A stretch of 64,000 bases of DNA, taken from assembly GCA_035456405.1 (NCBI GenBank), contig DATIDG010000034.1:22151-86150 (forward strand), written 5' to 3'. Numbering within the stretch: the first letter of the stretch is position 1; every line of letters starts with the position of its first letter. The translations under genes were made by a program, and so were the position numbers. The notes under the pieces were generated by a model. It saw nothing but the letters and a program-made list of their open reading frames with translations. It was not told the DNA's origin and did not search any database. Positions 1 through 64,000 of the stretch are shown piece after piece. This DNA comes from Burkholderiales bacterium (lineage in GTDB: Bacteria; Pseudomonadota; Gammaproteobacteria; Burkholderiales; SG8-39).

Positions 1-6
1 CGGGCG

Positions 7-1386
7 TTACCGAGGATCGAGACACTTCGGTCCGACCGTGCATGAAGCCGTTGCTGCCTCGTCGCTTCCTTGCACGGAATCGCGATCCCTCTCGGGTGCG
101 ACGAACACCGGTGCGAATCCTCCGCCCGGTGTGCGGAAGTTGGTGGTCTGCCCGGCGTATAGGCGCGCGGCCAAGAGCTGGATCGCGCCCTGATACACAT
201 AGCCCCGCAAGTCCAGCTTGAGGTCGCTTTCGGTGCCGTCCACCTCTACCAGGCGCTCGCTCGGCGGCGCCACGGCCTGGGCCACATAGTCGCCGGCGAG
301 GATCTCCTCCCATACCCGGCGCGTGAGCTTGTCGCCGCGGTAGGCGGCCTTGCTGCCGAAGCCTGACGCTGGCTTGAAGAAGAGCTTGCGGCGCTCGGCC
401 CACAGGGCCTCGGCGCGCGCCGCCGTAACCGCCTCGGTACGCGGCACGCCGGCCAACAGAATGGCTCGCACCGGCGGCGGCACGCCGAGCGCAGTCAGCG
501 ATTCCTCGCTGCTCAGGGTGATGAGGTTGCGCTTGTCGGCGTAAATGGCATGGGCGCGGGGATGGGGCGTGACGACGGCCGCACCCGCTTCGTACGCGGC
601 CCGCAACGCGGCATGTTCGGGCGCCTGCAAGTAGAAGTCTGTCAGTCGGTTGTAAACCAAATCCACCGGCTCTCCGGCGTGGCACAGCGTGTCGTCCTTC
701 CACTCTAGAGCGCGCGCGTCGGCGACGACCGCTGCAAGGCCATGTCGACGGAACAGGCGCTCGAAGTGCTGGAACTCGGGGAAGAGATACTGGCTTGCCG
801 GGTCGTCGTCCACGATCGCGACCCGGCCGAGCGGCGCATCGCCCCGCTGGAGCCGCCATTCCTCGGCAAACATGTTGAAGAACGCCGGTTCCAGCGAGCC
901 GAGATCAGTCGCGGCGTGGAAGGCCCACTCCATCTCCCGGCAGCAGGCCTGCTGGGCGCGCGCGAGAGCGCCGTTCAGCAACGCGCCGCCGGCGTTCGTA
1001 TTGATCTCGATGAGCTGAGGGCCGTGCTTGCCGAGGTGGAAGTCGAAGCCCAGGAATACGGCGCGGGGACCGAAACGGTGCCGCGCAATGAGCGGAGCGC
1101 GGACGAGCGCCTGCTCCTGATAGTCGGGCAGCGCCACGATGCGTTCGATCGCATCGACGAGGGCCGCCACGCGTTCGAGCTGGCGCTCCGAGATGAACAC
1201 GGCGGTCGCGGAGAACAGATGCGGCCGGCGATGCGCGATCTCATCGTGCAGGCCGGCGAGGGCGGGGTCGCTTTCCAACTGGCCGATCAAGCGCTGGGGA
1301 TCGAGGGTGCGGCAGGCGCAGCCTCGATTAAGGCTCTCGGCCGAGGTCGGGCCGGGCGCAGGGCGGTCAGCGGGGGCGGGGTTCAT
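7..1386 (-). CDS. Conserved hypothetical protein, possibly ATP-grasp-like
   Basis: Long ORF (track 7..1473). First ATG with a plausible N-terminus is at 1386 (MNPAPADR...). The segment GPQLIEINTNAGGALL resembles the nucleotide-binding strand of ATP-grasp-type ligases. No firm family assignment by eye. Confidence 0.5.
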   Translation of the reverse strand: MNPAPADRPAPGPTSAESLNRGCACRTLDPQRLIGQLESDPALAGLHDEIAHRRPHLFSATAVFISERQLERVAALVDAIERIVALPDYQEQALVRAPLIARHRFGPRAVFLGFDFHLGKHGPQLIEINTNAGGALLNGALARAQQACCREMEWAFHAATDLGSLEPAFFNMFAEEWRLQRGDAPLGRVAIVDDDPASQYLFPEFQHFERLFRRHGLAAVVADARALEWKDDTLCHAGEPVDLVYNRLTDFYLQAPEHAALRAAYEAGAAVVTPHPRAHAIYADKRNLITLSSEESLTALGVPPPVRAILLAGVPRTEAVTAARAEALWAERRKLFFKPASGFGSKAAYRGDKLTRRVWEEILAGDYVAQAVAPPSERLVEVDGTESDLKLDLRGYVYQGAIQLLAARLYAGQTTNFRTPGGGFAPVFVAPERDRDSVQGSDEAATASCTVGPKCLDPR

Positions 1387-1703
1387 CGGAGTAGCTCGAG
1401 TCAACCGAGGGGTCGGCTGCCGAGCGCCGTGAGGTCCCTTGCACGTGCCGCCTCCGGTGCTCGAACGCCGCAACGGCGTATTGTCGCCCGAAGCGCTTCA
1501 TGTAGTCCGTTGGCAGCAGCTTCCCCCGCGCCGCGGGCAGCGCTGGAGGTGATCGAAAGCCTCGAGCACCAGGCGGTGGGCGTGGATCCGCGCGCGCGGG
1601 ACAGCGTGCTTCAGCTCGTGCAAGTTGTTTGGGGAGGGATATGCGGCGGGCGCCGCCGGACCGGAGGACGTCCTGCGGGACCGAGCGCGCCCGCGGCGTG
1701 CGC

Positions 1704-2240
1704 TCAGGCAGCTTCGTCGTTCGCCGCCTTCGCGAACACCTCCCCGATCTCGTCGAGCTTCCGCTGCAGGGCGAGCCGCTCGAGGCGCTCGAGCCGCAGC
1801 CCCGTGAAGAGGCCGATGCGCCGGAAGAGAACGTCGTAGGCGACGAAGAACGCTCGGCGGATCTTGTCCCGATCGCCCTCGGCCGCCGCAGGGTCGGGCA
1901 CGCCCCAGTGCGCGGTCATCGGCTGGCCCGGCCACATCGGGCAGACCTCGCCTGCGGCCTGGTCGCACACGGTGAACACGAAGTCGAGCTCGGGCGCGCC
2001 CGGTCCCGCGAACTCGTCCCAGCTCTTGCTGCGCAGGCCCTCTGTAGGGAGGCGCGCGTGCAGCAACTGCTCGAGCGCGTAGGGATTGACCTGTCCCGTC
2101 GGGTGGCTTCCGGCGCTGTAGGCGCGAAAACGGTCCTTGCCGACCGCATTGAGGATCGCCTCCGCCATGATCGAGCGCGACGAGTTGCCGGTGCAGAGGA
2201 AGAGGACGTTTGAGGGACGCTGAATTGCGGTGGGGTCCAT
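1704..2240 (-). CDS. arsC: Arsenate reductase, LMW-PTP / thioredoxin-coupled type
   Basis: 178 aa starting MDPTAIQRPSNVLFLCTGNSSRS (CX5R P-loop), plus the TVCDQAAGEVCP Cys pair. ATG at 2238-2240. The upstream part of the 484-aa track ORF is read-through in an open high-GC frame. Confidence 0.9.
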   Translation of the reverse strand: MDPTAIQRPSNVLFLCTGNSSRSIMAEAILNAVGKDRFRAYSAGSHPTGQVNPYALEQLLHARLPTEGLRSKSWDEFAGPGAPELDFVFTVCDQAAGEVCPMWPGQPMTAHWGVPDPAAAEGDRDKIRRAFFVAYDVLFRRIGLFTGLRLERLERLALQRKLDEIGEVFAKAANDEAA

Positions 2241-2450
2241 TGGTTTCTCCGGTCGGGGCGGGCTCGGATCCAACGTGAAAGGATCGAGCGCGGAAGTGAC
2301 GGAATTATTTCGGGCGACGCTTGGGAGCACCGCGCCGGAGACCCTGATCTGCCCAGGGTCGGCCGGCATGCCCGCCCTGCTAGAATCGACCCATCCAATC
2401 AAGGGCTTCGATACGCGCGCAGGCGCTTGTCGGTGCGACCACCCCAGGCC

Positions 2451-2960
2451 ATGAAAGTGTTCGGATTCGCCGGTTGGTCCGGCAGCGGCAAGACGACGCT
2501 CATCGAGCAGCTCATCCCCCGCTTCGTGATGCACGGGCTGACGGTCTCGCTGATCAAGCACGCCCACCACAATTTCGACATCGACCGCCCGGGCAAGGAC
2601 TCGTACCGGCACCGGGAGGCGGGCTGCAAGGAAGTGATGATCGCCTCGGACCACCGCTGGGTCATCATGCACGAGCTGCGCGGCGCGCTCGAGCCGTCGC
2701 TCGAGCAGCAGATCGCGCGCATCGCGCCGTGCGACCTGCTGCTGATCGAGGGCTACAAGCACTATCCCATGCCGAAGCTCGAGATCTTCCGCGAGGCGAA
2801 CGGCAAGCCGCCCCTGCATCCGGACGACCCGCACATCGTGGCGATCGCCACCGATCGGGCGTTCGGGTCGCGTCTGCCCCAGTTCGGCCTCAACGACTAC
2901 GACGCGATCGCCGAGTTCGTGCTCGTCCACCTCGGCCTCGCGCGGACGATGACCGCATGA
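2451..2960 (+). CDS. mobB: Molybdopterin-guanine dinucleotide biosynthesis adapter protein MobB
   Basis: MKVFGFAGWSGSGKTTLIEQLI Walker A and HHNFDIDRPGKDSYRH motif. Stop overlaps the moeA start (ATGA). Confidence 0.85.
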   Translation: MKVFGFAGWSGSGKTTLIEQLIPRFVMHGLTVSLIKHAHHNFDIDRPGKDSYRHREAGCKEVMIASDHRWVIMHELRGALEPSLEQQIARIAPCDLLLIEGYKHYPMPKLEIFREANGKPPLHPDDPHIVAIATDRAFGSRLPQFGLNDYDAIAEFVLVHLGLARTMTA

Positions 2961-4177
2961 GCGAGGCGCCGCTCTCGGTCGAGGAGGCGCTCGAGCGGCT
3001 GCTGGCAGGCGCGCGCTGCGTGGGCGAGGTCGAGACCGTGCCCACGATGGCCGCGACGGGGCGCGTCCTCGCACGCGCGCAGACGTCGTCGCTGAACGTC
3101 CCGCCGCTCGACAACACCTCGATGGACGGCTACGCGGTGCGCGCAGCGGACTGTGCATCGGGCGTGGCGCGGCTGCGCGTCGCGCAGCGCATCCCGGCCG
3201 GCGCGGTCGGCAAGCCGCTCGAGCCGGGAACCGCCGCGCGCATCTTCACCGGCGCACCGATCCCGCCCGGCGCCGACGCGGTGGTGATGCAGGAGCAGGC
3301 CGAGGCGGCCGGCGACGATGTGATCGTGAAGCACGCGCCGAAGCCGGGCGAGTGGATCCGCCGCGCCGGCGAGGACATCCGCGCGGGGAGCACGATCCTC
3401 GAGGCGGGCGCGCGGCTGCGCGCGCAGGAGATCGGGCTGGCCGCGTCGGTCGGAATCGCGTCGCTGCCGGTGTTCAGGCGGGTGAGGGTGGCGCTCTTCT
3501 CCACCGGCAACGAACTGGTCATGCCCGGCGAGCCGCTGCCCGAAGGCGCGATCTACAACTCCAACCGCTTCACGCTCATCGGGCTGCTGCAGACGCTCGG
3601 CTGCGAGGTCGCCGATCTCGGCATCGTCCCGGACGCGCTGGAATCCACGCGCGCCGCGCTGCGCGAGGCGGCGGGGATCAGCGATCTCATCATCACCTCG
3701 GGCGGGGTGTCGGTCGGCGACGAGGATCACGTCAAGGCGGCGGTCGATGCGGAGGGGCGGCTCGACCTCTGGCGTATCGCGATCAAGCCCGGGCGACCCC
3801 TCGCGTATGGCGCCGTGCGCCGCGCGGCGGGCGCCGAGGCGAGCTTCATCGGGCTGCCGGGGAACCCGGTGTCGAGCTTCGTGACCTTCATGCTGTTCGT
3901 GCGCCCGTTCGTGCTGCGGCTGCAGGGCGCTGTCGAAATCGGGGCGAAGAGCTACGCCGCGCGCGCCGATTTCGACTGGCCGAAGCCGGATGCCCGGCGC
4001 GAGTTCTTGCGCGTAAGATTCAACCGCGAGGGCGGGCTCGATCTCTTTCCGAACCAGAGCTCGGGCGTGCTCACCTCGACCGTGTGGGGCGACGGGCTGC
4101 TCGACAACCCGGCGAAGCACGCGATCAAGCGGGGCGACACGGTCCGTTTCCTGCCCTTTGCCGAACTCTTGCACTGA
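2957..4177 (+). CDS. moeA: Molybdopterin molybdenumtransferase MoeA
   Basis: 406 aa starting MSEAPLSVEEALERLL. Contains PPLDNTSMDGYAV, SGGVSVGDEDHVK and GLPGNPVSSFVTF, typical of MoeA. Confidence 0.9.
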   Translation: MSEAPLSVEEALERLLAGARCVGEVETVPTMAATGRVLARAQTSSLNVPPLDNTSMDGYAVRAADCASGVARLRVAQRIPAGAVGKPLEPGTAARIFTGAPIPPGADAVVMQEQAEAAGDDVIVKHAPKPGEWIRRAGEDIRAGSTILEAGARLRAQEIGLAASVGIASLPVFRRVRVALFSTGNELVMPGEPLPEGAIYNSNRFTLIGLLQTLGCEVADLGIVPDALESTRAALREAAGISDLIITSGGVSVGDEDHVKAAVDAEGRLDLWRIAIKPGRPLAYGAVRRAAGAEASFIGLPGNPVSSFVTFMLFVRPFVLRLQGAVEIGAKSYAARADFDWPKPDARREFLRVRFNREGGLDLFPNQSSGVLTSTVWGDGLLDNPAKHAIKRGDTVRFLPFAELLH

Positions 4178-4180
4178 CCG

Positions 4181-4435
4181 ATGCTGAAGCTGCTCTACTT
4201 CGCCCGGCTGCGCGAGGACCTCGGGACGGGCATCGAGGAGATGGCGCTGCCCCCGGGCGTGACGACCGTCGCGGGCCTGCGCGCGCACCTGGTCGCGCGC
4301 GGGGGCACCTGGGCGAGCGTGCTCGCCAACGGCAAGGCCCTGCGGGTCGCGGTCAATCAGGACATGGCCGAGCCGTCGACGCCGATCAAGGCGGGCGACG
4401 AGGTCGCCTTTTTCCCTCCGGTCACCGGGGGCTGA
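4181..4435 (+). CDS. moaD: Molybdopterin synthase sulfur-carrier subunit MoaD
   Basis: 84 aa with a ubiquitin-like pattern, ending in FFPPVTGG (C-terminal Gly-Gly). Confidence 0.9.
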   Translation: MLKLLYFARLREDLGTGIEEMALPPGVTTVAGLRAHLVARGGTWASVLANGKALRVAVNQDMAEPSTPIKAGDEVAFFPPVTGG

Positions 4436-4437
4436 CG

Positions 4438-4911
4438 GTGCCGACGATCCGGATCCAGACCGAAGACTTCGACGCGGGCGCGGAGATCGCGAAGATCCGC
4501 GCCGGCAACCCGAAGGTCGGCGCGGTCGCGAGCTTCGTCGGCGTCTGCCGCGACACGAACGACGGCGACGCGGTCGCGACGATGACGCTCGAGCACTATC
4601 CCGGCATGACCGAGAAGGCGCTGGCGAAGATCGTGGACGAGGCGATCGCGCGCTGGCGCGTCATCGACGTCATCGTCGTGCACCGGGTCGGCGAGCTGAA
4701 GCCGACCGACCAGATCGTGCTCGTCGTCGTGTCCGGCGGGCACCGCGGCGACGCCTTCGCCGCGTGCGAGTTCATCATGGACTACCTCAAGACGCGCGCG
4801 CCGTTCTGGAAGAAGGAGCAGACGCCGGAGGGCGCGCGCTGGGTCGAGGCGCGCACCTCCGACGACGACGCGGCGGAGCGCTGGGCCGCGGGGAAGAAAG
4901 ACGCGGCGTGA
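4438..4911 (+). CDS. moaE: Molybdopterin synthase catalytic subunit MoaE
   Basis: GTG start 3 nt after the moaD stop. Contains EHYPGMTEKAL, VHRVGEL.P.D and APFWKKE motifs. Confidence 0.9.
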   Translation: MPTIRIQTEDFDAGAEIAKIRAGNPKVGAVASFVGVCRDTNDGDAVATMTLEHYPGMTEKALAKIVDEAIARWRVIDVIVVHRVGELKPTDQIVLVVVSGGHRGDAFAACEFIMDYLKTRAPFWKKEQTPEGARWVEARTSDDDAAERWAAGKKDAA

Positions 4912-5297
4912 GCGCGACCGCGTCCGGCCTGGCTGCGGTCGGGGTGGGCGCGGTGCTCGGCGCGTGGCTGCGCTGGGGCCTCGGCGCGTGGCTCAACCCG
5001 GTGCTCCCGGACCTGCCGCTCGGCACGGTCGCCGCGAATGCGGTGGGTGGCCTGCTGATCGGCGTCGCGATCCAGCTCTTCGCAGACCACCCGGGCGTCC
5101 CGCCCGAGATGCGGCTCGCCGTGATCACCGGCTTCCTCGGCGCGCTCACCACGTTCTCGACCTTCTCGGCCGAGGCCGTCGCGCTGCTCGGGCGCGCGCA
5201 GTGGACGTGGGCCGCGGCGCACATCGGGAGTCACCTGTTCGCCTCGATCAGCCTCACGATCGCCGGCATGTACGCGGTGCGCTGGCTGAAGGGATAG
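4908..5297 (+). CDS. crcB: Fluoride channel CrcB/FluC
   Basis: GTG overlaps the moaE TGA (GTGA). 129-aa four-helix membrane protein with GTVAANAVGGLLIG and GFLGALTTFSTFS motifs. Confidence 0.85.
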   Translation: MSATASGLAAVGVGAVLGAWLRWGLGAWLNPVLPDLPLGTVAANAVGGLLIGVAIQLFADHPGVPPEMRLAVITGFLGALTTFSTFSAEAVALLGRAQWTWAAAHIGSHLFASISLTIAGMYAVRWLKG

Positions 5298-5301
5298 TCG
5301 G

Positions 5302-5613
5302 ATGGAGAAGGGGGTCGCGCTCGTCCTGTACGTCGCCGAGAAGCGCCGCCACGACGGCCGGCTGCTCTACGAGTGGCTCATCGAGAAGGCGCGCGACACG
5401 GGGCTCCCGGGCGGGTCGGCGCTCCGCGCGATCGAGGGGTTCGGGCGCCACGGCCTGCACCACGAGCGCTTCTTCGAGCTGGCGGGCGACCTGCCGGTCG
5501 TCCTGCACTTCGTGAGCACGCCGGCGCTCGCCGAGCGCTTCCTCGCGCTGCTCGCGGCCGAGAAACTCGACCTCTTCGTGGTCCGGTACGAGGTCGAGTT
5601 CGGCGTGGTCTGA
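5302..5613 (+). CDS. DUF190 (PII-like) protein, commonly a crcB partner
   Basis: 103 aa with the LYEWLIEKARDTGLPGGSALRAIEGFG...DLPVVLHFV pattern typical of DUF190. Starts 4 nt after crcB. Confidence 0.7.
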   Translation: MEKGVALVLYVAEKRRHDGRLLYEWLIEKARDTGLPGGSALRAIEGFGRHGLHHERFFELAGDLPVVLHFVSTPALAERFLALLAAEKLDLFVVRYEVEFGVV

Positions 5614-5618
5614 CGCGG

Positions 5619-6275
5619 CTACTTCTCCGCGGCCTTCTCGCCCTTCGCGGCGTCCTCGGACTTCCGGTCGGCGGGCTTTTCCGGCTCCTCGGGCTCCTTG
5701 TGCGCGATGCCCTGGTGGCAGTCGATGCACGTGATCCTGCCGCCGCTCTTGCGCGCTTTCTCGTGGCGGCTCTGCGCCATCGGCCGCTGCTCGGACAGCG
5801 CCATCCGGTCCCAGTCGTGGCAGTGACGGCAGTTGGCCGAGTCGTTCGCCCTCATCTCGTCCCAGACGTGGTTCGCCATTCGCCAGCGCTCTTTCTCGTA
5901 CTTCTCCTGCGTCGAGATGACGCCCCTGGCCTCGCCGATGATGTCCTTGATCCCGGCCTTTGCCTTGTAGACGAGCTTCGCCGGATAGCTGTGCGGGATG
6001 TGGCAGTCGGCGCACGTGGCCGACACGCCGGCCTTGTTCGCGTAGTGGGTGCTCTCCTTGTACTCGGGCAGCGTGAAGGCCTTCATCGAGTGGCAGGCTT
6101 CGCCGCAGAACTCGACCGTCCCGGTCCTCTTCACCATCACGTCGGTGACGATCACGCCGCCGGCGCCGATCACGATGCCGACGACGACCAGCGACAGCAC
6201 GGACCACTGCGCGGTCGGGGAGGTGAGAGCGCGCCAAGTGCGCTTGATGAACCCGGGTCTGGAGGCATCGGCCAT
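5619..6275 (-). CDS. NapC/NirT/NrfH-family membrane tetrahaem cytochrome c (quinol dehydrogenase type) with an atypical CX3CH first haem site
   Basis: N-terminal TM helix, then haem sites CGEACH(SM), CADCH, CRHCH and CIDCH. ATG at 6275 is preceded by AAGGAGA. The track start at 6299 is a GTG inside the predicted promoter. Confidence 0.85.
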   Translation of the reverse strand: MADASRPGFIKRTWRALTSPTAQWSVLSLVVVGIVIGAGGVIVTDVMVKRTGTVEFCGEACHSMKAFTLPEYKESTHYANKAGVSATCADCHIPHSYPAKLVYKAKAGIKDIIGEARGVISTQEKYEKERWRMANHVWDEMRANDSANCRHCHDWDRMALSEQRPMAQSRHEKARKSGGRITCIDCHQGIAHKEPEEPEKPADRKSEDAAKGEKAAEK

Positions 6276-6303
6276 TCTTGGTCTCCTTGTTTGAGGCACC
6301 GGG

Positions 6304-6333
6304 TGTATACCAAGACGGCTCGTAGTCCGTCAA
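6304..6333 (-). promoter_or_regulatory. Candidate sigma-70 promoter for the NapC/NirT-like gene
   Basis: Minus strand reads TTGACG, an 18-nt spacer, then TATACA. This lies about 30 nt upstream of the ATG at 6275. Confidence 0.3.
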
Positions 6334-6372
6334 ACGCGCGCCGGAGCGGCGATCCTGCGCATCGATGACAAA

Positions 6373-6390
6373 GGGCGGCCGGAGCCGCCC
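6373..6390 (-). terminator. GC-rich hairpin after the six-haem cytochrome gene (weak terminator or attenuator)
   Basis: gggcggc-cgga-gccgccc. On the minus strand it is followed only by TTTG, so the U-tract is poor. Confidence 0.3.
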
Positions 6391-6412
6391 CTTCGCCCGC
6401 GTGCCCCCTGCG

Positions 6413-7618
6413 CTACTTCTTGTAGAAGTATTCCGGAGCGCTGGTCGCGCGCGGGGTCGCCTTACGCGCTTGGTTCGGGTTGAAGGTGTGCGTGGCGACG
6501 AACAGATTCTGGGCGGTGCTAGCCGTGCCGGGCATGATCTTGTCTACGTCGTACTTCGAGCGATGGCATTCCCTGCACGTCGCGCGCGATTCGATCAGCG
6601 CCTTGCCGGCCACCGCATGCGACGAGTGGCAATCCGAGCAGCTCAGCGGGTTCTCCTTGTCCCTGTAGTGTTTCGACTGGATGAACTCCTGATATTCCTG
6701 GTGGTGCTTGCGCGCGTCGTACAGGCCGCTTTTCTGCGACTGCTCGTCGAGCCAAAACGCGTTGTTGAGGTCCGTCTTCGGGTAGTTCTGGTTCACCGGC
6801 TGCGCGGGATTCACACCCGGGATCAGCATCTTGTCCGGATACCACTTGCGCCAGTCGTCCTGGCCCGCCTTGAACGTCTGGCCGACCACCGGATGCGGCT
6901 GGTCCTCCCGCGGGTTCCCCTGCGCGGTCTTGAAGTGCTCGTTCTCCTTGCGGACGTGGCAATAGCCGCAGACGAGCGAGGCTTGCTCCTTGCTGGCTTT
7001 CCCGGGGTTAAAGACGTCGGCGCCCCTGGCCGACTGAACATGCTTGGCGCCCGGGCCGTGGCAGGCCTCGCAGCCGGTGTTATGCTCGGACATCGCGACC
7101 TTCTGCGCGGCCGGGTTCTCCGGGTCATAGGAGAGCAGCCGATAGCCGGTCGCGTGGCAGGTCGCGCACTGCGTCTCCCAGTCGTTCTTCTGGCCGTAGT
7201 TCTCCCACTGCTTGTGCACCGTGTTCCACTGCTTGTCCATGAACTGGAGGTTGCCGGTCGCCGGATTCTTCACGAGATAGCGCTGCTTCCAGAACGAACC
7301 GACGACGAGCTGCACGTCCTCGAGCTTGTAGGGCTTGCCGTCTATGTTGCCTCTTGTCGGTCCGGCCGTGCCCTTTGCGTCCTTCGCCCAGTTGTCGCCG
7401 GCACCCTTGAGCAAGCCGTCTTTGAGCGTGCGGATCATCTTCGAGTGGTAGGTGTCCTTCCATGTGCGGTACTCGGCCTGGTGGCACTTCTGGCACGCCT
7501 CGGAGCCGACAAACCCGTCGGCGGTCGGTCCGCCGGGGCCTGTTACACAACCCGCAGTCACCGCGCCGAGCAGCGCGAGCAACGCAACGGCCAGCCAACC
7601 CAGCATCGTCCTTGTCAT
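6413..7618 (-). CDS. Periplasmic six-haem c-type cytochrome, probable lipoprotein
   Basis: Signal peptide with lipobox MTRTMLGWLAVALLALLGAVTAGC. Six CXXCH sites: CQKCH, CATCH, CEACH, CGYCH, CSDCH, CRECH. ATG at 7618. No CXXCK site. Confidence 0.8.
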   Translation of the reverse strand: MTRTMLGWLAVALLALLGAVTAGCVTGPGGPTADGFVGSEACQKCHQAEYRTWKDTYHSKMIRTLKDGLLKGAGDNWAKDAKGTAGPTRGNIDGKPYKLEDVQLVVGSFWKQRYLVKNPATGNLQFMDKQWNTVHKQWENYGQKNDWETQCATCHATGYRLLSYDPENPAAQKVAMSEHNTGCEACHGPGAKHVQSARGADVFNPGKASKEQASLVCGYCHVRKENEHFKTAQGNPREDQPHPVVGQTFKAGQDDWRKWYPDKMLIPGVNPAQPVNQNYPKTDLNNAFWLDEQSQKSGLYDARKHHQEYQEFIQSKHYRDKENPLSCSDCHSSHAVAGKALIESRATCRECHRSKYDVDKIMPGTASTAQNLFVATHTFNPNQARKATPRATSAPEYFYKK

Positions 7619-7786
7619 CGGTGATTCCCCTGTGAACGCGTGCGCGGCCAAGTTCACTCGCACGTCCGAAAGAAAGTACGCTGCAACCCGCCGTTCGGCC
7701 ATTGGCCGATCGACCGATATGCTACCTCTTCTGGCACGGATCCCGTTACACCGGCGACTTCCGGACCCCTGCGGGTACGGAAGGTG

Positions 7787-8383
7787 TCAGCGCTTGAGGC
7801 GCACCCAGAGGCCTTCGTCTTGCTCGAGCTCCTCGAGCCGCGTCTCGACCTCGTACAGCGTTGCGTCGATCTCGGGGAGGAGCACGTCCTGCAGCGCCCG
7901 CACCCGGCGCACCGTGCGCCGGTACTCCTGGTACAGGCGCTCGAGATTGCCGATCATCGCGGCCATCTCGACCAGCTTCGGCAGCAGCTTCGCGAACGCT
8001 ACCCGTGCGGCCTCGGCCTCCGGCGACGGGTTCGGCGCCGGCTCGGCCTTGTTCGCCACCCCTTCCAGCCGCGCCTCGAGCAGCGCCACGCCGAGCAGCG
8101 ACTTGCGGTGCGTGTGGACGTGCTGCGGCGAGGCGTCGGCCGGCGGATAGCACTGCACGCCCTGCAGGCCGTGGCGGCCGGCCGCGAGCTGAAGCGCGCG
8201 GAGCGCCCCTTTCTGCAGCTCCGCCAGCTCGGCACGCAGCTTCTCGAAGCGGCGCACCTCCTGCAGCATCGCGCCGGCGAGCAGCAGGCACTTCTCGTCT
8301 AGGAATGCGTAGCCCTCGTGCATCGTCCGGCGCTCGTCCTTGAGCGCGATGACGACGCTGCGGGTGGGGGTGATGTCGCTCAT
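7787..8383 (-). CDS. atpD: V/A-type ATPase subunit D (central stalk)
   Basis: 198-aa coiled-coil protein starting MSDITPTRS. C-terminal segment EYRRTVRRVRALQDVLLPEIDATLYEVETRLEELE is typical of subunit D. Last gene of the operon. Confidence 0.85.
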   Translation of the reverse strand: MSDITPTRSVVIALKDERRTMHEGYAFLDEKCLLLAGAMLQEVRRFEKLRAELAELQKGALRALQLAAGRHGLQGVQCYPPADASPQHVHTHRKSLLGVALLEARLEGVANKAEPAPNPSPEAEAARVAFAKLLPKLVEMAAMIGNLERLYQEYRRTVRRVRALQDVLLPEIDATLYEVETRLEELEQDEGLWVRLKR

Positions 8384-8408
8384 ACGGTGTGCATGCGGGT
8401 CGAGCTGC

Positions 8409-9791
8409 TCATGCCGCCTTGTCGAGGTAGCGCTCGATTTGCGCGTCGGAGAGGCGCGCGAGCTCCGACTTCGGCAATGCACGCAGGATCTTCCAGCCGG
8501 CGTCCATGCTTGCCTCCAGCGTGCGCGCTTCGGGATGGCGCACCAGGTCCTGCTCGAAGCGCGAGCCGAACGCGAGGTACTTGCGATCGGTCTCGGAGAG
8601 GCCTTCCTCGCCGACTACGCTGGCGAGCACGCGCGCCTGGATCGACCGCGCATACGCCGCGTAGAGCTGGCTCGACAGGGCAGGGTGGTCGGCGTGGGTG
8701 AACCCCTTGCCGGTGCCGTCCTTCATCAGCCGCGACAGGCTCGGCAGCACGTTCACCGGCGGGTACACGCCGGCGCGGTCGAGCTCGCGCGACAGCACGA
8801 TCTGCCCCTCGGTGATGTAGCCGGATAGGTCGGGAATCGGGTGCCCGATGTCGTCGGAGGGCATGGTCAGAATCGGAAACTGCGTTAGCGTGCCCTTCGC
8901 GCCGTGCAAGCAGCCCGCGCGCTCGTAGAGTGTCGCGAGGTCCGAGTACATGTAGCCCGGGTAGCCCTTCCGGCCCGGCACCTCGCCTTTCGCGCCCGCA
9001 ACCTCGCGCAGCGCCTCGCAGTAGTTCGTGAGATCGGTGAGGATGACGAGCACGTGCTTGCCTTCCTCGAACGCGAGGTACTCCGCGGCGGTGAGCGCGA
9101 AGCGTGGCGTGAGCAGGCGCTGCGTCGAGGAGTCGCTCGCGAGGTTGAGGAACAGCGCCGCGCGCTCGAGCGCACCCGACTGCTCCAGCGAGCGCCGGAA
9201 GTACTCGGCGCTGTCGTACGGTACGCCGATCGCCGCGAAGATGATTGCAAACCCGCCGGCGCCCGCCCCGCGCAGCCGCGCGTTGCAGGCCACCTCCACC
9301 GCCATCCGGTCGTGCGGCAGCCCCGCGCCCGAGAAGATCGGCAGCTTCTGGCCGCGCACCAGGCTGTTCATCAGGTCGATGGCGGTGATGCCGCTCTCGA
9401 TGAAGTCGCGCGGCGTGGCGCGCGCCACCGGGTTGATCGGCAGACCCTCGATGCGCAGCGTCTTTTTCACCGGGATCGGCGGCCCACCGTCGATCGCCTC
9501 CCCGATTCCGTTGAACACCCGCCCGAGCATGGCCGGCCCGACGCCGAAATAGATCGGCTCGCCGAGGAAGCGCACGGCGGTGCCCTGGAGCGCGAGGCCG
9601 GAGCTCGACTCGAGCAGCTCGATCGTTAAATGGGTCTCGTCGATGGCGGCGACGCGGCCCAGGCGGGCGCGCCCGTCGCCGCCGCGCACCTCGACCGCCT
9701 CGTTCAGCCCGACGTCGAGCGTGCGGCGCAGGAAGAGCAGCGGCCCTTCGAGCCGGGTCGCTGCGTCGCTCACTATGACTCTAGGATGCAC
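8409..9791 (-). CDS. atpB: V/A-type ATPase subunit B
   Basis: 460 aa with SGAGLPHD, TDLTNYCEALREV, PGRKGYPGYMYSDLATLYERAG and PILTMPSDDIGHPIPDL. Start is GTG at 9791, overlapping the atpA stop, or alternatively GTG at 9773. Confidence 0.95.
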   Translation of the reverse strand: MHPRVIVSDAATRLEGPLLFLRRTLDVGLNEAVEVRGGDGRARLGRVAAIDETHLTIELLESSSGLALQGTAVRFLGEPIYFGVGPAMLGRVFNGIGEAIDGGPPIPVKKTLRIEGLPINPVARATPRDFIESGITAIDLMNSLVRGQKLPIFSGAGLPHDRMAVEVACNARLRGAGAGGFAIIFAAIGVPYDSAEYFRRSLEQSGALERAALFLNLASDSSTQRLLTPRFALTAAEYLAFEEGKHVLVILTDLTNYCEALREVAGAKGEVPGRKGYPGYMYSDLATLYERAGCLHGAKGTLTQFPILTMPSDDIGHPIPDLSGYITEGQIVLSRELDRAGVYPPVNVLPSLSRLMKDGTGKGFTHADHPALSSQLYAAYARSIQARVLASVVGEEGLSETDRKYLAFGSRFEQDLVRHPEARTLEASMDAGWKILRALPKSELARLSDAQIERYLDKAA

Positions 9792-11580
9792 TTTCCTCTT
9801 CCTTCACTGGCGCGAGTGCCCGGAACTCCGCCTCCATGCGCGCCTCGAGCGCGGCGAACTTGTCGAGCTCCGTTTCCGCGACCTCCTCGCCCATGCGCTG
9901 TAGCGGGCGGAGGATCTTCATCGCGGCGATGCGGTCCGGGGCGATGCCCGCGTGCAGTGCCGCCTCCGCCTTGTCGACGAAATAGGCGAGCAGCCGCATC
10001 ATCGCGGCCTGGCGGCTCGGGCCCGCGTAGCGGTCGATCTCCGAGAATGCCGACTGCCGGAGGAACGCCTCGTTGACCAGCTCGGCGCAGAACAGGGTGA
10101 GCTGCTGGCGCGGCGGCAGAGCGTCCTTGCCGATGATCCGCGCCATGCGCTCGAGGTGCGCCTGCTCGTCGAGCAGCGTCAGGAAGCGGCGGCGCAGCTC
10201 CAGCCACTCGTTCGCGCCGCTCGCGGCGGGACTGCCGCCGGCCGGGAGCGTCGAGTAGGTTTGCTGCCACCACTCGGCCATGTGGAGCGCGTCCTCCGAG
10301 TACGACTGCAGCGGGTTGATCGCGGGGTAGAAGCGGGCCTGCGCGCGCTTCGCGTCGAGCGCCCAGAAGGAGCGCACGTAACGCTTGGTGTGGCTCGTCA
10401 CCGGCTCGGAGAAATCGCCGGAAGGGGGGCTCACCGAGCCGAGCAGCGTCACCGAGCCGGCGTCGCCGCCCAGCGTGCGCACTTTCGCCGCGCGCTCGTA
10501 GAAGTCCGCGATGCGGCTCGAGAGATAGGTCGGATAGCCGCCTTCGCCGGGGAGCTCGCCGAAGCGGCCCGACACCTCGCGCAGCGCCTCGGCCCAGCGG
10601 CTGGTCGAGTCGGCCATCAGCGCCACGTGCAGCCCCTGGTCGCGGAAGTACTCGGCGACGGTCACGCCCGTGTAGACGCTCGCCTCGCGCGCCGCGACCG
10701 GCATGTTCGAGGTGTTGGCGATGATGACCGTGCGCTCCATCAGCGGGCGGCCGCTGCGCGGGTCCTCCAGCTTCGGGAACTCGTCGAGCACGCCGGCCAT
10801 CTCGTTGCCGCGCTCGCCGCATCCGAGGTAGACGATCACGTCGGCGCTGCACGCTTTCGCGAGCGCCTCGAGCAGCACGGTCTTACCAGTGCCGAAGCCG
10901 CCCGGGATCGCACCCTTGCCCCCGAGCGCGATGGGGAAGAGCGAGTCCAGGATCCGCTGCCCGGTCATGAGCGGCTCGTCCGACGGCAGCCGCTCGCGCA
11001 CCGGGCGCGGCTCGCGCACCGCCCAGAAATGACTCATCGCGACGTCGCGCGTCTTCCCGTCGGCGCCGCGCAGCTTCAGGATCGGCGCATCGTCCGCGTG
11101 CTCGCCGGCGGCGACGATGCTGACGACTTCGCCGGAGACCCCCGGCGGAACGAGCACGCGCTGCGGCTTGCCCTTGCTCGCGCCGACCTCCCCGAAGGGG
11201 TGGCCGGGCTCGAGCCGATCGCCCGGCTTCACGCGCGGCGTGAAGGCGAACACCGTCGACCGCCCCGCGCTCATTCCCGGCTCGACGTAGCTCGTCGTGG
11301 CGCCCGCGAGCGGCCGCATCAGCCCGTCGAAGATGTCGCCGAGCATCGCCGGCCCGAGGCGGACGCCGAGCAGTTCGCCCGTGCCCGCGATCTCGACACC
11401 CGGCCGCAAGCCGGTGGTGTCCTCGTACACCTGCGCGACGATCTCTTCCTCGTTGAGGCGGATGACCTCGCCGAGCAGCGCCTGGGGCCCGACGCGGATC
11501 GCCTCGCGCAGCCTGAAGGGCCCCTCGGCGCGCGCGCGCAGCACCGGGCCGCTGATCCATTTGATCCGCGCCGTGCTCAT
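9781..11580 (-). CDS. atpA: V/A-type ATPase catalytic subunit A
   Basis: 599 aa starting [13 protein letters not shown]. Walker A GGFGTGKT, plus [25 protein letters not shown] and [13 protein letters not shown] at 11578-11580. The track ORF to 12267 is read-through. Confidence 0.95.
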
Positions 11581-11618
11581 TCGAAGTTGTCCCAAGAACC
11601 CCGAACCGCCGCGCGGGA

Positions 11619-11690
11619 GGGGATATACAAGGGGCTCGCCCCTTGTTTGTGCATGGGGGACATACAAGGGGAGTCTCCCCTTGTTCGTAC
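11619..11690 (-). repeat. Two tandem copies of a ~35-bp unit, each with an 8-bp inverted repeat (acaagggg-N4/5-ccccttgt)
   Basis: Stems at 11627-11634/11639-11646 and 11664-11671/11677-11684. Flanks are also repeated (ggggaYatacaagggg...ccccttgttYgt). Lies in the only long gap (139 nt) of the ATPase operon, between atpE and atpA. Confidence 0.6.
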
Positions 11691-11719
11691 GAAGGGTTTG
11701 TTGTGATCGACGCGCAAAC

Positions 11720-12355
11720 TCATCTTCGAGATGACTCCTCTTGGTCTCCTGCTCCCTGCTCGAGATGGTGCAGCAGCTGCCCCTCGATCGCCTTGCGATC
11801 GGCGAGCAAACCCTCGAGCGTCGCGTCGAGCGTGTTATTGCCGGCGCGCACGCGGAACCCCGCGGCGAGGGTCGCGTCTTCCGCAAACGCGAGATCCGGG
11901 CCGCCGTGCGCGGCGAGCCAGCCCGCCGTCGCCTGGCGCTCGTCCGCGGCCCAGCCGGGCGCGTGCGCGATCTCCCACTCGGTGCGCGGCAGCGCCGCGA
12001 GGGCGCGCCCGAGATGCGTCTCTGCCCAGCGCCTGCGGCCCGCCGCATCGCGCCAGCGCGCTGCGAGCGCCGCCGGCAGCAGGCGCCAGCCCTCGGCGAG
12101 CATCGCCGCCTCGCGGCCCTGGTGCGCGAGGCGCTGGCGCGTGCGCAGATGCGCCTCCGCCCCGGCCACCGCGGCGTCGTAGCGCTTCCGCTCGTCGACG
12201 ATCGCCTCGTGCACGCGGCTCCGCGCGAGACGGAAGGCCTGCGCGACCAGTGCCCGTGCCTCGGCACGGGCCGCCGCGACGATCTCGCGCGACTTCGAGT
12301 CGCGGTACTCGTCGACGAGGGCGAGCAGGGCGCGGGCGCGCTCTTCGGTGTTCAT
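11720..12355 (-). CDS. atpE: V/A-type ATPase subunit E (peripheral stalk)
   Basis: 211 aa. N-terminal Ala/Arg coiled coil, then a globular C-terminus (GFRVRAGNNTLDATLEGLL). ATGA overlap with the subunit F stop. Confidence 0.7.
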   Translation of the reverse strand: MNTEERARALLALVDEYRDSKSREIVAAARAEARALVAQAFRLARSRVHEAIVDERKRYDAAVAGAEAHLRTRQRLAHQGREAAMLAEGWRLLPAALAARWRDAAGRRRWAETHLGRALAALPRTEWEIAHAPGWAADERQATAGWLAAHGGPDLAFAEDATLAAGFRVRAGNNTLDATLEGLLADRKAIEGQLLHHLEQGAGDQEESSRR

Positions 12356-12651
12356 CCCTCGAGCCCCAGCTGCCGTCGCACCCGCGCCGCAGGGTCAACC
12401 GGCGAAGCCCGACCGTCGAGGTCCGGCACGATCAGCACGAGCGGCGCCTGTGCGGCGATCGCCTGCTCGAGCCGCGCGAGCGGGATCTTCAGCGCGGTGT
12501 CCAGCGCGACCAGCACGACGCGCGCCTCGCCGCGGGCGCGCTCGAACGCCGCCGCTTCCTCGCCGGGCGGCGGGACGTGCACGGCGACCCCGGCGAGCCG
12601 GTACCCGCTCGCCATGATCGCGTCGCCGACGAATGCGATCGGGGAGGTCAT
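12352..12651 (-). CDS. atpF: V/A-type ATPase subunit F
   Basis: 99 aa starting MTSPIAFVGDAIMASGYRLAGV, then VVLVALDTA, the pattern typical of V-type F subunits. Confidence 0.75.
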   Translation of the reverse strand: MTSPIAFVGDAIMASGYRLAGVAVHVPPPGEEAAAFERARGEARVVLVALDTALKIPLARLEQAIAAQAPLVLIVPDLDGRASPVDPAARVRRQLGLEG

Positions 12652-12690
12652 GCGTCCGCTCTACGGAGCCTCCGATTGATGTCGTTCCAG

Positions 12691-13041
12691 TCAGCCCAGC
12701 CGGTTGAGAATCAGGATCGAGATGATCACGCCGTAGATCGCGATCCCTTCGGCGAGGCCGACGAAGATCAGCAGGCGACCGAGCAACTCGGGCTTCTCGG
12801 CCAGCGCGCCGACCGCAGCGGCGCCGAGCTTGCCGACCGCGAGGCCCGCGCCGAGCGAGGAGAGGCCCGTCGCGAGCGCGGCGGCGAGCAGACCCCAGCC
12901 AGCCGCGTCGCCGGTGAGCGCCGCCGCGGCGGCGGGTGCCTGGGCCGCGGCCGGTCCGGCCCAGAAGAGGAGGGCGGTGGCGCCGAGGCTCAGCGCGGCG
13001 GCGACCAGGGTCAGCGCGAGTGCGAACTTGATTCTTGGCAT
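12691..13041 (-). CDS. atpK: V/A-type ATPase proteolipid (K/c) subunit, single hairpin with an N-terminal signal-like helix
   Basis: 116 aa. MPRIKFALALTLVAAALSLGATALLFWAGPAAAQA, then a two-helix hairpin (GLSSLGAGLAVGKLG...FVGLAEGIAIYGVIISILIL) with the carboxylate Glu in helix 2. Confidence 0.85.
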   Translation of the reverse strand: MPRIKFALALTLVAAALSLGATALLFWAGPAAAQAPAAAAALTGDAAGWGLLAAALATGLSSLGAGLAVGKLGAAAVGALAEKPELLGRLLIFVGLAEGIAIYGVIISILILNRLG

Positions 13042-13043
13042 CG

Positions 13044-14852
13044 TTATTTCTCCGTGAGAGCGACGGGGGGCGGCAGCAGCGGCCGGAACTCGCGGCCCTC
13101 CGCCTGGAAGAAGCGGGCGAAAAACTCGAACAGCACGAGGCGCGTCGTCTGGATCGAGACGACCAGCCCCTCCAGCGCCAGGATGACGACATTCCCGAGC
13201 GCCAGTACGACGAGAAAGCCGAACGTTCCGCCGGCCGCGTCGGCGAGGGCAACCACGGCCGAGGACAGTCCCGCATGCGCGAGCGCGAACGCGCCCACAC
13301 GCGCGAACGAGAGCGTGTTGATCAGGATCTGCATTGCCCGCTCGACCAGTTCCCCGAGCGCTTTCAACGCCCCGATCGCGTGCCCCTCGGCGCGTGCGTG
13401 GCCGACCGCGAAGACGACTGCGCCTGCGAGCGCAACGAACGCCGAGGCCGGGCTCAGGAACAGTCCGAGGAGCCCCAAGTAGACGAGCACGAACCCGCCC
13501 TCGGTCGCGAGCCACTCGCCGAACTCGCCGCGCCACCAGGCCTCGAGCGCGCTCAGCACGAACCCGATCGCCAGGAAGACCACTCCGCCCAGGAGCGGCA
13601 CACCGAGCACCACGAGCGGCTCCTCGAGCGGATTGATCCAGAGCGGATGGATCAGATGCTCGACGCTGAAGACGCTGCCGAACGCGAGCCCGAAGACCGC
13701 TGCCGACAGCCCGGCGGGGATGAGGAGGCCGAGCACCGGCATGCGCTTGCGCAGCCAGAAGCCGGCGGCCGCGAGCACCAGCCCCTGGCCGACGTCGCCG
13801 AACATGTAGCCGAAGAGGAGCGGCACCGCGACCGCGAGCAGCTTGCTCGGGTCCGCGCCGTACTCACCGGGCATGCCGAAGAGCCGGCTGAAGATCTCGA
13901 ACGGCCGCGCCCACCAGGGATTGCGGAGCAGGAGTGGCGGGCGCACGCCCCGCGGCGGCTTCGGGAAGCTCGCGAGCGCGCGCGCGTCCGCGCGTTCGAT
14001 CGCCGCCGTCAGGCTCGGTGCATCGCTCGTCCAGCCGGTGATGCGCGAGAACACCTCGCCGCCTTCGATCGCGCCGACATTGTCGAAGCACCACGCCGCC
14101 CGCGCGACGTCGCCGAGGGCAGTGGGAACGTCGTGGCGCTCATCCAGGGCGGCGAGCTCGGCGCGCGCGGTCGCAGCGTCCCCGCTTCGAACCGCGCGGC
14201 GGTCCGCGATCAGCGCGAGATTCTCCTCGGCGCTTGGCCGCAGCCACTCCGGTACCTGCGCGCGGCGACCGTTCGCCGCCGCGACCTCCTGGCCGAGCGG
14301 CTCGATCGTCTCGGGAGCGCCGACCGCCAACAGGAATGTCTCCTCCTCGAAGTCGATCGGATGGAGCAGCACGCTCGAGGGCAGCGACAGCCGCGCCCCC
14401 TTCGGGTAGACGAACACGCACGCGACCACGCGGCCGCCCGGCTCGCCGATCGCCGAGAAATCGATCGGTGCGCCGCGCAGGCGCTCCATGACCCGCGCCA
14501 CGGTGTCGAGCTGCGCGATCTCGGACTCGGCGTCCTGCAGTCCCGCGATCACCCGGTCTGCCTCGGCCGACCAGGCATCGATGGTCGCGATCGCGGCCGC
14601 GAGCGCGTCGGCGGGCGCGACCCGCGTGGTCGCGCGCAGGCGCGCGGCCGGCCAGTACGCGCGATAGCGCCGCGACAGCACGCCGTACTCCCTGAGGAGA
14701 CGGTTGACCTGCGCGGCATCGTCCTGCTGGAGCGCGCCGCGCCGCCATTCGATCTCCACCGCGCCCGTCATGGCGAGCGCCTCGAGCGCGACGAACGCAT
14801 CGTCGCGCGCGACGAGGATCTCGAACCAGCGCGCCGCTTCAGGCCGGATCAC
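13044..14852 (-). CDS. atpI: V/A-type ATPase subunit I (a-type stator/proton path)
   Basis: 602 aa. GTG start overlaps the stop of the upstream gene. Soluble N-terminal half, then a multi-TM C-terminal half ending in SFARVGAFALAHAGL, the conserved Arg-containing helix. Confidence 0.85.
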   Translation of the reverse strand: MIRPEAARWFEILVARDDAFVALEALAMTGAVEIEWRRGALQQDDAAQVNRLLREYGVLSRRYRAYWPAARLRATTRVAPADALAAAIATIDAWSAEADRVIAGLQDAESEIAQLDTVARVMERLRGAPIDFSAIGEPGGRVVACVFVYPKGARLSLPSSVLLHPIDFEEETFLLAVGAPETIEPLGQEVAAANGRRAQVPEWLRPSAEENLALIADRRAVRSGDAATARAELAALDERHDVPTALGDVARAAWCFDNVGAIEGGEVFSRITGWTSDAPSLTAAIERADARALASFPKPPRGVRPPLLLRNPWWARPFEIFSRLFGMPGEYGADPSKLLAVAVPLLFGYMFGDVGQGLVLAAAGFWLRKRMPVLGLLIPAGLSAAVFGLAFGSVFSVEHLIHPLWINPLEEPLVVLGVPLLGGVVFLAIGFVLSALEAWWRGEFGEWLATEGGFVLVYLGLLGLFLSPASAFVALAGAVVFAVGHARAEGHAIGALKALGELVERAMQILINTLSFARVGAFALAHAGLSSAVVALADAAGGTFGFLVVLALGNVVILALEGLVVSIQTTRLVLFEFFARFFQAEGREFRPLLPPPVALTEK

Positions 14853-15649
14853 GGCAGCACCCCGAACGCCGCGCGCGTGACAAGCTGCGCGCGCAGCTTC
14901 TCGATGTCGAGCGCCACCAGGGCGATATAAGCGAAGGCTGCGACCGGCGTGAACGCATGGCGCCTGAAGCGCGCCGCGATCTGCGCCTCGAGGCCGCGGC
15001 GCATCGTCCAGGCGTCCTCCGAGCCGACATCGACGAACCGTGGCAGGTGCCGGAGCACGAGGCCCGCGAGCTCTTCGAGCGCTGCGGCGTCGTCGCCGCT
15101 GCGGTCGGGCCAACGATCGCGCCACTCCGCGAGCCAGACCTCGAGCGCGAGCGCATCGGCCGTGGCGGCGCGCAGGCCGTTCCCCTCGCCGAGTTGGGCC
15201 TCGATCGCGAGCACGACCGGCGCGAGCGGTCCGTTCCGCAGTGCCGCACGGCGTGCGTCGGCGTCCGCGTCCGCGTACTGCTGCAGCACCGGGTCACGAC
15301 GCATCCAGGGGGCCGGCGGCTCGCCGCGCGCGAGCCGGGTGACCGCCGGCAAGTCCACGAGATGCCCCGTCCAGTCCAGGGCGCGCTGCCACTCGCCGGA
15401 GACCCATGCGGCGACTTCGGCGATGGCCCCGCGGAGCTCGGTCCTCAGGCGCAGCTCGATCTCGTCCGCGTCGGCGTCGACGGGAATCGCGGCGACCCAG
15501 CGACGGAGCGGCGAGGCGCGCAGCGTCTCGAGCGCCGCAACCAGGCTGCGCGCGCTGCGGAGCTGGTTCCACAGCGACTCATCGCCACGCTGGCCGTAAC
15601 GGGACTGGAGGCGTGCCTGCGCGTATTCGAGCGGAAGTCCGCCGATCAT
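14849..15649 (-). CDS. atpC: Probable V/A-type ATPase subunit C (eukaryotic d / AC39-like)
   Basis: 266-aa all-helical protein in the position expected for subunit C. N-terminus YAQARLQSRYGQR...L...S is AC39-like. It is shorter and more divergent than typical members. Confidence 0.55.
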   Translation of the reverse strand: MIGGLPLEYAQARLQSRYGQRGDESLWNQLRSARSLVAALETLRASPLRRWVAAIPVDADADEIELRLRTELRGAIAEVAAWVSGEWQRALDWTGHLVDLPAVTRLARGEPPAPWMRRDPVLQQYADADADARRAALRNGPLAPVVLAIEAQLGEGNGLRAATADALALEVWLAEWRDRWPDRSGDDAAALEELAGLVLRHLPRFVDVGSEDAWTMRRGLEAQIAARFRRHAFTPVAAFAYIALVALDIEKLRAQLVTRAAFGVLP

Positions 15650-15749
15650 TCCCGCCGCCTCCGGTCGTCCATGGCCGACGGCGCACGGCCAGCCGAGGTC
15701 GCCGTTCTCGCATCCCTGGCAGAAAGCGCCGGGGCCCCCGCTCGGTAGC

Positions 15750-16106
15750 TCACTCGGCTGCTTCCTCCCCGATCAGCTCGTCGGCAAGCCGGTCGACCGC
15801 GCTCGCGAGGTTCGTTCGCGCAGCTTCGTCTTGTTCCGCCTGGGGGTCGGGCCCGACCGCCTCGGCGTCGATTGCGGCGAGCCGTGCGGCGCGCCGCTTA
15901 GCGGTGCTGGCGCGGATTGCGGATATGCGCGCGGCCGCGGTCTCCGCGATGCGCTTGTCGCGCGCGCGGGCGTCGGCGCGGATCCCGTCTGCGGTTTGCT
16001 GCGATGCCGCAACCTCGGCTCGCGCGCGGCGCTCGGCGTCGAGCACGCGCGCCATCGCGGCCTCGACTTCGCTGTCGTTGCGGGCTCCCTCCCTGGTCTG
16101 CGCCAT
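15750..16106 (-). CDS. Small Ala/Arg/Glu-rich coiled-coil protein, probable V/A-ATPase peripheral-stalk (G/H-like) subunit
   Basis: 118 aa from the ATG at 16106 (MAQTREGARNDSEVEAAMARVLDAERRARAEV...). First gene of the operon. Assignment rests on position and composition only. Confidence 0.45.
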   Translation of the reverse strand: MAQTREGARNDSEVEAAMARVLDAERRARAEVAASQQTADGIRADARARDKRIAETAAARISAIRASTAKRRAARLAAIDAEAVGPDPQAEQDEAARTNLASAVDRLADELIGEEAAE

Positions 16107-16184
16107 GTCTGTATCGCTTCTTTTGCAGTGCGGCGAAGGACCGGCCTCCCCGCCATTATTAGAGCCCGAGGGGCGCGAGCAGGG

Positions 16185-16198
16185 TTGACACCGGTCAA
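16185..16198 (-). promoter_or_regulatory. FNR/CRP-family (Anr/Dnr-type) box TTGAC-ACCG-GTCAA, upstream of the V/A-ATPase operon
   Basis: Perfect 5+5 inverted repeat. On the minus strand a TCTAAT/AATAAT -10-like element (16155-16163) sits about 30 nt downstream of the box centre, which fits class II (-41.5) geometry. Confidence 0.45.
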
Positions 16199-16353
16199 AT
16201 CGACCGCTCGCGGGCCGCGGCCCGCGGGTTGTCAACATTCGCGGCACGAAACCGTTAGTCCGGTTGCGCCGGCGGAGTGTCGCACGGCTCCGGCCGATTC
16301 ACTAAGATCGCCTTGCTTCCAACTCATTGAACCGCGCGCGGGAGAACCGCACG

Positions 16354-16650
16354 ATGCGCATGCTGGCCACCGCAATCGCTGCTACCGCGTTGGCTCTTGG
16401 CAGCCTGGCACACGCCCAGGTCGACGCCAAGAAAGGCGAGGCCGCGGCCAAGGAGGCGGGCTGCATGGCCTGCCATGCGATTGACAGCAAGAAGGTCGGG
16501 CCGTCTCTCAAGGAGACCGGCAAAAAGTACGCCGGCGCGGCCGAGAAGGTGATCGCCGCCATGAAGGCGAGCAAGGATCACGCCGACGCGGTCAAAGGCA
16601 CGAAGGACGCTGACCTCAAGCTGATCGCGTCCTGGATCGCGTCGATGTAA
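16354..16650 (+). CDS. Periplasmic monohaem class I cytochrome c, MtoD-like
   Basis: Signal peptide MRMLATAIAATALALGSLAHA. Single CMACH site. GPSLKE..KKY and a KDHAD His where c551-type proteins carry the Met loop. C-terminal LIASWI. Confidence 0.8.
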   Translation: MRMLATAIAATALALGSLAHAQVDAKKGEAAAKEAGCMACHAIDSKKVGPSLKETGKKYAGAAEKVIAAMKASKDHADAVKGTKDADLKLIASWIASM

Positions 16651-17074
16651 CGACCCGAGTTACACCGGTCGATTCGAACTGCCTTTGGGCCGGGCGCGTC
16701 GAGTGACCTGGGCTCCAATTCCAATCGCTTCGCGGATTGAGTTGCGTCCGCGCTACGAATGGCCGGTCAGTGTATTGACCGCGCGACAAGATCTGCGCTA
16801 CAAAGTGGCACGCAATAAGAACCGGATGCGGTACGAGAAGCGCACGAAGCCGGAGTGGAAGGTCGTCTGACGCGGCAGCTTCCCTCGGAGCGGGAACCGG
16901 CATTGGGGAGGACCGAGTGATGCAGTTGGTTACATGGACCCAGCGAGGTTACCTCGTGTCGATCGGGCGCCAGTCCGTCCTCGCCGCATCCGGCGGCCGC
17001 CACCAACGCCTGTCCGCGCCCCTGCGCTTCCTGCTGCGCTCACCCACCTCGCACTAACCACCAGGAGTCGGTAG

Positions 17075-17410
17075 ATGAAGCTCAAAGTCGTAGTCCCAGC
17101 CGCGCTGGTCGCGCTTGGGATGACCGGCGGCGCGTACGCCCAAGACGTCGACGCCGCTGCGGCGGAGGCCCTGATGAAGAAGAGCGGCTGCTTCAAGTGC
17201 CACTCGGTCAGTCAGAAGAAGGATGCCCCGCCGTACAAGGAGATCGCGGGCAAGTACAAGGCCAAGCCGGACGGCGAGAAGGCGCTGATGACCCACCTTA
17301 CGACGAATCCGAAGGTCAAGGTGGACGGCAAGGAAGAGGAGCACGACTCGCTCAAGACGAAGAACGAGGCGGACGTGCGCAACGTGGTGAAGTGGATTCT
17401 GACGCGGTGA
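17075..17410 (+). CDS. Periplasmic monohaem cytochrome c, MtoD-like (paralogue 1)
   Basis: Signal peptide ending AYA-QD. Single CFKCH site, then KDAPPYKEIAGKYK, KEEEHD and VKWILTR. Confidence 0.85.
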   Translation: MKLKVVVPAALVALGMTGGAYAQDVDAAAAEALMKKSGCFKCHSVSQKKDAPPYKEIAGKYKAKPDGEKALMTHLTTNPKVKVDGKEEEHDSLKTKNEADVRNVVKWILTR

Positions 17411-17420
17411 AGGCAGAGAG

Positions 17421-17765
17421 ATGAACACGATTCGCTTGATGCTGGTATCGGGGCTCGCGGTCGGGACCTGGATGGGCCTGGCGCCGGTCGCGATGGGGCA
17501 GGCCGACGACGCCGCAGCGGAGGCCCTGGCGAGAAAGAGCGGGTGCCTCAAGTGTCATTCCGTGACGCAGAAGAAGGACGCTCCCTCCTACAAAGAGATC
17601 GCGGCCAAATACAAAGGTCAGGCGGACGCCGAGAAGAAGCTCGTCGCTTTCGTCTCCACGGGCTCCAAGATCAAGATCGACGGTAAGGAAGAGGAGCACG
17701 ATGTCCTAAAGACGAAAAACGAGGCCGAGGCCCGCAACGTGGCCCGATGGATCCTGACACGCTGA
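17421..17765 (+). CDS. Periplasmic monohaem cytochrome c, MtoD-like (paralogue 2, tandem duplicate)
   Basis: About two-thirds identical by eye to 17075-17410: CLKCH, KDAPSYKEIAAKYK, KEEEHD, ARWILTR. Starts 10 nt after the previous gene. Confidence 0.85.
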   Translation: MNTIRLMLVSGLAVGTWMGLAPVAMGQADDAAAEALARKSGCLKCHSVTQKKDAPSYKEIAAKYKGQADAEKKLVAFVSTGSKIKIDGKEEEHDVLKTKNEAEARNVARWILTR

Positions 17766-17792
17766 CCGGCTACGGCCCTAGGGGGAGGGAGG

Positions 17793-18401
17793 GTGTTCAA
17801 GAAGACGTGGGAGTGGCTGGGCGGTCAGTGCCGCACCTGTTCCCGCATCCGGCTCGCGGTCGGGATCGTCCTGGCGACGGTGCTGTTCGGGGCCGTGTTC
17901 ATGGTCGCTGGCGCGGGCGCGCTCGCGTGGACCAACACCGAGAACTTCTGCATCGGCTGCCACGAGATGCGCGACAACGTGTACGCGGAGTTCAAGGGCA
18001 CGATCCACGACAAGAACCGGACTGGCGTACGCGCGATCTGCTCCGACTGCCACGTGCCGCGGGAGCCGGGGCCGCTGGTCTTGAGAAAGATGCGGGCGAC
18101 CTTCGAGCTCTGGGGTCACTTCACCGGAGTGGTCGACAGCAAGGAGAAGTTCGAGCAGCATCGCTACGAGCTGGCCAGGCGGGTCTGGGTGCGGATGAAG
18201 GAGACCGACTCGCTCGAGTGCCGCAATTGCCACAAGTACGACTCCATGGACGCCGACGTGCAGTCGGACAAGGCGAAAGCCCGCCACGCGAAGGGCAAGG
18301 CCGAGGGCCTGACGTGCATCGATTGCCATTTCGGCATCGCGCACAAGGAGCCGGAAGGCGGACCTGGCCCGAGGGAACTCAAGGTCGGGAGCAGCAAGTG
18401 A
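17793..18401 (+). CDS. cymA: NapC/NirT-family membrane tetrahaem cytochrome, CymA-like quinol/quinone oxidoreductase
   Basis: GTG start and N-terminal TM helix. Haem sites CIGCH(EM), CSDCH, CRNCH and CIDCH. Paralogue of 5619-6275. Confidence 0.9.
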   Translation: MFKKTWEWLGGQCRTCSRIRLAVGIVLATVLFGAVFMVAGAGALAWTNTENFCIGCHEMRDNVYAEFKGTIHDKNRTGVRAICSDCHVPREPGPLVLRKMRATFELWGHFTGVVDSKEKFEQHRYELARRVWVRMKETDSLECRNCHKYDSMDADVQSDKAKARHAKGKAEGLTCIDCHFGIAHKEPEGGPGPRELKVGSSK

Positions 18402-18483
18402 GCTTTGCGACGGGGACCGTTACAGCGGCGCGGCGCCGGAGTTCCGGGTGTTGCGCCCACGCGACATTTTTGTTGCTCGGCTA

Positions 18484-18512
18484 TTGACGCCAGGAACCAC
18501 GTTGGGCGTAAT
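18484..18512 (+). promoter_or_regulatory. Candidate sigma-70 promoter for the decahaem/porin gene pair
   Basis: TTGACG, a 17-nt spacer, then CGTAAT, within the 306-nt gap between the cymA-like and mtoA-like genes. Confidence 0.3.
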
Positions 18513-18707
18513 GCCCGAGTAGAAGATTAAGTGGTCGCAGCGCGAATGCAATCGCGTGCAAGCGACCCTCGCAGCGATCACTAGGCTGCGCGAACGGCGC
18601 GCGGTGGTACCGCGCAACTGCGCCGAAACGGAGGGAAAGGACTCCGGCCCGGCGCCGCAGCGACCGTTCGGGGCGATGGTGCTGCAGTTCCGGCATAGGG
18701 GGAGTCC

Positions 18708-19700
18708 ATGCGTTTTAGCCATTCGATCGCCACCGCGCTCGCGGGCGGCGCGGCCTTGTTGTGCGCTCAACTTGCCTTCGCCCAGCAGCCCGCGGATGCG
18801 AAACCGCCGCGAGCGGACCTGGTCCTCACCGGCGACGCGAAGTGCACGCGTTGCCACAACGAGGAGGACTCGCCCCAGCTCCTCGCCATCGGGCAGACCC
18901 GCCACGGCACGAAAGCCGATGGCCGCACGCCCACCTGCACGAACTGCCACGGCGAGAGCGAGAACCACATCCAGAAGCCGTCGGGCGCGAAGGAGCGGCC
19001 CCAGCCGGATCGCACGTTCGGCAAGTCGTCGACCACGCCGATGGCCGAGCGCAGCGCGGCCTGCCTCACCTGCCACCAGGGCGGCAATCGCATCGCCTTC
19101 CAGGCAAGCGTGCACGCGAACCGCGACGTCGCCTGCAGCTCCTGCCACAAGATCCACAGCGCGCGCGACGCCGTGCGGGACACCGGACCCCAGGCGAGCC
19201 GCGATTCGGCGCGGGACGTGCGGACGCAGACCGACGTCTGCTTCACCTGCCACAAGGAGCAGCGCGCGCAGGTCAACCGGCCCGTGCACCACCCGATCAT
19301 CGAAGGCAAGATGACCTGCTCGTCGTGCCACAACGTGCACGGCGACAACCCGGCCCAGCTCGTGAGGGACAGCGTCAACGAGACCTGCTTCACGTGCCAC
19401 ATGGAGAAGCGCGGGCCGTTCCTGCACAACCACGCGCCGGTGCAGGAAAACTGCGCCATCTGCCACCAGCCGCACGGCACGGTCATCGCCAACCTCCTGA
19501 AGGCGCGGCCGCCGTTCCTCTGCCAGGAGTGCCACAGCCACACGAGCCATCCGAGCCAGGCGGCGGGCCTGCCAACGGGCCGGACGACCTCGACTTCGCT
19601 CCTCGGCACCGTCGCGCGGGGCTGCCCGAACTGCCACATCAACATCCACGGCAGCAACAGCTCGCAGAACAGCGCGACCGCCGGACGCTTCCGTCGCTGA
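18708..19700 (+). CDS. mtoA: Periplasmic decahaem cytochrome c of the MtrA/PioA/MtoA family
   Basis: Signal peptide ending AFA-QQ. Exactly ten CXXCH sites in 330 aa: CTRCH, CTNCH, CLTCH, CSSCH, CFTCH, CSSCH, CFTCH, CAICH, CQECH, CPNCH. Confidence 0.9.
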   Translation: MRFSHSIATALAGGAALLCAQLAFAQQPADAKPPRADLVLTGDAKCTRCHNEEDSPQLLAIGQTRHGTKADGRTPTCTNCHGESENHIQKPSGAKERPQPDRTFGKSSTTPMAERSAACLTCHQGGNRIAFQASVHANRDVACSSCHKIHSARDAVRDTGPQASRDSARDVRTQTDVCFTCHKEQRAQVNRPVHHPIIEGKMTCSSCHNVHGDNPAQLVRDSVNETCFTCHMEKRGPFLHNHAPVQENCAICHQPHGTVIANLLKARPPFLCQECHSHTSHPSQAAGLPTGRTTSTSLLGTVARGCPNCHINIHGSNSSQNSATAGRFRR

Positions 19701-19722
19701 CCGGGACTGGGGGACAGCCATC

Positions 19723-21903
19723 ATGTTCACGAACAAGCAGACGCTCAGGCTGACGACGCTTGCGGCCGCGCTGACGTGCGCCTTCGGGCCTGCTCTGGCC
19801 CAGGACGAAACCGTCACCCAGCTCACCAAGCCGAACAGCTGGTTCTCGATCGGCGCGGGGTGGTGGTCGGACGACCGCCCGCAGGAAGGTATCTACGACG
19901 GGATGAACCAGAAGGGCTGGTACGGTCTCTTCGATGCATTCATCAACAAGCGCGACGAGGCGACCGGGACGTGGTACTCGCTGGACGCTCGGAACGTCGG
20001 CCTCGACACCCGCGACATCCGCGCCGACTGGCTGCGCCAGGGGAACATCGGCGCCTTCGTCCAGTTCAGCCAGACGCCGCGCGACAATCCGTACACCTTC
20101 CACACCGGGTTGCGCGGCATCGGCACCACGAACCAGGTCGTAAGCGGCGCAGGCGCCAACGCGCTGCCTTTTGGCGATTATCACTTGGGCACGCGTCGCG
20201 ACCTCTGGAACGTCGGTGGGTACAAGAATCTGATTCCAGGTCTCGACCTCAAGATCAACTACAAGCACGAGGACAAGACCGGGAACCGGCAATGGGGGCG
20301 CGGCGGCGCGCCGGAGTTCGCGGTCGAGCCCATCGACACCACGACGCAGCAGGCCGAGGTGCTGCTGAACTACATGCGCGACAACCTGCAGCTCTCGGGC
20401 GGCTGGTACGGCTCCTGGTGGAACCAGAACACCAGCGGCCTCGTCGACACGACGCTGAACGGCGGGACCGCGGCAAACCGGTTCTTCCTGACCCTGCCCC
20501 TCGACAATCAGGCGCAGCAGTTCTTCCTGAACGGCGGCTACAACTTCACGCCCACCACGCGCGGGACGTTCAAGCTTTCCTACACGCACGCGACCCAGAA
20601 CGAGAACCTGCCAACGCAGAGTATCCCCGGCCTGTCCCTCGCCGGGACCCCGCAGAGCCTCGATGGCGAGATCAATACGACCCTGGCGCAGCTGGGAGTC
20701 ACATCGAGACCCACGCCGAACTTCTCCTGGCTCGCGAACCTGCGGTACTACAACGCGGAAGAGAAGACCCCTCAGAACCGCTGGGTGCAGACTGGCGCGC
20801 TGCCCTGCGCAACCGGGTCGTCCTCGAACATCCCGCCCGGGACGACCGGGGCCACCTGCGTGGACAACACGCCGCTGGGGTTCGAGACGTGGTCCGGGAA
20901 GCTGGAGGGGACCTACCGGCTGCCGATGGGGTTCAGCCTGATCGGGGGGATCGATTACGCCGACCAGGACCGCATCGTGCCCGTGGGCATCGCGACCGTG
21001 GGCGTCGACGGCGTCGACCGGCAACGCTACGTCCCGTTCAAGTCGCAACTCGACGAGACGACCTACCGCCTGCAAGTGCGCCGCGGACTCTCGGAAACGA
21101 TCAACGGGTCGCTCGCCTATCTCTACAGCCGGCGTAGCGGGTCGGGCTACACGCTGACCAACGAAAACGAATCGGACGAGATTAACCCGATCCACATCGC
21201 GAAGCGCGATCGCAACCGGTGGCGCGTGATGCTCGACTGGACGCCGCTCGAGGCGCTGACCTTTACGCTCAACTACGAGAACGCGCAAGACAAGTACGAC
21301 ACCACTTCGGATCGGCCGTACGCGCTCACGAAGGGCACCGGACAGGTCTTCTCGTTGGATGCCTCGTACGCCATCAGCGACCTGTGGAAAGTGAACGCGT
21401 GGTATTCCTGGGATAACCAGAAGGCGGAGCAGTTCACGCAGCGGGCCGCAAACAGCGGGGCGGGTGCAGCCGAGAAGGACTCGGATCTCGAGGACACCGG
21501 CAACACGCTGGGGCTCGGTCTGCGCGGCGTCGTCATGCCCAAGGTGCGCGTCGGCGCCGACGTGCTCTACGCCAAGCAGAACAGCAAGTACCCGGAGACC
21601 ATCACGCTGACGGGTCCCGGTGCGGTGTTCCCGACCGCGGCCGGCGTCACCGTCGCGCCGCTGCAGGACATCGAAAACAGGTTGACGCGATTCAAGCTGT
21701 TCGCGGCGTACGAGCTGCACAAGAATGCCGAGCTGTTTATCGATTACATCTGGGAGGAGTGGAAGACCGACGACTGGAGCTGGCAGTTCGCCAACGGCTC
21801 GACGTTCACCTACGGCACGACGACCGACGGCACCCAGGTGACGCAGGCCCCGAAGCAGACGTCGAACTTCATCGGCGTCCGGTACATATACAGGTTCCAA
21901 TAG
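19723..21903 (+). CDS. mtoB: Outer-membrane beta-barrel porin of the MtrB/PioB/MtoB family
   Basis: 726 aa with a signal peptide ending ALA-QD. Rich in alternating aromatic/Gly/Asn/Thr/Tyr strands. C-terminal FIGVRYIYRFQ barrel signature. Starts 22 nt after the decahaem gene. Confidence 0.85.
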   Translation: MFTNKQTLRLTTLAAALTCAFGPALAQDETVTQLTKPNSWFSIGAGWWSDDRPQEGIYDGMNQKGWYGLFDAFINKRDEATGTWYSLDARNVGLDTRDIRADWLRQGNIGAFVQFSQTPRDNPYTFHTGLRGIGTTNQVVSGAGANALPFGDYHLGTRRDLWNVGGYKNLIPGLDLKINYKHEDKTGNRQWGRGGAPEFAVEPIDTTTQQAEVLLNYMRDNLQLSGGWYGSWWNQNTSGLVDTTLNGGTAANRFFLTLPLDNQAQQFFLNGGYNFTPTTRGTFKLSYTHATQNENLPTQSIPGLSLAGTPQSLDGEINTTLAQLGVTSRPTPNFSWLANLRYYNAEEKTPQNRWVQTGALPCATGSSSNIPPGTTGATCVDNTPLGFETWSGKLEGTYRLPMGFSLIGGIDYADQDRIVPVGIATVGVDGVDRQRYVPFKSQLDETTYRLQVRRGLSETINGSLAYLYSRRSGSGYTLTNENESDEINPIHIAKRDRNRWRVMLDWTPLEALTFTLNYENAQDKYDTTSDRPYALTKGTGQVFSLDASYAISDLWKVNAWYSWDNQKAEQFTQRAANSGAGAAEKDSDLEDTGNTLGLGLRGVVMPKVRVGADVLYAKQNSKYPETITLTGPGAVFPTAAGVTVAPLQDIENRLTRFKLFAAYELHKNAELFIDYIWEEWKTDDWSWQFANGSTFTYGTTTDGTQVTQAPKQTSNFIGVRYIYRFQ

Positions 21904-21938
21904 CCGGCGCTCGCAAGCGCGTGAACGGCAGAGCGAAC

Positions 21939-21963
21939 GGGGCGGCGCGAGCCGCCCCTTTTT
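21939..21963 (+). terminator. Rho-independent terminator after the porin gene
   Basis: ggggcggc-gcga-gccgcccc followed by TTTTT. Confidence 0.75.
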
Positions 21964-22239
21964 CGTTGTTGGGCACGCTCGCGCTAGGAGTCGAGCCGCG
22001 GTACGCGTGGCGGATCCCAACGGTGTCGGCAAGCCGAACCTCCAGCGTCAGTCACCTGAACTCGGTCAACTGACGCCTGAGTAGGGACCAGCGGACCCGA
22101 GATCGACACATGCGCGGCGTGCGGAGCGCTGGGCGTGGTCCGGGTCCCCGGGGTTGAGGACTCCGGCACCGACCTCGGCAATTCGCTGCGATGCACGAAG
22201 GCTGGCGCGTCGCCGCGTCGCGATCTTCTGCGTCCCCCA

Positions 22240-22253
22240 TTGATTCTGGTCAA
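22240..22253 (+). promoter_or_regulatory. FNR/CRP-family (Anr/Dnr-type) box TTGAT-TCTG-GTCAA, upstream of the dihaem c5 fusion gene
   Basis: Near-consensus box 80 nt upstream of the ATG at 22333. A weak -10-like ACTAAT at 22279-22284 is about 3 nt off ideal class II spacing. Confidence 0.45.
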
Positions 22254-22332
22254 GACGTGAAACGCAGAAAAGGCAGCTACTAATCTCCACTCGCGTGAAG
22301 CGTTTCGCGGAAGTTGGGCGGGAGGTGCTGCC

Positions 22333-23415
22333 ATGTGCACGATGAACAGTGAGCCTACTGGGGGGGCATCCTCGGCGCTCACGATATCGAAGCGGCTGCT
22401 TGCGACGGTCATCGTTGCCGTGGTCGTGCCTATCGTTCAGCACGAAGCGCAAGCCCAGGCGAGCGCCAGGAGCGGCAAGGAAGTGGTCGATGCGGTGTGC
22501 GCGGCCTGTCACGGCACCGGCGCACAAGGCGCGCCGAAGATCGGTGACAGACAGGCGTGGGGCCCGCGCGCCTCGCAAGGCCTCAGCGCCCTAACGCAAC
22601 ACGCGATCCACGGCATCCGGCAGATGCCGGCGCACGGCGGGAATCCATCGGTCACCGACTTCGAGATCGCGCGCGCCGTGACGTATATGGTCAACCAGTC
22701 GGGCGGCGCGTGGGCCGAGCCGATCGACAAGACCGTCCCATCCGCCGAGCGAAGCGGAGAACAGGTGGTGCAGGCGCAGTGTGCGCAGTGCCACCGAACG
22801 GGCGAGGGCGGCGCGCCCAAGATCGGCGATCGCGCCGCTTGGACGCCGCGACTCCGGCAAGGACTCGATGTCGCCGTTCGCTCCGCGATCCGGGGACATG
22901 GGGGGATGCCTGCACGGGGCGGCCTGGCCGATCTCACTGATGCCGAGGTCCGCAGCGCGGTGATTTATATGTTCAACCCAGTGAGCGCGGCGGCGAAGGG
23001 TCCGGCGGCGGTCCCGGCGGTCCCTGCGGCGAATCGGAGGGCGGTCGGCGGCGTGGAGGTGTATCTGGGGGTCGTCGCGGCGGAATCGCTGCGCGCCCAG
23101 CACCCGAAGGCGGACGCAGAGGCCTTGATGCACGGGGGCATCCCGCGCGGCAGAGACTACTACCACGTGAACCTCACGCTGATCGACAGCGCGACGAAGG
23201 CCGAGATCGCGGACGCGCAAGTCGAGGTGACAGTCGAGGATCCGGTCATGGGCGGCGAAACGAAAAAGCTCGAGCTCATGGCGATCGAGAACAGGATCAG
23301 CTACGGTCAATATTTCCGGATGCCGGGGAAGGATCCCTACTCGATTACCGTGCGGATCCAGAGGCCCGGGGCCCCGCCGGCGGTGAGCACCAAGTTCAGC
23401 TTCAAGCACGGCTGA
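22333..23415 (+). CDS. Dihaem cytochrome c5-type protein fused to a C-terminal beta-sandwich (YtkA/FixH/P19-like) domain
   Basis: RBS GGGAGGTG, then an N-terminal anchor or signal peptide. Two c5 repeats (CAACHGTGAQGAPKIGDRQAW...MPAHGG and CAQCHRTGEGGAPKIGDRAAW...MPARGG) and a Pro/Ala linker. A ~125-aa domain follows (VYLGVV..HGG..YYHVNLTLID..AQVEVTVEDPVMGG..YGQYFRMPG..YSITVRIQRPG). Confidence 0.8.
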   Translation: MCTMNSEPTGGASSALTISKRLLATVIVAVVVPIVQHEAQAQASARSGKEVVDAVCAACHGTGAQGAPKIGDRQAWGPRASQGLSALTQHAIHGIRQMPAHGGNPSVTDFEIARAVTYMVNQSGGAWAEPIDKTVPSAERSGEQVVQAQCAQCHRTGEGGAPKIGDRAAWTPRLRQGLDVAVRSAIRGHGGMPARGGLADLTDAEVRSAVIYMFNPVSAAAKGPAAVPAVPAANRRAVGGVEVYLGVVAAESLRAQHPKADAEALMHGGIPRGRDYYHVNLTLIDSATKAEIADAQVEVTVEDPVMGGETKKLELMAIENRISYGQYFRMPGKDPYSITVRIQRPGAPPAVSTKFSFKHG

Positions 23416-23668
23416 GGGTCTGCGGCTTCGGGCGCACCTCGCCCTCGGGGGCGAGGGCCGCGAACGCATATGGGCGCGCGGCCCTGGAGCGTGCGCCCGT
23501 GGCGGTGCTGTGCGCTCGCTGAGCCCGACTCTTGCCGGTACACAATCCGGCTCGGGCGACTACGCCTCCGGGCGCGGGCCCTTGTGGGCCGCCTCCGGGT
23601 CGCTTACCCTTCGCGCCTCCGTCGCCAACAAGAATCTGCGGCGCCGCGCCGGCCGCTGCCCCCTTCTC

Positions 23669-24310
23669 ATGCTCGAAGCCCTCGATCTCGAATGCACCCG
23701 CGGCGAGCGCGTGCTGTTCAGCGGGCTCGCCGTACGCATCGAGCCGGGCACGCTGCTGCGTGTGGCGGGACCAAACGGCACCGGGAAGACGAGCCTGCTG
23801 CGCCTGCTGTGCGGGCTGCTGCAGCCGACGCACGGCGAGATTCGCTGGCGGGGCGAGGGGGTCCGCTCCCTCCGCGAGGAGTACTGGCGCGAGCTCGCGT
23901 ACGTCGGCCACCTGAACGGGGTCAAGGACGACCTGACCGCAGCCGAGAATCTGCGGGCGTCGGCCGGGATCGCCGGACTCGAGGCCGACGAAGGCGCGCT
24001 GCGCGGAGCGCTCGATGCGGTCGGGCTCGCGGGCTTCGAGGACTCGCTCACGCGTTCTCTGTCGCAGGGGCAAAAGCGCCGCATCGCGCTCGCGCGGCTG
24101 TTCCTGAGCGGCGGCGTGCCGCTCTGGATCCTGGACGAGCCCTTCACCGCGCTCGACGCGCGCGGCGTCGCGGCGCTGGGGACGCTGCTCGCGCGCCATC
24201 TCGCGGGCGGCAACATCGTAGTCTTCACCACCCACCAGGAAGTGCCGATCGATGCGGAACGCACCGAGACGATCGAGCTCGGCCGCGGGATGGGGCAGCC
24301 GTCGTGCTGA
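23669..24310 (+). CDS. ccmA: Haem exporter ATP-binding protein CcmA
   Basis: Walker A GPNGTGKTS, signature LSQGQKRR, Walker B LWILDEP. Confidence 0.9.
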   Translation: MLEALDLECTRGERVLFSGLAVRIEPGTLLRVAGPNGTGKTSLLRLLCGLLQPTHGEIRWRGEGVRSLREEYWRELAYVGHLNGVKDDLTAAENLRASAGIAGLEADEGALRGALDAVGLAGFEDSLTRSLSQGQKRRIALARLFLSGGVPLWILDEPFTALDARGVAALGTLLARHLAGGNIVVFTTHQEVPIDAERTETIELGRGMGQPSC

Positions 24311-24963
24311 AGACCCTTGCCGCGGTCGTCCGCCGCGACCTGCTGCTCGCCATCCGGCAGCGCGCGGACGTGGCGAACACGCTGCTCTTCTTCGTCGTGG
24401 TGGTGACGATGGTGCCGCTCGGCGTGGGCGCGGAGCCGAACCTGCTGCGCTCGATCGCGCCGGGCGTGGTGTGGGTCGCCGCGCTGCTCGCCGCGATCCT
24501 GTCGCTCAACCGCCTCTTCGCCGCGGACTTCGCAGACGGCACGCTGGAGCAGATGCTGATCTCCGCGGAGCCCTTGCCGCTGATCGTGCTCGGCAAGACC
24601 GCGGCGCACTGGCTCGTCACCGGCGTGCCGGTCACCGTCATCGCGGTCGTGCTCGGGATCATGTTCGACCTCGGCGTCGAGGCCACGGCGATCCTGATGG
24701 CCTCGCTCGCGCTCGGCACGCCGGTCCTTTCGCTGATCGGCGCGGTAGGCGCGGCCCTGACGCTCGGGCTGAGGGGGGGCGGCGTGCTAGTATCGCTGCT
24801 CGTTTTGCCCCTGTACGTGCCCGTGCTGATCCTCGGCGCGGGGGCGGTCGCGGCGGGGCTCGGCGCGGCTCCGTATCTGCTGCTCCTCGGGGCGCTCGCG
24901 CTGTTCGCCGTGGTTCTCACGCCTTGGGCCGTCTCGGCGGCATTGCGCATCTCGGTAGAGTGA
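24304..24963 (+). CDS. ccmB: Haem exporter membrane protein CcmB
   Basis: GTG overlaps the end of ccmA. Six-TM protein with FADGTLEQM and LVLPLYVPVLI motifs. Confidence 0.9.
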   Translation: MLKTLAAVVRRDLLLAIRQRADVANTLLFFVVVVTMVPLGVGAEPNLLRSIAPGVVWVAALLAAILSLNRLFAADFADGTLEQMLISAEPLPLIVLGKTAAHWLVTGVPVTVIAVVLGIMFDLGVEATAILMASLALGTPVLSLIGAVGAALTLGLRGGGVLVSLLVLPLYVPVLILGAGAVAAGLGAAPYLLLLGALALFAVVLTPWAVSAALRISVE

Positions 24964-25002
24964 ACTGACTTGCAGACGAAGGTGCTCGTGGTCGGCGGCG
25001 GC

Positions 25003-25728
25003 GTGTGGAAGTACGCCGCGCCGAACCTGTTCTACCCGCTCGCCGGGAAGCTGATCCCGTGGTTCGCTATCGCGGCGACGGCGCTGTGCGCCATCGGGCT
25101 CTACATCGGGTTCTTCGTCGCGCCGACCGACGCGCAGCAGGGCGAGTCCTACCGGATCATCTTCATCCACGTGGCGGCGGCATGGATGTCAATGTTCCTC
25201 TACCTTGTCATGGCATTCTGGGCCGGCGTCGGCCTCGCGCTCAACACCCGGCTGTCGTCGATGATGGCGACCGCGATCGCGCCGACCGGCGCCATCATGA
25301 CTTTCGTCGCGTTGTGGAGCGGCGCGCTGTGGGGCCGGCCCACCTGGGGCACCTACTGGGTGTGGGACGCGCGGCTGACCTCCGAGCTGATCCTGCTGTT
25401 CCTGTATCTCGGCTTCATTGCGCTCCAGGCCGCGATCGACGATCCGCGCCGGGCGGACAAGGCGGGAGCGGTGTTGGCACTGGTCGGGGTGGTGAACGTC
25501 CCGATCATCTATTTCTCGGTCAAATGGTGGAACACCCTTCACCAGGGCGCCTCGGTGAGCCTCACCAAGGCGCCGACCATGGCTTCGACGATGCTCACCG
25601 GGATGCTGGTCATGGCGCTCGGGCTCTGGATGTACTCGATCGCAATCACCCTGGCGCGGGTACGGGCAATCATCCTCGAGCGCGAACGCCGTTCCGACTG
25701 GATCAAGGAACTGCCGGAGCGCGCCTGA
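25003..25728 (+). CDS. ccmC: Haem exporter/haem handling protein CcmC
   Basis: GTG at 25003 gives (M)WKYAAPNLFYPLAGKLIPWF, which aligns with the E. coli CcmC N-terminus. Trp-rich motif WGRPTWGTYWVWDARLTSE. The track start TTG at 24970 is an alternative. Confidence 0.9.
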   Translation: MWKYAAPNLFYPLAGKLIPWFAIAATALCAIGLYIGFFVAPTDAQQGESYRIIFIHVAAAWMSMFLYLVMAFWAGVGLALNTRLSSMMATAIAPTGAIMTFVALWSGALWGRPTWGTYWVWDARLTSELILLFLYLGFIALQAAIDDPRRADKAGAVLALVGVVNVPIIYFSVKWWNTLHQGASVSLTKAPTMASTMLTGMLVMALGLWMYSIAITLARVRAIILERERRSDWIKELPERA

Positions 25729-25729
25729 T

Positions 25730-25924
25730 ATGGTCTGGGGCGGCTGGGATAATTTCTGGGCGATGGGCGGGTATGCGCCATTCGTATGGGGTTCGTACGG
25801 CGTGACGGTCGCCGCACTGGCCTTGGAGATCTGGCTCGTCAGGGCGCGGTGGCGCCGGGCCCTGGCGGAGGCCGCGCGGATTCGGAAGCGGGGCAGGGAA
25901 AGCGGAATGAGACCAGCGGAATGA
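25730..25924 (+). CDS. ccmD: Haem exporter protein CcmD
   Basis: 64 aa with the [16 protein letters not shown] motif and a single TM helix. Confidence 0.8.
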
Positions 25925-26370
25925 AACCGAGGCACAAGCGTGCGTTGCTGATCGGAATCGGGCTCGTCATCCTGGCGGGCGCGGTGACGCTCGTGCTCAC
26001 GGCGTTCCAGCAGAACCTGGTGTTCTTCTTCACGCCGTCGCAGGTGGCGGCGAACGAGGCGCCGGTCGGCAAGCCGTTCCGCATCGGCGGCATGGTGGAG
26101 ACGGGCAGCCTCAAGCGCGGCGGCGACGGGCTGACGGTGCAGTTCAAGGTGACCGACACGGCGAAATCCGTCCAGGTCAAGTACACCGGCATCCTCCCCG
26201 ACCTCTTCAGGGAGGGGAAGGGCGTGGTCGCGCAGGGACGGCTCGGGCCCGACGGCGTGTTCCAGGCAACCGAGGTGCTCGCGAAGCACGACGAGAACTA
26301 CATGCCGCCCGAGGCGGCGCACGCGCTGGAGCAGGGCGCCAAGGCGCAGAAGACGATCAGGACCAATTGA
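25921..26370 (+). CDS. ccmE: Haem chaperone CcmE
   Basis: ATGA overlap with ccmD. N-terminal anchor, [12 protein letters not shown], and the haem-binding AKHDENYMP motif. Confidence 0.9.
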
Positions 26371-26380
26371 GGTTGCGACC

Positions 26381-28363
26381 GTGATTCCCGAGATCGGCCA
26401 GTTCGCCCTGATCCTCGCGCTGCTGCTCGCCCTCGTGCAGGGCACGCTGCCGATCGCCGGGGCGCAACGGGGCGTCGCGAGCTGGATGGCGCTCGCCCGC
26501 CCGGCGGCGCAGGGGCAGTTCCTCTTCGTCGCGGTTGGGTTCGCGTGCCTCGCCTACTCGTTCGTTACGAACGATTTCTCGGTCGTCAACGTCGCGACGC
26601 ATTCGAACTCGAAGCTGCCGGTCCATTACCGGTTCGCCGCAACCTGGGGCTCGCACGAGGGGTCGCTCCTGCTGTGGGTCCTGATGCTCACCGTGTGGAC
26701 GGTGGCCGTGACGCGGTTCAGCCGCCACCTGCCGCAGGAGATGGTGGCACGCGTGCTCGGCGTGATGGGGCTGGTCAACGTCGGGTTCCTCCTCTTCATG
26801 CTCACGACCTCGAACCCGTTCGAGCGCCTCTTCCCGGCCGCCGCCGACGGGCGCGACCTCAACCCGCTGCTGCAGGACCCGGGCATGGTGTTCCATCCGC
26901 CGATGCTCTACATGGGCTACGTCGGCTTCTCGGTGGCGTTCGCATTCGCAATCGCGGCGCTTTTGGGCGGCCGGCTCGACTCCACGTGGGCGCGGTGGTC
27001 GCGGCCATGGACCACCGCCGCTTGGTGCTTCCTCACCCTCGGCATCATGATCGGGAGCTGGTGGGCGTACTACGAGCTCGGCTGGGGCGGGTGGTGGTTC
27101 TGGGACCCGGTCGAGAACGCCTCGTTCATGCCGTGGCTCGTCGGGACCGCGCTGGTGCACTCGCTCGCCGTCACCGACAAGCGCGGGAGCTTCAAGGCCT
27201 GGACCGTCCTGCTCGCGATCTGCGCGTTCTCGCTGTCGCTGCTCGGCACCTTCCTCGTGCGCTCGGGCGTGCTCACCTCGGTGCACGCGTTCGCGACCGA
27301 CCCGCGGCGCGGGGTCTTCATCCTCGCGTTCCTCGCGGTCGTCATCGGCGGTTCGCTCGCGCTCTTCGCCGCTCGCGCGCCGAAGGTCGCCGCGGGCGGG
27401 AAGTTCGACCTGGTGTCGCGCGAATCGATGTTGCTGGTGAACAACGTGCTGCTCATCGTCGCCGCCGGATCTGTGCTGCTCGGGACGCTGTACCCGCTCT
27501 TCCTCGATGCGCTGAGCGGGGGCACGACGAAGATCTCGGTCGGCCCGCCGTACTTCGAGGCGGTGTTCGTCCCGATCATGACGGCGCTCGTGTTCCTGAT
27601 GGGCGTCGGTCCGCTCGCGCGCTGGAAGGAGGCGCGCCTGCCCGACCTGTGGACCCGCCTCAAGTGGGCGCTTGGCGTCAGCCTGGCGACGGCGCTGTGC
27701 CTGCCGCTCGTCGCAGGCTCGTGGAAGCCGCTCGTGAGCTTCGGGCTCCTGCTCGCGCTGTGGGTCGTCGCGTCGACGTTCGTCAACGTGAAGGAGCGCA
27801 TCCGCAACCTCCGCGGCGGGCTCGCGGCGCGGCTCGCCAGCCAGCCCCGCGGCTACTGGGGCATGACGCTCGCGCACCTCGGCATCGCGGTGTTCATCGT
27901 CGGCGTGACGCTGGTGAAGGGCTACGAGACCGAGCGCGACGTGCGCATGGCGGTCGGCGACACGGTACAGGTCGGCGGATACGTGTTCCGCTTCGACGGC
28001 GTGCGCGACGTACCCGGCCCGAACTACCATGCCTCGCGCGGCGCGGTCGACGTGAGCAGGGAGGGCAAGTCGATCGAGACGCTGCACCCGGAGAAGCGCG
28101 TCTACACCGCGCAGCAGATGCCGATGACCGAGGCGGCGATCGACTCGGGCTTCTTCGGCGACATCTACGTGTCGCTCGGCGACCCGGTGGGCGACGGCTC
28201 GTGGGCGGTGCGCGTGTACCACAAGCCGTTCGTCACCTGGATCTGGTTCGGCTGCATCTTGATGGCGCTCGGCGGGTTCATCGCGCTCACGGACCGGCGC
28301 TACCGAATTCGCGCCGCGCAGGAAGCCGGGCTCGCGAGCGGCGCCGCGACGCAGGCCGGCTGA
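26381..28363 (+). CDS. ccmF: Cytochrome c haem lyase subunit CcmF
   Basis: 660 aa, multi-TM, starting (M)IPEIGQ. WGGWWFWDPVENASFMPW tryptophan-rich motif. Confidence 0.95.
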   Translation: MIPEIGQFALILALLLALVQGTLPIAGAQRGVASWMALARPAAQGQFLFVAVGFACLAYSFVTNDFSVVNVATHSNSKLPVHYRFAATWGSHEGSLLLWVLMLTVWTVAVTRFSRHLPQEMVARVLGVMGLVNVGFLLFMLTTSNPFERLFPAAADGRDLNPLLQDPGMVFHPPMLYMGYVGFSVAFAFAIAALLGGRLDSTWARWSRPWTTAAWCFLTLGIMIGSWWAYYELGWGGWWFWDPVENASFMPWLVGTALVHSLAVTDKRGSFKAWTVLLAICAFSLSLLGTFLVRSGVLTSVHAFATDPRRGVFILAFLAVVIGGSLALFAARAPKVAAGGKFDLVSRESMLLVNNVLLIVAAGSVLLGTLYPLFLDALSGGTTKISVGPPYFEAVFVPIMTALVFLMGVGPLARWKEARLPDLWTRLKWALGVSLATALCLPLVAGSWKPLVSFGLLLALWVVASTFVNVKERIRNLRGGLAARLASQPRGYWGMTLAHLGIAVFIVGVTLVKGYETERDVRMAVGDTVQVGGYVFRFDGVRDVPGPNYHASRGAVDVSREGKSIETLHPEKRVYTAQQMPMTEAAIDSGFFGDIYVSLGDPVGDGSWAVRVYHKPFVTWIWFGCILMALGGFIALTDRRYRIRAAQEAGLASGAATQAG

Positions 28364-28374
28364 AGGACCGCACC

Positions 28375-28902
28375 ATGAATCGCTTCACGATCCCGCTGGC
28401 CGTCTTCGTCGTCATCCTGGCGTTCCTGTTCGTCGGTCTCGGGCTCAACCCGCGCGAAGTGCCGTCGCCGCTCATCGGCAAGCCCGCGCCCGCGTTCCAG
28501 CTCGCGCAGCTGCACGCGCCAGAGCGCGTGTTCACGCAGAAGGACATGGAGGGCCAGGTCTGGCTGCTGAACGTGTGGGCGTCGTGGTGCGTCTCCTGTC
28601 GCGACGAGCATCCGCTGCTCGTGCAGCTCGCCAGGGCGAAGACGGTGCCGCTGGTCGGGCTCAATTACAAGGACAAACCCGACGAGGCGAAGGCGTGGCT
28701 CAAGCAGTTCGGCGACCCGTACCAGCTCTCGATCAGCGACCTGCAGGGCCGCGTCGGCATCGACTACGGCGTCTACGGCGTGCCCGAGACGTTCGTGATC
28801 GACAAGGCCGGGGTGATCCGCCACAAGCACATCGGCCCGATCACGCCGGACGCGCTCGAGAAGAAGATCCTCCCGCTCGTGAAGGACCTCCAGAGATCGT
28901 GA
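28375..28902 (+). CDS. ccmG: Thiol:disulfide oxidoreductase CcmG/DsbE
   Basis: N-terminal anchor, WASWCVSCRDEHP (CXXC) and GVYGVPETFVID. Confidence 0.9.
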   Translation: MNRFTIPLAVFVVILAFLFVGLGLNPREVPSPLIGKPAPAFQLAQLHAPERVFTQKDMEGQVWLLNVWASWCVSCRDEHPLLVQLARAKTVPLVGLNYKDKPDEAKAWLKQFGDPYQLSISDLQGRVGIDYGVYGVPETFVIDKAGVIRHKHIGPITPDALEKKILPLVKDLQRS

Positions 28903-29363
28903 CGCGATTCCTGCTTGCGCTCCTCGTCGCGGCCGCGCCGCTCCTGGCCCCGGCCAAGGACGCGGTGCCGACCGAGCAGGACCCGGTCGCTGCGAAGCGC
29001 GCCGTGGCGCTCTCCGAGCAGCTCCGCTGCCTCGTCTGCCAGAACCAGTCGATCGCGGAGTCGAACGCGGAGCTGGCCGTCGACCTGCGCCGGCAGATCA
29101 ACGAGCAGATCGCCTCGGGCAGGAGCGACGCGGAGATCGTGGACTTCATGGTGCAGCGCTACGGCGACTTCGTGCTCTACCGTCCGCCGTTTAAGGCGAG
29201 CACCGTGCTCCTGTGGCTCGGCCCGGCGGTGCTGCTGGTGCTTGGCCTCTGGGCGCTGCGGCGCGTGTTGCGGATCCGCCAGCGCGCCGGAGAGGAGCGG
29301 CCGCTCTCCGAGGACGATCGGGCACGCGCCGAGCGGCTGCTCGGCGGAGAGCCGCCCAAGTGA
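28899..29363 (+). CDS. ccmH: Cytochrome c-type biogenesis protein CcmH
   Basis: GTGA overlap with ccmG. LRCLVCQNQSIAESNA (LRCXXC) motif and a C-terminal TM helix. Confidence 0.85.
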   Translation: MTRFLLALLVAAAPLLAPAKDAVPTEQDPVAAKRAVALSEQLRCLVCQNQSIAESNAELAVDLRRQINEQIASGRSDAEIVDFMVQRYGDFVLYRPPFKASTVLLWLGPAVLLVLGLWALRRVLRIRQRAGEERPLSEDDRARAERLLGGEPPK

Positions 29364-30592
29364 TCGCGTTCGCGCTGATCGCCACCGGCATGGCGGCCGT
29401 CGCGGTGGCGTGGATTCTCGTCCCGCTGCTGCGGAGCCGCGGCGCCGGCGGCGTCGACCGCGACGCCTCCAATGTGGCGATCCTGCGCGACCAGCTCGCC
29501 GACCTCCAGGCCGACCTCGCGCGCGGCGCGATCGGCCCTGTGCAGTTCGAGCAGGCCAGGCGCGAGCTCGAGCGCCGCGTCCTAGACGAAGTGTCCGCAG
29601 CCCCGGACGCGGCCACGGTGCAGCGCGGGACGCCTTGGGCGGCGGCCGTGCTCGCCGGCCTGGTCCCGGTCGTCGCCGTGCTGCTCTATCTCTTCATCGG
29701 CACGCCGGACGCGCTCGGCCCGCAGGCGCGGGCCGGCGGCGCGGAGGGCGGCCACGAGGTCACGCGCGAGCAGGTCGAGAAGATGGTCGCGGACCTCGCC
29801 GCGCGCCTGGAGCGGGAGCCGGACAACGTCAATGGCTGGGTCGTCCTCGCGCGCTCCTATTACGTGATGAACCGATTCGACGACGCCGCAAGAGCCTACG
29901 AGCGCGCCGTGACGCTCGTGCCTAACGATCCGGATCTGCTCGCGGACTACGCCGACACGCTCGCCGTCACCACCGGGGGCAACTTGAGCGGCAAGCCACT
30001 CGAGCTCGCCAGGCGGGCGCTCGCAGCCGATCCGACGCACTGGAAGGCCCTCGCGCTGGTCGGGACGGAGGCGTTCAATCGCAAGGACTACGAGTCGGCG
30101 ATCCAGTACTGGGAGAAGCTGAAGGCGACCGCGCCGCCAGGCTCGCCGATCGCCCAGTCGATCGACGCGAGCATCGCGGAAGCGCGCGAGCTGGGCGGAA
30201 TGAAGGTCGCGGCAAAGCCTCCCGCGCAGGCCGCCGCCGCCCCGGCCGGGGGCCGCGTCGCGGGCAAGGTCGACCTGAGCCCCGGGCTGAAGGGCAAGGT
30301 CGCGCCGACCGACACCGTGTTCGTCTTCGCGCGCGCGGCCGAGGGACCGCGGATGCCGCTCGCGATCCTCCGCAGGCAGGTCAAGGATCTGCCGTTCGAG
30401 TTCGCGCTCGACGACTCGATGGCGATGGCGCCGAACATGAAGCTCTCCAGCTTTCCCGACGTGGTGGTCGGCGCCCGCGTGTCCCGTTCGGGCAACGCGA
30501 CGCCGCAGAGCGGCGACCTCGAGGGGCTTTCGAAGCCGGTGAAGGTCGGGGCGAGCGGCATTGCGGTCGTGATCGACAGCGCGCTTCCCTGA
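29360..30592 (+). CDS. ccmI: Cytochrome c biogenesis TPR protein CcmI/CycH
   Basis: GTGA overlap with ccmH. Two N-terminal TM helices, then TPR-like repeats (GWVVLARSYYVMNRFDDAARAYERAV). Confidence 0.8.
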   Translation: MIAFALIATGMAAVAVAWILVPLLRSRGAGGVDRDASNVAILRDQLADLQADLARGAIGPVQFEQARRELERRVLDEVSAAPDAATVQRGTPWAAAVLAGLVPVVAVLLYLFIGTPDALGPQARAGGAEGGHEVTREQVEKMVADLAARLEREPDNVNGWVVLARSYYVMNRFDDAARAYERAVTLVPNDPDLLADYADTLAVTTGGNLSGKPLELARRALAADPTHWKALALVGTEAFNRKDYESAIQYWEKLKATAPPGSPIAQSIDASIAEARELGGMKVAAKPPAQAAAAPAGGRVAGKVDLSPGLKGKVAPTDTVFVFARAAEGPRMPLAILRRQVKDLPFEFALDDSMAMAPNMKLSSFPDVVVGARVSRSGNATPQSGDLEGLSKPVKVGASGIAVVIDSALP

Positions 30593-30614
30593 GCGCGCCA
30601 CGACCGCTGCGTCC

Positions 30615-31991
30615 ATGGACTGCGACGTCGTCGTCGTCGGCGCGGGCGTGTCCGGTCTCGCGACGGCCTTCGACCTGCAGGGTCGCGGCCACGCGGTGCG
30701 CATCCTCGAGGCCGCGCCGCGCGCGGGCGGGGTCATCGCCTCGCGCCGGCGCGACGGCGCCCTGTACGAGACCGGCCCCAACAGCACGCTCGACACCACG
30801 CCGCTGATCGGCGAGCTGCTCGATGCGGCAGGGGTCGCGGCCGAGCGTCTCGATGCGACCGCCGCGGCTGCGAAGCGCTACGTCGTGCGCGCGGGGCGGC
30901 TCGTGGCATTGCCCGCATCGCCCGGCGCATTCCTCGCGACGCCCCTCTTTTCGCTGCGCGCGAAGCTCGCGCTCGCGCGCGAACCGTTCGTCGCGCCGGC
31001 CCCGCCGGGACGCGAGGAGTCGGTCGCGGTGTTCGTCCGTCGGCGGCTCGGCACCGAGTTCCTCGAGTACGCGATCGAGCCGTTCGTCGCCGGCGTTTAC
31101 GCGGGCGACCCGGAGCGGCTCTCGGTGCAGGCGGCGTTTCCACGGCTGCATGCCCTAGAGCAGCGCTACCGCAGCCTCATCCGCGGCCAGATTCTCGGCG
31201 CGCGCGAGCGCGCTCGCGACCGCGAGAGGTCGAAGAGCACCGCGGCGAGCTTCTCGTTCCGGGACGGCATGCAGACGCTCACCGATGCGCTCGCACGCGG
31301 GCTGCATGGACTCGAGACCGGCACCCGCGTCACGCGCCTCGGCAAGGACGAGAACGGATTGTTCGAGGTCGAGGGCGAGCGGAGCGGTGGGCGCGTCGCG
31401 GCGCGATCGCGCGCCGTGGTGCTCGCAGTGCCGGCGGATGCGGCCGCGAGCCTCGTGCGGCCGGCCGCCCCCGGGGCAGCCGCTGCGCTCGATGCGATCC
31501 CGTACGCGCCGGTCGCCGTCGTGGCCTCGGTGTACCGCCGGGCAGACGTGCGGCATCCGCTCGACGGATTCGGCTTCCTGTGTCCGCGCAAGGAGGGCCG
31601 GTCGATTCTCGGCACGCTCTTCTCGAGCAGCATGTTCGACGGCCGCGCGGACGCGGACAGCGCGCTGCTGACCACGTTCGTCGGTGGGGCCCGCAAGCCG
31701 GAGCTCGCTCGGTCGGGCCCCGACGAGATCGCGAAGGAGGTGGAGCGGGAGCTTGAGGTGCTGCTCGGTGCGACGTCGCCCCGGTGGCGCGAGGTGATCC
31801 AGTGGCCGCGCGCCATTCCCCAGTACACGCTCGGACATCTCGGGCGCATCGCCACCGTCGAGCAGGCCGAGGCCGCCGTGCCGGGCCTCTTCTTCCGCTC
31901 GAACTACCGCGGCGGCGTGTCGGTGGGGGATTGCATCAAGTCTGCCCACGCCGGCGCCGCCGCCGTATCGGCGTTCCTCGCGGCCGGGTAG
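30615..31991 (+). CDS. hemY: HemY-type protoporphyrinogen/coproporphyrinogen oxidase (FAD)
   Basis: DVVVVGAGVSGLATAF dinucleotide fold, GGVI....DGALYETGPNS, FVAGVYAGDPERLS and C-terminal NYRGGVSVGDCI. Confidence 0.85.
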   Translation: MDCDVVVVGAGVSGLATAFDLQGRGHAVRILEAAPRAGGVIASRRRDGALYETGPNSTLDTTPLIGELLDAAGVAAERLDATAAAAKRYVVRAGRLVALPASPGAFLATPLFSLRAKLALAREPFVAPAPPGREESVAVFVRRRLGTEFLEYAIEPFVAGVYAGDPERLSVQAAFPRLHALEQRYRSLIRGQILGARERARDRERSKSTAASFSFRDGMQTLTDALARGLHGLETGTRVTRLGKDENGLFEVEGERSGGRVAARSRAVVLAVPADAAASLVRPAAPGAAAALDAIPYAPVAVVASVYRRADVRHPLDGFGFLCPRKEGRSILGTLFSSSMFDGRADADSALLTTFVGGARKPELARSGPDEIAKEVERELEVLLGATSPRWREVIQWPRAIPQYTLGHLGRIATVEQAEAAVPGLFFRSNYRGGVSVGDCIKSAHAGAAAVSAFLAAG

Positions 31992-32019
31992 CCGCTCGGC
32001 CTTCGCGCAAGGCGACGCG

Positions 32020-32242
32020 GTAGATGACGAAGTAGACCGCGGCGACGAGCCCTGCGCCGCCCACGGAGAGCGCCGGGTCCGCTGCGACGATCACGCAGTA
32101 GAGCGCCCCGAGCCCGATGAAACCGCCCGCGAGCACCGCGAGCATGAACACCGCAAGCGCAGGCAGGCGCGCCTTTGTGACGCCGATGGTCTCCACCTTT
32201 TTCGGCGACCTGCTTGGGCGAGTACGCGTCGAGCTCGAACAT
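32020..32242 (-). pseudogene. Truncated, frameshifted remnant of a formate/nitrite transporter (FNT) family gene
   Basis: ATG at 32242 gives MFELDAYSPKQVAEK. After an A5 run (32198-32202) the homology continues in another frame (VETIGVTKARLPALAVFMLAVLAGGFIGLGALY...), like the FocA/NirC N-terminus. Only about 75 codons remain before the hemY 3' end. The left boundary is approximate. Confidence 0.5.
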
Positions 32243-32288
32243 GGCCGGGAAATTTCGCTCCGCGATCTGACAGGTTGATGACGCGTCG

Positions 32289-33830
32289 TCAGCCGCGCCC
32301 GGTCTCCGCCGCGAGCAGGGCGCGCAGCTCGGTCTTGAGCACCTTGCCGTAATTGTTCTTCGGCAGGCTGTCGACGAAGCAGTACGACTTCGGCCGCTTG
32401 AAGCGCGCAATGCTCGCGAGGCAGAGCGCATCGAGCTCCTGCTCGCTTGCATGGCCACCCGCGCGTTGCACGACGAACGCGACGACTTCCTCGCCCCACT
32501 CCGGGTGCGGTCGGCCGACGACGCAGACCTCGCGCACGTCCGGATGTCGGAGCAGCACTTCCTCCACCTCGCGCGGGTAGATATTCGAGCCGCCGCTGAT
32601 GATGAGGTCCTTGGAGCGGTCGATCAGCGTGAGGAAGCCGTCCGGGTCGAGCGCGCCGACGTCGCCCGTGTGCAGCCAGCCGCCCTGCAGCGTCGCGGCA
32701 GTGGCCTCGGGGTTGCGCCAGTAGCCCTTCATGACCGCGTCGCCGCGCACCAGGACCTCGCCAGGCTCATCAGGCGGGAGCGGTTGATCCCGCTCGCCCG
32801 CGACTCGGACCTCGACGCACGACTGCGCGACACCGACCGACGCGAGCCGATGCGCGTGGCGCGGGTGGGCCGCATCGGCGTGGTGGTGCCGCGACAGGGC
32901 GGTGATCGTCATCGGGCTCTCGCCCTGGCCGTAGATCTGCACGAAACGCTGGCCCATCGCCGCCAGCGCGTCCTCGATGTCGGCGAGGTACATCGGCCCG
33001 CCGCCGTAGACGACGCTCTTGAGTCCGTCGAGCGGCGGGCGGGCCGCGCGTGCGTGATCCACGAGCCGTTTCACCATCGTCGGTGCTGCGAACATCGCAA
33101 CGCCGCGCCAGGCGCTCGTCAGCGCGAAGATCTCCGGTGGATCGAAACCCCCGCTCTCGGGGATCACCTGCACCGCCGCCGCCGCGACGTGCGGCGCGCC
33201 GTAGATCCCCGACCCGTGCGACATCGGCGCCGCGTGGACGATCGCGTCGCCGGGCGCGATCTTGTCCACATCGGCGAAGTAGCAGAGGGTCATTGCGAGC
33301 AGGTTGCGGTGCGTCAGCATCACGCCCTTCGGCCGCCCGGTGGTGCCGCTCGTATAGAAGAGCCAGGCGAGGTCGTCGGGCGCGGCATCCGCCGGCCGGG
33401 GCTCGGCATCCCCCACGAGTCGCCGGTACTCGTCGCTCTCGACCGCGATCACGTGCTCCAGCCCGGTGACCGCGCCGCGCAGCGCGCCGACTGCCGCCGC
33501 ATGGTCGGCAGTGACGAAGCACACCCGCGTGCCCGAGTGCTCGAGGATGTACTCGGCCTCCTTCGGATGCAGCTTCGCGTTGATCGGCACGACGGCGAGA
33601 CCCGCCCACCATGCCGCCCAGAAGAGCTCCACGTACTCCGGGCTGTTAGCCATGAACAGCCCGACCCGGTCTCCGGGCGCGAGTCCGAGCCGACCGCGCA
33701 GTCCTGCGGCCAGGGCGGCGCAGCGGGCGGCCAGGTGGCGGTAGTCGGCGACGACGCGCTCGCCGCGCGCCAGCGCGGGCGAATCAGGGAAGACGCGCGC
33801 CGAGCGTACGAGAAGGTTGGCGAGATTCAC
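32289..33830 (-). CDS. AMP-dependent acyl-CoA synthetase/ligase
   Basis: 513 aa with LFYTSGTTGRPKGV, YGQGESP, GWLHTGD and IISGGSNIYPREVE motifs. GTG start. Confidence 0.85.
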   Translation of the reverse strand: MNLANLLVRSARVFPDSPALARGERVVADYRHLAARCAALAAGLRGRLGLAPGDRVGLFMANSPEYVELFWAAWWAGLAVVPINAKLHPKEAEYILEHSGTRVCFVTADHAAAVGALRGAVTGLEHVIAVESDEYRRLVGDAEPRPADAAPDDLAWLFYTSGTTGRPKGVMLTHRNLLAMTLCYFADVDKIAPGDAIVHAAPMSHGSGIYGAPHVAAAAVQVIPESGGFDPPEIFALTSAWRGVAMFAAPTMVKRLVDHARAARPPLDGLKSVVYGGGPMYLADIEDALAAMGQRFVQIYGQGESPMTITALSRHHHADAAHPRHAHRLASVGVAQSCVEVRVAGERDQPLPPDEPGEVLVRGDAVMKGYWRNPEATAATLQGGWLHTGDVGALDPDGFLTLIDRSKDLIISGGSNIYPREVEEVLLRHPDVREVCVVGRPHPEWGEEVVAFVVQRAGGHASEQELDALCLASIARFKRPKSYCFVDSLPKNNYGKVLKTELRALLAAETGRG

Positions 33831-34094
33831 CGGCCCTGTCTGTGCAGCGTCGTGGCAGCGCGCCTCGATGGCTGGACGGGGACCCGCCGGAAAGCCGCAT
33901 TCATCGGGGCTACGCCTCCTCCTGCCGGTGCGCCAACTCGGCGCCGTGGCGCGATTCTAGAGTGTGAGTCGCGCCGAGGGGGCGGTCTAAGGGCGTTCCC
34001 CTGATCGCGCTGGACCGGTCCGGGACCGACCGGAGGAGGGAGGAGGATTGCCGGCCGGTCGCCGACCCCGATCCAGCGCGGGGGGAAAGGGTCA

Positions 34095-34117
34095 CCCGGC
34101 CCGCCGCGCGGGCCGGG
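34095..34117 (-). terminator. GC-rich hairpin after the 34126-34485 gene (terminator-like, weak U-tract)
   Basis: cccggcccgc-cgc-gcgggccggg, a 10-bp stem. On the minus strand it is followed by tgacccTTTcccc. Confidence 0.35.
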
Positions 34118-34125
34118 GTCAATGG

Positions 34126-34485
34126 TCAGATGCGGGCGACGTAGCCGTCGCGCTCGAGCCTGCGCATGCGGGCTTCGAGGTCGGCCAGGTTCTCGGCCTT
34201 GGCGAGGTACGCCTCGTCCCGCGCGAGCCGACCCTTGTCGAGCCAGGCCTCGAAGCGCTCCCACACCCGACCGAACAGGGCGGCAATGTAGGCGGCGCGC
34301 ATCGCTCGTGCGCGGGCCTCGACCTCGGCCACGTTGAGCTCGAACACGGTTTCGGGCTTGGACTCGACCCGCTCCGGCGCCACCTTCGCCTCGGGCTCAG
34401 GGGCATCCGGCACGTCACCCAGGCCGAACGCCGGTCCGGACCGGATCACGCTGTCACCTTCGTATAGAGGGGCATCGAATCTCAT
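34126..34485 (-). CDS. Hypothetical protein with a C-terminal helical region
   Basis: ORF in the track. Likely start is MRFDAPLYEG at 34485. Acidic/Pro-rich middle, then a helical AYIAALFGRVWERFEAWL...LEARMRRLERDGY tail. No family recognised by eye. Confidence 0.5.
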   Translation of the reverse strand: MRFDAPLYEGDSVIRSGPAFGLGDVPDAPEPEAKVAPERVESKPETVFELNVAEVEARARAMRAAYIAALFGRVWERFEAWLDKGRLARDEAYLAKAENLADLEARMRRLERDGYVARI

Positions 34486-34558
34486 CTCAAACTCCTTGAT
34501 CCCAATGCATTGTTGCATTGCACGATGGCAAGATATAGCCTCTGCACCAGGGCTTCAA

Positions 34559-34573
34559 ATCGCATGTTTGGAT
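34559..34573 (+). promoter_or_regulatory. Candidate LysR-type T-N11-A box (ATC-N9-GAT dyad)
   Basis: atcgcatgtttggat, in the divergent region about 95 nt upstream of the LysR gene. Confidence 0.25.
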
Positions 34574-34668
34574 CGGTCCGATCAGCCCCGGCTATATTGT
34601 GTCCAAATTCACGCTGCGTCGCACAACGACGCCCGTGAAATCAAAGGGTTGACGGGGAGCAGGGACTA

Positions 34669-35589
34669 GTGGAGCTTTACCAACTGCGCGGCTTCGTGGT
34701 CGTCGCCGAGGTCGGAAACCTGACCCGGGCGGCCGAGCGGCTGCACCTCAGCCAGCCGGCGCTGAGCGCCCAGATCAAGTCCCTCGAGGACGAGCTGGGC
34801 GTGGCGCTGTTCGAGCGCTCCTCCAGCGGCATGGTCCTGACCGCCGGCGGCCGGCGGCTGCTCGCGGCGGCCGAGAAGGTGCTCGCCGCCGCCCAGTCGT
34901 TGCGCGCCGAGGCGCTGGCGCTGAAAGGGGCGGTCGCCGGCCGGGCGAGGATCGGGACGGTGTCCGATCCGGAGTTCATCCGGGTCGGGGAGCTCCTGAC
35001 GGTTGCGATGGAGCGCTACCCGCTGCTCCAGATCGAGCTGCATCAGGCGGTCAGCGGCGAGGCGTTCGAGCAGGTGAGGAGTGGCGAGCTCGATGCCAGT
35101 TTCTACTTCGGCACGCTCGCGCATCCGTCAGTCGCCGGCCTGCAGCTCGGCGAGACCGCCTATCGGGTCGTCGCTCCGGCACAGTGGTGCGACCGGCTTG
35201 CGAAAGCGGACTGGGCCGAGCTCGCCGCGATGCCATGGATCATGACCCCCTCGATCAGCACCCACAATCAGCTAGTGAGCGAGCTGTTCCTTGGGCGGGC
35301 CGTGGCGCCCACCCAGGTCGTCGTCGCCGACCAGGAGGCCGTGATCGCCACGCTCGTGGTGTCCGGTGTCGGGGTGGCGCTGATGCGCGAGGACCTGGCG
35401 CGCGAGAAGGAGGCGGCAGGCGAGGTGTGCCTGTGGCGCGACGTCCGCGTTGCGACGCCGCTCTGGTTCGTCCATCTGGCCGAGCGCGCGGACGATCCGG
35501 TGATTGCGGCCCTGCTCGAGGTCCTGCGGGAGATCTGGGGCGTGCGCGAGCCCGTAGCGGCGCCTGCGCGCCGTCCGGCGCGAAGCTAG
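34669..35589 (+). CDS. LysR-family transcriptional regulator
   Basis: N-terminal wHTH ([48 protein letters not shown]), then a substrate-binding domain. GTG start. Confidence 0.9.
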
Positions 35590-35592
35590 AGC

Positions 35593-36888
35593 CTACGCTC
35601 GGCTGGCGAGCTTACCGTTGGCCTGGGTGAGGCGGTCGATCAGCACCCGCATGAACGCCTTCTGGAAGTTCACCTGGCAGGTAGAGCTCGCCACCTTGAG
35701 CGCGATCGACTTGATCTCGATCACCGTGATGTCGGTGAGCGCGGTGATGGTCGTGGTCCGCTGCGTGACCCGGTCGCTGAAGTAGAGCAGCTCGCCGAAG
35801 CAGCCGGCGCGGCGGATCGTGTTGATCGAGGTGCCGCCGATCGACACGTCGACCTTGCCCTCGATCAGGAGGAAGAAGCTCTCGCCGTGGTCGCCCTCGC
35901 GGATGATCACCGTCCCGCGCGGGATCTCGCGCCACTGGCTGATACGCAGCGCCTCCCACAGCGTGGCGTCGTCGAAGTCTTCGAAGAACGACAGGTTCTT
36001 CAGCTCCGTGAACTTGGCCGAATCCGAGATCGACTCGCCGGCGAGCCGCAGGGCGCCGAACGCCTTGGAGAGATCCTTGCCGAAGTCGATCCAGCTCTGG
36101 TAGCGGTTCGCTGCGTTCTTCTGCATCGCCTTGAGGCAGATCTCGTCCAGCAGGGCCGGGAGCTCGGGCCGCAGCTGCGACGGCGGCGGCGGGGTGACGT
36201 TGAGGATCTCGTAGGTGAGCGAGAGCTGGTTGGAGGCGTTGAACGGCAGGCGCCCGGTCAGGAGCTTGTACATCACCACGCCCAGCGAGTAGATGTCGGT
36301 GTGGTGCGTGGCGTCCTCGAGCCGGATCTGCTCGGGCGACATGTAGGCGGGCGAGCCGATCCCGGTGAGCTGGGTCGTGTCCTGCGCGAGCTGCTCCTGG
36401 AACGACGCGCCGAAGTCGCTGACCTTGATCTCGCCCTCGGGGCTGTAGAGGATGTTGCCGGGCTTGATGTCGCGGTGGATCACGCCCAACTGGAACGCGT
36501 AGTCGAGCGCCCGGATGCACTTGAAGATGACCTCGACCACCTTCGAGAGGGGGAGGAGGGTGTCGATCTCGCTGTACGCCTCGAGCGTCGTGCCCTTGAC
36601 GTACTCCATCACGATGTAGCTGTACTCGGGTTCGCTGACCGCGTCGTAGATCTCGACGATGTGCGGGTGGTTGAGCCGCCCGGCGAGGGCGGCCTCGGCG
36701 AGAAAGCCCTTGCGCAGCAGCTTCGCGGTCTGCTCGCGGACGCTTTCCTCGAAGAAGAACACCTTGATCGCGACGTCGCGGTCGGCGAACGGGTCGCGCC
36801 CGAGGTAGACGCGGCTGGTGGCGCCCCGCCCGATCTCCTGCGCGATCGGGTACTTGCCGATGCGCCATTCGAGCTCGAACTTCATCAT
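35593..36888 (-). CDS. Hanks-type Ser/Thr protein kinase fused to a C-terminal cyclic-nucleotide-binding domain
   Basis: GRGATSRVY loop, VAIK, HRDIKPGNIL, DFG and SPAYMSPE. A cNMP domain follows (FFEDFDD...IIREGDHGESFFLLIEGKV...FGELLYFSD..RTTTITA). Confidence 0.85.
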   Translation of the reverse strand: MMKFELEWRIGKYPIAQEIGRGATSRVYLGRDPFADRDVAIKVFFFEESVREQTAKLLRKGFLAEAALAGRLNHPHIVEIYDAVSEPEYSYIVMEYVKGTTLEAYSEIDTLLPLSKVVEVIFKCIRALDYAFQLGVIHRDIKPGNILYSPEGEIKVSDFGASFQEQLAQDTTQLTGIGSPAYMSPEQIRLEDATHHTDIYSLGVVMYKLLTGRLPFNASNQLSLTYEILNVTPPPPSQLRPELPALLDEICLKAMQKNAANRYQSWIDFGKDLSKAFGALRLAGESISDSAKFTELKNLSFFEDFDDATLWEALRISQWREIPRGTVIIREGDHGESFFLLIEGKVDVSIGGTSINTIRRAGCFGELLYFSDRVTQRTTTITALTDITVIEIKSIALKVASSTCQVNFQKAFMRVLIDRLTQANGKLASRA

Positions 36889-36963
36889 TCCGAAGGATTT
36901 TTTCGTCGACCAACGAGTTTAGCCCAAGCGCGTCGGCCGGCCCATCGACCGCTTGCGGCGAGG

Positions 36964-36992
36964 CTTGAAAAAACCGGCACTTGTCCACATAA
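36964..36992 (+). promoter_or_regulatory. Sigma-32 (RpoH) heat-shock promoter candidate for clpB
   Basis: CTTGAAA, a 14-nt spacer, then CCACATAA. This matches the CTTGAAA-N13-15-CCCCATNT consensus and lies about 35 nt upstream of the clpB ATG. Confidence 0.6.
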
Positions 36993-37024
36993 CTGGTAGC
37001 AGTATCGACAAGAGGAGTTCGCTC

Positions 37025-39628
<2,604 letters not shown>

Positions 39629-39922
39629 CTGCACGCGGCGCCCAGCCGCTTGACATCACCCGGGCGATCCCATATACACGCGGCTTGAGCGTGGGTGGGT
39701 AGAAGCGGTCAGCCGGGCCGTCGACGGCGCAATGCCGGGGCGGTCCGGTCGGAGATTGCTAACAGGCGTAGGCTTGCGCCGTGCGCGATCCTGACCGGGA
39801 GCTTCCCATGTCGCGATCTCTCCTGCTGCCGAGACAAGAACGAGCAGGACCGCCGGTGCCGGCGGGCAGCCTGCCGCTGCAACTCCATTTGCTCTGCAAA
39901 CCTTTCTTCGAGGAGGGTAGCC

Positions 39923-40894
39923 ATGTTCGACCGCTTCATCAGGGTTCTTGCATTCGTCCTGGCCGCGCTGCCGTTCGCAGCTCAGGCTCAGGACAAAGTG
40001 ACCTTCCTGACCAGCTGGTACGCACAGGCCGAGCACGGCGGGTTCTACCAGGCGCTCGCCAAGGGCCTTTACAAGCAGCACGGCCTCGACGTCACGGTCA
40101 GGATGGGCGGCCCGCAGGTGAACGGCATGCAGTTGATGATGGCGGGCCAGGCCGACATGCACATGGGCTATGACTTCCAGGTCCTCAAGTCGATCGAGCA
40201 GGGCCTGACGCCGGTGACCGTTGCGACGTCGTTCCAGCACGACCTGCAGGGCCTCATGACGCACGACGACGTCAAGAGTCTCGGCGACCTCAAGGGCAAG
40301 ACCATCCTCGTCGCGACGGCCGGCCGGAGCTCGTGGTGGCCGTGGATGAGGCAGAAGTACGGCTACGCCGAGGAGCAGACGCGCCCGTACACGTTCAACC
40401 TTCAGCCGTTCTTCGCCGACAGGAACATCGCGCAGCAGGCGTACATGTCCTCCGAGCCTTTCCAGGCAGAGAGGAACGGCACCAAGGCGAAGTTCTTCCT
40501 GTTCGCGCGCGACGGCTTCCCGCCGTACGGCACGACCATCGTCGCGACGCAGAAGATCGTGAAGGAGCGGCCGGACGTGGTGCAGCGCTTCGTGCGCGCT
40601 TCGATGGAGGGGTGGAAGAGCTACATCCAGGATCCGGCGGCCGCGAACGAGCTGATCAAGAAGGACAACCCGAACATGAAGGACGACCAGCTCGCGTACG
40701 CGCTCGCGAAGCTGAAGGAGCAGAACCTGATTACCGGCGGCGACGCGGCGAAGATGGGCATCGGCGTGATGACCGACGAGCGCTGGAAGAAGACGCATGA
40801 GTACATGGTCTCGGCCGGGCTGCTGGCGCCGAACGTCGACGTCCGGCAGGCGTATACGACGCAGTTCGTGAAGGACCTGAAGGTCATGCCGTGA
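39923..40894 (+). CDS. ABC transporter periplasmic substrate-binding protein, NMT1/THI5 (NitT/TauT) type
   Basis: RBS GAGGAGGG and a signal peptide ending AQA-QD. TSWYAQAEHGGFY motif. Confidence 0.85.
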   Translation: MFDRFIRVLAFVLAALPFAAQAQDKVTFLTSWYAQAEHGGFYQALAKGLYKQHGLDVTVRMGGPQVNGMQLMMAGQADMHMGYDFQVLKSIEQGLTPVTVATSFQHDLQGLMTHDDVKSLGDLKGKTILVATAGRSSWWPWMRQKYGYAEEQTRPYTFNLQPFFADRNIAQQAYMSSEPFQAERNGTKAKFFLFARDGFPPYGTTIVATQKIVKERPDVVQRFVRASMEGWKSYIQDPAAANELIKKDNPNMKDDQLAYALAKLKEQNLITGGDAAKMGIGVMTDERWKKTHEYMVSAGLLAPNVDVRQAYTTQFVKDLKVMP

Positions 40895-40991
40895 GGGGCG
40901 GGGCGGCCGGCGCGCGCGCCGCCCGCCCCGTCGCGAACGCCGCGCAGGAACCGCCGCGCCCCGGGTTCCAGCGCGGGGCCGGGAATCCTTC

Positions 40992-41813
40992 ATGTCAGCC
41001 ATCGCAATGCCTCCTAGGGTCGCGTCGGCCGCGGACCCGGTCGTCGACATCCGCGGCGCGGACAAGGTCTTTGCCAACGGCACCCGGGCGCTCAGCCCGG
41101 TCGATCTGACGATACGGGGCGGCGAGTTCATCACGCTGCTCGGACCGTCGGGCTGCGGGAAGTCGACGCTGCTCAAGATCATCGCGAACCTGCTGACGCC
41201 GTCGTCCGGACAGCTCAGCTGGTGGCGGAGCGGCTTCGACCACGTCGGCGAGCCCGGCAAGAAGCTGGTGATGGTGTTCCAGGACGCGACGCTCATGCCG
41301 TGGGCGCGCGTGCAGCGCAACGTCCGCCTGCCGCTCGACCTCGCGCGGATGTCCCGGGCCGAAGCCGACGCACGCGTCGCCGACGCCCTTTCGCTTGTCG
41401 GCCTGACCGGCTTCGAGGCGAACTATCCGCGGCAGCTGTCGGGCGGGATGCAGATGAGAGTCTCGATCGCGCGTGCGCTCGTGACGGAGCCGAACCTGCT
41501 GCTCATGGACGAGCCGTTCGGCGCGCTCGACGAGATCACCCGCAACAGGCTGGACGCCGACCTCATCCAGCTCTGGTGGAAGAAGAAGCTCACGGTCGTC
41601 TTCGTCACGCACAGCATCTACGAAGCGATCTTCCTCTCGACGCGCGTCGTGGTGATGGCGGCGCGGCCGGGGCGAGTGCTGAAGGACGTGGTGATCGACG
41701 AACCGCACCCGCGGACTGAGGCATTCCGGGTGACGCAGAAGTTCGCCGCGTACGCGAAGAGCCTGTCCGGGCTCCTCGCGGAAGCGAGCGCCAAGGGGAC
41801 GACCGACCTGTGA
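40992..41813 (+). CDS. ABC transporter ATP-binding protein (NitT/TauT family)
   Basis: GPSGCGKST, LSGGMQMRVSIARAL, LLLMDEPFGALD. Confidence 0.9.
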   Translation: MSAIAMPPRVASAADPVVDIRGADKVFANGTRALSPVDLTIRGGEFITLLGPSGCGKSTLLKIIANLLTPSSGQLSWWRSGFDHVGEPGKKLVMVFQDATLMPWARVQRNVRLPLDLARMSRAEADARVADALSLVGLTGFEANYPRQLSGGMQMRVSIARALVTEPNLLLMDEPFGALDEITRNRLDADLIQLWWKKKLTVVFVTHSIYEAIFLSTRVVVMAARPGRVLKDVVIDEPHPRTEAFRVTQKFAAYAKSLSGLLAEASAKGTTDL

Positions 41814-42595
41814 GCGAACGCCTCATGAAGTGGTTCGCGCCGCTCGCCGTGGGCGTCCTCGTGCTGGTCCTCTGGCACGTGCTGGTGAAAGTCTTCGACG
41901 TACCGAAGTTCCTCGTCCCAGGACCGCTCGTGGTGCTGCAGACGCTGGTCGCGGACTGGAGCCTCCTCTTCAACTCGCTCCTGGTCACGCTCAAGATCAC
42001 CTTCGGCGCGTTCTTCCTTGCGGTGGTGATCGGCACGACGGTCGCGTTCCTGTTCGTCCAGAGCCGCTGGGTCGAGATGAGCCTCTTCCCCTACGCAGTG
42101 CTGCTCCAGGTGACCCCGATCGTGGCGATCGCGCCGCTCATCATCATCTGGGTCAAGGAGCCGACCCTGGCGCTCATCGTCTGCGCCACGATCGTCGCTC
42201 TGTTCCCGATCATCTCCAACACGATACTGGGCCTGCGCAGCGTGAACCCCGGCCTGGTCAACCTGTTCCGCATGAACAAGGCCACCCGCTGGCAGACGCT
42301 CACCCAGCTGCGCATTCCGTCGGCCGCGCCGTACTTCTTCGGCGGTCTGCGCATCTCGTCTGGCCTCGCCTTGATCGGCGCAGTCGTGGCCGAGTTCGTC
42401 GCCGGCACGGGCGGCACCGGTGCAGGGCTCGCCTACCAGATCCTGCAAGCGGGCTACCAGATCAACATCCCGCGTCTGTTCGCCGCGCTGCTCATGATCA
42501 CGGTGACCGGCGTGGCCCTGTTCCTGCTGATGGTGTTCCTGTCCAAGCTTGCGCTCGCGAGCTGGCACGAATCGGAAGTGGTCCACGAAACCTAG
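41810..42595 (+). CDS. ABC transporter permease (NitT/TauT family)
   Basis: Six-TM protein with an EAA-like loop (RSVNPGLVNLFRMNKATRWQ). Overlaps the ATPase gene stop. Confidence 0.9.
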   Translation: MSERLMKWFAPLAVGVLVLVLWHVLVKVFDVPKFLVPGPLVVLQTLVADWSLLFNSLLVTLKITFGAFFLAVVIGTTVAFLFVQSRWVEMSLFPYAVLLQVTPIVAIAPLIIIWVKEPTLALIVCATIVALFPIISNTILGLRSVNPGLVNLFRMNKATRWQTLTQLRIPSAAPYFFGGLRISSGLALIGAVVAEFVAGTGGTGAGLAYQILQAGYQINIPRLFAALLMITVTGVALFLLMVFLSKLALASWHESEVVHET

Positions 42596-43957
42596 ATGCT
42601 CCTCCGGAACGCCACCGCGATCATGACCGGCCTCCCCGGGGACGAAGCCCGCGCGGCGGGGCGCGACCTGCGCATCGACCCGAACGGCCGCATCGAGGCG
42701 ATCGGCATGCTCGCGCCGGGGGCGGGCGAGCAGGTGGTCGATGCGACCGATTGCGTCGTGTACCCGGGCTGGGTCAACACGCATCACCACCTCGCACAGT
42801 CGGTCCTCAAGGGCGTGCCGGCGGGCATCAACCTGCCGCTGCTCGGCTGGCTCGATGCCGTGCCGTACCGCTATCGCCACCGCTTCGACGCGGAGCTGCT
42901 CGCGATCGCGGCGGAGGTCGGGCTCACCGAGCTCATGCTGTCGGGTTGCACGACGACGGCGGATCACCATTACGTCTACTGGCCCGGTATGGCCTACGAC
43001 CCGGCGCAGCTGTACTTCGACCTCACGGCGCGGCTGGGAATCCGGTTCGTTCTGTGTCGCGGCGGCGCGACCGTGAAGCGGGCGTTCGAGTCGGACGACC
43101 CGAACGCGCTCCAGCCCGAGACGCTCGACGCGATCGTCGGCGACGTCGAGCGGCTCGTCGGCGCCTACCACGATCCCGGTCCCGAGGCGATGCGCCGCAT
43201 CGTGCTCGCGCCGGCGACCCCGACCTGGTCGCTGCGCCCGGAAGAGCTGAAGCCCGCGGTGCGCGCGGCGCGCAGGCTTGGGATCCGCACGCACAGCCAC
43301 CTGTCGGAGACCGCCGACTACGTCGCATTCTGCCGCGAGCAGCACGCCCGGAGGCCAGTCGAGTTCATGGCCGAGCACGAATGGCTCGGAGCCGACGTCT
43401 GGTTCGCGCACATGGTGCATCTCTCCGAGTCCGAGGTCCGGCTCGTCGCTGAGACCGGCACCGGGATCGCGCACTGCCCCGCCTCGAACTGCCGGCTCGG
43501 AAGCGGCGTCGCCCCGGTGCCGGAGCTTGCCCGCGCCGGCGCACCCGTGTCGATCGGCGTGGACGGCGCCGCGTCGAACGAATCCGCCGACTTCATTTCC
43601 GAAGCGCACATCTGCTGGTACACCCATCGCGCGGTGAAGGGCGCCGCCGCGGTGACCGTCGAGGACGTGATCCACTGGGGCACGCGCGGCGGTGCACGCG
43701 TGCTCGGCATCGACAACATCGGCACGCTCGAGGTCGGCCGCGCCGCGGACCTCGCCGTGTACTCGCTCGACCAGCCGCGTTATGCGGGTCTGCACGACCC
43801 GGCGATTGGTCCGGTCGCGAGCAGCGGCAGGCCGCGTCTGCGACTGCTCACCGTGCAGGGGCGCGTGGTGGTCGAGAACGACGCGATTCCCGGTCAGGAC
43901 CTGCCGCGGTTGCTCGCCCGCGCGCGCGAGGCCGTGCGGAAGCTCTCGGATGGCTGA
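42596..43957 (+). CDS. Metal-dependent amidohydrolase, 8-oxoguanine deaminase / chlorohydrolase-like
   Basis: PGWVNTHHHLAQS (HxH), THSHLSET, and VSIGVDGAASNES (Asp). Starts immediately after the permease stop. Confidence 0.85.
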   Translation: MLLRNATAIMTGLPGDEARAAGRDLRIDPNGRIEAIGMLAPGAGEQVVDATDCVVYPGWVNTHHHLAQSVLKGVPAGINLPLLGWLDAVPYRYRHRFDAELLAIAAEVGLTELMLSGCTTTADHHYVYWPGMAYDPAQLYFDLTARLGIRFVLCRGGATVKRAFESDDPNALQPETLDAIVGDVERLVGAYHDPGPEAMRRIVLAPATPTWSLRPEELKPAVRAARRLGIRTHSHLSETADYVAFCREQHARRPVEFMAEHEWLGADVWFAHMVHLSESEVRLVAETGTGIAHCPASNCRLGSGVAPVPELARAGAPVSIGVDGAASNESADFISEAHICWYTHRAVKGAAAVTVEDVIHWGTRGGARVLGIDNIGTLEVGRAADLAVYSLDQPRYAGLHDPAIGPVASSGRPRLRLLTVQGRVVVENDAIPGQDLPRLLARAREAVRKLSDG

Positions 43958-44056
43958 GATGAAACCGATGCCGCAGGCATCGCTTTCCCCGACTTCGGGG
44001 CGCACGAGGGGGCGACGCGCAGCGGCTTTGCCCCCTCGTGTCGTTCGCACCTGATC

Positions 44057-44920
44057 ATGCGACGCTTCGAGTACCACGAGCCTGCCACGCTCGACGAGGC
44101 CGTCGCGCTGCTGGGGCGCTTCGGGGACGAGGCGAGCCTACTCGCGGGCGGCACGGATCTGCTGGTCGAGATCAGGGAACACGTACACTGGCCGCGGCAG
44201 GTCGTCAACATCAAGAAGATCCAGGGCATCGCCGCGCTCGGCTACGACGAGCGGGCCGGCCTGCGCTTCGGCGCGCTTGTCACCGCGCGCGAGATCGAGA
44301 CCTCGCCCGTGGTGCTCGAGAAGTACCCCGGGCTTGCGCAGGCGGCGCGCGAGCTCGGCTCGATCCAGGTCCGCAATCGCGCGACGATCGTCGGCAACGT
44401 CTGCCGCGCGTCACCCTCTGCGGACACGCTGCCGCCGCTGATCGCCGACGGCGCGACGGTGAAGGTCTACGGACCTGCCGGCGAGCGCACGGTCGCGCTC
44501 GAGGCGTTCTTCACCGGTCCCGGCACGACCCTGCTCGGACCCGGTGAGCTGGTGACGGAGATCGCTGTGCCGCCCCCGCCGCCGCGCACCGGCAAGCACT
44601 ACATCAAGCACGGCCGCCGCAAGGCAATGGAGCTCGCGACCGTCGGGGTCGGTGTGACGCTCACGCTCGACGGCGGGGCGTGCCGCGAGATCCGGATCGC
44701 GCTCGGCGCGGTCGCGCCCACGCCGATCCGGGCGCGGAATGCCGAGGACGCGCTGCGTGGGCGCGCGCTCGACGGCGCGGGGATCGAGGCGGCGGCGCGG
44801 ATCGCAATGGACGAGTGCCGGCCGATCAGCAACGTGCGGGGGAGCGCGGAGTACCGGCGCGATATGGTCGGCGTGCTCACGCAGCGCGCGATCCGGCAGG
44901 CGATGGAGGCGGTGCGATGA
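44057..44920 (+). CDS. Molybdenum hydroxylase (xanthine dehydrogenase family) FAD-binding medium subunit
   Basis: CoxM/XdhB-like: LLAGGTDLLVEIRE, GNVCRASPSADT, RGSAEYRRDM. Confidence 0.9.
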   Translation: MRRFEYHEPATLDEAVALLGRFGDEASLLAGGTDLLVEIREHVHWPRQVVNIKKIQGIAALGYDERAGLRFGALVTAREIETSPVVLEKYPGLAQAARELGSIQVRNRATIVGNVCRASPSADTLPPLIADGATVKVYGPAGERTVALEAFFTGPGTTLLGPGELVTEIAVPPPPPRTGKHYIKHGRRKAMELATVGVGVTLTLDGGACREIRIALGAVAPTPIRARNAEDALRGRALDGAGIEAAARIAMDECRPISNVRGSAEYRRDMVGVLTQRAIRQAMEAVR

Positions 44921-45405
44921 AGCGGGTCGTCGAGGTCACGATCAACGGCGAGCGCCACGAGCTCGCGCTCGAGCCTTACCGCAGTCTGCTCGACGTGCTG
45001 CGCAACGAGGTCGGCCTGACCGGGACGAAGAAGGGCTGCGACGTCGGCGATTGTGGCGCGTGCACCGTGCTGCTCGACGGGAAGCCGGTCAACTCCTGCC
45101 TGGTGCTGGGCGTCGAGGTCGCCGGCTGCGACATCGTGACGATCGAGGGTCTGCAGCCCGACCCGGAGCGCCTGCACCCGCTGCAGGAGAGCTTCATGAA
45201 GCACGGCGGTGCGCAGTGCGGCTTCTGCACGCCGGGCTTCGTCATGATGGCCAAGGCGCTTCTCGATGAGAACCCCAACCCGACCGAGGAGGAGATCCGC
45301 TTCGGCATCGCGGGCAACATCTGCCGCTGCACCGGCTACACGAGGATCGTGACGGCGATCCAGGAGGCCGCAAAAGAGCTGAGCGAGGGAAGGAGCCCCG
45401 CGTGA
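44917..45405 (+). CDS. Molybdenum hydroxylase [2Fe-2S] small subunit
   Basis: ATGA overlap. Cluster motifs CDVGDCGACTV and QCGFCTPG...CRCTGY. Confidence 0.9.
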   Translation: MKRVVEVTINGERHELALEPYRSLLDVLRNEVGLTGTKKGCDVGDCGACTVLLDGKPVNSCLVLGVEVAGCDIVTIEGLQPDPERLHPLQESFMKHGGAQCGFCTPGFVMMAKALLDENPNPTEEEIRFGIAGNICRCTGYTRIVTAIQEAAKELSEGRSPA

Positions 45406-47675
45406 ACGTCGTCGGCACGAGCGTCAAGCGCACCGACATCATCGGGAAGGTCACCGGCACCGCACAGTACGCGGGCGACGTGAAGCTCGCGGGGATGCTG
45501 CACGGGAAGATCAAGCGCAGCACGGTCGCGCACGCCAACATCAAGCGCATCGACATCAGCCGAGCGGTCGCATTCCCGGGCGTGAAGGCCGTGCTTACGC
45601 ACGAGAACGTCCCGCGCGTGCTGCACTACGGCTCGCCGCATCCGCGCTCGGCGTCGGTGACGTGCGACCAGTACATCCTCGACCGGAAAGTGCGCTACTG
45701 GGGCGAAGGGGTGGCCGCCGTCGCGGCGGTGAGCGAGGAGATCGCCGAGGAGGTGCTCGACCTCATCGACGTCGAATACGAGCCGCTGCCCGGCGTGTTC
45801 ACGGTCGAGGCGGCGCAGGCGTCCGGCGCCCCGGTGATCCACGAAACGGGGTATGCCAACAACCTGCTGTTCAAGCCCGTCGTGGTGACGCGCGGCGACG
45901 TCGCGAAGGGCTTCGCGCAGGCCGACCTGATCATCGAGGGCGAGTACGAGACCGGACGTCCGACGCCCGCGTACATGGAGCCCAACGTCTGCGTCTGCCA
46001 ATGGGACAACACCGGTAAGCTCACGGTGTGGGTATCGACCCAGACCGCGTTCATGGTGCGCGGGATCCTCGCCGAGGTGCTCGGCCTGCCGCTCCACAAG
46101 GTGCGGGTCCTCGTGGATCACATGGGCGGCGGCTTCGGGGCCAAGCAGGATCTCTTTCAGCACGAGTTCCTGTGCGCGCTGCTCGCCAAGGAGACGCGCC
46201 ATCCGGTGCGGATGGAGTACACGCGCGGCGAGACCTTCGTCGGCGGGCGTTCGCGCCACCCGTGCAAGATCTGGCTCAGGCAGGGCTTCAGGAAGGACGG
46301 CACGGTCGTCGCGCGCGAGGCGCGCATGACCTACAACAGCGGGGCGTACGGCTCGCACGGCCCCGGCGTCACGATCGTCGGGACGAGCGCGCTCACCTCG
46401 CTCTACCGCTGCGAGAACGTCCATCTCGAGGGACGGTGCGTGTATACCAACACGCCGATCGCCGGCGCCTACCGCGGCTACGGTGTGGTGCAGACCTACT
46501 ATGCGCTCGACATACAGATGGACGAGGCCGCCGCACGGCTCGGCATGGACCCCGTCGAGCTGAAGCTCAGGAACGCGGTGCGCGAGGGCGACCTCGCGCC
46601 GTCCGGGCACCCGATCGTCGGCCACGGCTTGGAGGACTGCATCCGGCGCGGCGCGCAGGAGGCCGGCTGGGAGCAGCTCCGTCGTCGACCGCACGAGCCG
46701 GACGGCACGTTCCGCCGCGGCTGGGGCATGGGATGCGAGATGCACGGCTCCAGCGCCTACCCCGGCATCAAGGAGCAGGGCAACGCGATCGTCAAGATGA
46801 ACGAGGACGGCACGGCGGTCCTGCTGACCGGCGCGGCCGGGCTCGGCACGGGCGCACACACCGCGCTCGCGCAGATCGTCGCCGAGGAGCTGGGTTTGCG
46901 GTTCGACGACGTGGCGGTGGTGCACGGCGACACCGACATCGTGCCGTGGGACATCGGGGCGTTCGCGAGCCACACGACGTTCATGGTCGGGCGCGCGGCA
47001 CAGATGGCGGCGAGCGAGGTGAAGAGGCAGCTGCTCCAGCGCGTGGGCGAGCAGATCGAGGTGGCTCCCGAGGATCTCGAGGTCCGCGACAGCGTGATCG
47101 CGGTGCGCGGCGTCGCCGCAAAGCGCATGACCGTGCGCGAGGCGATGGGCCCGAAGCCCGGCATCCCGGCGGCGAACCTGGTGGGCAACGGCACGTACAC
47201 GCCGACCAAGTCCTACTCGTTCGCCGCGCACTTCGTCGAGGTGCAGGTGGACACCGGAACAGGCCAGATCGACGTGCTGCAGGTGGTGCCGGTGCACGAG
47301 GTCGGCAAGGTCGTGCATCCGGTCGCGGCCGCCGGGCAGATCGAGGGCGGCATCCAGCAGGGCATCGGTCACACCCTGACGGAGGACTACATCGTCGATC
47401 TCACGAACGGCCGCTCGCTGAACGCCGGATTCGTCGACTACAAGATGCCGCTGTCGATGGACATGCCGCCGATCAGGACTATCATCCTGGAGACTGCGCC
47501 CGACCCGGGCGGCCCATACGGCGCGAAGGGCATCGGCGAGGATCCGATCATCGCCATCGGTCCGGCAATCGCCAACGCGATATACGACGCGGTCGGCGTG
47601 CGTTTCCGCCACTTCCCGATTACGCCAGAGCAGGTCCTCGCCGCGCTGAAGGACAAGACGAATGCAGATGCCTGA
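45402..47675 (+). CDS. Molybdenum hydroxylase molybdopterin-binding large subunit
   Basis: 757 aa. GTGA overlap. [15 protein letters not shown] and [18 protein letters not shown] motifs of the aldehyde oxidase/xanthine dehydrogenase family. Confidence 0.9.
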
Positions 47676-48672
47676 CGCCGCGGCAGCGCCGCCGGTCCCC
47701 GTCACGATCCTTACCGGCTTCCTCGGCGCCGGGAAAACGACGCTGCTCAATTACATCCTCACCGAGCGCCACGGGCACCGCATCGCCGTCATCGAGAACG
47801 AGTTCGGCGAAGTGAACATCGATTCCGGTCTCGTCCTGACGTCCGAGGAGCGCATCTACGAGTTCACGAACGGCTGCATCTGCTGCGTCGGCGCGGTGCG
47901 CAGCGACCTCGTCAGGATCCTGAAACAGTTGATGAGCCGCCGCGAGAAGTTCGACCACATCCTGGTCGAGACCAGCGGGCTCGCCGACCCTCAGCCAGTT
48001 GCGGCGACCTTCTTCGTCGACGACGAGGTGGCGCGCCAGGTCGCGCTCGACGGGATCGTCACGCTGGTGGACGCGAAGCACATCGGCCGGCACCTCGACG
48101 ACCCCAGCCTGCACGGGCACGACAACCAGGCGGTCGACCAGATCGTCACCGCCGACCGCATCATCGTGAACAAGGTCGACCTGGTCGACGAGGCCGAGGC
48201 CGCGGCGGTCGAGGCACGAGTGCGCGGCCTCAACGCGACCGCGGAGATCCTCCGGTCGAGCTACGCGAAAGTGGCGCTCGACCGCATCCTCGGGCTGGGC
48301 GCGTTCGACCTGTCGCAGACGATGGCGATCGAGCCGGACTTTCTCGACCACCGCCATCATTCCCACCAGCACGACCCGGCGGTCGAGTCGATCGCCGCGG
48401 TCTACGACGCGCGCTTCGACCGCGTGCGGTTGGCCGGCTTCCTCGAGCGACTACTCGATCAGCGCGGCGACGACATCTTCCGCGTGAAAGGGATCGTCGC
48501 GCTCGCCGGCGACCATCGCCGCTGCGTCCTCCAGGCGGTGCACCGGATCATGGAACTGCGTCCCGCGAACCCCTGGGGTGCGGAGGCGCCATCGAGCAAG
48601 ATCGTGTTCATCGGCCGCAACCTCGACCGCGCGGCGATCGAGGCTGGCCTGAAGAACTGCCTTGCCGCCTGA
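47662..48672 (+). CDS. COG0523 (CobW/YjiA/ZigA-type) G3E metallochaperone GTPase
   Basis: [13 protein letters not shown]-loop, GCICC (CXCC), VNKVDL, and a His-rich stretch [12 protein letters not shown]. The ATG lies 14 nt inside the 3' end of the Mo-subunit gene. Confidence 0.9.
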
Positions 48673-48723
48673 GCGCGAGAGGCGCGGACTGCTGCGGGAG
48701 CGTCGCGCCGGCGGAGTGCCGCC

Positions 48724-49716
48724 TTACTCGGGCTTGATCCCGGCCGACTCGATCGTTTTCGCGAGCGTCGCGACGTCGTCGCGGACCATGGCGCCGAACT
48801 CCCGCGCCGGCATGGGCAGCGGGTCCGCGCCGACCGACGCGTAGCGCTCGCGGAGGTCCGGCGCGACGAGCGCCTTCGCGAGCGCGTCGTTGAGCCGCTG
48901 CACGATCGCGGGCGGCAGTCCAGCCGGGCCGTGCAGGCCGACCCACAGGCGCAGCGTCACCCCCGGGTAGCCGGACTCGGCGAACGTCGGCACGTCGGGC
49001 AGGAGCGGGGTACGCTGGTCCGACATCATCGCGACCGGCCGGACCTTGCCCGTGCGGATGTACTGGATCGCCGACGGCAGTGCATCGAAGATCATGGTGA
49101 CGCTGCCGGAAATCATGTCCGGATAGGCGAACGCCGCGCTCTTGTACGGGATGTGCACGAGGTCGACGCCGGCCGCAGCCCGCAGCAGCTCGGCCGAGAT
49201 GTGACCGATGCTGCCCACGCCCGAGGAGCCGTAGTTCAGCCTTCCCGGGTTCGCCTTGGCATGGGCGACCAGCTCTTTGACGGTCCGGGGCGCCATCGCC
49301 AGATTCACCGTGAGGATGGTCGGGGTGAGCGCGACGCCGCCGATCGCAGTGAAGTCGTTCACCGGGTCGTACGGGCTCGTCTGGACGAGCCTCGGGCCGA
49401 TCGCGTACGCGCTCAGGCTCGAGAGCACAACGGTATAGCCGTCGGGAGCCGCCTTGGCCACGATGCCGGTCCCGAGCATGCCGCCGGCGCCGCCACGGTT
49501 CTCCACGACCACGGGCTGCCCGAGCACTTCCGACAGCTTCTGTGCGAGCACCCGACCGATGATGTCGGACACCCCGCCGGCCCCATAGGGCACGATCATG
49601 CGAACCGTGCGCGACGGATAGCCGCCCGCCTGCTCGCCTGCGGCCTGCGCCGATGCGCACGCCGGCGCCAGCGCGAGCGACACTGCAACGCATGCTGCCC
49701 CAAACAGTCTCATCAT
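48724..49716 (-). CDS. Bug-family (TctC) tripartite tricarboxylate transporter substrate-binding protein
   Basis: Signal peptide MMRLFGAACVAVSLALAPACASA. PSRTVRMIVPYGAGGVSD, VVENRGGAGG, NYGSSGVGSIGH motifs. Confidence 0.9.
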   Translation of the reverse strand: MMRLFGAACVAVSLALAPACASAQAAGEQAGGYPSRTVRMIVPYGAGGVSDIIGRVLAQKLSEVLGQPVVVENRGGAGGMLGTGIVAKAAPDGYTVVLSSLSAYAIGPRLVQTSPYDPVNDFTAIGGVALTPTILTVNLAMAPRTVKELVAHAKANPGRLNYGSSGVGSIGHISAELLRAAAGVDLVHIPYKSAAFAYPDMISGSVTMIFDALPSAIQYIRTGKVRPVAMMSDQRTPLLPDVPTFAESGYPGVTLRLWVGLHGPAGLPPAIVQRLNDALAKALVAPDLRERYASVGADPLPMPAREFGAMVRDDVATLAKTIESAGIKPE

Positions 49717-49766
49717 TCGACCCTCCCTATGGATGTCGCATCGTCGGCGGGATTCCGCGTCGGTCC

Positions 49767-51149
49767 TTAGGGCGTCGGATCGGTTGCCGCACCGCTCGCG
49801 CTTTCGCCCGGCGGGACCGCCCCGAGATAGCGCTCGAGATCCACCGGCGGATACACGACCTTGACGTAGCGTTCGTGCCGCTCGCGCGACAGCGTCGCGT
49901 CGATGATCGCCTTCGCCACCACGCCGTGCGCGTCGGACGAGGGATCCAGCTCGTTGCCGTGCGCGCCCGGGATCGGGATGACGTCCTCGTGCCAGCGCAC
50001 GCGCGTGCCGAGCGCCCACATGACGTCGGCCGGATCGCGGATGTCGACGTCGCCGTCGACGACGATCACCGTCTTGAAGTTGACGTGCGCCGCCATGGCG
50101 GCGAGCGCGACGTTGCGCGCCTCGCCGGGCTCGGGCTTGTCCAGGCTGATGATCGCCGTGAATCCCGCCGCGTAAGGCGGCAGATGCACGGCCTTCAGCC
50201 GCGGCGTGATGTGACGCACGAACCGGGCGAGCAGCGGCTCGCGTGTGATCATGTTCCCGACGCTGACGTGCTCGTAGCCGCCGCCGTTCATCGTCTGGAA
50301 GATCGGGTTCCTGCGGTGGGTGATGCGCGTGATGCGCGCTACGTGCTTGGGGTCGGCGCCCGAGTAGTGACCGGTGAACTCGGCCATCGGGCCCTCCATC
50401 TGCCTCACGCCCGCGAGGACCTCCCCCTCCAGCACGATCTCGGCCGAGGCCGGCACCATCACGTCGCAGGTGAGTGCGCGCACGACCGGGATCGCCGCCC
50501 CGCGCAGCGCGCCGGCGATCTCGTACTCGTCGGCGTCGTAGCGAAACGCTGCCGCCATCATCACGACCGGGTCGGGGCCGATCGCGACGCAGAAGGGCAG
50601 GTTATTCCCTTGCGGCTCGATCTTGTCGAAGAATGCCTTGATGTGGCGCCAGGTGTTCATGCTGATTCCGGTGCGGTCGGCGCCGAAGATCTGCATGCGG
50701 TTGTAGGACAGGTTGTGTCGCCCGGACTGCGGGTCGCGTGCGATCACCACACCGGCGGTGATGAACGCCCCCGCATCGAGCGGGGAATGGGTCGGGATCG
50801 GCCAGCGCCCGAGGTCGGGCTTGTCGATCACCATTTGCTGACACGGCGCCTGGCCCTCGACGGCCTGCGCGGCGAGCGGCCTCTCGGTGGCCACCGCCAT
50901 GCGTGCGCCGACTTCGGCCACCTCGCAGCCGAGCGCGAGCGCGATCCGGCGCGGCGAGCTCAGCAACCCACCGACGACCGGCACGTCGAAGCCGTTCACC
51001 TGGTGGAAGTAGGCTGCCTTGCCGGCGCGCTCGCAGGCATTGAGCACCGCACCGAGCTCGCGCACCGGGTCGACGGTGCGGCGGATCTCGTGCAGCTCGC
51101 CCGCCTTGCGGACAACCTCGAGGTAGCTGCGCAGGTCGTGGATGCGCAT
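49767..51149 (-). CDS. UbiD-family (prFMN-dependent) decarboxylase/carboxylase, paralogue B
   Basis: 460 aa. MRIHDLRSYLE, HNLSYNRMQI, MEGPMAEFTGHY and DVDIRDPADVMWAL motifs. Confidence 0.9.
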   Translation of the reverse strand: MRIHDLRSYLEVVRKAGELHEIRRTVDPVRELGAVLNACERAGKAAYFHQVNGFDVPVVGGLLSSPRRIALALGCEVAEVGARMAVATERPLAAQAVEGQAPCQQMVIDKPDLGRWPIPTHSPLDAGAFITAGVVIARDPQSGRHNLSYNRMQIFGADRTGISMNTWRHIKAFFDKIEPQGNNLPFCVAIGPDPVVMMAAAFRYDADEYEIAGALRGAAIPVVRALTCDVMVPASAEIVLEGEVLAGVRQMEGPMAEFTGHYSGADPKHVARITRITHRRNPIFQTMNGGGYEHVSVGNMITREPLLARFVRHITPRLKAVHLPPYAAGFTAIISLDKPEPGEARNVALAAMAAHVNFKTVIVVDGDVDIRDPADVMWALGTRVRWHEDVIPIPGAHGNELDPSSDAHGVVAKAIIDATLSRERHERYVKVVYPPVDLERYLGAVPPGESASGAATDPTP

Positions 51150-51153
51150 GAGG

Positions 51154-52536
51154 CTAGGACTGTATGCGCGCCAAGATCTGTGCCGCGCGCGAGAGCGCCC
51201 GCTCGGAAATCTTCGCCCGGATGCCCTCGAATCCCGCCTTCCGCGTCGCATCGAGGCCCATCCGCGACGTCGTGCCGGTGCCCGAGGCGGAGGGGTCGAG
51301 CGCGCTGCCGGGCAGCCCGTCGACGATGAGGACGTCGCGATGCGGCTGGAAGTGCGTCGCGAGCGCCCACAGCACCTCCGAGTCGTTGGCGATGTCCACG
51401 TCGGGGTCGACCGCGATCACGGTCTTGAGGTAGGGGTCCCACCCGAGGAGCCCCATCATCACCTGGCGCGCCTCGCCGGGGCGAAGCTGCTTCAGCGCGA
51501 CGTACGCGTGGAAATGCGTGCCGGAGGTCGGATAGTGAACGGCGGTGACGCCCGGGAACCGCTCCTTCAGCTTCTCGACCATCTCGGATTCGCGCGGGAC
51601 GCGCGCCAGATTGAGGTGCTCGGCGGAATTGCCGCCCGCGACGTCGACCAGCCACGCATCGCGCCGCCGCAGGATCGCATCCACCTTGAGGAGGTTGTTC
51701 GTCGAACGGCTCGACGAGTAGCCGGTGAACTCACCGAACGGCCCCTCCTCGGCGTGAGCTTTCGCATCGATGGTGCCCTCGAGGACCAACTCGGCGGCGG
51801 CGGGCACCGCGATGCCGTGCGCGGGCGTGCGAACCACCTCCAGCGGCGCGCCGAGCAGTCCGCCGGCGATGCGCCGCTCGTCGACGCCGAAGCCGACCCG
51901 CGCCGAGGCGGCGAGCATGAACAGCGGATGCGCGCCGATCACCATCGCGACCGGCATCGGGCGACCGCGCTCGGCGTAGAGCTGCAGCAGGCGCCACAGG
52001 TGCCCGCGCGAATGCAGGCTCGTCGCGAACTCGCTCTTGGAGTGCAGCATCGCGCGGTGGTAACTGAGGTTGCCCGCGCCGGTGTCCGGGTGCTCCGCGA
52101 CGACGATGCCGCTCGTCAGGTACGGCGCGCGGTCGGTCTCGAAGTGCTTGAGCAGCGGGAGCGTCGCGAGATCGAGTGCGCGCGTCTCGACGGTGTCGAG
52201 CACCGGACCGGACTCGATCACCCGGAAATCGCAGGCCCCGCGCGTGCGTGCCTGGTAGGTTTCGTGCAGGCGCCCAGGCTCGGCGCCGAGGAGACGGGCG
52301 ATGCGAGTACGCGAGCCGAAGACGTTCGTCACGACCCTCGCGCCGAGACCCGTCACGCGCTCGAAGACGAGCACCGGCTGGCGTGCGGCGGCCGCGAGCC
52401 GCCAGAGCACCGCGGTGATGTCCTGGTCGGGCGAGACCTCGTCGCTCACGCCGAGGACGTCGTCCGGATGCGCGGCGCGATAGCCCTCGAGGAAGCTGCG
52501 GAAATCCTGCGCGCCGGGCGGAGACGGGTGCGTCAT
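51154..52536 (-). CDS. UbiD-family (prFMN-dependent) decarboxylase/carboxylase, paralogue A
   Basis: 460 aa. QDFRSFLEG, GNLSYHRAML, EEGPFGEFTGY and DVDIANDSEVLWAL motifs. Ends 4 nt before the start of paralogue B. Confidence 0.9.
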   Translation of the reverse strand: MTHPSPPGAQDFRSFLEGYRAAHPDDVLGVSDEVSPDQDITAVLWRLAAAARQPVLVFERVTGLGARVVTNVFGSRTRIARLLGAEPGRLHETYQARTRGACDFRVIESGPVLDTVETRALDLATLPLLKHFETDRAPYLTSGIVVAEHPDTGAGNLSYHRAMLHSKSEFATSLHSRGHLWRLLQLYAERGRPMPVAMVIGAHPLFMLAASARVGFGVDERRIAGGLLGAPLEVVRTPAHGIAVPAAAELVLEGTIDAKAHAEEGPFGEFTGYSSSRSTNNLLKVDAILRRRDAWLVDVAGGNSAEHLNLARVPRESEMVEKLKERFPGVTAVHYPTSGTHFHAYVALKQLRPGEARQVMMGLLGWDPYLKTVIAVDPDVDIANDSEVLWALATHFQPHRDVLIVDGLPGSALDPSASGTGTTSRMGLDATRKAGFEGIRAKISERALSRAAQILARIQS

Positions 52537-52562
52537 GTGGCGAATCGCCCGGCGCGAGGCGG

Positions 52563-53477
52563 TCACTTCACGCCGGCGTAGCTGTCCTTCAGTCGCGCCT
52601 GCGCTTCCTCCATCGTGCGCGGCGGCGGCGTGGTCCGGATGCCGCACAGGCGCGCGATGTTGTTGCCCAGGTAGTCCTCGAGCCCATCCTCGTCGAGGTT
52701 CATGCCCTGGGGCGGCGGGCCGCACAGCACCTCGAGCTCGCGCAGCCACATGCCGGGCTCGTTCGGCGGTGAGTCGGTGCCGAACACGATCTTGTGCCGC
52801 GGCAGCTCCTTGGCGAACTCGACGATGCGCGCCTGGAAGGTCCAGCCCGACTCGCAGACCACGTTCGGCGTGTCCATCGCCATCCAGAACGCCTCGAACG
52901 AGTAGTTGCCGCCGGTCTGGATGCCGAAGTGGCCGATGATGAAGTTGACCATCGGGAACTCGCGGATCACCGGGTAGAACTGGGTCGGGATGCTGAACGG
53001 GCCGTCGCCGGTGTGGATCAGGACGACCACGTTGTGCTTCGCGCACATCTTCATCGCCGGGCGCAGCCAGTCGAGCGCCCGATCGGGGCGGTAGTTGTGC
53101 ATGTTGGAGTGGAGCTTCAGCATCTTGAAGCCGTACTCCTTGACGTGAAACTCAAGCTCGGCGGCGCCTTCCTCCGGGCCCCAGCGCGGGTTGAAGCTGA
53201 AGTTGCCGATGAACCGGTCCGGGTACTTCCGGCAGAGCTCCGCGCAGTAGGCCATGTAGTCGCGGATCCCCGGGCGGCCGGTGCGATTGCCCTCGCGGTA
53301 CACCGTGTTGCCCGGGGGCGGCTGGATGAAGCCCATGTCGATGCGCCGCTGCTTGCCGTTGATCATGTACGGGCCGTCCATCAGCTTGAGCATGCGCTCG
53401 CCGTTGAAAGGCGTACCGGTGTGCCGCCACGCCTCGTCGACGACGTTGGTCGGATGCAGATGGGTGTCGATGATCAT
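52563..53477 (-). CDS. Amidohydrolase_2 family protein (ACMSD/LigW/gamma-resorcylate-decarboxylase-like), metal ligands intact
   Basis: 304 aa. MIIDTHLHPT (HxH), IIGHFGIQTGG (His), VFGTDSPP (Asp). Confidence 0.85.
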   Translation of the reverse strand: MIIDTHLHPTNVVDEAWRHTGTPFNGERMLKLMDGPYMINGKQRRIDMGFIQPPPGNTVYREGNRTGRPGIRDYMAYCAELCRKYPDRFIGNFSFNPRWGPEEGAAELEFHVKEYGFKMLKLHSNMHNYRPDRALDWLRPAMKMCAKHNVVVLIHTGDGPFSIPTQFYPVIREFPMVNFIIGHFGIQTGGNYSFEAFWMAMDTPNVVCESGWTFQARIVEFAKELPRHKIVFGTDSPPNEPGMWLRELEVLCGPPPQGMNLDEDGLEDYLGNNIARLCGIRTTPPPRTMEEAQARLKDSYAGVK

Positions 53478-53495
53478 CGCGCTCTCCGAGCTTGA

Positions 53496-54416
53496 CTAGG
53501 CGGCCACGGGCTTCTTAGACGCGAGGCGCGCTTGCGCTTCCTCGGCCGTGCGCGGGGGCGCGGTGGGCGCAACGCCGATCATGCGCGCCAGGTTGTTGCC
53601 GAGATAGTCCTCGAGGGTGTCCTCGTCGAGGTTCAGGCCGTGCGGCGGCTCCATGCAGAGCACCTCGAGGAGGCGGATCCACATCCCCGGCTCGTTCGGC
53701 GGCGTGTCGGAGCCGAACATGATCTTGTGCTTCGGCAGGTCCTTGGCGAACTCGACGATCCGGGACTGCAGGCACCACCCGGACTCGCAGTAGACGTTGG
53801 GAAGCTCCATCGCCCACTGGAACGGCTCGAAGCAGTACACGCCGCCGGTCTGCACGCCGAAGTGCGCCATCACGAAGTTCACCGTCGGGAACTCCTTGAT
53901 GATCGGCACCCACTCGGTCGGGATGCTGTAAGGGCCGTCACCGGTGTGGAGCTTGACGAGCAACCCGAGGTCCGCGCACTTCCTCAGTGCGGGACGGATC
54001 CAGTCCTTGGCGCGGTCCGGGCGGTAGGCGTGCATGTTGGCCTGGAGCTGCACCATCTTGAAACCGAACTGCTTCGCGTGGCGCTCGAGCTCCGCGACGC
54101 CGTTGTCGATGCCGTAGCGCGGGTTGTAGACGAAGCAGCCGAGGAGACGCTCGGGATAGCGCTGCGCCAGCTCGACGGTATAGGCCATGTAGTGCTGGAT
54201 GGCTTCCCGTCCGGTCCGGTTGCCGTCGGTCCAGTTGTAGATCGTGTTGCCCTGCGGCGGCTGGATAAGCGCCATGTCGACGCGGCGCGGCTTGCCGTTC
54301 ACCGTGTAGGGCCCGTCCATCATCCGGATCAGATGCTCGCCGGTGAAGGGCTCGCCGTCGTGCCGCCAAGCCGTGTCGACCACCTTCGTCGGGTAACAGC
54401 TCATGTCGATGATCAT
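53496..54416 (-). CDS. Amidohydrolase_2 family paralogue lacking the N-terminal HxH motif
   Basis: 306 aa, collinear with 52563-53477 (PPNEPGMW, HFGVQTGG, FGSDTPP, LDEDTLEDYLGNN). The N-terminus reads MIIDMSCYPT instead of IIDTHLHP. Confidence 0.85.
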   Translation of the reverse strand: MIIDMSCYPTKVVDTAWRHDGEPFTGEHLIRMMDGPYTVNGKPRRVDMALIQPPQGNTIYNWTDGNRTGREAIQHYMAYTVELAQRYPERLLGCFVYNPRYGIDNGVAELERHAKQFGFKMVQLQANMHAYRPDRAKDWIRPALRKCADLGLLVKLHTGDGPYSIPTEWVPIIKEFPTVNFVMAHFGVQTGGVYCFEPFQWAMELPNVYCESGWCLQSRIVEFAKDLPKHKIMFGSDTPPNEPGMWIRLLEVLCMEPPHGLNLDEDTLEDYLGNNLARMIGVAPTAPPRTAEEAQARLASKKPVAA

Positions 54417-54749
54417 GCAGGCGCTCCTTCGGTGATCGTTTGGCGACGCGAAGGCGGTTCGAGCCGGAGTTCCCGGGCGGGGTCCTGTGCGTCTCGTGCG
54501 CCCTGATCGGGGAGCGGCGCGGGCAGGCTCGCGGTCGGGAATGCGCCGGCGGAAATCACCTCGCCTGTGAGCAATCTCCCACCGGGCGGATGCGGCGTTG
54601 CACCGCACGCGGCCCGGCCGACCGCTTCTACCCACGTCCCGGGCTTTTTAGGTGATCGACCGGGATCTGTCAAGGGGACAGCCGGGTCGCGCGCTCGGTA
54701 AGATCGGGCTCGGAGTCGCACGAGACTACACGCACGGAGCGCGCCGAAC

Positions 54750-55859
54750 ATGAAAGTCAGAGCCGCAGTCGCCTATGCCCCCGGCCAGCCGCTCGCGATC
54801 GAAACCGTGGACCTCGAGGGCCCGAAAACCGGCGAAGTGCTGGTCGAGATCCGCGCGACCGGCGTGTGCCACACCGACGAGTTCACGCGCTCGGGCGCCG
54901 ATCCCGAGGGGCTGTTCCCGGCGATCTTCGGTCACGAGGGGGCCGGCGTGGTGGTCGACGTGGGGCCGGGGGTCACGTCGCTCGGGAAGGGCGATCACGT
55001 CATCCCGCTCTACACGCCCGAGTGCCGGCAGTGCAAGAGCTGCCTGTCGCGAAAGACGAATCTCTGCACCGCGATTCGCGGTACGCAGGGCAAGGGCGTG
55101 ATGCCCGACGGCACCAGCCGATTTTCGATCGGCGGGAAGATGATCCACCACTACATGGGCTGCTCGACGTTCGCGAACTACACCGTGCTGCCCGAGATCG
55201 CGCTGGCAAAGATCCGCGCGGACGCCCCCTTCGACAAGGTCTGCTACATCGGCTGCGGCGTGACCACCGGCATCGGTGCGGTCATCAACACCGCGAAGGT
55301 CGAGGCCGGCGCGAACGTCGTCGTGTTCGGGCTGGGCGGCATCGGGCTGAACGTCGTGCAGGGCGCGCGGCTGGTCGGCGCGAACATGATCGTCGGCGTG
55401 GACCTCAACGCGGCGCGCGAGCCGCTCGCGCGCAAATTCGGACTGACCCACTTCGTGAATCCGCAGGACGTCCAGGGCGACCTCGTCGCGCACCTGGTGG
55501 AGCTCACCGGCGGCGGGGCGGACTACAGTTTCGAATGCGTAGGGAACGTCGATCTGATGCGCCAGGCGCTGGAGTGCTGCCACCGCGGGTGGGGCGTGTC
55601 GGTGATCATTGGCGTCGCCGGCGCCGGCCAGGAGATCAGGACGCGCCCGTTCCAGCTCGTGACCGGGCGGGTGTGGAAAGGGACCGCGTTCGGCGGCGCG
55701 AGAGGGCGGACCGATGTCCCGAAGATCGTCGACTGGTACATGGACGGCAGGATCAACATCGACGATCTGATCACGCACACCATGCCCCTCGAGCGCATCA
55801 ACGAGGCCTTCGACCTGATGCACGAAGGCAGGTCGATCCGGAGCGTCGTCGTCTATTGA
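54750..55859 (+). CDS. adhC: S-(hydroxymethyl)glutathione dehydrogenase / class III alcohol dehydrogenase
   Basis: 369 aa. [35 protein letters not shown] and GLGGIGL motifs. Confidence 0.95.
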
Positions 55860-56467
55860 ACCTGCGGCGCCGCCTGCGCGGTGATCGACCGCGCGCGGCG
55901 CGAGAGCTCTTCCCAGAGCGTGGAGGTGTCCTTGCGGAAGACGGTGTCGGGGTCCGCGTCGAACACCCACCAGTCCCCGCGCTGCAGCTCGTTTGCGAGC
56001 TGCCCGGGCGCCCAGCCCGAGTAGCCGTTGAAGAACCGCACCTGCTCGGGCGGATTGAGCAGCAGCTGCTCGACCGTGGGCGGAAGGAGCGCGAGATGCA
56101 GGTCACCGACCACCGGGAACGTCTGGCCCGGCACCTCCTGCGCGCGGAACACCGCGAACAGCCCCACGGGTTCGACCGGCCCGCCGAAGTAGAGCGGCTC
56201 GGTGAACTTCGCGAGCGTCGGATTGCCGGGTAGGATGTTCGCCAGCGACTGCTTCATCGGGCGGTTGATGATCACGCCGAGCGTCGCACCGTCCGGCGCG
56301 TTGGCGACAAGGACGACGGTGCGCTGGAAGTTCGGGTCGAGGATCGTAGGCTTGGCGACCAGGAAGAAGCCGCGCTCGGCCTGCTGCGCGACCGCAGCGT
56401 GGACGGCGAGCGCGAGAAAGACTGCGACCAGCAGCCGCAGCGCGGCGCGGGCCCCGATCGCCTTCAC
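55853..56467 (-). CDS. YqgE/AlgH (UPF0301, DUF179) family protein with a predicted signal peptide
   Basis: [29 protein letters not shown], then [27 protein letters not shown] and [14 protein letters not shown]. Confidence 0.8.
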
Positions 56468-56471
56468 TGCT

Positions 56472-57092
56472 TCAATCGATCGCGTGCTCCGCCGGCACCG
56501 ATGCGCTGATCTGCCGCGCCATCCGCAGCATTTCTTCCCAGATCACGTCGGTGTCCTTGCGGAAGATCGTGTTGATGTCCGGGTTGAGGACATGCCAGAG
56601 CCCGCGGTCGATCTCGCGCCGCAGCTCGCCCGGGCGCCAGCCCACGTACCCGACGTAGTAGCGGGCGTCGTTCGGCCGCTCCTCGATGATCCGGTCGATC
56701 GTGTTCACGTTGATCGCCAGGTACAGGCTCGGCATCATCAGGAGCGAGCCCTGCCCAGGGCTCGCGTCCCCCCGCACGACGGCGACCAGCGCGCTCGTCG
56801 AGAACGGGCCGCCGAAGAACACCGGCTCGATCACTTTCTTGGACGGCTCGTGGTCGGGAAAGAGGCGCGACAGCGTCTGGCGCAGCGGGCGGTTGATGAT
56901 CACGCCGATGTGGCCGCCGTTGGCGGTGGGCGAGGCGATGAGCACGGTGTGGCGGTACTCCGGATCGCGGAATGCGGGTGCGGCGACGAGGAAGACGGCA
57001 CCGTCGGTCGAGGGGGTCTGCCCCTGCGCCCAGGCCGTCGAGGCGGCGACGGCGACCAGCGCGGCGGCGAGCAGGCGAAGGCAGACTGTCAT
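56472..57092 (-). CDS. YqgE/AlgH (UPF0301, DUF179) family paralogue with a predicted signal peptide
   Basis: MTVCLRLLAAALVAVAASTAWA-QG, then RDPEYRHTVLIA, GVIINRP, FFGGPFS and GYVGWRPGELRREI. Ends 4 nt upstream of the paralogue start. Confidence 0.8.
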   Translation of the reverse strand: MTVCLRLLAAALVAVAASTAWAQGQTPSTDGAVFLVAAPAFRDPEYRHTVLIASPTANGGHIGVIINRPLRQTLSRLFPDHEPSKKVIEPVFFGGPFSTSALVAVVRGDASPGQGSLLMMPSLYLAINVNTIDRIIEERPNDARYYVGYVGWRPGELRREIDRGLWHVLNPDINTIFRKDTDVIWEEMLRMARQISASVPAEHAID

Positions 57093-57126
57093 CTCATCAT
57101 CCTCAGGAAACGTTGCGTCACCGACC

Positions 57127-57735
57127 CTATTCTAGCGAGGCCACGGCGGCATGGCGAAAACAACTCACCAGGTGATCGTTTGCCATCCCTACTGCCTGCA
57201 TGAAAGCGTAGCAAATTGTGGAGCCGACGAAGCGAAAACCTGCGCGCCGGAGGTCTTTTGACATGGTCACGGAGATCGGGGTGCTGGCCGGTACCTGATC
57301 TACGCGCCGCCAGCGGTTCCGGATGGGGCGGCCGTCCACGAACCGCCAAAGGAAGGAGTCCAGGCTGCCGTGCCGCTCGCGCACGGCCAGCGCGGCCCGC
57401 GCGTTCTGGACCGCAGCGTCGACTTTCAGCCGGTTACGGACGATCCCAGGGTCGGCGAGGAGGGCGGCCACCTTCCGCGGGCTGTACCGGGCGATTCGTT
57501 CCGCATCGAAGCCGTCGAACGCACGCCGGTAGTTTGCGCGCTTGTTCAGGATCGTCGACCAGGACAGGCCGGCCTGGGCGCCCTCCAGGATGAGGAACTC
57601 GAGGAGCGTGCGGTCGTCGTGAACGGGCACGCCCCACTCCTCATCGTGGTAGCGGACGTAGATCTCGCTCCCGAGACACCAGGCGCAGCGCTTCAGCCCG
57701 TCCGGCCCTGCATCGGCCGGGCGCCGGTCCGGCAT
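57127..57735 (-). CDS. tag: DNA-3-methyladenine glycosylase I
   Basis: RCAWC....Y..YHDEEWGVPVHDD, LEGAQAGLSWSTIL and C-terminal HLVSCFRH, the zinc-snap Cys/His ligands. Confidence 0.9.
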   Translation of the reverse strand: MPDRRPADAGPDGLKRCAWCLGSEIYVRYHDEEWGVPVHDDRTLLEFLILEGAQAGLSWSTILNKRANYRRAFDGFDAERIARYSPRKVAALLADPGIVRNRLKVDAAVQNARAALAVRERHGSLDSFLWRFVDGRPIRNRWRRVDQVPASTPISVTMSKDLRRAGFRFVGSTICYAFMQAVGMANDHLVSCFRHAAVASLE

Positions 57736-58937
57736 CAGGAGAACGCCTGGATCCCGGTCTGCGCCCGCCCCAGGATCAGGGCGTGGATGTCGTGGGTGCC
57801 CTCGTAGGTGTTCACCACTTCGAGGTTCACGAGGTGGCGTGCCACCCCGAACTCGTCCGAGATCCCGTTCCCGCCCAGCATGTCGCGTGCGAGGCGCGCC
57901 ACGTCGAGCGCCTTCCCGCAGGAGTTGCGCTTCATGATCGAGGTGATCTCCACCGCGGCGGTGCCCTCGTCCTTCATCCGGCCGAGGCGCAGGCACCCCT
58001 GCAGGCCGAGCGTGATCTCGGTCTGCATGTCGGCGAGCTTCTTCTGGACGAGCTGGTTGGCGGCGAGCGGCCGGCCGAACTGCTTGCGGTCGAGCACGTA
58101 CTGGCGTGCGCGGTGCCAGCAGTCCTCGGCGGCACCGAGCGCGCCCCAGGCGATCCCGTAGCGCGCGGAGTTGAGGCACGTGAACGGGCCCTTGAGGCCG
58201 CGCACCTCGGGGAAAGCGTTCTCCTCCGGGCAGAAGACCTCGTCCATGACGACCTCGCCGGTGATCGAGGCGCGCAGGCCGACCTTGCCGTGGATCGCGG
58301 GCGCCGACAGGCCCTTCGCACCCTTGTCGAGCACGAAGCCGCGGATCTCGCCCGCATCGTCCTTCGCCCAGACGACGAACACGTCGGCGATCGGCGAGTT
58401 CGAGATCCACATTTTCGCGCCGGTCAGGCTGTACCCGCCGGGGACCTTCTTCGCCCGCGTCACCATGCTCCCGGGATCGGAGCCGTGGTTGGGCTCGGTG
58501 AGGCCGAAACAGCCGATCCACTCGCCCGTCGCCAGCTTCGGCAGGTACTTCTGGCGCAGCGCCGCCGTGCCGAACTCGTAGATGGGCACCATCACGAGCG
58601 AGCTCTGCACGCTCATCATCGACCGGTAGCCGGAGTCGACGCGCTCGACCTCCCGCGCGATCAGGCCGTACGGCACATAACCGAGGCCGGGCCCGCCGTA
58701 CTCGGCAGGGATCGTGGGGCCGAGCAGGCCGAGCGCGCCCATCTCGCGGAAGATCGCCGGGTCGGTCTTCTCGTGGCGGAAGGCCTCGAGGATCCGCGGT
58801 GCCAGCCGCTCCTGGCAGTACGCGGCGGCCGCGTCGCGCACCATGCGCTCGTCCTCGGTGAGCTGGTCGTTCAGCAGCAGCGGGTCGTCCCAGACGAACT
58901 GGGCCTTGCCGACAGTGGCTTTGAGCGGGGCGTTCAT
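57735..58937 (-). CDS. gcdH: Glutaryl-CoA dehydrogenase
   Basis: 400 aa. [22 protein letters not shown] and [17 protein letters not shown] motifs. ATG at 58937. Confidence 0.95.
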
Positions 58938-58959
58938 GCGGCGTCTCCGTGCGGGACGG

Positions 58960-60483
58960 TCAGTCTTCGGGCGTGAGCAATGATAGTCCAAGCAGCGCCC
59001 GGCGCTTCAGCCACGGGCTGGGGCGGTAGCGCGGGTCGCCGTAGAACGATTGCAGGCGCTCCAGGACCTCCAGCACGCGCGCCGGGCCGATGGCGTCGCC
59101 CCACGCGAGCGGGCCCTTCGGGTAGCCGAGGCCGAGCGTCACGGCGAGGTCGAGGTCCTGCGGCGAGCAGATGCGCTGCTGCGCGATGTCGCAGCCGATA
59201 TTCACGATGTGCGCCACGACGCGCTGCGCAACGAAGCCCGCGCTGTCGCGAATCACCGAGACGGGGACGCCGTCGCGGGCGAGGAGGGCGTGTGCCGCGT
59301 CACGCATCGCCAGTGCGGTCGCGGGCGTCGTCATCATCGTGCGGCGCTTCGCCAGCCCGAACAGGCAGTCGACCGCCACGGTGCGAGTCGGGTCGATCCG
59401 CTCCGCGACGGCCGCGCTCGTCGCGTCGAGCCCCAGTGGAGCGACGAGGCACAGCGAATCGGGTCCCGGCCTGTCGCCGTGGTCGGCATGGACGCCAAGC
59501 TTTGCAACGGCGGCCGCGAGCTGGTCGTGCAGTCCGTGGCGCGCAATCCAGACCTTCGGCACAGCCGCGTCGGGCACCGGCGCGACGGGCCTCGGCTTTG
59601 CCTGGCCGTCGGCGTACTCGTAGAACCCGCGGTTGCCCGACTTGCGGCCGAGCAGCCCCGCGACCACGCGCTGCCCGGTAAGCGGCGAGGGCCGGTAGCG
59701 CGGCTCCTGGTAGTACTGGTCGTAGATCGACTCCATCACCGGGTGCGACACGTCGAGCCCGGTGAGGTCCATCAGCTCGAACGGGCCCATCCGGAAGCCC
59801 GCCTGATCGCGGAGGATCCGGTCGATCTCCCAGAATTCCGAGACGCCTTCGCGCAGGCACGCGAGGGCCTCGGTGCCGAATCCGCGGCCCGCATGGTTAA
59901 CGATGAACCCGGGCGTGTCCTGGGCGCGCACCGGCGTGTGCCCCATGCGCCGCGCGAGCGCGGTGAGCGCGTCGCCGACCCACGGTGCCGTCAAGAGGCC
60001 GTCGACCACCTCGACGACCTTCATCAGCGGCACCGGGTTGAAGAAATGGAATCCGGCGACCCGCTCGGGTCGCTTGCACGCCGCGGCTATCGCGGTCACC
60101 TGTAATGACGACGTGTTGGTCGCCAGAACGCAATCGGGCGCGACGATGCCCTCGAGGTGCTGGAAGAGCTCGCGCTTCGCGTCGAGGTTCTCGGCGATCG
60201 CCTCGACCACGACCTGGCTGCCGGAGAGATGGCTGAGCACGTTTGCAATCTCAAGCAGCCCGGCGGCGCGCGTCGCCGCGTCGGCGGGCAGCCGGCCCTT
60301 CTCGACGAGCTTCGCGAGCGACCCGCTGACGTAGTCCCGCGCGTCGGGTGCGGCGTCGGCGCGCGTGTCGTAGAGCAGGACCCGGATGCCCGCCTGCGCG
60401 GCAATCTGCGCGATGCCGCGTCCCATCACGCCGGTCCCGACGATGCCGATGGCGAGATCCTGTCGCTGCGGGTCGAGGGCCAT
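58960..60483 (-). CDS. 3-hydroxyacyl-CoA dehydrogenase (long form with duplicated C-terminal domain)
   Basis: [14 protein letters not shown] Rossmann motif, [22 protein letters not shown] and PGFIVNH motifs. Confidence 0.9.
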
Positions 60484-60689
60484 GCGCGGGCTTTGATGGT
60501 CGCGATTTGCCCGGCGATTGTAGCCCCGTGCACTGGCCGCGAGATTGACGCCTCTTAAGGTTTTGGGGCAATCTCTACTCGGAGTACGCGCCGGACGGGA
60601 GAGGCCGCCCGACGGCCCGGTGCGCCGCCTCGTGCGGCGCGTCCAGAACCGGCGCGGAAGTGGTAATTGCGTCCACAGGAGGGCGACCG

Positions 60690-61124
60690 ATGTACAAGCG
60701 CATACTCATGGCGTACAACGGCACGCGCGAGGGCAAGGCGGCGCTGCTCGCTTGCACGGAGATCACCGCGTTCGCGGAGGCCGAGACTCACTTGCTCGCG
60801 GTCGCGAGCATGCCGTCGAGCATGTTCCTCACCGAGGGGTTCCTGCCCGAGGAGCTCATCGAGGAGGAGAAGAAGCGCATGCAGGACGTCCTCAACGAGG
60901 GCCTCGCGACACTCAAGGAGCGCGGCTACTCGGTCCAGGGGCACCTCGCCGTCGGCGAGCCGGTCGAGGAGATCTGCCGGCTCGCGGCCGAGCTGAAGTG
61001 CAACCTGATCGTGGTCGGGCACAAACAGAAGCAGTCGTTCGCCGCGCGCTGGTGGCGCGGCTCGGTGGGGGCGACGCTCCTCGACTACGCGCCCTGCAGC
61101 GTCCTCGTCGCGATGGGGTCCTGA
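60690..61124 (+). CDS. Universal stress protein (UspA family)
   Basis: MYKRILMAYNGT...CNLIVVGHKQK......GSVGATLLDYAPCSVLV pattern. Confidence 0.85.
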   Translation: MYKRILMAYNGTREGKAALLACTEITAFAEAETHLLAVASMPSSMFLTEGFLPEELIEEEKKRMQDVLNEGLATLKERGYSVQGHLAVGEPVEEICRLAAELKCNLIVVGHKQKQSFAARWWRGSVGATLLDYAPCSVLVAMGS

Positions 61125-61132
61125 GCGCGGAC

Positions 61133-61599
61133 GTCGGGTTCGCGCGGCCGCCCGAGCCGCCGTTGTGGGTGGGGGAGCTTGCTGCGCGCTGGGCCGCGCG
61201 GCAGCCCGACGCGCCGGCGGTGATTGCGCCGGACGGCGCTGACCTACCTCGCACTTGCGCGCGCAGTAGACACCGCAGCCGGCACGCTCGCGGGTCTCGG
61301 CGTGCGCGACGGAGACCGCGTCCTCATCGTCAACGAGAACTCCGCTGCGGCGCCCGTCCTCGCGCTCGCGACCACCCGAATCGCGGCCTGGCCGGTACTG
61401 GTGAACGCCCGGCTCTCCGCCCGGGAGATCGACGCCATCGCCGGGCACTGCACGACGCGGCGCACGCTCTTCCCGACGGCGGGATGCGCATCGTGGCGCC
61501 CGACGGTCGCGAGCTGCCGCGGGACGATTACCCGCGCTGCCGGCGTCGGCGACGGGGAAGATGCTCAAGGCGAAGCTGCGCGAACTCGCGCAGCGCTAG
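61133..61599 (+). pseudogene. Heavily decayed acyl-CoA ligase (AMP-binding) pseudogene
   Basis: Ligase-like pieces lie in three frames. They are LWVGELAARWAARQPDAPAVIAPDG; LTYLALARAVDTAAGTLAGLGVRDGDRVLIVNENS...VNARLSAREIDAI; GMRIVAPDGRELP; and the C-terminal LPALPASATGKMLKAKLRELAQR*. The core (TSGTTG etc.) is missing. Confidence 0.55.
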
Positions 61600-61628
61600 G
61601 CACCTATACCGCCAAGAAAAGCAAGGCA

Positions 61629-61696
61629 GGCCCCAGAGGGGACAGAAAGAAACCAGAGTCTTGATTTCTCTGGAAGCTCTGTGCTCCTCTGTGGCC
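61629..61696. repeat. Compound imperfect palindrome (outer ~17-bp stem enclosing a 6-bp hairpin) in a lower-GC convergent intergenic region
   Basis: Outer arms ggccccagaggggacag and ctgtgctcctctgtggcc. Inner hairpin ccagag-N9-ctctgg. Followed on the plus strand by gctttgcgcTTTT, so it may be a bidirectional terminator. Confidence 0.35.
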
Positions 61697-61761
61697 GCTT
61701 TGCGCTTTTCCCTTGGCCGGTTTTGGCATCTCGGCGGCAAGGCGGGTGCGCTAGGCGTTGC

Positions 61762-64000
61762 TCATTTCAACGAGAAATCCGCGCGCGTCGGCTTGCCCTT
61801 GTCCTTGACGCCATTGGCCGTCAGCTTTGACGCGACGATGAAGACGCGGTCGGCCGGGACCTTGCCTTCGGTCACCAGCCAGTCCTTGGCGGACTGCGCG
61901 CGAGCGTTGGCGAGCATGCGGAGGTCCTCCTCCGTGACCTGTGCGTGCGTGAGCATCAGGGTCTCCATCTCGGGCACCGGCAGGACCTTCGCGAGACCGA
62001 TGATGTTGCGCGGCTTCGGAAACTTTTCGTCGCCGTAGGCGCGGCGCAGATACTTCTCGTACTCCGCTTTCTCGACCGTCACCGCGTCGGCGGATGGCGG
62101 TGCCTTGCCCTCGCGCCGCAGGTCGTTGAACTTCTCCACCTTGACCTTGCGCTCGATCGACGCGTGCTTCAGTCCCTCGCGATCGGCCACGGGATCGATG
62201 CGGCCCGCGACGTCGAGCTTGAGCCCGGGACGCTCTGTCAGTGCTTTGGTGAGGTTCTTCAGCTTCCCGACGTCCTCGCCGTCGAGCGCCGCCGAGCCCG
62301 GGGCGAACTCGAGGTACGCCAGCTCCTCGCCGCCGCCGAACGCTGCGCCGAGCAGCGCGAACGGCGCGGTGACCGCCTTGACGATGAGGTTGCCGATGAC
62401 CTGGAAGACGATCCCGATGACGCTGAACTTCGGGTCGTCGAGCGATCCGGAGATCGGCAAGTTCACGTCGATCACGCCGTTGCGGTCCTTGAGCAGCGCG
62501 ACGGCGAGCGTCACCGGTAGCTTCGTTGCGGTGGGGCTGTCGACCTTCTCGCCGAAGGTGAGCTGGTCGAGGTAGATGTTGTTCTCCGCCGCGAGCTTGC
62601 GGTTCTCGATGTGGTACTTCACGTTGACCGAGAGCTTGCCGCGCTCGATGCCGTAGCCAGCGTACTTGACGGAGTAGGGCGACATCGGAGGCAGCTCGAT
62701 GTCTCTCGCGCTCGCCTTGATGTCGAGGAAGAGATCGGTCGCGAGCGGGTTCACGCGCCCGAGGATCTCGACCGGCGCCGCGTTGTCGATCTTGGCGCGC
62801 AGCTCCACGTCGCCCGCCTTTTCGGGCGTGATCTCGGTCACTGCCCCGCCGACGCCGGTGAGGTTCGCACTGTAGTTCGGCTTGATGAAGAAGTCGCTGA
62901 AGTTGACGTTGCCACCCTGCAGCGTGACCCGGCCGATGCGGATGTTCGCCGGCAGCGCTGCCATGGGCGCGGCGGGCGACGGCCTGGATGCTTCGGCGGC
63001 GGGTTTTGGCGCGGGTGAGGCGGGCTTCTCGGCCGGCGGCGGCTCGGGTTTCGCCGCGGACGCGTCGCCCGGCGACTTCCTGAGGTCCTGCAGGTTCAGC
63101 CGCCCTTCCGCAGAGAGGATGATGCGGGCGTAGAAGTCGGCGAGCGCGATCTCGTCGACCGCGACGTTCAGCGGCTCGAGGTTGAAGTCGATTGCGCCGA
63201 GCGACAGGGACTTCCAATTAAGGAGGTCCGTCGACGTCGGCTTGTCCACCGAGGCGAAGTCGGTGAGGCTGAAGTCCCCCTTGTAGGAGGCCTTGACCGT
63301 GCCGCCCGGTGGCATCGCGAACGATGCGTTGCCCCGGGCCGAGAGGGCACCGGAGGTAATGGCGAGGTTCACCTGGTCGTCGATGTACCGCTGCGCCGGC
63401 GTGATGCCGATCGTCCGGGCATCGATTCGCAGGCTGCCCGACAACGGGTCGAGCGCGAGCGGCCCGCTCGCGGCGAGCGAGCCGGTCTTGTCGATCGTGG
63501 CCCGGAGACTGATGTTGCCGCGTTGGCCTTTGGCGGTCGAAAGCTTCTCGGCTTTCAGCTGGATCGGCGCGATGTTGACCTTGAGCGGCTCGCCTACGGC
63601 CAGATCCTCGAACGCCACCGACGCACGCTCGACTGAAAGCTGACCCAGGTCGATGCGCCAGGACGGCGACGCCTGCGTGGCGGCGGTAGGTGTGCGTTCG
63701 GGGTTCTCCGGGGCGCCCGCCTTCCCGGCCCGCGTGATGCGTTCCACGTTGAGCCTGCCGTCCTTCTCGCGGCGCAGAGTCGCCGCGGCCTCGCGCACGG
63801 CGATCTCGCCGAGGTACGCGGTCTGCGCAAGAAGGTCGGCCCCGGCGCCCTTGACCTCGATCGACGCGATGCGAACGAGAGGCTCTTTCTCGTTCGGCAG
63901 GCGCGCCCGCAGACTCTTCAGCTCCAGGGTCAGGTCCGTTACCTTGAGATCGTGCTTCTCGAGCGCCAGGTCGGAGGCCCACTTGAAGGCGACACCCAGG
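61762..64000 (-). CDS. Large DUF748/AsmA-like envelope protein (partial, N-terminus outside the window)
   Basis: The frame stays open to the window edge; the track 'M' at 63798 is an internal GTG. Repeated beta-rich segments, a Pro/Ala linker, and LPISGSLDDPKFSVIGIVFQVIGNLIVKAVTAPFALLG, typical of DUF748 proteins. Confidence 0.7.
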   Translation of the reverse strand, partial: LGVAFKWASDLALEKHDLKVTDLTLELKSLRARLPNEKEPLVRIASIEVKGAGADLLAQTAYLGEIAVREAAATLRREKDGRLNVERITRAGKAGAPENPERTPTAATQASPSWRIDLGQLSVERASVAFEDLAVGEPLKVNIAPIQLKAEKLSTAKGQRGNISLRATIDKTGSLAASGPLALDPLSGSLRIDARTIGITPAQRYIDDQVNLAITSGALSARGNASFAMPPGGTVKASYKGDFSLTDFASVDKPTSTDLLNWKSLSLGAIDFNLEPLNVAVDEIALADFYARIILSAEGRLNLQDLRKSPGDASAAKPEPPPAEKPASPAPKPAAEASRPSPAAPMAALPANIRIGRVTLQGGNVNFSDFFIKPNYSANLTGVGGAVTEITPEKAGDVELRAKIDNAAPVEILGRVNPLATDLFLDIKASARDIELPPMSPYSVKYAGYGIERGKLSVNVKYHIENRKLAAENNIYLDQLTFGEKVDSPTATKLPVTLAVALLKDRNGVIDVNLPISGSLDDPKFSVIGIVFQVIGNLIVKAVTAPFALLGAAFGGGEELAYLEFAPGSAALDGEDVGKLKNLTKALTERPGLKLDVAGRIDPVADREGLKHASIERKVKVEKFNDLRREGKAPPSADAVTVEKAEYEKYLRRAYGDEKFPKPRNIIGLAKVLPVPEMETLMLTHAQVTEEDLRMLANARAQSAKDWLVTEGKVPADRVFIVASKLTANGVKDKGKPTRADFSLK

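Follow-up and report, generated by a model that had tools for sequence, protein, structure and literature searches.

A complete V/A-type ATPase operon adjoining an Mto-type porin-cytochrome conduit in a betaproteobacterium

Introduction

Why would a betaproteobacterium carry a second rotary ATPase, of the V/A type, between two groups of cytochrome genes? How energy is conserved when electrons pass outer-membrane cytochromes is an open question, and such routes rely on quinol dehydrogenases that contribute little proton-motive force. The window analyzed here (the whole stretch of DNA, 64,000 nucleotides) contains nine collinear minus-strand genes of a V/A-type ATPase operon (positions 7787-16106), in the order G/H-like stalk subunit, C/d, I, K, F, E, A, B and D. 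The order in the Thermus operon is G-I-L-E-C-F-A-B-D. An earlier note on this DNA had recognized the operon and its cytochrome flanks and had suggested a tie to extracellular or anaerobic electron transfer.

Results

The operon is a real and complete second rotary ATPase of the V/A type. All nine genes read in the earlier note were recovered, through family matches, clade profiles or a structure model (Table 1), although three of them (E, C/d and the first gene) had no family match above cut-off. Most junctions had been said to overlap, but only three of the eight do so (C/I and F/E by 4 nt each, A/B by 11 nt); the remaining gaps are 2, 25, 39, 100 and 139 nt.

Table 1. Features of the V/A-type ATPase operon and its flanks, in window coordinates.
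Feature	Position	Strand	Basis
NapC/NirT-family quinol dehydrogenase	5619..6299	-	PF03264 195 bits; NCBIfam NapC/NirT/TorC
Six-haem lipoprotein cytochrome	6413..7702	-	six CXXCH motifs; Pfam c554 and MtrC-like domains
Gene 9, D central-stalk subunit, 198 aa	7787..8383	-	PF01813 88 bits
Gene 8, non-catalytic B subunit, 460 aa	8409..9791	-	NF003235 637 bits (cut-off 349)
Gene 7, catalytic A subunit, 599 aa	9781..11580	-	NF003220 697 bits (cut-off 470)
Gene 6, probable E peripheral-stalk subunit, 211 aa	11720..12355	-	clade profile A4 against V-type subunit E
Gene 5, F subunit	12352..12651	-	PF01990 31 bits (cut-off 23.5)
Gene 4, K proteolipid, 116 aa	12691..13041	-	PF00137 65 bits
Gene 3, I (a) stator subunit, 602 aa	13044..14852	-	PF01496 42 bits (cut-off 30.7)
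Gene 2, compact C/d rotor-socket subunit, 266 aa	14849..15649	-	PF01992 weak (E = 4e-4); AlphaFold model
Gene 1, coiled-coil protein, probable G/H-type stalk subunit, 118 aa	15750..16106	-	weak profile match; position
Candidate FNR/Anr-type site, TTGAC-N4-GTCAA	16185..16198		perfect palindrome in divergent intergenic region
Divergent Mto-type conduit	16327..21903	+	PF11854 418 bits; TIGR03508 251 bits (cut-off 192)
ccmA, ccmC, ccmE and ccmF	23510..28363	+	NCBIfam equivalogs above cut-offs

The A subunit matched PF00006, PF16886 (the A-specific insert), PF02874 and PF22919, and its translation carries the P-loop GFGTGKT and a GERGNEM motif. Assignment of the A/B pair to the F-type was rejected, as the F-type atpA and atpD models scored far below their cut-offs whereas the V-type cut-offs were exceeded; the pair, with its A-specific insert, belongs to the V/A lineage. 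The central stalk (D and F, by Pfam) and the C/d socket (by an AF2 model) are also of the V/A kind. Sequence-only searches did not identify C/d, and its identity comes from the AlphaFold (AF2) model (pLDDT 89): the best 17 Foldseek matches in the PDB comprised only subunit d of V-ATPases and subunit C of Thermus, with a probability of 1.0 and TM scores of 0.55-0.65.

For the peripheral stalk, direct Pfam and NCBIfam searches found no family match to the E gene. Its clade profile matched subunit E of Pyrococcus (E = 7e-4) and of Thermus (E = 4e-3), within a range of 7e-4 to 6e-3, and matched the C-terminal part of the F-type delta subunit as well. The first gene also had no Pfam or NCBIfam match. 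Its clade profile weakly matched the archaeal subunit H fragment MJ0223 (E = 0.013) and V-type G (E = 0.02), the matches to subunits H and G ranging from 0.013 to 0.3; position, size and coiled coil fit such a subunit, and a homologous ORF lies upstream of C in 83 of 85 clade loci. The gene probably encodes a G/H-type peripheral-stalk subunit.

In the membrane sector, subunit I also matched the NCBIfam subunit I models, below their cut-offs, and contains the motif SFARVGAFALAH with Arg518 invariant among 11 clade sequences (alignment A1). K consists of one two-helix hairpin preceded by a leader-like N-terminal helix. Its residues 22-114 align to residues 7-98 of the 99-aa Thermus subunit K precursor (5gar_O), the solved mature chains of which have 73-74 aa; by this alignment K is a Thermus-type single-hairpin proteolipid with an N-terminal extension, the cleavage of which is a prediction here. 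With the essential Arg in I and the essential carboxylate in the proteolipid, the sector has the composition of a V/A enzyme.

The earlier note had proposed an analysis of the ion-binding site of K. In an alignment of 119 K sequences (clade members and some outgroups), Glu98, in the motif LAEGIAIYG, is present in 118, and the residue following this carboxylate is Gly in 105. Ligand positions were mapped by reference to the Na+ sites of I. tartaricus and E. hirae. The helix-1 position (Val69 here) is Val in 104 of the 119, and polar Na+ ligands are therefore absent. Because K is a single hairpin devoid of Na+ ligands, its sequence points to an H+-coupled enzyme.

An F-type operon was found elsewhere in the genome, on contig C105 (atpD 793 bits; atpA present; the a-subunit cut by the contig end only). 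The V/A enzyme is thus not the housekeeping enzyme, the alternative that the earlier note had left open, and because the genome holds both operons it is auxiliary to the F-type synthase. The note had also described A/V-type operons in bacteria as sporadic and scattered. This understates their spread, since the clade that includes the operon, in Beta- and Gammaproteobacteria, is large and monophyletic, has a fixed gene order and counts at least about 590 relatives. Among the matches listed, A subunits from outside the clade reach at most about 50% identity to that of the window, and V/A subunit phylogeny identified no donor lineage. The ATPase tree and the taxon labels given by submitters disagree in places, which hints at transfer.

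The flanks described in the earlier note were borne out by Pfam and NCBIfam, with flank genes called by a home-made GC3 heuristic: a six-haem cytochrome and a NapC/NirT gene lie downstream, and an Mto cluster lies upstream in divergent orientation. The six-haem gene begins 84 nt after D on the same strand, and no minus-strand terminator was found between the two. Its best solved relative is 6i5b (E = 2.5e-15), and orthologues directly follow D within the genus (86-90% identity) and at loci L112 and L104 (58%). Orthologues of the NapC/NirT gene occupy the equivalent position at L100 (81%) and L112 (57%). The Mto conduit comprises three monohaem cytochromes, a CymA-like NapC/NirT protein, an MtoA-like decahaem cytochrome (ten CXXCH motifs) and an MtrB/PioB porin, the last two being neighbors as in conduits of the Mtr/Mto/Pio type. 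This MtrB/PioB gene is the only one in the 4.85-Mb genome. The ccm genes that follow the conduit are likewise found downstream of the porin at four other loci (L097, L112, L114 and L126).

The adjacency of operon and porin-cytochrome genes is kept in the genus and well beyond. In the subclade of the window (11 rows), the MtrC-like (optional), decahaem, porin and ccm genes, in that order of transcription, diverge from the V/A operon, which is followed by the six-haem and NapC genes. MtrB/PioB is single-copy and adjoins the operon in 10 subclade species (G000, G001, G005 and G061-G067), a count that overstates independent events because the adjacent cases within the subclade share ancestry; the two subclade genomes that lack the adjacency have no MtrB at all. 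Six further genomes, a gammaproteobacterial one among them, carry MtoAB in convergent orientation, at a distance of 1.5-6 kb on the downstream side of D. A tree of I, A and B requires at least five changes of adjacency state, in at least three separate places. The co-occurrence survey pointed the same way. MtrB/PioB is present in 52 of 67 clade-bearing genomes, and in an even sample across the order MtrB is enriched in genomes with the operon (6/10 versus 18/190 others, p = 2.5e-4). The linkage of operon and cytochromes is not due to chance.

The linkage is frequent and not obligatory, as some 45 loci lack both cytochromes and hydrogenase nearby despite adequate flanks, and in two genomes of the same family (G018 and G019) the porin is 32 kb away or on another contig. 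Elsewhere in the clade the commonest neighbor is an uptake [NiFe]-hydrogenase, and HupS/L/C, HypE/X, FeoAB and a cNMP-domain regulator also recur. Of the proposed tie to extracellular or anaerobic electron transfer, the adjacency therefore stands and the specificity does not, because with hydrogenase as the commonest neighbor, what the neighborhoods have in common is energy metabolism at low oxygen as a whole.

A candidate regulatory site lies in the divergent intergenic region (Table 1). Measured from its center, this box lies about 30 nt from the -10-like element TAATAAT (minus strand, 16156-16162), and the distance from that center to the first ATG is 85 nt. Class II FNR/CRP sites are TTGAT-N4-ATCAA-like palindromes whose center falls about 41.5 nt before the transcription start, and the spacing of the candidate box, judged by the -10-like element, fits that class. 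Of 88 clade loci, 36 carry a TTGA-N6-TCAA box in the corresponding position, against 20 of 485 (4%) other intergenic regions with such a box; it is absent from the other 52 loci and from most gammaproteobacterial branches. Shared regulation of the operon and the divergent Mto cluster is plausible because of this palindrome in their common intergenic region and its conservation in the clade.

Discussion

The enzyme itself is ordinary. The FNR-type site and the conduit or hydrogenase neighbors suggest a rotary ATPase for use when oxygen is scarce, and on balance we lean towards a complete, probably functional, H+-coupled V/A-ATPase that is induced by oxygen limitation and supplements the F-type synthase. 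In this scheme an FNR/Anr-type oxygen sensor would switch the V/A operon on by binding the putative class II site between the operon and the divergent Mto cluster. Under such control, scarcity of oxygen would lead to synthesis of the enzyme along with a quinol-to-periplasm-to-outer-membrane cytochrome route, in place of which an uptake hydrogenase may be the partner in related genomes. By homology to the solved Thermus enzyme, it would combine an A3B3 head and a central rotor of D, F and C/d with a ring of single-hairpin K subunits that each carry Glu98, an I stator with Arg518, and E/G-type peripheral stalks, and would interconvert ATP and proton-motive force in a low-yield mode.

As to direction, the Thermus-like single-hairpin ring makes it quite possible, though we hold this tentatively, that the enzyme mainly synthesizes ATP and is suited to a low proton-motive force. 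It is rather doubtful that it works mainly as an ATP-driven proton pump while NapC/CymA-type quinol oxidation adds little proton-motive force. What likelihood is left goes to an enzyme that may be co-inherited or co-regulated with its neighbors without special coupling.

A pump would maintain membrane potential and cytoplasmic pH under anoxia, with ATP drawn largely from substrate-level reactions or storage polymers and electrons leaving through non-electrogenic NapC/CymA-type dehydrogenases and the conduit. Such a role would suit the two NapC/NirT-family quinol dehydrogenases that flank the operon, the MtrC/OmcA-type outward conduits and FeoAB that adjoin it in relatives, and the presence of an FNR-type box. 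Shewanella reportedly reverses its F-ATPase during anaerobic Mtr-dependent respiration. Transferred V-type-like ATPases are also thought to be proton pumps in acid-tolerant Thaumarchaeota (PMC6863869). However, K is a single hairpin with one carboxylate each, as in the Thermus enzyme, a working synthase; the commonest neighbor, an uptake hydrogenase with cytochrome b, builds proton-motive force and would call for a synthase; and no sequence feature blocks synthesis. We therefore regard a mainly pumping enzyme as possible but not probable.

Alternatively, the neighborhood may reflect history. Co-localization could result from co-transfer of an "anaerobic island" rather than from functional coupling, so that a transferable or FNR-regulated group of low-oxygen genes was co-inherited without direct dependence between ATPase and cytochromes. 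The neighbors are indeed mixed (Mto, MtrCAB, Hup/Hyp, FeoAB, ccm and a chromate transporter) and missing in many clade members, two subclades of the ATPase tree hold most cases of adjacency, and the conflicts with taxon labels hint at transfer. Nevertheless, adjacency to a porin kept in single copy has outlived divergence to about 51-55% subunit I identity in 10 species, it recurs in another orientation and on other branches, including the gammaproteobacterial one, and co-occurrence is enriched genome-wide even for non-adjacent genes. This explanation is accordingly unlikely in our view.

Very improbable, finally, is a Na+-translocating V-ATPase for sodium extrusion similar to the Ntp enzyme of Enterococcus hirae, which is favored by "H+/Na+-transporting" in some source annotations of relatives and by a match of K to the E. 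hirae K subunit (E = 6.5e-12), but which is opposed by the single hairpin in place of a duplicated four-helix K, by the prevalent Gly and Val that leave no full set of polar ligands, and by the lack of Na+-related genes among the operon neighbors.

The E. hirae enzyme (ntp operon; K ring 2bl2) nevertheless resembles the present one in supplementing an F-type enzyme and in its homologous A, B, D, I and K subunits, whereas its K is duplicated, with four helices and a full Na+ site, and its gene order and regulation differ. The closest known systems also include the solved V/A H+ synthase of Thermus thermophilus (5gar, 6qum, 6ly9). The subunit sets are alike (A, B, D, F, C/d, I, K and, probably, E and G), K is in both a single hairpin with one Glu and is collinear with the Thermus precursor, the C/d model superposes on chain M, and the E profile matches Thermus E. 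Unlike in Thermus, C/d is about 55 residues shorter (266 versus 321-322 aa) and an F-type synthase coexists.

The Riftia symbiont "Candidatus Endoriftia persephone" is likewise a proteobacterium with both F- and V-type enzymes. Its V-type is co-expressed with [NiFe]-hydrogenases, rTCA and denitrification, and its F-type with CBB, bc1 and cbb3 oxidase (PMC11636981). This hydrogenase and anaerobic context is mirrored here by the hydrogenase, conduit and FNR box, and the co-expression may be seen as an independent experimental parallel for the role of the V/A enzyme. The evidence is transcriptional there and genomic context alone here, and a porin-cytochrome link has not been reported for the symbiont. 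In acid- and pressure-adapted Thaumarchaeota, V-type-like ATPase operons have moved horizontally, and their phylogeny tracks lifestyle rather than organism (PMC6863869). They too are whole A/V-type operons serving as accessory, habitat-linked modules. In contrast to the present operon, however, they are archaeal, are associated with acidic or high-pressure conditions and not with oxygen scarcity or electron conduits, and in most such Thaumarchaeota the V-type-like enzyme replaces the other enzyme instead of supplementing it. Betaproteobacteria are also known to carry another second rotary ATPase operon, the N-type of Burkholderia pseudomallei and others, which stands beside the F-type and whose cellular role is called unclear (PMC5376962). 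The N-type is an F-type derivative, whereas A and B of the window exceed the V-type cut-offs and fall well short of those for the F-type and alternate F1F0.

A wider proposal, which we put forward with considerable reserve, is that Beta- and Gammaproteobacteria of this clade swap rotary enzymes according to oxygen. The F-type would serve the aerobic chain, and an FNR-controlled V/A enzyme would be the dedicated synthase (or keeper of proton-motive force) for anaerobic and lithotrophic modes of low yield, namely extracellular electron transfer via Mtr/Mto and H2 oxidation, as a required and co-evolving part of these pathways. If so, the operon would be no stray acquisition, and properties such as ring size and H+/ATP ratio would be adapted to a low proton-motive force. 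Should the linkage turn out to be no more than historical, the locus would be an accessory V/A-ATPase operon of the ordinary kind. A second rotary ATPase that, in one species after another, adjoins the only such conduit of the genome is a concrete and testable candidate for the missing step in energy coupling. It also gives a starting point for functional work on a large clade of proteobacterial V/A-ATPases that is unstudied and has so far been annotated only by homology or as "hypothetical".

Operon organization and subunit assignment

The window is rich in G+C (about 69%) and comes from contig C34 of a genome that measures 4.85 Mb and is 98% complete. Among named relatives, the nearest are Burkholderiales MAGs, some of which carry the label Casimicrobiaceae. 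All nine collinear minus-strand genes described in the earlier note were found. Curated families identified six of them, and the remaining three were assigned by other means. The 211-aa product of the gene preceding A had no match in the family search; a profile of its homologues from the clade (the monophyletic V/A-ATPases of Beta- and Gammaproteobacteria that include this one) matched V-type subunit E of Pyrococcus and Thermus, so that it is probably E. The second gene product (266 aa) showed a sub-threshold match to AC39 only. Because neither phmmer nor a clade profile gave a meaningful match for it against the PDB, structure prediction was required. The sole confident matches of its AlphaFold model (pLDDT 89) were V-ATPase subunit d and Thermus subunit C, so that the predicted fold matches a C/d subunit. 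The first gene encodes a 118-aa coiled coil that weakly resembles the G/H stalk subunits, and 83 of the 85 related loci have a homologue 5′ of C. Together with the six family matches, these assignments give the order G/H-C-I-K-F-E-A-B-D. Genes overlap at only three of the eight junctions (C/I, F/E and A/B), the others being gaps of 2-139 nt; the previous description of most junctions as overlapping was therefore overstated. The P-loop and GERGNEM motifs of the A subunit are intact, and the stator arginine of I (SFARVGAFALAH) is invariant among 11 aligned clade sequences.

Flanking genes were called with a GC3-based heuristic and checked with tblastn, HMM and Pfam searches. Both flanks were as originally described, with a six-haem cytochrome and a NapC/NirT gene downstream and an Mto-type cluster divergent upstream. 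No intrinsic terminators were found between D, the six-haem gene and NapC in a coding-strand scan, which is weak evidence either way. The best solved relative of the six-haem cytochrome was 6i5b (“uncharacterized protein”; E = 2.5e-15, residues 55-265), which we take to be the Thermincola surface cytochrome OcwA; cytochrome c554 and NrfA gave weaker matches. CXXCH motifs number only three in the downstream NapC/NirT protein and in its orthologues from loci L100 and L112, against four in its paralogue at 17793-18401.

Coordinates of the operon, its neighbours and related features (plain coordinates, window; L, operon-bearing locus; G, genome; C, contig)
Feature	Coordinates	Strand	Remarks
V/A-ATPase operon, nine collinear genes	16106 to 7787	minus	
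A subunit		minus	NF003220, 697 bits
B subunit		minus	NF003235, 637 bits
D, F, K and I subunits		minus	Pfam matches, each over its cut-off
E-A gap	11581-11719		139 nt, longest in the operon
Six-haem cytochrome	6413-7702	minus	84 nt 3′ of D
NapC/NirT	5619-6299	minus	beyond the six-haem gene, downstream
Mto-type cluster, divergent upstream	16327-21903	plus	three monohaem cytochromes, CymA-like NapC/NirT, MtoA-like decahaem, MtrB/PioB porin
ccmA, C, E, F			after the MtrB/PioB porin in the divergent upstream cluster
NapC/NirT paralogue	17793-18401		
FNR-type palindrome	16185-16198		
[NiFe]-hydrogenase, divergent from operon	L148:7649-8812, L025:2551-4350, L119:19-729		examples
SRPBCC/Coq10-like gene	L106:9134-9649		same strand as D
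FeoA, FeoB	L103:17176-19300, L104:17177-19271, L018:15280-17360		between V/A operon and cytochrome genes
450-aa six-haem protein	L097:820-2169, L096:771-2120		convergent
Frame-shifted locus L100	G002:C7:110990-130115		
Different A/V-type A subunit	G017:C92:1602-3347, G035:C11:26013-27761		

Phylogeny and distribution

Subunit A and an alignment of subunit I, used as queries, each returned at least about 590-600 relatives among species-representative genomes, and at least 1359 protein clusters matched subunit I at E ≤ 1e-60. The best 120 of these clusters were all metagenomic and were annotated as “V/A-type H+-transporting ATPase subunit I” or “hypothetical”. As the earlier note had proposed, we built an A-subunit phylogeny (139 sequences) to look for a donor lineage. 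The proteobacterial sequences formed one clade with 100% support and a long stem (length 0.44), apart from the archaeal, Bacillota, Spirochaetota, Chloroflexota and Deinococcota sequences. The tree thus resolved a separate proteobacterial clade but no nameable donor, owing to this long stem and to the nearest outside sequences being at most 50% identical among the matches listed. Most clade members belong to Burkholderiales, with additional ones in Chromatiaceae, Woeseiaceae, Steroidobacteraceae, Thiotrichaceae and one Magnetococcales MAG, and gene order was identical in all members examined. Distribution of the operon is patchy; 7 of 61 close relatives carry it, as do about 5% of the genomes in an even sample of the order.

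The MAG labels of these relatives are the submitters’ own and some are plainly wrong. L016 is titled “uncultured Enterobacteriaceae”, yet its subunit A shows 91% identity and it is a member of the window’s genus; L019 is titled “Myxococcota”, yet the tree placed it among the Burkholderiales. Both records are probably mislabelled or mis-binned. Two genomes of the same family (G017 and G035), both of which also encode MtrB/PioB, have an A/V-type A subunit that differs from the window’s, sharing only 46% identity with it.

Association with porin-cytochrome conduits

The earlier note had suggested a survey of relatives for co-occurrence with cytochrome clusters, and this survey revealed a conserved association with conduits, i.e. 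sets of an MtrB/PioB porin and an MtoA/MtrA decahaem. Within the genus, D is followed by the six-haem gene, and cytochrome c, decahaem and porin genes are divergent upstream. In a tree of I, A and B, the genus falls inside an 11-row subclade with 100% support. Eight of the 11 rows share a layout in which MtoA/MtrA-like decahaem, MtrB/PioB and ccm genes, in this order, run divergently from the V/A operon, in some cases headed by one or two MtrC/OmcA-like decahaems, and often with six-haem and NapC genes after the operon. L112 reproduces the window’s layout gene for gene, its six-haem and NapC proteins being 57-58% identical. Whole-genome searches showed that MtrB/PioB is single-copy and beside the V/A operon in G000, G001, G005 and seven further subclade genomes; in the two subclade genomes without adjacency, the same search found no MtrB whatever. 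Outside the subclade, six genomes (five betaproteobacterial MAGs and one gammaproteobacterial) carry one or two convergent MtoAB pairs 1.5-6 kb 3′ of D. Two further suspected adjacencies (G084/L184 and G096/L185) were dropped, the genes being on other contigs. On the tree, the state of adjacency must have changed five times or more, in no fewer than three separate places.

MtrB/PioB was encoded in 52 of the 67 clade-bearing genomes. A porin lay within 10 kb of the operon in at least 17 of these 52, versus about 0.7 expected by chance with about two porin genes per 4.2-Mb genome (binomial; the figure ignores shared ancestry and is indicative only). When 200 genomes were sampled evenly across the order, MtrB/PioB was present in 6 of the 10 with the operon and in 18 of the 190 without it (odds ratio 14, p = 2.5e-4); the genomes in these counts are phylogenetically non-independent. 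The linkage of V/A operon and cytochrome genes is real.

Local variation was seen within the genus. In L097 and L096, the downstream NapC gene is replaced by a gene for a six-haem protein with a NapC/NirT-like N-terminus, accompanied by a monohaem cytochrome c. In L100, which shares a contig with L108, the genes for A, I, D, E and MtoA/MtrB are in many frame-shifted pieces, as a result either of errors in long-read assembly or of decay that affects the whole island.

Other neighbours and predicted regulation

Clustering of the flanking genes of 92 loci showed that the link of the operon is not specific to electron conduits. The commonest neighbour was an uptake [NiFe]-hydrogenase (small and large subunits with cytochrome b), divergent upstream in at least 13 loci, and HypE or HypX occurred near the operon in about ten more. 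The window’s own genome encodes a hydrogenase elsewhere, on contig C106. In ten loci, D is directly followed by an SRPBCC/Coq10-like (polyketide-cyclase-fold) gene, with a median of 32 nt between the two; this gene, which the window lacks, may belong to the operon as a tenth member in some of the clade. A cNMP-domain (Crp/Fnr-like) regulator and the ferrous-iron uptake genes FeoAB were each neighbours in five loci, and ccm genes also recurred. L145 and L128 combine several of these features: HupCLS is divergent from the V/A operon, SRPBCC, regulator and FeoB genes come next, and MtoAB is convergent.

Upstream of the first gene, the coding strand carries the palindrome TTGAC-CGGT-GTCAA. Measured from its centre, the distance is about 30 nt to a -10-like TAATAAT element and 85 nt to the first ATG. 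This spacing is the geometry of class II FNR-activated promoters, suggesting a predicted FNR-type site. Of 88 clade loci, 36 have a TTGA-N6-TCAA box in the corresponding position, immediately 5′ of the first gene and 410-680 nt ahead of the start of C; among the other intergenic regions of these loci, 20 of 485 contain the motif. Many box-bearing loci are without cytochrome neighbours, and in several the box lies in the intergenic region shared by operon and hydrogenase. It is mostly missing from the gammaproteobacterial branches.

Coupling ion and possible role

An F-type operon is present on contig C105 of the same genome (atpD, 793 bits; atpA present; a-subunit incomplete solely through the contig end). 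The earlier note had held that the V/A enzyme would simply be the housekeeping ATPase if such an operon were absent; its presence leads us to reject that role and to regard the V/A enzyme as auxiliary. K is a single two-helix hairpin with a hydrophobic N-terminal extension, and it aligns end to end with the 99-aa precursor of Thermus subunit K (solved mature chains, 73-74 aa). The motif round the carrier Glu98 is LAEGIAIYG and the opposing position of helix 1 is Val, features each kept in more than 100 of 119 aligned K sequences. The polar ligands of Na+-binding rings are missing from this ion-binding site, which the earlier note had listed for analysis; therefore, Na+ coupling was rejected, and from the K motif we infer that the enzyme is H+-coupled.

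The common theme of the neighbours and the FNR-type box is life at low oxygen. A full-text literature search (subscription journals outside its coverage) found no link of V-type ATPases to Mtr/Mto clusters or hydrogenase in Burkholderiales, its sole parallel being a co-expression study of Endoriftia (PMC11636981). In this symbiont of Riftia, expression of the V-type ATPases goes with that of hydrogenases, rTCA and denitrification, and expression of the F-type enzyme with that of CBB, bc1 and cbb3 oxidase. The low-oxygen theme is consistent with these data, and we therefore read the operon as encoding an auxiliary H+ V/A-ATPase that is predicted to be induced by O2 limitation and co-regulated with the divergent conduit. 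As for the direction of catalysis, an ATP synthase suited to low pmf is favoured by the single-hairpin ring, which resembles that of Thermus, and by the hydrogenase neighbours; an ATP-driven pump is favoured by the conduits, whose quinol oxidation is of the NapC/CymA type and non-electrogenic. It is also possible that the neighbourhood is a purely historical “island”.

The enzyme itself is an ordinary member of the bacterial V/A-ATPases. The conserved tie of its operon to porin-cytochrome conduits, hydrogenase and an FNR-type site is a real and apparently undescribed pattern, and this association provides a testable functional lead.

Follow-up and report, generated by a model that had tools for sequence, protein, structure and literature searches.

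The window analysed here, a 64-kb stretch of DNA from a Burkholderiales bacterium, carries a gene cluster that probably encodes a complete Mto-type porin-cytochrome pathway, composite in origin. The genes all lie on the (+) strand in the order c1, c2, c3, napC, mtoA, mtoB, dihaem gene and ccm operon, with spacings of 10 nt between c2 and c3, 27 nt between c3 and napC, 306 nt between napC and mtoA, and 22 nt between mtoA and mtoB. An earlier note had read the region as an Mto/Mtr-type conduit and this reading is supported: each feature it listed was found where it had placed it, and each component it named passed a direct test by profile, PDB or model match. The features are:

16354..16650, + strand: c1, short monohaem class I cytochrome c (98 aa, CMACH, PF00034 E 8.9e-07)
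17075..17410, + strand: c2, MtoD homologue (111 aa, CFKCH, distal His in KEEEHD)
17421..17765, + strand: c3, second MtoD homologue (114 aa, CLKCH, KEEEHD, mature protein without Met)
17793..18401, + strand: napC, NapC/NirT-family tetrahaem inner-membrane cytochrome, CymA/ImoA-like (202 aa, GTG start)
18560..18785, + strand: conserved upstream region and mtoA signal-peptide codons, left junction of the putative swap (DNA alignment to the related locus L084)
18708..19700, + strand: mtoA, MtoA-type periplasmic decahaem cytochrome c (330 aa, ten CXXCH, 24 His)
19723..21903, + strand: mtoB, MtoB-type outer-membrane porin, 26 strands (726 aa, PF11854, TIGR03509, AF2 model)
21939..21968, + strand: intrinsic-terminator-like hairpin (8 G-C pairs then TTTTT, 36 nt past the mtoB stop codon)
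22333..23415, + strand: dihaem cytochrome (360 aa, two cytochrome c5/c555-type domains, 123-aa C-terminal domain of unknown family)
23510..28363, + strand: ccmA, ccmB, ccmC, ccmD, ccmE and ccmF, start of the System I cytochrome c maturation operon (Pfam ABC_tran, Cytochrom_C_asm, CcmE, CcmF_C)

MtoA has exactly the ten CXXCH motifs previously counted in its 330 residues, and no CX3CH or CX4CH variants. It scores 250.9 bits against TIGR03508, the MtrA/DmsE decahaem family (curated cut-off 192), and aligns at ten of ten haem motifs with MtrA (PDB 6R2Q chain A, 6r2q_A; E 3.3e-54, 42.5% identity). It is 71% identical to MtoA in Burkholderiales MAGs (L004-L006), and its relatives include Gallionellaceae, Dechloromonas and Nitrosomonas; the Mto clusters of Dechloromonas aromatica and Gallionellaceae have been discussed as Fe(II)-oxidation candidates (PMC5566968). 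The 726-aa protein encoded 22 nt downstream, with the C-terminus ...FIGVRYIYRFQ already remarked upon, is by profile an MtrB/PioB-family porin (PF11854 E 8.9e-125; TIGR03509 285 bits, cut-off 240). Its AF2 model (pLDDT 83.2) has 26 long strands, as expected of the large barrel of about 26 strands that had been proposed, and its sole strong structural match is MtrB (6r2q_B; Foldseek E 1.5e-35, TM-score 0.78/0.86); phmmer of the MtoB sequence against PDB gave no match, identity to MtrB being only 20%. The MtrB-type N-terminal CXXC, which the earlier note had wanted checked, is absent, Cys occurring only at positions 19, 362 and 379. By homology and modelling, MtoA is a ten-haem wire threaded through the 26-strand MtoB barrel, the pair carrying electrons across the outer membrane. 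No ORF besides mtoA has at least ten haem motifs in the 64 kb, and no MtrC/OmcA-type surface cytochrome was found there.

The NapC/NirT tetrahaem protein upstream has four CXXCH motifs and the membrane anchor ascribed to it, an N-terminal hydrophobic transmembrane helix (RLAVGIVLATVLFGAVFMVAGAGALAW). It matches Pfam PF03264 (E 8e-64), scores 226 bits against TIGR02161, under the NCBIfam NapC/NirT cut-off of 310.6, and is 87.6% identical to its L084 orthologue. Its first haem motif, CIGCHEM, is of the CXXCHxM form typical of the quinol-oxidising NrfH and CymA, and the protein may link the pathway to the quinone pool. Behind mtoB, the terminator-like hairpin, a consensus match only and inside a segment without homology to L084, suggests that the dihaem gene may be a separate transcription unit. 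The dihaem protein matches PF13442 (E 1.9e-30) and, in the PDB, 4j20 (E 8.6e-21), 2zon_G (E 2.5e-16) and 8smr_L (cytochrome c5); its C-terminal domain gave sub-threshold Pfam hints only. A subset of relatives have the gene together with the porin-cytochrome pair, with orthologues in L084 (84% identical) and L087 (77%) and none in L085, L089 or L091. The domains are similar to cytochrome c5 and c551 proteins, the donors of electrons for cbb3 oxidase or nitrite reductase, and the dihaem protein could plausibly form a branch to a high-potential terminal oxidase or reductase. Of 80 related genome loci, 16 have a ccm operon adjoining mtoAB.

The three monohaem cytochromes would act as periplasmic carriers. 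The tandem genes c2 and c3 had been called about two-thirds identical, a fair estimate (61% over the full length, 69% over the mature domain). c2 matches the MtoD structure (PDB 4XXL, 4xxl_A; E 2.3e-21, 43% identity, distal His95 kept), and c3 is 45% identical to MtoD. c2 is 85% identical to its L084 orthologue over the mature domain, c3 pairs with the second L084 copy (74%) and not with c2, and the DNA repeat D1/D3 is 78% identical; c3 is an old paralogue of c2 and no recent duplicate. The earlier note had also placed a third related copy 424 nt upstream of c2 and spoken of a triplicated shuttle. c1 does lie at that position, but at 30-34% identity to c2/c3 it is not a copy, and the term triplicated is inaccurate for a member of a separate short bis-His-type family beside two old paralogues. 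In relatives, c1 immediately precedes ccmA (L085) or stands in front of a divergent decahaem/porin pair (L087, L089, L091), and it is a resident gene of the lineage, between the V-ATPase and ccm operons. The c1 family profile matches 4xxl (E 1e-13), with His76 (in KDHAD) aligned to MtoD His95; c1 is without the 12-13-residue hairpin loop of MtoD, and a fold comparison with its structural model returned nothing significant. His76 is invariant in the c1 family, in which Met residues are not conserved, the His of KEEEHD in c2 and c3 aligns with MtoD His95, and each of the 62 MtoD-like proteins taken from related loci has this distal His. The conserved His reported for all three proteins is thus borne out, and c1, c2 and c3 are predicted from this conservation to be bis-His ligated. 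The cluster has no PmcA-like cytochrome in which a Met is conserved.

We infer from the alignments that a canonical coding region for mature MtoA and MtoB was swapped into a resident divergent porin-cytochrome system. On either flank the DNA matches L084 at 76-93%, but 18786-22240 has no homology to it; at the left junction the alignment is good as far as the codons for ...AFAQ and ends at that point. Within the swapped segment the proteins are 38% (decahaem) and 21-26% (porin) identical to those of L084, whereas the napC and dihaem products on the flanks reach 84-88%, and the same slot in syntenic relatives holds a deeply divergent decahaem/porin pair. Relatives have the 18560..18785 stretch at their divergent decahaem gene as well, and the MtoA signal peptide (MRFSHSIATALAGGAALLCAQLAFAQ) is similar to its counterparts in L084, L089 and L091 but not to the signal peptides that canonical MtoA has in L004-L018. 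Since the window MtoA keeps the promoter and signal peptide of the divergent pair, it is the canonical MtoAB that would have been swapped in; the resident share of the composite would comprise c1, the mtoA promoter and the mtoA signal peptide, and the donor would be a canonical Mto cluster. The same gene order occurs in independent metagenome contigs (L094, L096, L001-L003) and JGI samples (3300043331, 3300056388) and is therefore not an assembly artefact, and the architecture is kept in other samples at 92-94% protein identity. In a survey of 80 representative genomes, 21 have the order mtoD-napC-mtoA-mtoB; content varies among relatives, some loci having no conduit at all.

The MtoAB-MtoD-CymA(ImoA)-PmcA cluster of Sideroxydans lithotrophicus ES-1 (slit_2494-2498) is similar in several respects. 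In both, the decahaem measures about 320-330 aa and has ten CXXCH motifs plus 14 other His, the MtrB/PioB-family porin exceeds Shewanella MtrB by about 70-110 aa, a tetrahaem protein of the NapC/NirT family and two or more monohaem cytochromes are encoded, and MtrC is lacking; the MtoD homologues here, of bis-His type, are 43-45% identical to MtoD and retain His95. The window differs in gene order (mtoD-mtoD-napC-mtoA-mtoB here, mtoD-mtoA-mtoB-imoA-pmcA there), in having two MtoD paralogues and the short, loop-less His-type c1 but no His/Met PmcA-like protein, in the c5-type dihaem gene and ccm operon downstream, and in the foreign promoter and signal peptide of mtoA. The mtoD-napC-mtoA-mtoB clusters of uncultured Burkholderiales and other Betaproteobacteria (L004-L010, L018, L044 and others) have the same order and orientation, with identities of 65-71% (MtoA), 49-62% (MtoB), 64-70% (NapC) and 58-70% (MtoD), and several likewise have ccmABCDEF behind them; however, they have a single MtoD (only L007 has a tandem pair, an independent one), no c1, no dihaem gene and their own MtoA signal peptides. 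Shewanella MtrCAB (PDB 6R2Q) resembles the window in the aligned haem motifs of MtrA and in MtrB, on which the MtoB model superposes, but differs in possessing MtrC and the porin CXXC, and in the low porin identity (20%). The Pio system is also a two-component decahaem/porin conduit without surface cytochrome, but the window decahaem (330 aa in total) has no N-terminal extension of about 200 aa, and the ORFs scanned in the 64-kb window include no HiPIP (PioC) gene. The family membership of all cluster parts, as assigned by profile and alignment, supports the Mto-type reading, and so do the close packing of c2, c3 and napC and of mtoA and mtoB and the recurrence of the gene order in other genomes.

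The most likely direction, with chances about even or slightly better, would be uptake: electrons would enter from extracellular Fe(II), from Fe(II) minerals or from some other reduced solid, the role proposed for Sideroxydans MtoAB. The earlier view that direction is not readable from the sequence agrees with the literature, in which MtoA and PioA form no function-specific clade, mtoD also stands beside mtrCAB, and MtrCAB is reversible (PMC8805035); uptake is slightly favoured. Against the overall reading of the cluster we counted the heterotrophic window, the NapC score under its cut-off, the c1 model without fold match, the terminator before the dihaem gene, and the Sideroxydans interaction results given below together with the lack of a PmcA-like protein here. 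The rest of the window has heterotrophic functions and no autotrophy or oxidase genes. That MtoD is the shuttle, given earlier as established knowledge, no longer stands as such, since in a 2026 study of Sideroxydans ES-1 MtoD (+155 mV) showed no interaction with MtoA or with ImoA, a NapC-type protein, whereas the His/Met cytochrome PmcA (-143 mV) did interact (PMC13390432).

A good deal less probable is an outward conduit, in which the CymA-like NapC would oxidise quinol and the small cytochromes would feed MtoA and, without MtrC, extracellular Fe(III), Mn(IV), humics or an anode. The CXXCHxM motif, as in quinol-oxidising NrfH and CymA, and the heterotrophic context would suit it, and so would the MtoA-MtrA identity, which is the same as for ES-1 MtoA (42-44%), whose gene partly complemented a Shewanella mtrA mutant (PMC3274759), and the ability of ImoA to stand in for CymA as quinol oxidase in Shewanella (PMC13390432). 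Against this, the 64 kb hold no MtrC/OmcA-type surface cytochrome, MtoB is without the N-terminal CXXC of metal-reducer MtrB, and the MtoD-type potential, +155 mV in the sole case measured (PMC4412085), suits a downhill acceptor and not an MtoA donor.

Use of a substrate other than iron, i.e. Mn(II) oxidation, humic/quinone shuttles, interspecies electron exchange or, as in DmsEF, a terminal reductase outside the cell, seems improbable. MtrAB-type modules do serve DMSO reduction (DmsEF), and a Ramlibacter mtrCAB is expressed in Mn(II)-dependent growth (PMC8805035); the lineage occurs in soil and farmland metagenomes, and close relatives hold two different porin-cytochrome pairs in one slot, which could be substrate-specific variants. 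However, no DmsAB, DmsA-type enzyme or other extracellular reductase was found among the genes scanned in the 64-kb window, and the characterised two-component members MtoAB and PioAB act on iron. That the cluster is a recombination relic, unexpressed or not working as a unit, is very improbable indeed: the chimeric mtoA gene, the 306-nt napC-mtoA gap and the variable content in relatives would fit, but all seven ORFs are intact, GC3 (0.81-0.93) is similar to that of neighbouring genes, all haem motifs and the distal His are conserved, and the architecture is retained in the other samples.

Uptake of electrons from outside the cell is the slightly favoured role of the pathway. The cluster is a real but fairly ordinary outer-membrane electron conduit with thousands of relatives, its main oddities being three different small cytochromes with predicted His ligation and an apparent assembly by cassette swap.

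Seven genes, all on the plus strand, make up the cluster, in which c1, c2 and c3 are three monohaem cytochromes, MtoA is the decahaem protein and MtoB the porin.

Genes of the cluster (window coordinates, strand, product)
16354-16650, +, c1: 98 aa, one CXXCH
17075-17410, +, c2: 111 aa, one CXXCH
17421-17765, +, c3: 114 aa, one CXXCH
17793-18401, +, NapC/NirT protein: 202 aa, four CXXCH
18708-19700, +, decahaem protein MtoA: 330 aa, exactly ten CXXCH
19723-21903, +, porin MtoB: 726 aa, C-terminal FIGVRYIYRFQ
22333-23415, +, dihaem cytochrome gene

From c1 to the dihaem gene, the intergenic gaps are, in order, 424, 10, 27, 306, 22 and 429 nt, and the GC3 of the seven genes (0.81-0.93) is like that of neighbouring genes. 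The ORF list and motif count reproduce every gene and motif listed in the earlier note, a reading of the sequence alone. The gene order recurs in independent metagenome contigs: contig L096 carries c2-c3-napC-mtoA, with an MtoA identical to that of the window; L094 and JGI 3300043331 carry c1-c2-c3-napC-mtoA-mtoB at 94% identity; and L001-L003 span mtoA-mtoB-dihaem. Thus, the arrangement is no assembly artefact. An Rfam scan of 15500-24000 returned no RNA family at E <= 1, a sigma-70 promoter scan found no promoter-like site, and the 424-nt c1-c2 spacer gave no sign of structure in a folding test (z-score +0.93).

MtoA begins with an N-terminal signal sequence ending AFA-QQ and scores 250.9 bits against TIGR03508, the MtrA/MtoA/PioA/DmsE decahaem family (curated cut-off 192.2). 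It aligns with MtrA of the Shewanella Mtr complex (6r2q_A) at E 3.3e-54 and 42.5% identity, with ten of ten haem motifs collinear. This is the same distance as that reported between Sideroxydans MtoA and Shewanella MtrA (42-44% identity; PMC3274759) and, like Sideroxydans MtoA, the protein contains 14 His besides the ten motif His. Homologues number 2,712 at E <= 1e-20, and the top match among GTDB species representatives is 71% identical. Between haem motifs 4 and 5, residues ~151-176 (window 19158-19235) include an insertion of ~12 aa with the internal repeat RDAVRDTGPQASRDSARDVRTQ; it is missing from the canonical homologues P0003, P0004 and P0007 and present in P0001, a 94% relative. A further decahaem protein, P0002 (ENA/JGI contig, 1571 bp), is identical to P0001 over its first half (~210 residues) and of a different decahaem type over the rest; either it arose by natural recombination or it is a chimera produced in metagenome assembly.

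Directly 3' of mtoA, after a gap of 22 nt, mtoB encodes a protein that covers the whole of PF11854 (MtrB_PioB; E 8.9e-125, 418 bits, cut-off 23) and scores 285 bits against TIGR03509, above the cut-off of 240. The AlphaFold2 model, for which an alignment of 50 sequences was used (mean pLDDT 83.2, pTM 0.74), has 26 strands of at least eight residues. Searched against the PDB with Foldseek, it matches MtrB (6r2q_B) at E 1.5e-35 and TM 0.78/0.86, the runners-up being 22-strand TonB-dependent transporters (E ~1e-9, TM < 0.4). The barrel of about 26 strands on which the earlier note had staked its reading of the 726-aa protein is thus what AlphaFold2 and Foldseek return. A phmmer search of MtoB against PDB sequences gave no match, and kinship to MtrB is detectable only by profile and by fold. 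An N-terminal CXXC motif is the mark of MtrB in metal-reducing Gammaproteobacteria of the Shewanella type. Its possible absence had been proposed as a check, and MtoB is indeed without it: the only Cys are at 19, in the signal peptide, 362 and 379. Together, homology and a model in which the barrel was built alone show a predicted decahaem wire inside a 26-strand porin, which would give electrons a path through the outer membrane.

Several related systems had to be weighed as the identity of this pair. PioABC falls within the same families and was rejected because no HiPIP gene is present: Pfam scans of neighbourhood and window ORFs gave no match to HiPIP (PioC). In addition, PioA has an N-terminal extension of ~200 aa, whereas the window protein is 330 aa long with its first CXXCH at residue 46 and has no extension, so that its size fits MtoA and not PioA. 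MtrCAB was rejected because the 64 kb hold no MtrC-type gene; across six frames no MtrC/OmcA-type surface cytochrome was found, and MtoA is the only ORF with at least ten CXXCH. DmsEF fails for lack of adjacent DmsAB genes, the Pfam scan of ORFs across the window having found no DmsA-type molybdopterin oxidoreductase. With no MtrC, no DmsA and no HiPIP, the system is therefore of the two-component MtoAB/PioAB type.

The NapC-type protein matches PF03264 at E 8e-64 and has a hydrophobic stretch at residues 20-46, with the first of its four haem motifs, CIGCHEM (CXXCHxM), at 53-59. The CymA/ImoA superfamily features an N-terminal membrane helix, four CXXCH and a first motif CXXCHxM, the last being common to NrfH, CymA and the protein of Sideroxydans lithotrophicus ES-1 (PMC10654088). 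Against TIGR02161, NapC/NirT proper, the score of 226.1 bits lies under the cut-off of 310.6 and marks a relative, not an equivalog; no nap or nir genes lie near the gene. We therefore label the protein CymA/ImoA-like, and its first description as a membrane-anchored, CymA-like tetrahaem protein stands. The order mtoD-napC-mtoA-mtoB is found in 21 of 80 related genomes.

Of the small cytochromes, c2 matches the crystal structure of MtoD (4xxl_A) at E 2.3e-21; its matches to ordinary c551/c552 proteins with His/Met ligation are weaker by 15 orders of magnitude. His95 is the distal haem ligand of MtoD in the structure paper (PMC4412085), and by alignment count the His of KEEEHD in c2 falls on it, as does that of c3. 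Both are 43-45% identical to MtoD and have the MtoD hairpin loop that exposes the haem (T-x-x-x-K-x-K-x-x-D-G-x-E-E-E-H); the distal His is invariant in all 62 MtoD-like proteins taken from related loci. c1 has a 12-13-residue deletion at this ligand-carrying hairpin and shares only 30-34% identity with c2, c3 and MtoD, and we therefore do not file it as MtoD; its N-terminal half is closer to c551. Its His76 (KDHAD) is nevertheless invariant in the c1 family, in which Leu usually replaces both a neighbouring Met and the one at the C-terminus, and the family profile places His76 on MtoD His95 (E 1e-13). Searched exhaustively, a set of 1.84 billion representative proteins yielded 31 clusters of c1 homologues at E <= 1e-10, whose 100-aa members keep the His. 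An AlphaFold2 model of c1 (pLDDT 73.8) gave no significant Foldseek match (best E 0.096), the probable cause being a signal peptide predicted as one long helix.

Mature c3 contains no Met, the Met residues of c1 and c2 vary within their respective families, and no conserved distal Met of the PmcA type was found. By this conserved-Met criterion, the cluster differs from ES-1 in having no protein like PmcA (Slit_2494), the His/Met, low-potential partner of ImoA and MtoA. All three small cytochromes are thus predicted to be bis-His ligated, and conservation and the alignment to MtoD His95 agree with the initial observation of a His in place of the Met-ligand loop. Judged by sequence, c1 is MtoD-like in its ligand, yet a member of a separate family of short cytochromes.

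The set of three is unusual, as the earlier note held, but "triplicated" it is not. c2 and c3 are 61% identical over their full length (69% in the mature domain). By identity and in a neighbour-joining tree, c2 pairs with the first copy of locus L084 (85%) and c3 with the second (74%), and c3 falls outside the group formed by the single-copy MtoDs encoded ahead of napC in other genomes, which makes c2 and c3 old paralogues. Of 80 species-representative genomes that encode an MtoA relative, L007 alone contains MtoD genes in tandem, a pair of independent origin, and none has a c1-type gene within 8 kb. Identity values, tree and synteny thus rule out a recent triplication of MtoD.

The dihaem protein contains two c5/c555/c551-type cytochrome domains; such cytochromes are known to donate electrons to cbb3 oxidase or nitrite reductase. 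Its C-terminal 123 aa match no significant family; sub-threshold Pfam hits are to Iron_transport/P19 (an Fe2+-transport family; E 0.067) and to YtkA (Ig-like; E 0.078). Between mtoB and the dihaem gene is a strong hairpin that resembles a terminator, and only in some relatives is this gene beside the porin-cytochrome pair. Given both, a link between the dihaem cytochrome and the conduit is one that we infer. Further 3', at 23510-30592, is a System I cytochrome c maturation (ccm) operon. The ccm operon adjoins mtoAB in 16 of 80 related genome loci (among them L004, L005, L020, L044, L059, L081 and L082) and on the contig of homologue P0003, which suggests that the mto-ccm linkage is recurrent.

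Contigs with c1 homologues share a constant frame in which c1 is preceded by a minus-strand V-type ATPase operon and followed by the ccm operon, and c1 is a resident gene that directly precedes the decahaem gene in most relatives. What lies between c1 and ccm varies.

Content of the slot between c1 and the ccm operon
Empty: L085, L086
Decahaem and porin: L089, L091, JGI 3300067032; L090 and L092 partial
Decahaem, porin and dihaem gene: L087
c2-c3-napC-decahaem-porin-dihaem: L084

The regions of this presence/absence polymorphism are L085:8001-12066, L089:3560-12859, L087:8001-14111 and L084:8001-16300. The decahaem proteins of L084, L087, L089 and L091 are 38-40% identical to the window MtoA and their porins 21-26% identical to MtoB (divergent pairs at L084:10157-13402 and L087:8576-11860); the divergent porin scores 149 against TIGR03509, under the cut-off of 240. 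Window-type and divergent-type loci occur in one sample, JGI 3300039396 (L096 and L092). Unlike the pair between them, the NapC and dihaem proteins on either side are conserved, at 88% and 84% identity to their L084 counterparts. At the DNA level, the window and L084 are 90-93% identical in the V-ATPase operon and 76% over 17144-18785, have essentially no alignment over 18786-22240, and are 83% identical from 22240 onward. The left break falls directly after the codons for ...AFAQ, the predicted MtoA signal-peptidase site. Moreover, the window MtoA signal peptide, MRFSHSIATALAGGAALLCAQLAFAQ, is like those of the divergent decahaems of L084, L089 and L091 and unlike those of the canonical MtoA of L004-L018, and 18560-18785 corresponds to a retained promoter region and signal-peptide codons of the divergent type. 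From the shared promoter and signal peptide and the position of the break, the simplest reading is that canonical mature mtoA and mtoB were swapped in, and would have replaced the resident pair with its promoter and signal peptide kept. Such a swap accords with published work on Mtr clusters, whose evolution is described as modular and driven by horizontal transfer (PMC8805035).

Other features of the window were also recorded.

Other features (window coordinates, strand)
2427-5613, +: molybdenum-cofactor genes (mobB, a ThiS/MoaD-like gene, others) and a DUF190 gene, upstream of the V-ATPase block; the set is also in L085
5619-7702, -, and 7787-16247, -: V-type ATPase operon, in a betaproteobacterium-like genome
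35593-36888, -: Ser/Thr protein kinase fused to a cyclic-nucleotide-binding domain, adjoined by a LysR regulator and clpB
55853-57092, -: two tandem AlgH-like (DUF179) paralogues

The 3' end of the V-ATPase operon encodes a 429-aa hexahaem protein that has a cytochrome c554 domain and lacks a close NCBIfam family, as well as another NapC/NirT-like protein, whose first haem motif, CGEACH (CX3CH), is followed by three CXXCH; this V-ATPase/hexahaem block is partly deleted in L085.

Taken together, the results support the Mto-type conduit first proposed, with two refinements: c1 is separate and resident, and the shuttle role of MtoD is unsettled. In the cluster, c1, c2 and c3 would carry electrons through the periplasm, the NapC-type protein would link them to quinone, and the dihaem cytochrome would link them to a high-potential acceptor. 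MtoD had been introduced as a bis-His monohaem shuttle. The distal His holds for c2 and c3 by alignment to 4XXL, and MtoD itself is bis-His ligated, with a potential of ~+155 mV (PMC4412085); the shuttle role is no longer settled, since the Sideroxydans MtoD showed binding to neither MtoA nor ImoA, both of which were bound by the His/Met cytochrome PmcA (PMC13390432).

Mto and Pio proteins form no function-specific clades and mtoD also occurs beside mtrCAB (PMC8805035), for which reason the direction of electron flow cannot be read from sequence, in agreement with the caution already voiced. The rest of the window encodes heterotrophic functions (Pfam scans) and is of no help on direction. We give electron uptake from Fe(II) or another reduced solid an even chance or slightly better, favoured because MtrC is absent, the CXXC is missing and MtoD-type carriers are high-potential in one measured case. 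A more tentative proposal, which we regard as possible though rather doubtful, is that porin-cytochrome pairs are exchangeable in one slot and that the three His-ligated cytochromes are potential-tuned adaptors. In this soil Burkholderiales lineage, the slot between the resident short bis-His cytochrome and ccm would then, by strain, be empty or hold a divergent decahaem/porin pair or canonical MtoAB, and through the adaptors outer-membrane modules of different kinds would feed one common set of inner-membrane partners, the NapC-type protein leading to quinone and the c5-type dihaem cytochrome to an oxidase.

An Mto cluster in a betaproteobacterial genome is in itself common, and the same order is found in many betaproteobacterial MAGs; distinctive here are the three different His-type cytochromes and the apparent exchange of a cassette at the end of the signal-peptide codons. 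That two MtoD paralogues immediately precede a NapC-type gene bears on the debate over an MtoD-ImoA/CymA partnership (PMC13390432). The near-isogenic loci, which hold a divergent conduit, canonical MtoAB or neither, form a natural comparison set, which may be used to address the roles of porin-cytochrome types and small cytochromes. On the strength of the cluster, this uncultured soil betaproteobacterium of high GC content is a candidate for exchanging electrons with iron minerals or electrodes outside the cell.

Follow-up and report, generated by a model that had tools for sequence, protein, structure and literature searches.

A bacterial pathway from pterin and lumazine to xanthine was first described in August 2025 (Doi, Maeda and Takaya, PMC12391406). 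Cluster I of Cupriavidus sp. LA-1 encodes the lumazine dehydrogenase (LuDH, LA1_0145-0147), the 6,7-dihydroxylumazine isomerase (DHLI, LA1_0151/0152) and the xanthine-8-carboxylate decarboxylase (XCDC, LA1_0150), together with UbiX (LA1_0144), a GTPase (LA1_0143) and a pterin deaminase (LA1_0140); the authors purified LuDH, DHLI, XCDC plus UbiX, the GTPase helper and the deaminase, all from a single LA-1 cluster, and reconstituted them (PMC12391406). DHLI isomerises 6,7-dihydroxylumazine to xanthine-8-carboxylate as an alpha2/beta2 enzyme in which beta is catalytic (His6/His8/Asp235) and alpha has lost both His residues; this His-less subunit is non-catalytic yet required, and putting the His residues back into it inactivates the enzyme (PMC12391406). 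The GTPase LA1_0143 increased the solubility and activity of DHLI, while XCDC, a UbiD enzyme, converts xanthine-8-carboxylate to xanthine, is active alone as a homohexamer and shows no activity on furoate or furandicarboxylate (PMC12391406). A riboswitch class (RF03054) with xanthine and urate as ligands, shown experimentally to act as an OFF switch, had been described earlier (Yu and Breaker 2020, PMC7373994). This class is confined to Proteobacteria and associates with NMT1/TauA-type transporters, guanine-deaminase-like amidohydrolases and "hutI-like metallo-amidohydrolases" (PMC7373994).

The locus reported here is a variant of the LA-1 system. In the window, i.e., the whole 64-kb stretch of DNA analysed, five closely spaced minus-strand ORFs were found as in the original prediction, with recomputed coordinates and gaps (18, 26, 4 and 50 nt, in gene order from DHLI alpha to TctC) that agree with it:

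53496-54416, minus strand, ORF with Amidohydro_2, predicted DHLI alpha (306 aa)
52563-53477, minus strand, ORF with Amidohydro_2, predicted DHLI beta (304 aa)
51154-52536, minus strand, ORF with UbiD_N, UbiD and UbiD_C, UbiD1 (460 aa)
49767-51149, minus strand, ORF with UbiD_N, UbiD and UbiD_C, UbiD2 (460 aa)
48724-49716, minus strand, ORF with TctC, TctC/Bug-type periplasmic carboxylate-binding protein (330 aa)

The suggested Pfam check assigned all five: Amidohydro_2 (PF04909) twice, with E values of 3.5e-34 in the 306-aa and 1.5e-43 in the 304-aa copy, the UbiD core domain twice (6.6e-57 and 1.9e-61) and TctC once (PF03401, 3.6e-70). The motifs noted earlier in the amidohydrolases and UbiDs were all re-read as stated.

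At 63% identity, the two amidohydrolases align collinearly except for a 2-residue insertion in the His-less copy. The N-terminal motif reads MIIDMSCYPT in alpha vs. MIIDTHLHPT in beta, with Ser6-Cys7-Tyr8 replacing His6-x-His8; the downstream His motif reads AHFGVQTGG or GHFGIQTGG, and the Asp motif FGSDTPP or FGTDSPP. The x-[SA]-C-[YHF] motif of alpha is kept in 105 of 120 homologues. In the clusters of C. gilardii, S. meliloti, Burkholderia and Paracoccus, the amidohydrolase encoded first is 77-79% identical to alpha; beta shares 84-86% with the second amidohydrolase of canonical clusters, and His6, His8 and Asp235 of beta occupy the positions published for LA1_0151. By transfer from LA1_0152, alpha is predicted to be the non-catalytic DHLI subunit, and beta would be the catalytic, Zn-dependent subunit that turns 6,7-dihydroxylumazine into xanthine-8-carboxylate. 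Most likely, the two assemble into a heteromer in which one subunit is catalytic and the other degenerate, an arrangement foreseen in the original prediction and shown experimentally for the orthologous LA-1 pair (PMC12391406). The same prediction had taken the pair for a LigW/IDCase-type decarboxylase, which does not fit a characterised orthologue that is an isomerase. Amidohydrolase_2 decarboxylases (LigW, gamma-resorcylate decarboxylase, IDCase, ACMSD) share PF04909 and the HxH...H...D ligands with beta, and among solved structures the HxH copy matches LigW best, though remotely (E 1.4e-5 over 110 residues). However, unlike those decarboxylases, the DHLI orthologue depends on a paralogue without catalytic function and on a helper GTPase.

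The EGPxxE segments of the two UbiDs read EEGPFGEFTGY and MEGPMAEFTGHY, and each protein has one NLSYHR or NLSYNR segment. UbiD1 retains both the N-x-S-x-x-R and the EGPxxE motif as well as the His and Glu ligands of Mn, and it is 62-70% identical to, and in the same clade as, the UbiD gene 3′ of the DHLI genes in four canonical clusters. As judged from its sequence, UbiD1 is the XCDC orthologue and would be prFMN-dependent. The main substrate would be a pteridine-derived purine carboxylate rather than the aromatic polycarboxylate first proposed.

The remaining pathway genes lie in a convergent plus-strand operon:

39650-39678, plus strand, promoter-like element (TTGACA 39650-39655, 17 nt, TATACA 39673-39678)
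about 39692-39766, plus strand, candidate second xanthine-riboswitch aptamer at the operon head (RF03054, below gathering score)
39924-42595, plus strand, NitT/TauT-type ABC importer (Pfam)
39924-40894, plus strand, NMT1/THI5-like binding protein of the importer (Pfam)
40992-41813, plus strand, ATPase of the importer (Pfam)
41810-42595, plus strand, permease of the importer (Pfam)
42596-43957, plus strand, pterin/isoxanthopterin-type deaminase (Amidohydro_1, Pfam)
44057-47675, plus strand, three-subunit Mo hydroxylase of LuDH type (Pfam)
44057-44920, plus strand, FAD subunit of the LuDH-type enzyme (Pfam)
44917-45405, plus strand, 2Fe-2S subunit of the LuDH-type enzyme (Pfam)
45402-47675, plus strand, MoCo subunit of the LuDH-type enzyme (Pfam)
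47662-48672, plus strand, COG0523 (CobW-type) GTPase, last gene (cobW and CobW_C domains)

The Mo hydroxylase subunits show 63%, 66% and 74% identity to those encoded beside the S. meliloti pSymB cluster and 68-75% to their counterparts in L012 and L013. The deaminase is 54-55% identical to the terminal deaminase of the C. gilardii and Burkholderia clusters, and its best solved-structure match is 2PAJ (E 2.4e-161), which is the isoxanthopterin deaminase studied by Hall et al. 2010. The GTPase, with a CICC motif at residue 72 and 51-60% identity to the GTPase gene of canonical clusters, is a putative Zn-insertion or folding helper for DHLI. The start of the binding-protein gene was moved to the ATG at 39924, which is preceded by GAGGAGG.

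Against the C. gilardii gene set, identities are 79% (alpha), 86% (beta), 70% (UbiD), 60% (GTPase) and 54% (deaminase), and an orthologous set also occurs in S. meliloti pSymB, Burkholderia and Paracoccus. Orthology to the LA-1 proteins was argued through C. gilardii and these other clusters, which are described only generally in PMC12391406. In common with LA-1 cluster I, the locus has the amidohydrolase_2 pair (His-less alpha, His6/His8/Asp235 beta) immediately followed by a UbiD gene, and it likewise encodes a three-subunit Mo hydroxylase of the XOR family, a COG0523 GTPase and an Amidohydro_1 deaminase. A gene combination at first thought to lack a characterised match corresponds to a published pathway, an outcome that the original prediction had itself listed as one that would refute it. 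However, it differs from cluster I in lacking ubiX and in carrying an additional HmfF-like UbiD2 and TctC, an NMT1-type ABC importer instead of two purine/pyrimidine permeases, and xanthine riboswitches at the head of both operons instead of adjacent protein regulators; riboswitches are not mentioned in the LA-1 paper (PMC12391406). A tblastn search with three UbiX proteins as queries found no ubiX in the whole window, whereas canonical clusters do carry it, which speaks against the assignment. The original prediction of an operon free of ubiX, CoA ligase and regulator stands for ubiX, CoA ligase and a protein regulator, but not for an RNA regulator, the leader containing a xanthine riboswitch:

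54645-54673, minus strand, sigma-70-like promoter directly upstream of the riboswitch (TTGACA 54673-54668, 17-nt spacer, TAAAAA 54650-54645)
54564-54638, minus strand, xanthine riboswitch aptamer in the operon 5′ leader (NMT1 RNA, RF03054, Rfam)

Rfam aligns the leader aptamer to the entire model (1-56) at 36.3 bits, barely above the gathering score of 36; its E value is 2.5e-4 when the window is searched and 2e-6 when the search is confined to the leader. A riboswitch before the DHLI alpha gene was also detected in L012 (50.9 bits), S. meliloti pSymB L004 (43.4), L005 (35.2) and L021 (33.7), and a motif search added L011, L013, L014, L016, L019, L023 and L026, so that it is kept in 11 of the 13 related loci whose leader is present, a conservation that implies feedback by a pathway product. 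Across 10 aligned riboswitch sequences, compensatory changes occur at 7 of the 17 pairs. The second aptamer scores 26.7 bits, below gathering (E 0.008 over 4.8 kb), with the conserved core GGUAGAAGCGGUCAGCC...GGUCGGAGAUUGCU present and one P1 pair broken. The element TTGACA/TAAAAA would act as the promoter; it was missed by a consensus scan because its -10 hexamer lacks the final T, and it is also found in L005 and L021, with TTGACA-N17-TATAAA in C. gilardii L026. The conserved core, P1/P2 architecture and 5′-leader position match the described class, whose members abut the ribosome-binding site (PMC7373994), whereas here 147 nt separate the aptamer end from the alpha start codon. No platform sequestering the ribosome-binding site was identifiable, and given both features the regulatory output of the leader riboswitch is putative. 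The riboswitch in this leader and the copy before the convergent operon are new here, and they place the class before genes for converting pteridines to xanthine, to which no function had been assigned at the time of its description (PMC7373994).

Taken together, the operon very probably specifies the enzymes for the two middle steps by which bacteria convert lumazine or pterin to xanthine, with UbiD2/TctC as an accessory and riboswitch-mediated product feedback. The convergent operon would supply the ABC importer and the pterin deaminase, and its Mo lumazine dehydrogenase would make 6,7-dihydroxylumazine, with the COG0523 GTPase aiding DHLI loading or folding. Alpha and beta would assemble into DHLI, the Zn site in beta (His6, His8, Asp235) attacking C7 of the pyrazine ring, and the opened ring would re-close as the imidazole of xanthine-8-carboxylate, from which UbiD1 with prFMN would remove the carboxyl group to yield xanthine; the prFMN would have to come from a ubiX elsewhere in the genome. 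Transcription of each operon would begin at a sigma-70-like promoter and run first through a xanthine riboswitch, and since the class is an OFF switch, a build-up of xanthine or urate should switch the pathway off. The present analysis contributes homology, synteny and conserved residues, and other studies the orthologue activities as well as ligand binding and OFF regulation in other members of the riboswitch class; from these we infer the same enzyme activities at this locus, the feedback logic and the UbiD2/TctC role. A point against this feedback is the different logic in LA-1, where the cluster is induced through lumazine and 7-hydroxylumazine, probably by protein regulators (PMC12391406).

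UbiD2 and UbiD1 share only 31% identity and fall in different clades, UbiD2 having its own, a narrow Burkholderiales clade beside HmfF. HmfF (P. thermopropionicum 6H6V, G. kaustophilus, Burkholderiaceae hmf clusters) is the best sequence and structural relative of UbiD2, with 37-41% identity to three HmfF proteins and 6H6V as the best solved-structure match (E 6e-86). The catalytic E(D)-R-E network and Mn ligands are intact. Orthologues (77-92% identity) were found in 21 loci, all Burkholderiales MAGs, almost always adjoining a TctC or ABC importer gene; full-length relatives outside the clade reach at most 49%. In L005, L008, L010, L015, L022, L024 and L025 a TctC orthologue (67-92%) follows UbiD2 at a distance of no more than about 1 kb; in L017 and L018 it precedes UbiD2 by about 5.7 and 3.8 kb and is encoded on the other strand. 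The nearest solved structures of TctC bind glutamate, aspartate, terephthalate and adipate-type ligands, and no tctA or tctB was seen among the scanned ORFs of the window. UbiD2 would be an HmfF-like decarboxylase forming an uptake-plus-decarboxylation module with TctC, most likely feeding another N-heterocyclic carboxylate into the pteridine pathway. The leading guess is lumazine- or pterin-6-carboxylate from folate breakdown; lumazine-6-carboxylate is a proposed intermediate of bacterial folate degradation whose downstream enzyme is not known (PMC9513972).

A possible, although rather unlikely, alternative leaves the rest unchanged and regards UbiD2-TctC as an independent mobile two-gene module that merely came to lie beside the pteridine genes in this lineage and acts on an unrelated (hetero)aromatic carboxylate, e.g., a furan, pyrrole or benzoate-type acid. 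Isolated UbiD2-TctC pairs without the riboswitch motif do occur among unrelated genes (L008, L010, L015, L022), in L010 and L015 among acyl-CoA dehydrogenases, gluconolactonase, GST, a LysR regulator and a Rieske oxygenase, and UbiD2 may accordingly be unrelated to pteridines; its closest characterised relatives are furandicarboxylate decarboxylases, with HmfF His296 and Arg304 conserved. However, HmfF Arg331 is Gly in UbiD2, and hmfG (ubiX) and hmfABCDE are absent nearby, unlike in the Paraburkholderia hmf locus, the neighbours being pteridine and purine genes. Of about 17 informative loci, 11 have UbiD2 linked to DHLI/XCDC genes, with four or more different gene orders among them, which exceeds expectation for a passenger. 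In many loci UbiD2 lies directly 3′ of, and co-oriented with, a NitT/TauT ABC importer, the type that xanthine riboswitches control, and its relatives at 45-49% identity adjoin XOR-family hydroxylases, Amidohydro_1 enzymes and nucleoside-type transporters, i.e., N-heterocycle catabolic contexts.

It is improbable that UbiD2 is a second xanthine-8-carboxylate decarboxylase or an XCDC helper, using TctC-imported xanthine-8-carboxylate or offsetting the missing cluster UbiX. UbiD2 does occupy the ubiX slot of other clusters and directly follows XCDC, with a 4-nt gap, here and in L005, L006, L007 and L021, and xanthine-8-carboxylate, an anion, suits a TctC-type binding protein. However, in the established division of labour prFMN is made by UbiX and not by UbiD proteins, UbiD2 also occurs without XCDC nearby, and the 31% identity together with Gly-Phe-Thr vs. 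His-Phe-His in the HmfF-Arg331 region makes a different substrate more likely.

The original model, an amidohydrolase_2 heteromer acting as a decarboxylase with a PpcA/PpcB-like UbiD heteromer on a TTT-imported (hetero)aromatic di- or tricarboxylate in an uncharacterised pathway, is scarcely credible and is largely refuted by homology already: tight packing of the two amidohydrolase_2 and two UbiD genes with the TctC gene, the distant LigW match, a 4-nt UbiD1-UbiD2 gap fitting translational coupling and tandem UbiD genes as in phenylphosphate carboxylase and related two-UbiD enzymes are outweighed by the isomerase activity of the orthologous pair and the activity of XCDC alone as a homohexamer (PMC12391406), by the absence of a gamma or delta subunit, by UbiD scores of 106-165 bits against phenylphosphate carboxylase alpha/beta equivalog cutoffs of 469-565, by UbiDs that in other genomes sit in separate operons or occur one without the other, by the nearby Mo hydroxylase, pterin deaminase and xanthine riboswitch, which indicate pteridine and purine chemistry, and by the low identity, HmfF-side clade and ubiX slot of UbiD2, which make such a heteromer unlikely. 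Its proposal that TctC imports a carboxylated heteroaromatic acid may hold, for the UbiD2/TctC pair only.

The operon comprises five genes on the minus strand, which are separated by 18, 26, 4 and 50 nt, exactly as the original prediction described. In the list, DHLI stands for 6,7-dihydroxylumazine isomerase, the activity predicted for the amidohydrolase pair.

53496-54416, minus strand, predicted DHLI alpha, 306 aa, Pfam Amidohydro_2 (PF04909)
52563-53477, minus strand, predicted DHLI beta, 304 aa, Pfam Amidohydro_2 (PF04909)
51154-52536, minus strand, UbiD1, 460 aa, three UbiD domains (Pfam)
49767-51149, minus strand, UbiD2, 460 aa, three UbiD domains (Pfam)
48724-49716, minus strand, TctC protein, 330 aa, TctC domain (Pfam)

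Every motif quoted in that prediction was found again in the translated ORFs, and the Pfam search returned two Amidohydro_2, two UbiD and one TctC protein with E-values of 1e-15 to 1e-70. In NCBIfam, both UbiD proteins match only the generic UbiD subfamily, and their scores lie far under the curated cutoffs for phenylphosphate carboxylase alpha/beta, VdcC, UbiD proper and menaquinone decarboxylase. G+C makes up about 69% of the window.

Work on Cupriavidus sp. LA-1, published in 2025, has characterised this gene set (Doi, Maeda and Takaya, PMC12391406). In the LA-1 pathway, pterins are converted to lumazines by a deaminase, and lumazine is oxidized via 7-hydroxylumazine to 6,7-dihydroxylumazine by lumazine dehydrogenase (LuDH), a three-subunit Mo enzyme. 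DHLI, an alpha2/beta2 enzyme built from two amidohydrolase_2 paralogues whose solubility and activity are raised by a GTP-binding protein, then yields xanthine-8-carboxylate, which is converted to xanthine by xanthine-8-carboxylate decarboxylase (XCDC), a UbiD enzyme served by a cluster-borne UbiX (PMC12391406). The same neighbourhood recurs in annotated loci of Burkholderia sp. PAMC 26561, Paracoccus methylovorus, S. meliloti pSymB and C. gilardii (the canonical clusters), all of which share the core order His-less amidohydrolase, HxH amidohydrolase, UbiD and UbiX; in most of the four, this core is followed by a CobW-type GTPase and a nucleobase permease, and a deaminase and an XOR-family molybdenum hydroxylase lie near the core in some. 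Orthology was measured against these four clusters rather than against the LA-1 proteins themselves. Identities to the C. gilardii cluster are 79% for alpha, 86% for beta, 70% for UbiD1, 60% for the GTPase and 54% for the deaminase, with similar values for the S. meliloti, Burkholderia and Paracoccus clusters. By sequence comparison, the operon core is thus assigned to the pterin/lumazine-to-xanthine pathway described in 2025, of which it would supply the isomerase and the decarboxylase. The original prediction could not match the gene combination to a characterised pathway and had named such a match as the outcome that would speak against it; the LA-1 pathway is that match. With the operon core explained, there is no reason to pursue it as an unknown aromatic-acid pathway.

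A DHLI pair was recognised by adjacent amidohydrolase_2 paralogues about 65% similar, by His6, His8 and Asp235 in beta, by the lack of the two N-terminal His in alpha, and by an LA1_0143-type GTP-binding protein (named after the LA-1 cluster I gene), expected always to lie alongside the pair. In the window, alpha and beta are collinear, 63% identical and encoded 18 nt apart. The product of 52563-53477 carries H6, H8 and D235, the same residues as named for LA1_0151, and the product of 53496-54416 has S6, C7 and Y8 in the His positions together with a two-residue insertion. A COG0523 GTPase encoded at 47662-48672, 51-60% identical to the canonical-cluster GTPases, adjoins the operon, its 3′ end lying 51 nt from the last operon gene. 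In LA-1, His6, His8 and Asp235 of beta are the putative Zn ligands, and alpha lacks two Zn-binding His yet is needed for activity, while putting the His back leaves the enzyme inactive (PMC12391406). For the LA-1 orthologue, these experiments settle the metal-site question that the SCY (alpha) copy raises. The window pair is accordingly classed as DHLI alpha/beta orthologues, for which alpha2/beta2 assembly and isomerase activity are predicted. A heteromer of one catalytic and one degenerate amidohydrolase had been proposed correctly, as LA-1 demonstrates; the decarboxylase chemistry proposed along with it gives way to isomerization in the LA-1 orthologue pair (PMC12391406).

A search for alpha homologues returned 275 proteins; the best 120 of these (P0001-P0120), from Beta-, Alpha- and Gammaproteobacteria, share 65-100% identity with the query. 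Of these best 120 of 275, 105 carry IID-x-[SA]-C-[YHF]-P near the N-terminus in place of IID-x-H-x-H-P, indicating that the HxH loss in alpha is old and conserved, with no recent decay. Cys7 of alpha is almost invariant (103 of the 105 alpha-type homologues among P0001-P0120), the beta subunits having Leu, Phe or Met there. In the closest MAG relatives, loci L005 and L021, alpha reads S-A-C-H, so that the second His is retained.

UbiD1 shares 62-70% identity with the UbiD proteins of the four canonical clusters, and the tree places all of them together as the XCDC clade. Its prFMN/Mn site and E(D)-R-E network are intact, with NLSYHR, the Mn His, the Glu of DERRIAG and EEGPFGE all in place, and UbiD1 is therefore identified as the predicted XCDC orthologue. 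The original prediction reported no ubiX in the operon; tblastn extends this to the whole window, which gave no match, and in 21 related loci no ubiX lies closer than 10 kb to UbiD2. We infer that prFMN for UbiD1 is supplied by a housekeeping ubiX.

A second operon on the plus strand converges on the first and encodes the following products.

39924-42595, plus strand, NMT1-type ABC importer (Pfam)
42596-43957, plus strand, Amidohydro_1 deaminase (Pfam)
44057-47675, plus strand, FAD, 2Fe-2S and MoCo subunits of LuDH type (Pfam)
47662-48672, plus strand, COG0523 GTPase with a CICC motif (domain match)

The best solved-structure relative of the deaminase is 2PAJ (E 2.4e-161), which we take to be an isoxanthopterin/pterin-6-carboxylate deaminase. 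The three Mo-hydroxylase subunits share 63-74% identity with the trio that adjoins the S. meliloti cluster, and 44057-47675 is assigned to an XOR-family hydroxylase of LuDH type, putatively of the LA1_0145 clade, with predicted NAD+-dependent hydroxylation of lumazine at C7 and then C6. Together, the subunit residues, the identities to the canonical clusters and the gene content of the convergent operon argue that the stretch from 39.65 to 54.67 kb is a single putative pteridine-to-xanthine locus formed by two convergent operons. Compared with LA-1 cluster I, the locus lacks a cluster-borne UbiX, adds the HmfF-like UbiD2 and the TctC protein, has ABC-type instead of permease-type uptake, and carries putative riboswitch control in place of protein regulators. 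In L005, L007 and L021, the closest syntenic relatives, the GTPase is 85% identical to that of the window, but the Mo hydroxylase beside it belongs to another XOR type, its large subunit being 28-30% identical, so the hydroxylase module has been exchanged among close relatives.

An Rfam scan of the window gave one gathering-level match, to the xanthine riboswitch RF03054 (NMT1 RNA), which lies in the operon leader (54564-54638, minus strand). This match spans the full-length model and contains GUAGAAGCGGUC and GGGAGAUUGCUC, but its score of 36.3 bits is borderline relative to the gathering threshold of 36. It is corroborated by orthologous copies before DHLI alpha in L012 (50.9 bits), S. meliloti pSymB (43.4), L005 (35.2) and L021 (33.7), by a motif search that found the riboswitch in seven more loci including C. 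gilardii, and by a ten-copy alignment in which the junction nucleotides are invariant and 7 of 17 pairs show compensatory changes. No riboswitch was found before alpha in L002 (Burkholderia) and L003 (Paracoccus), where a LysR gene is divergent from alpha, nor did the motif search find one in the stand-alone UbiD2-TctC loci. At the head of the convergent operon stands a second copy (about 39692-39766, plus strand), which scores 26.7 bits, under the gathering threshold, and has the conserved core with one broken P1 pair. An ATG follows GGGAG at 39809, 3′ of this second aptamer, in a frame different from that of the binding-protein gene (start 39924).

Both aptamers are preceded by a TTGACA-N17-TA(A/T)A(A/C)A element, which for the second copy reads TTGACA-N17-TATACA from 39650. 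The promoter-like element of the operon was recognised by eye and by conservation; a consensus scan gave neither promoter nor terminator for the operon. The distance from aptamer to start codon is about 130-150 nt in the window (147 nt) and in L005, L021, L004 (S. meliloti pSymB) and L026 (C. gilardii), and in the short-leader loci L012, L013, L014 and L016 a Shine-Dalgarno sequence and AUG stand close behind the aptamer. In the minimum-free-energy fold of the window leader, a degenerate platform copy (CCCGACCGCGAGCC) pairs with the aptamer 5′ strand. The Shine-Dalgarno sequence of the alpha gene is GAAGGAG (54430-54424); when the leader was folded in full, no overall structure reached significance (z = −1.3), and no element emerged that clearly sequesters the Shine-Dalgarno sequence. 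A leader ORF overlapping the AmhA start codon (AUGA) was considered as a coupling device and rejected, as it is missing in the closest leaders, those of L005 and L021.

The RF03054 class was reported to bind xanthine, urate and 8-azaxanthine and to turn expression off, and its associations with NMT1/TauA transporters, guanine-deaminase-like proteins and 'hutI-like' metallo-amidohydrolases were left unexplained (Yu and Breaker, PMC7373994). Isoxanthopterin-deaminase-like genes had been noted with the class by Weinberg et al. (PMC5737381), and the riboswitch goes unmentioned in Doi et al. (PMC12391406). Combining these three studies, the end product of the pathway should repress both operons. 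What the window adds to the published description is that xanthine riboswitches stand before both operons and, in the majority of related clusters (S. meliloti pSymB among them), before DHLI alpha. This riboswitch-pteridine link would give biochemical meaning to gene associations left unexplained in 2017-2020, and it predicts that pteridine degradation is under product feedback. Extra riboswitch copies occur in L012 (4644-4722, minus strand), L011, L013, L014 and L016 before 2OG-Fe(II) dioxygenase and NMT1-type binding-protein genes, suggesting several riboswitch-controlled units around UbiD2 in these loci; the extra copies adjoin a second XOR-family Mo hydroxylase, 27-30% identical to that of the window.

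UbiD2 is 31% identical to UbiD1 and forms its own clade in the tree. Both proteins retain the N-x-S-x-x-R motif, the Mn His and Glu ligands and the E-G-P-x-x-E motif. An HmfF identity for UbiD2 was weighed using three HmfF references, from P. thermopropionicum (6H6V), G. kaustophilus and a Paraburkholderia with a classic hmfFG-hmfABCDE locus. UbiD2 keeps HmfF His296 and Arg304; HmfF Arg331, which presumably binds the distal carboxylate, is replaced by Gly, and the same site is His in XCDC. UbiD1 and UbiD2 also keep the His by which HmfF and HudA select heteroaromatic substrates (PMC7976604). Identity to the three HmfF proteins is 37-41%, and the hmf genes (hmfG/ubiX, hmfABCDE), which accompany locus L027, are absent near UbiD2; with the separate clade and the Arg331 replacement, these features led us to reject UbiD2 as an HmfF. 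A PpcA/PpcB-type pairing of UbiD paralogues, as the original prediction had envisaged, is disfavoured by TIGR02723/TIGR02724 scores of 106-165 bits against cutoffs of 469-565, different clades for the two proteins and a UbiD1-UbiD2 linkage that varies between loci, which makes a UbiD1/UbiD2 heteromer unlikely.

A scan in which each GTDB species was represented by a single genome recovered 21 loci with a UbiD2 of 77-92% identity, and every one of them comes from a Burkholderiales MAG. The search with UbiD2 also covered plasmids (tblastn) and a library of 1.84 billion representatives clustered at 50% identity, in which the nearest full-length relatives beyond the clade are at most 49% identical. 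The UbiD2 clade is thus narrow. UbiD2 is linked to DHLI/XCDC genes in 11 of about 17 loci having enough flanking sequence, in at least four arrangements: immediately after XCDC, as in the window (L005, L006, L007 and L021); after an ABC importer and upstream of the DHLI genes (L011-L014); beside a second Mo hydroxylase (L019); and about 7 kb from the DHLI/XCDC genes (L016). Pteridine-pathway genes were not found in the flanks at hand of L008, L010, L015 and L022, and the annotated UbiD2 neighbours in L010 and L015 are unrelated to the pathway. L023 appears degraded at 7430-11427, with only partial, low-identity matches to alpha, beta and UbiD2 and no XCDC; its deaminase and ABC genes are 89-94% identical to those of the window.

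A TctC orthologue (67-92% identity) lies within about 1 kb downstream of UbiD2 in seven loci, and in L017 and L018 it is encoded a few kb upstream, on the other strand. Of the Bug/TTT uptake proposed originally, the binding protein stands, its TctC domain being clear in the product of 48724-49716 (Pfam), and neither TctA nor TctB appears among the 35 window ORFs scanned with Pfam, which are part of the ORFs of the window. The TctC gene looks like an orphan Bug-type gene, a kind common in Burkholderiales. We conclude from gene order and homology that UbiD2 and its uptake component probably constitute a portable decarboxylation module.

The substrate of UbiD2 is most probably an N-heterocyclic carboxylate related to the pathway. 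Naming lumazine- or pterin-6-carboxylate is a guess drawn from the gene context and from the proposal of lumazine-6-carboxylate as a folate degradation intermediate (PMC9513972). In the mechanism considered, lumazine-6-carboxylate and pterin-6-carboxylate from folate and biopterin breakdown would be the leading candidates, TctC would capture the carboxylated pteridines, and UbiD2 would remove the side-chain carboxyl so that the ring could enter the lumazine-to-xanthine pathway. The full proposal, that UbiD2 founds a narrow prFMN-dependent clade decarboxylating pteridine carboxylates and that the xanthine-riboswitch class provides product feedback on a pteridine-to-purine route, is put forward tentatively, and we think it rather improbable that all of it holds. 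If it did, UbiD2 would fill a gap in the mineralisation of folate and pterins by bacteria, and pteridine catabolism would account for the 'hutI-like amidohydrolase' and NMT1-transporter part of the xanthine-riboswitch regulon. Also beyond the published description, the window points to a soil Burkholderiales lineage that has the pathway with no cluster-borne UbiX and has recruited a distinct HmfF-like UbiD and a carboxylate-binding protein; this UbiD2 could supply the missing decarboxylation for folate-derived carboxylated pteridines.

The more distant UbiD proteins of L029 and L030 (49% and 45% identical to UbiD2) are each followed by a luciferase-like monooxygenase and surrounded by creatininase, Amidohydro_1, URO-D-like, XOR-family, OTCase and M20 peptidase genes and nucleoside-type ABC transport. 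These putative N-heterocycle catabolic clusters may share chemistry with UbiD2.

Divergent from the operon, a Zn-dependent alcohol dehydrogenase is encoded at 54750-55859 (plus strand) and is followed by two tandem AlgH/DUF179 genes at 55853-57092 (minus strand); these genes hold the same position in L005, L021 and L023 and lie outside the canonical cluster. A Ser/Thr protein kinase with a fused cyclic-nucleotide-binding domain is encoded a short way upstream of the pteridine locus (35593-36888, minus strand), with a LysR regulator (34669-35589) on one side and ClpB (36953-39628) on the other. Further away, multihaem c-type cytochromes at 6413-7786 (minus strand) and 17000-21903 (plus strand) adjoin an MtrB/PioB-type outer-membrane porin (E 1e-124), forming a predicted porin-cytochrome module such as bacteria employ in extracellular electron transfer or iron oxidation. 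This module is flanked by V/A-type ATPase subunit genes and a Ccm cluster (CcmF, CcmH/CycH) at 8409-15293 (minus strand) and 24964-30592 (plus strand).
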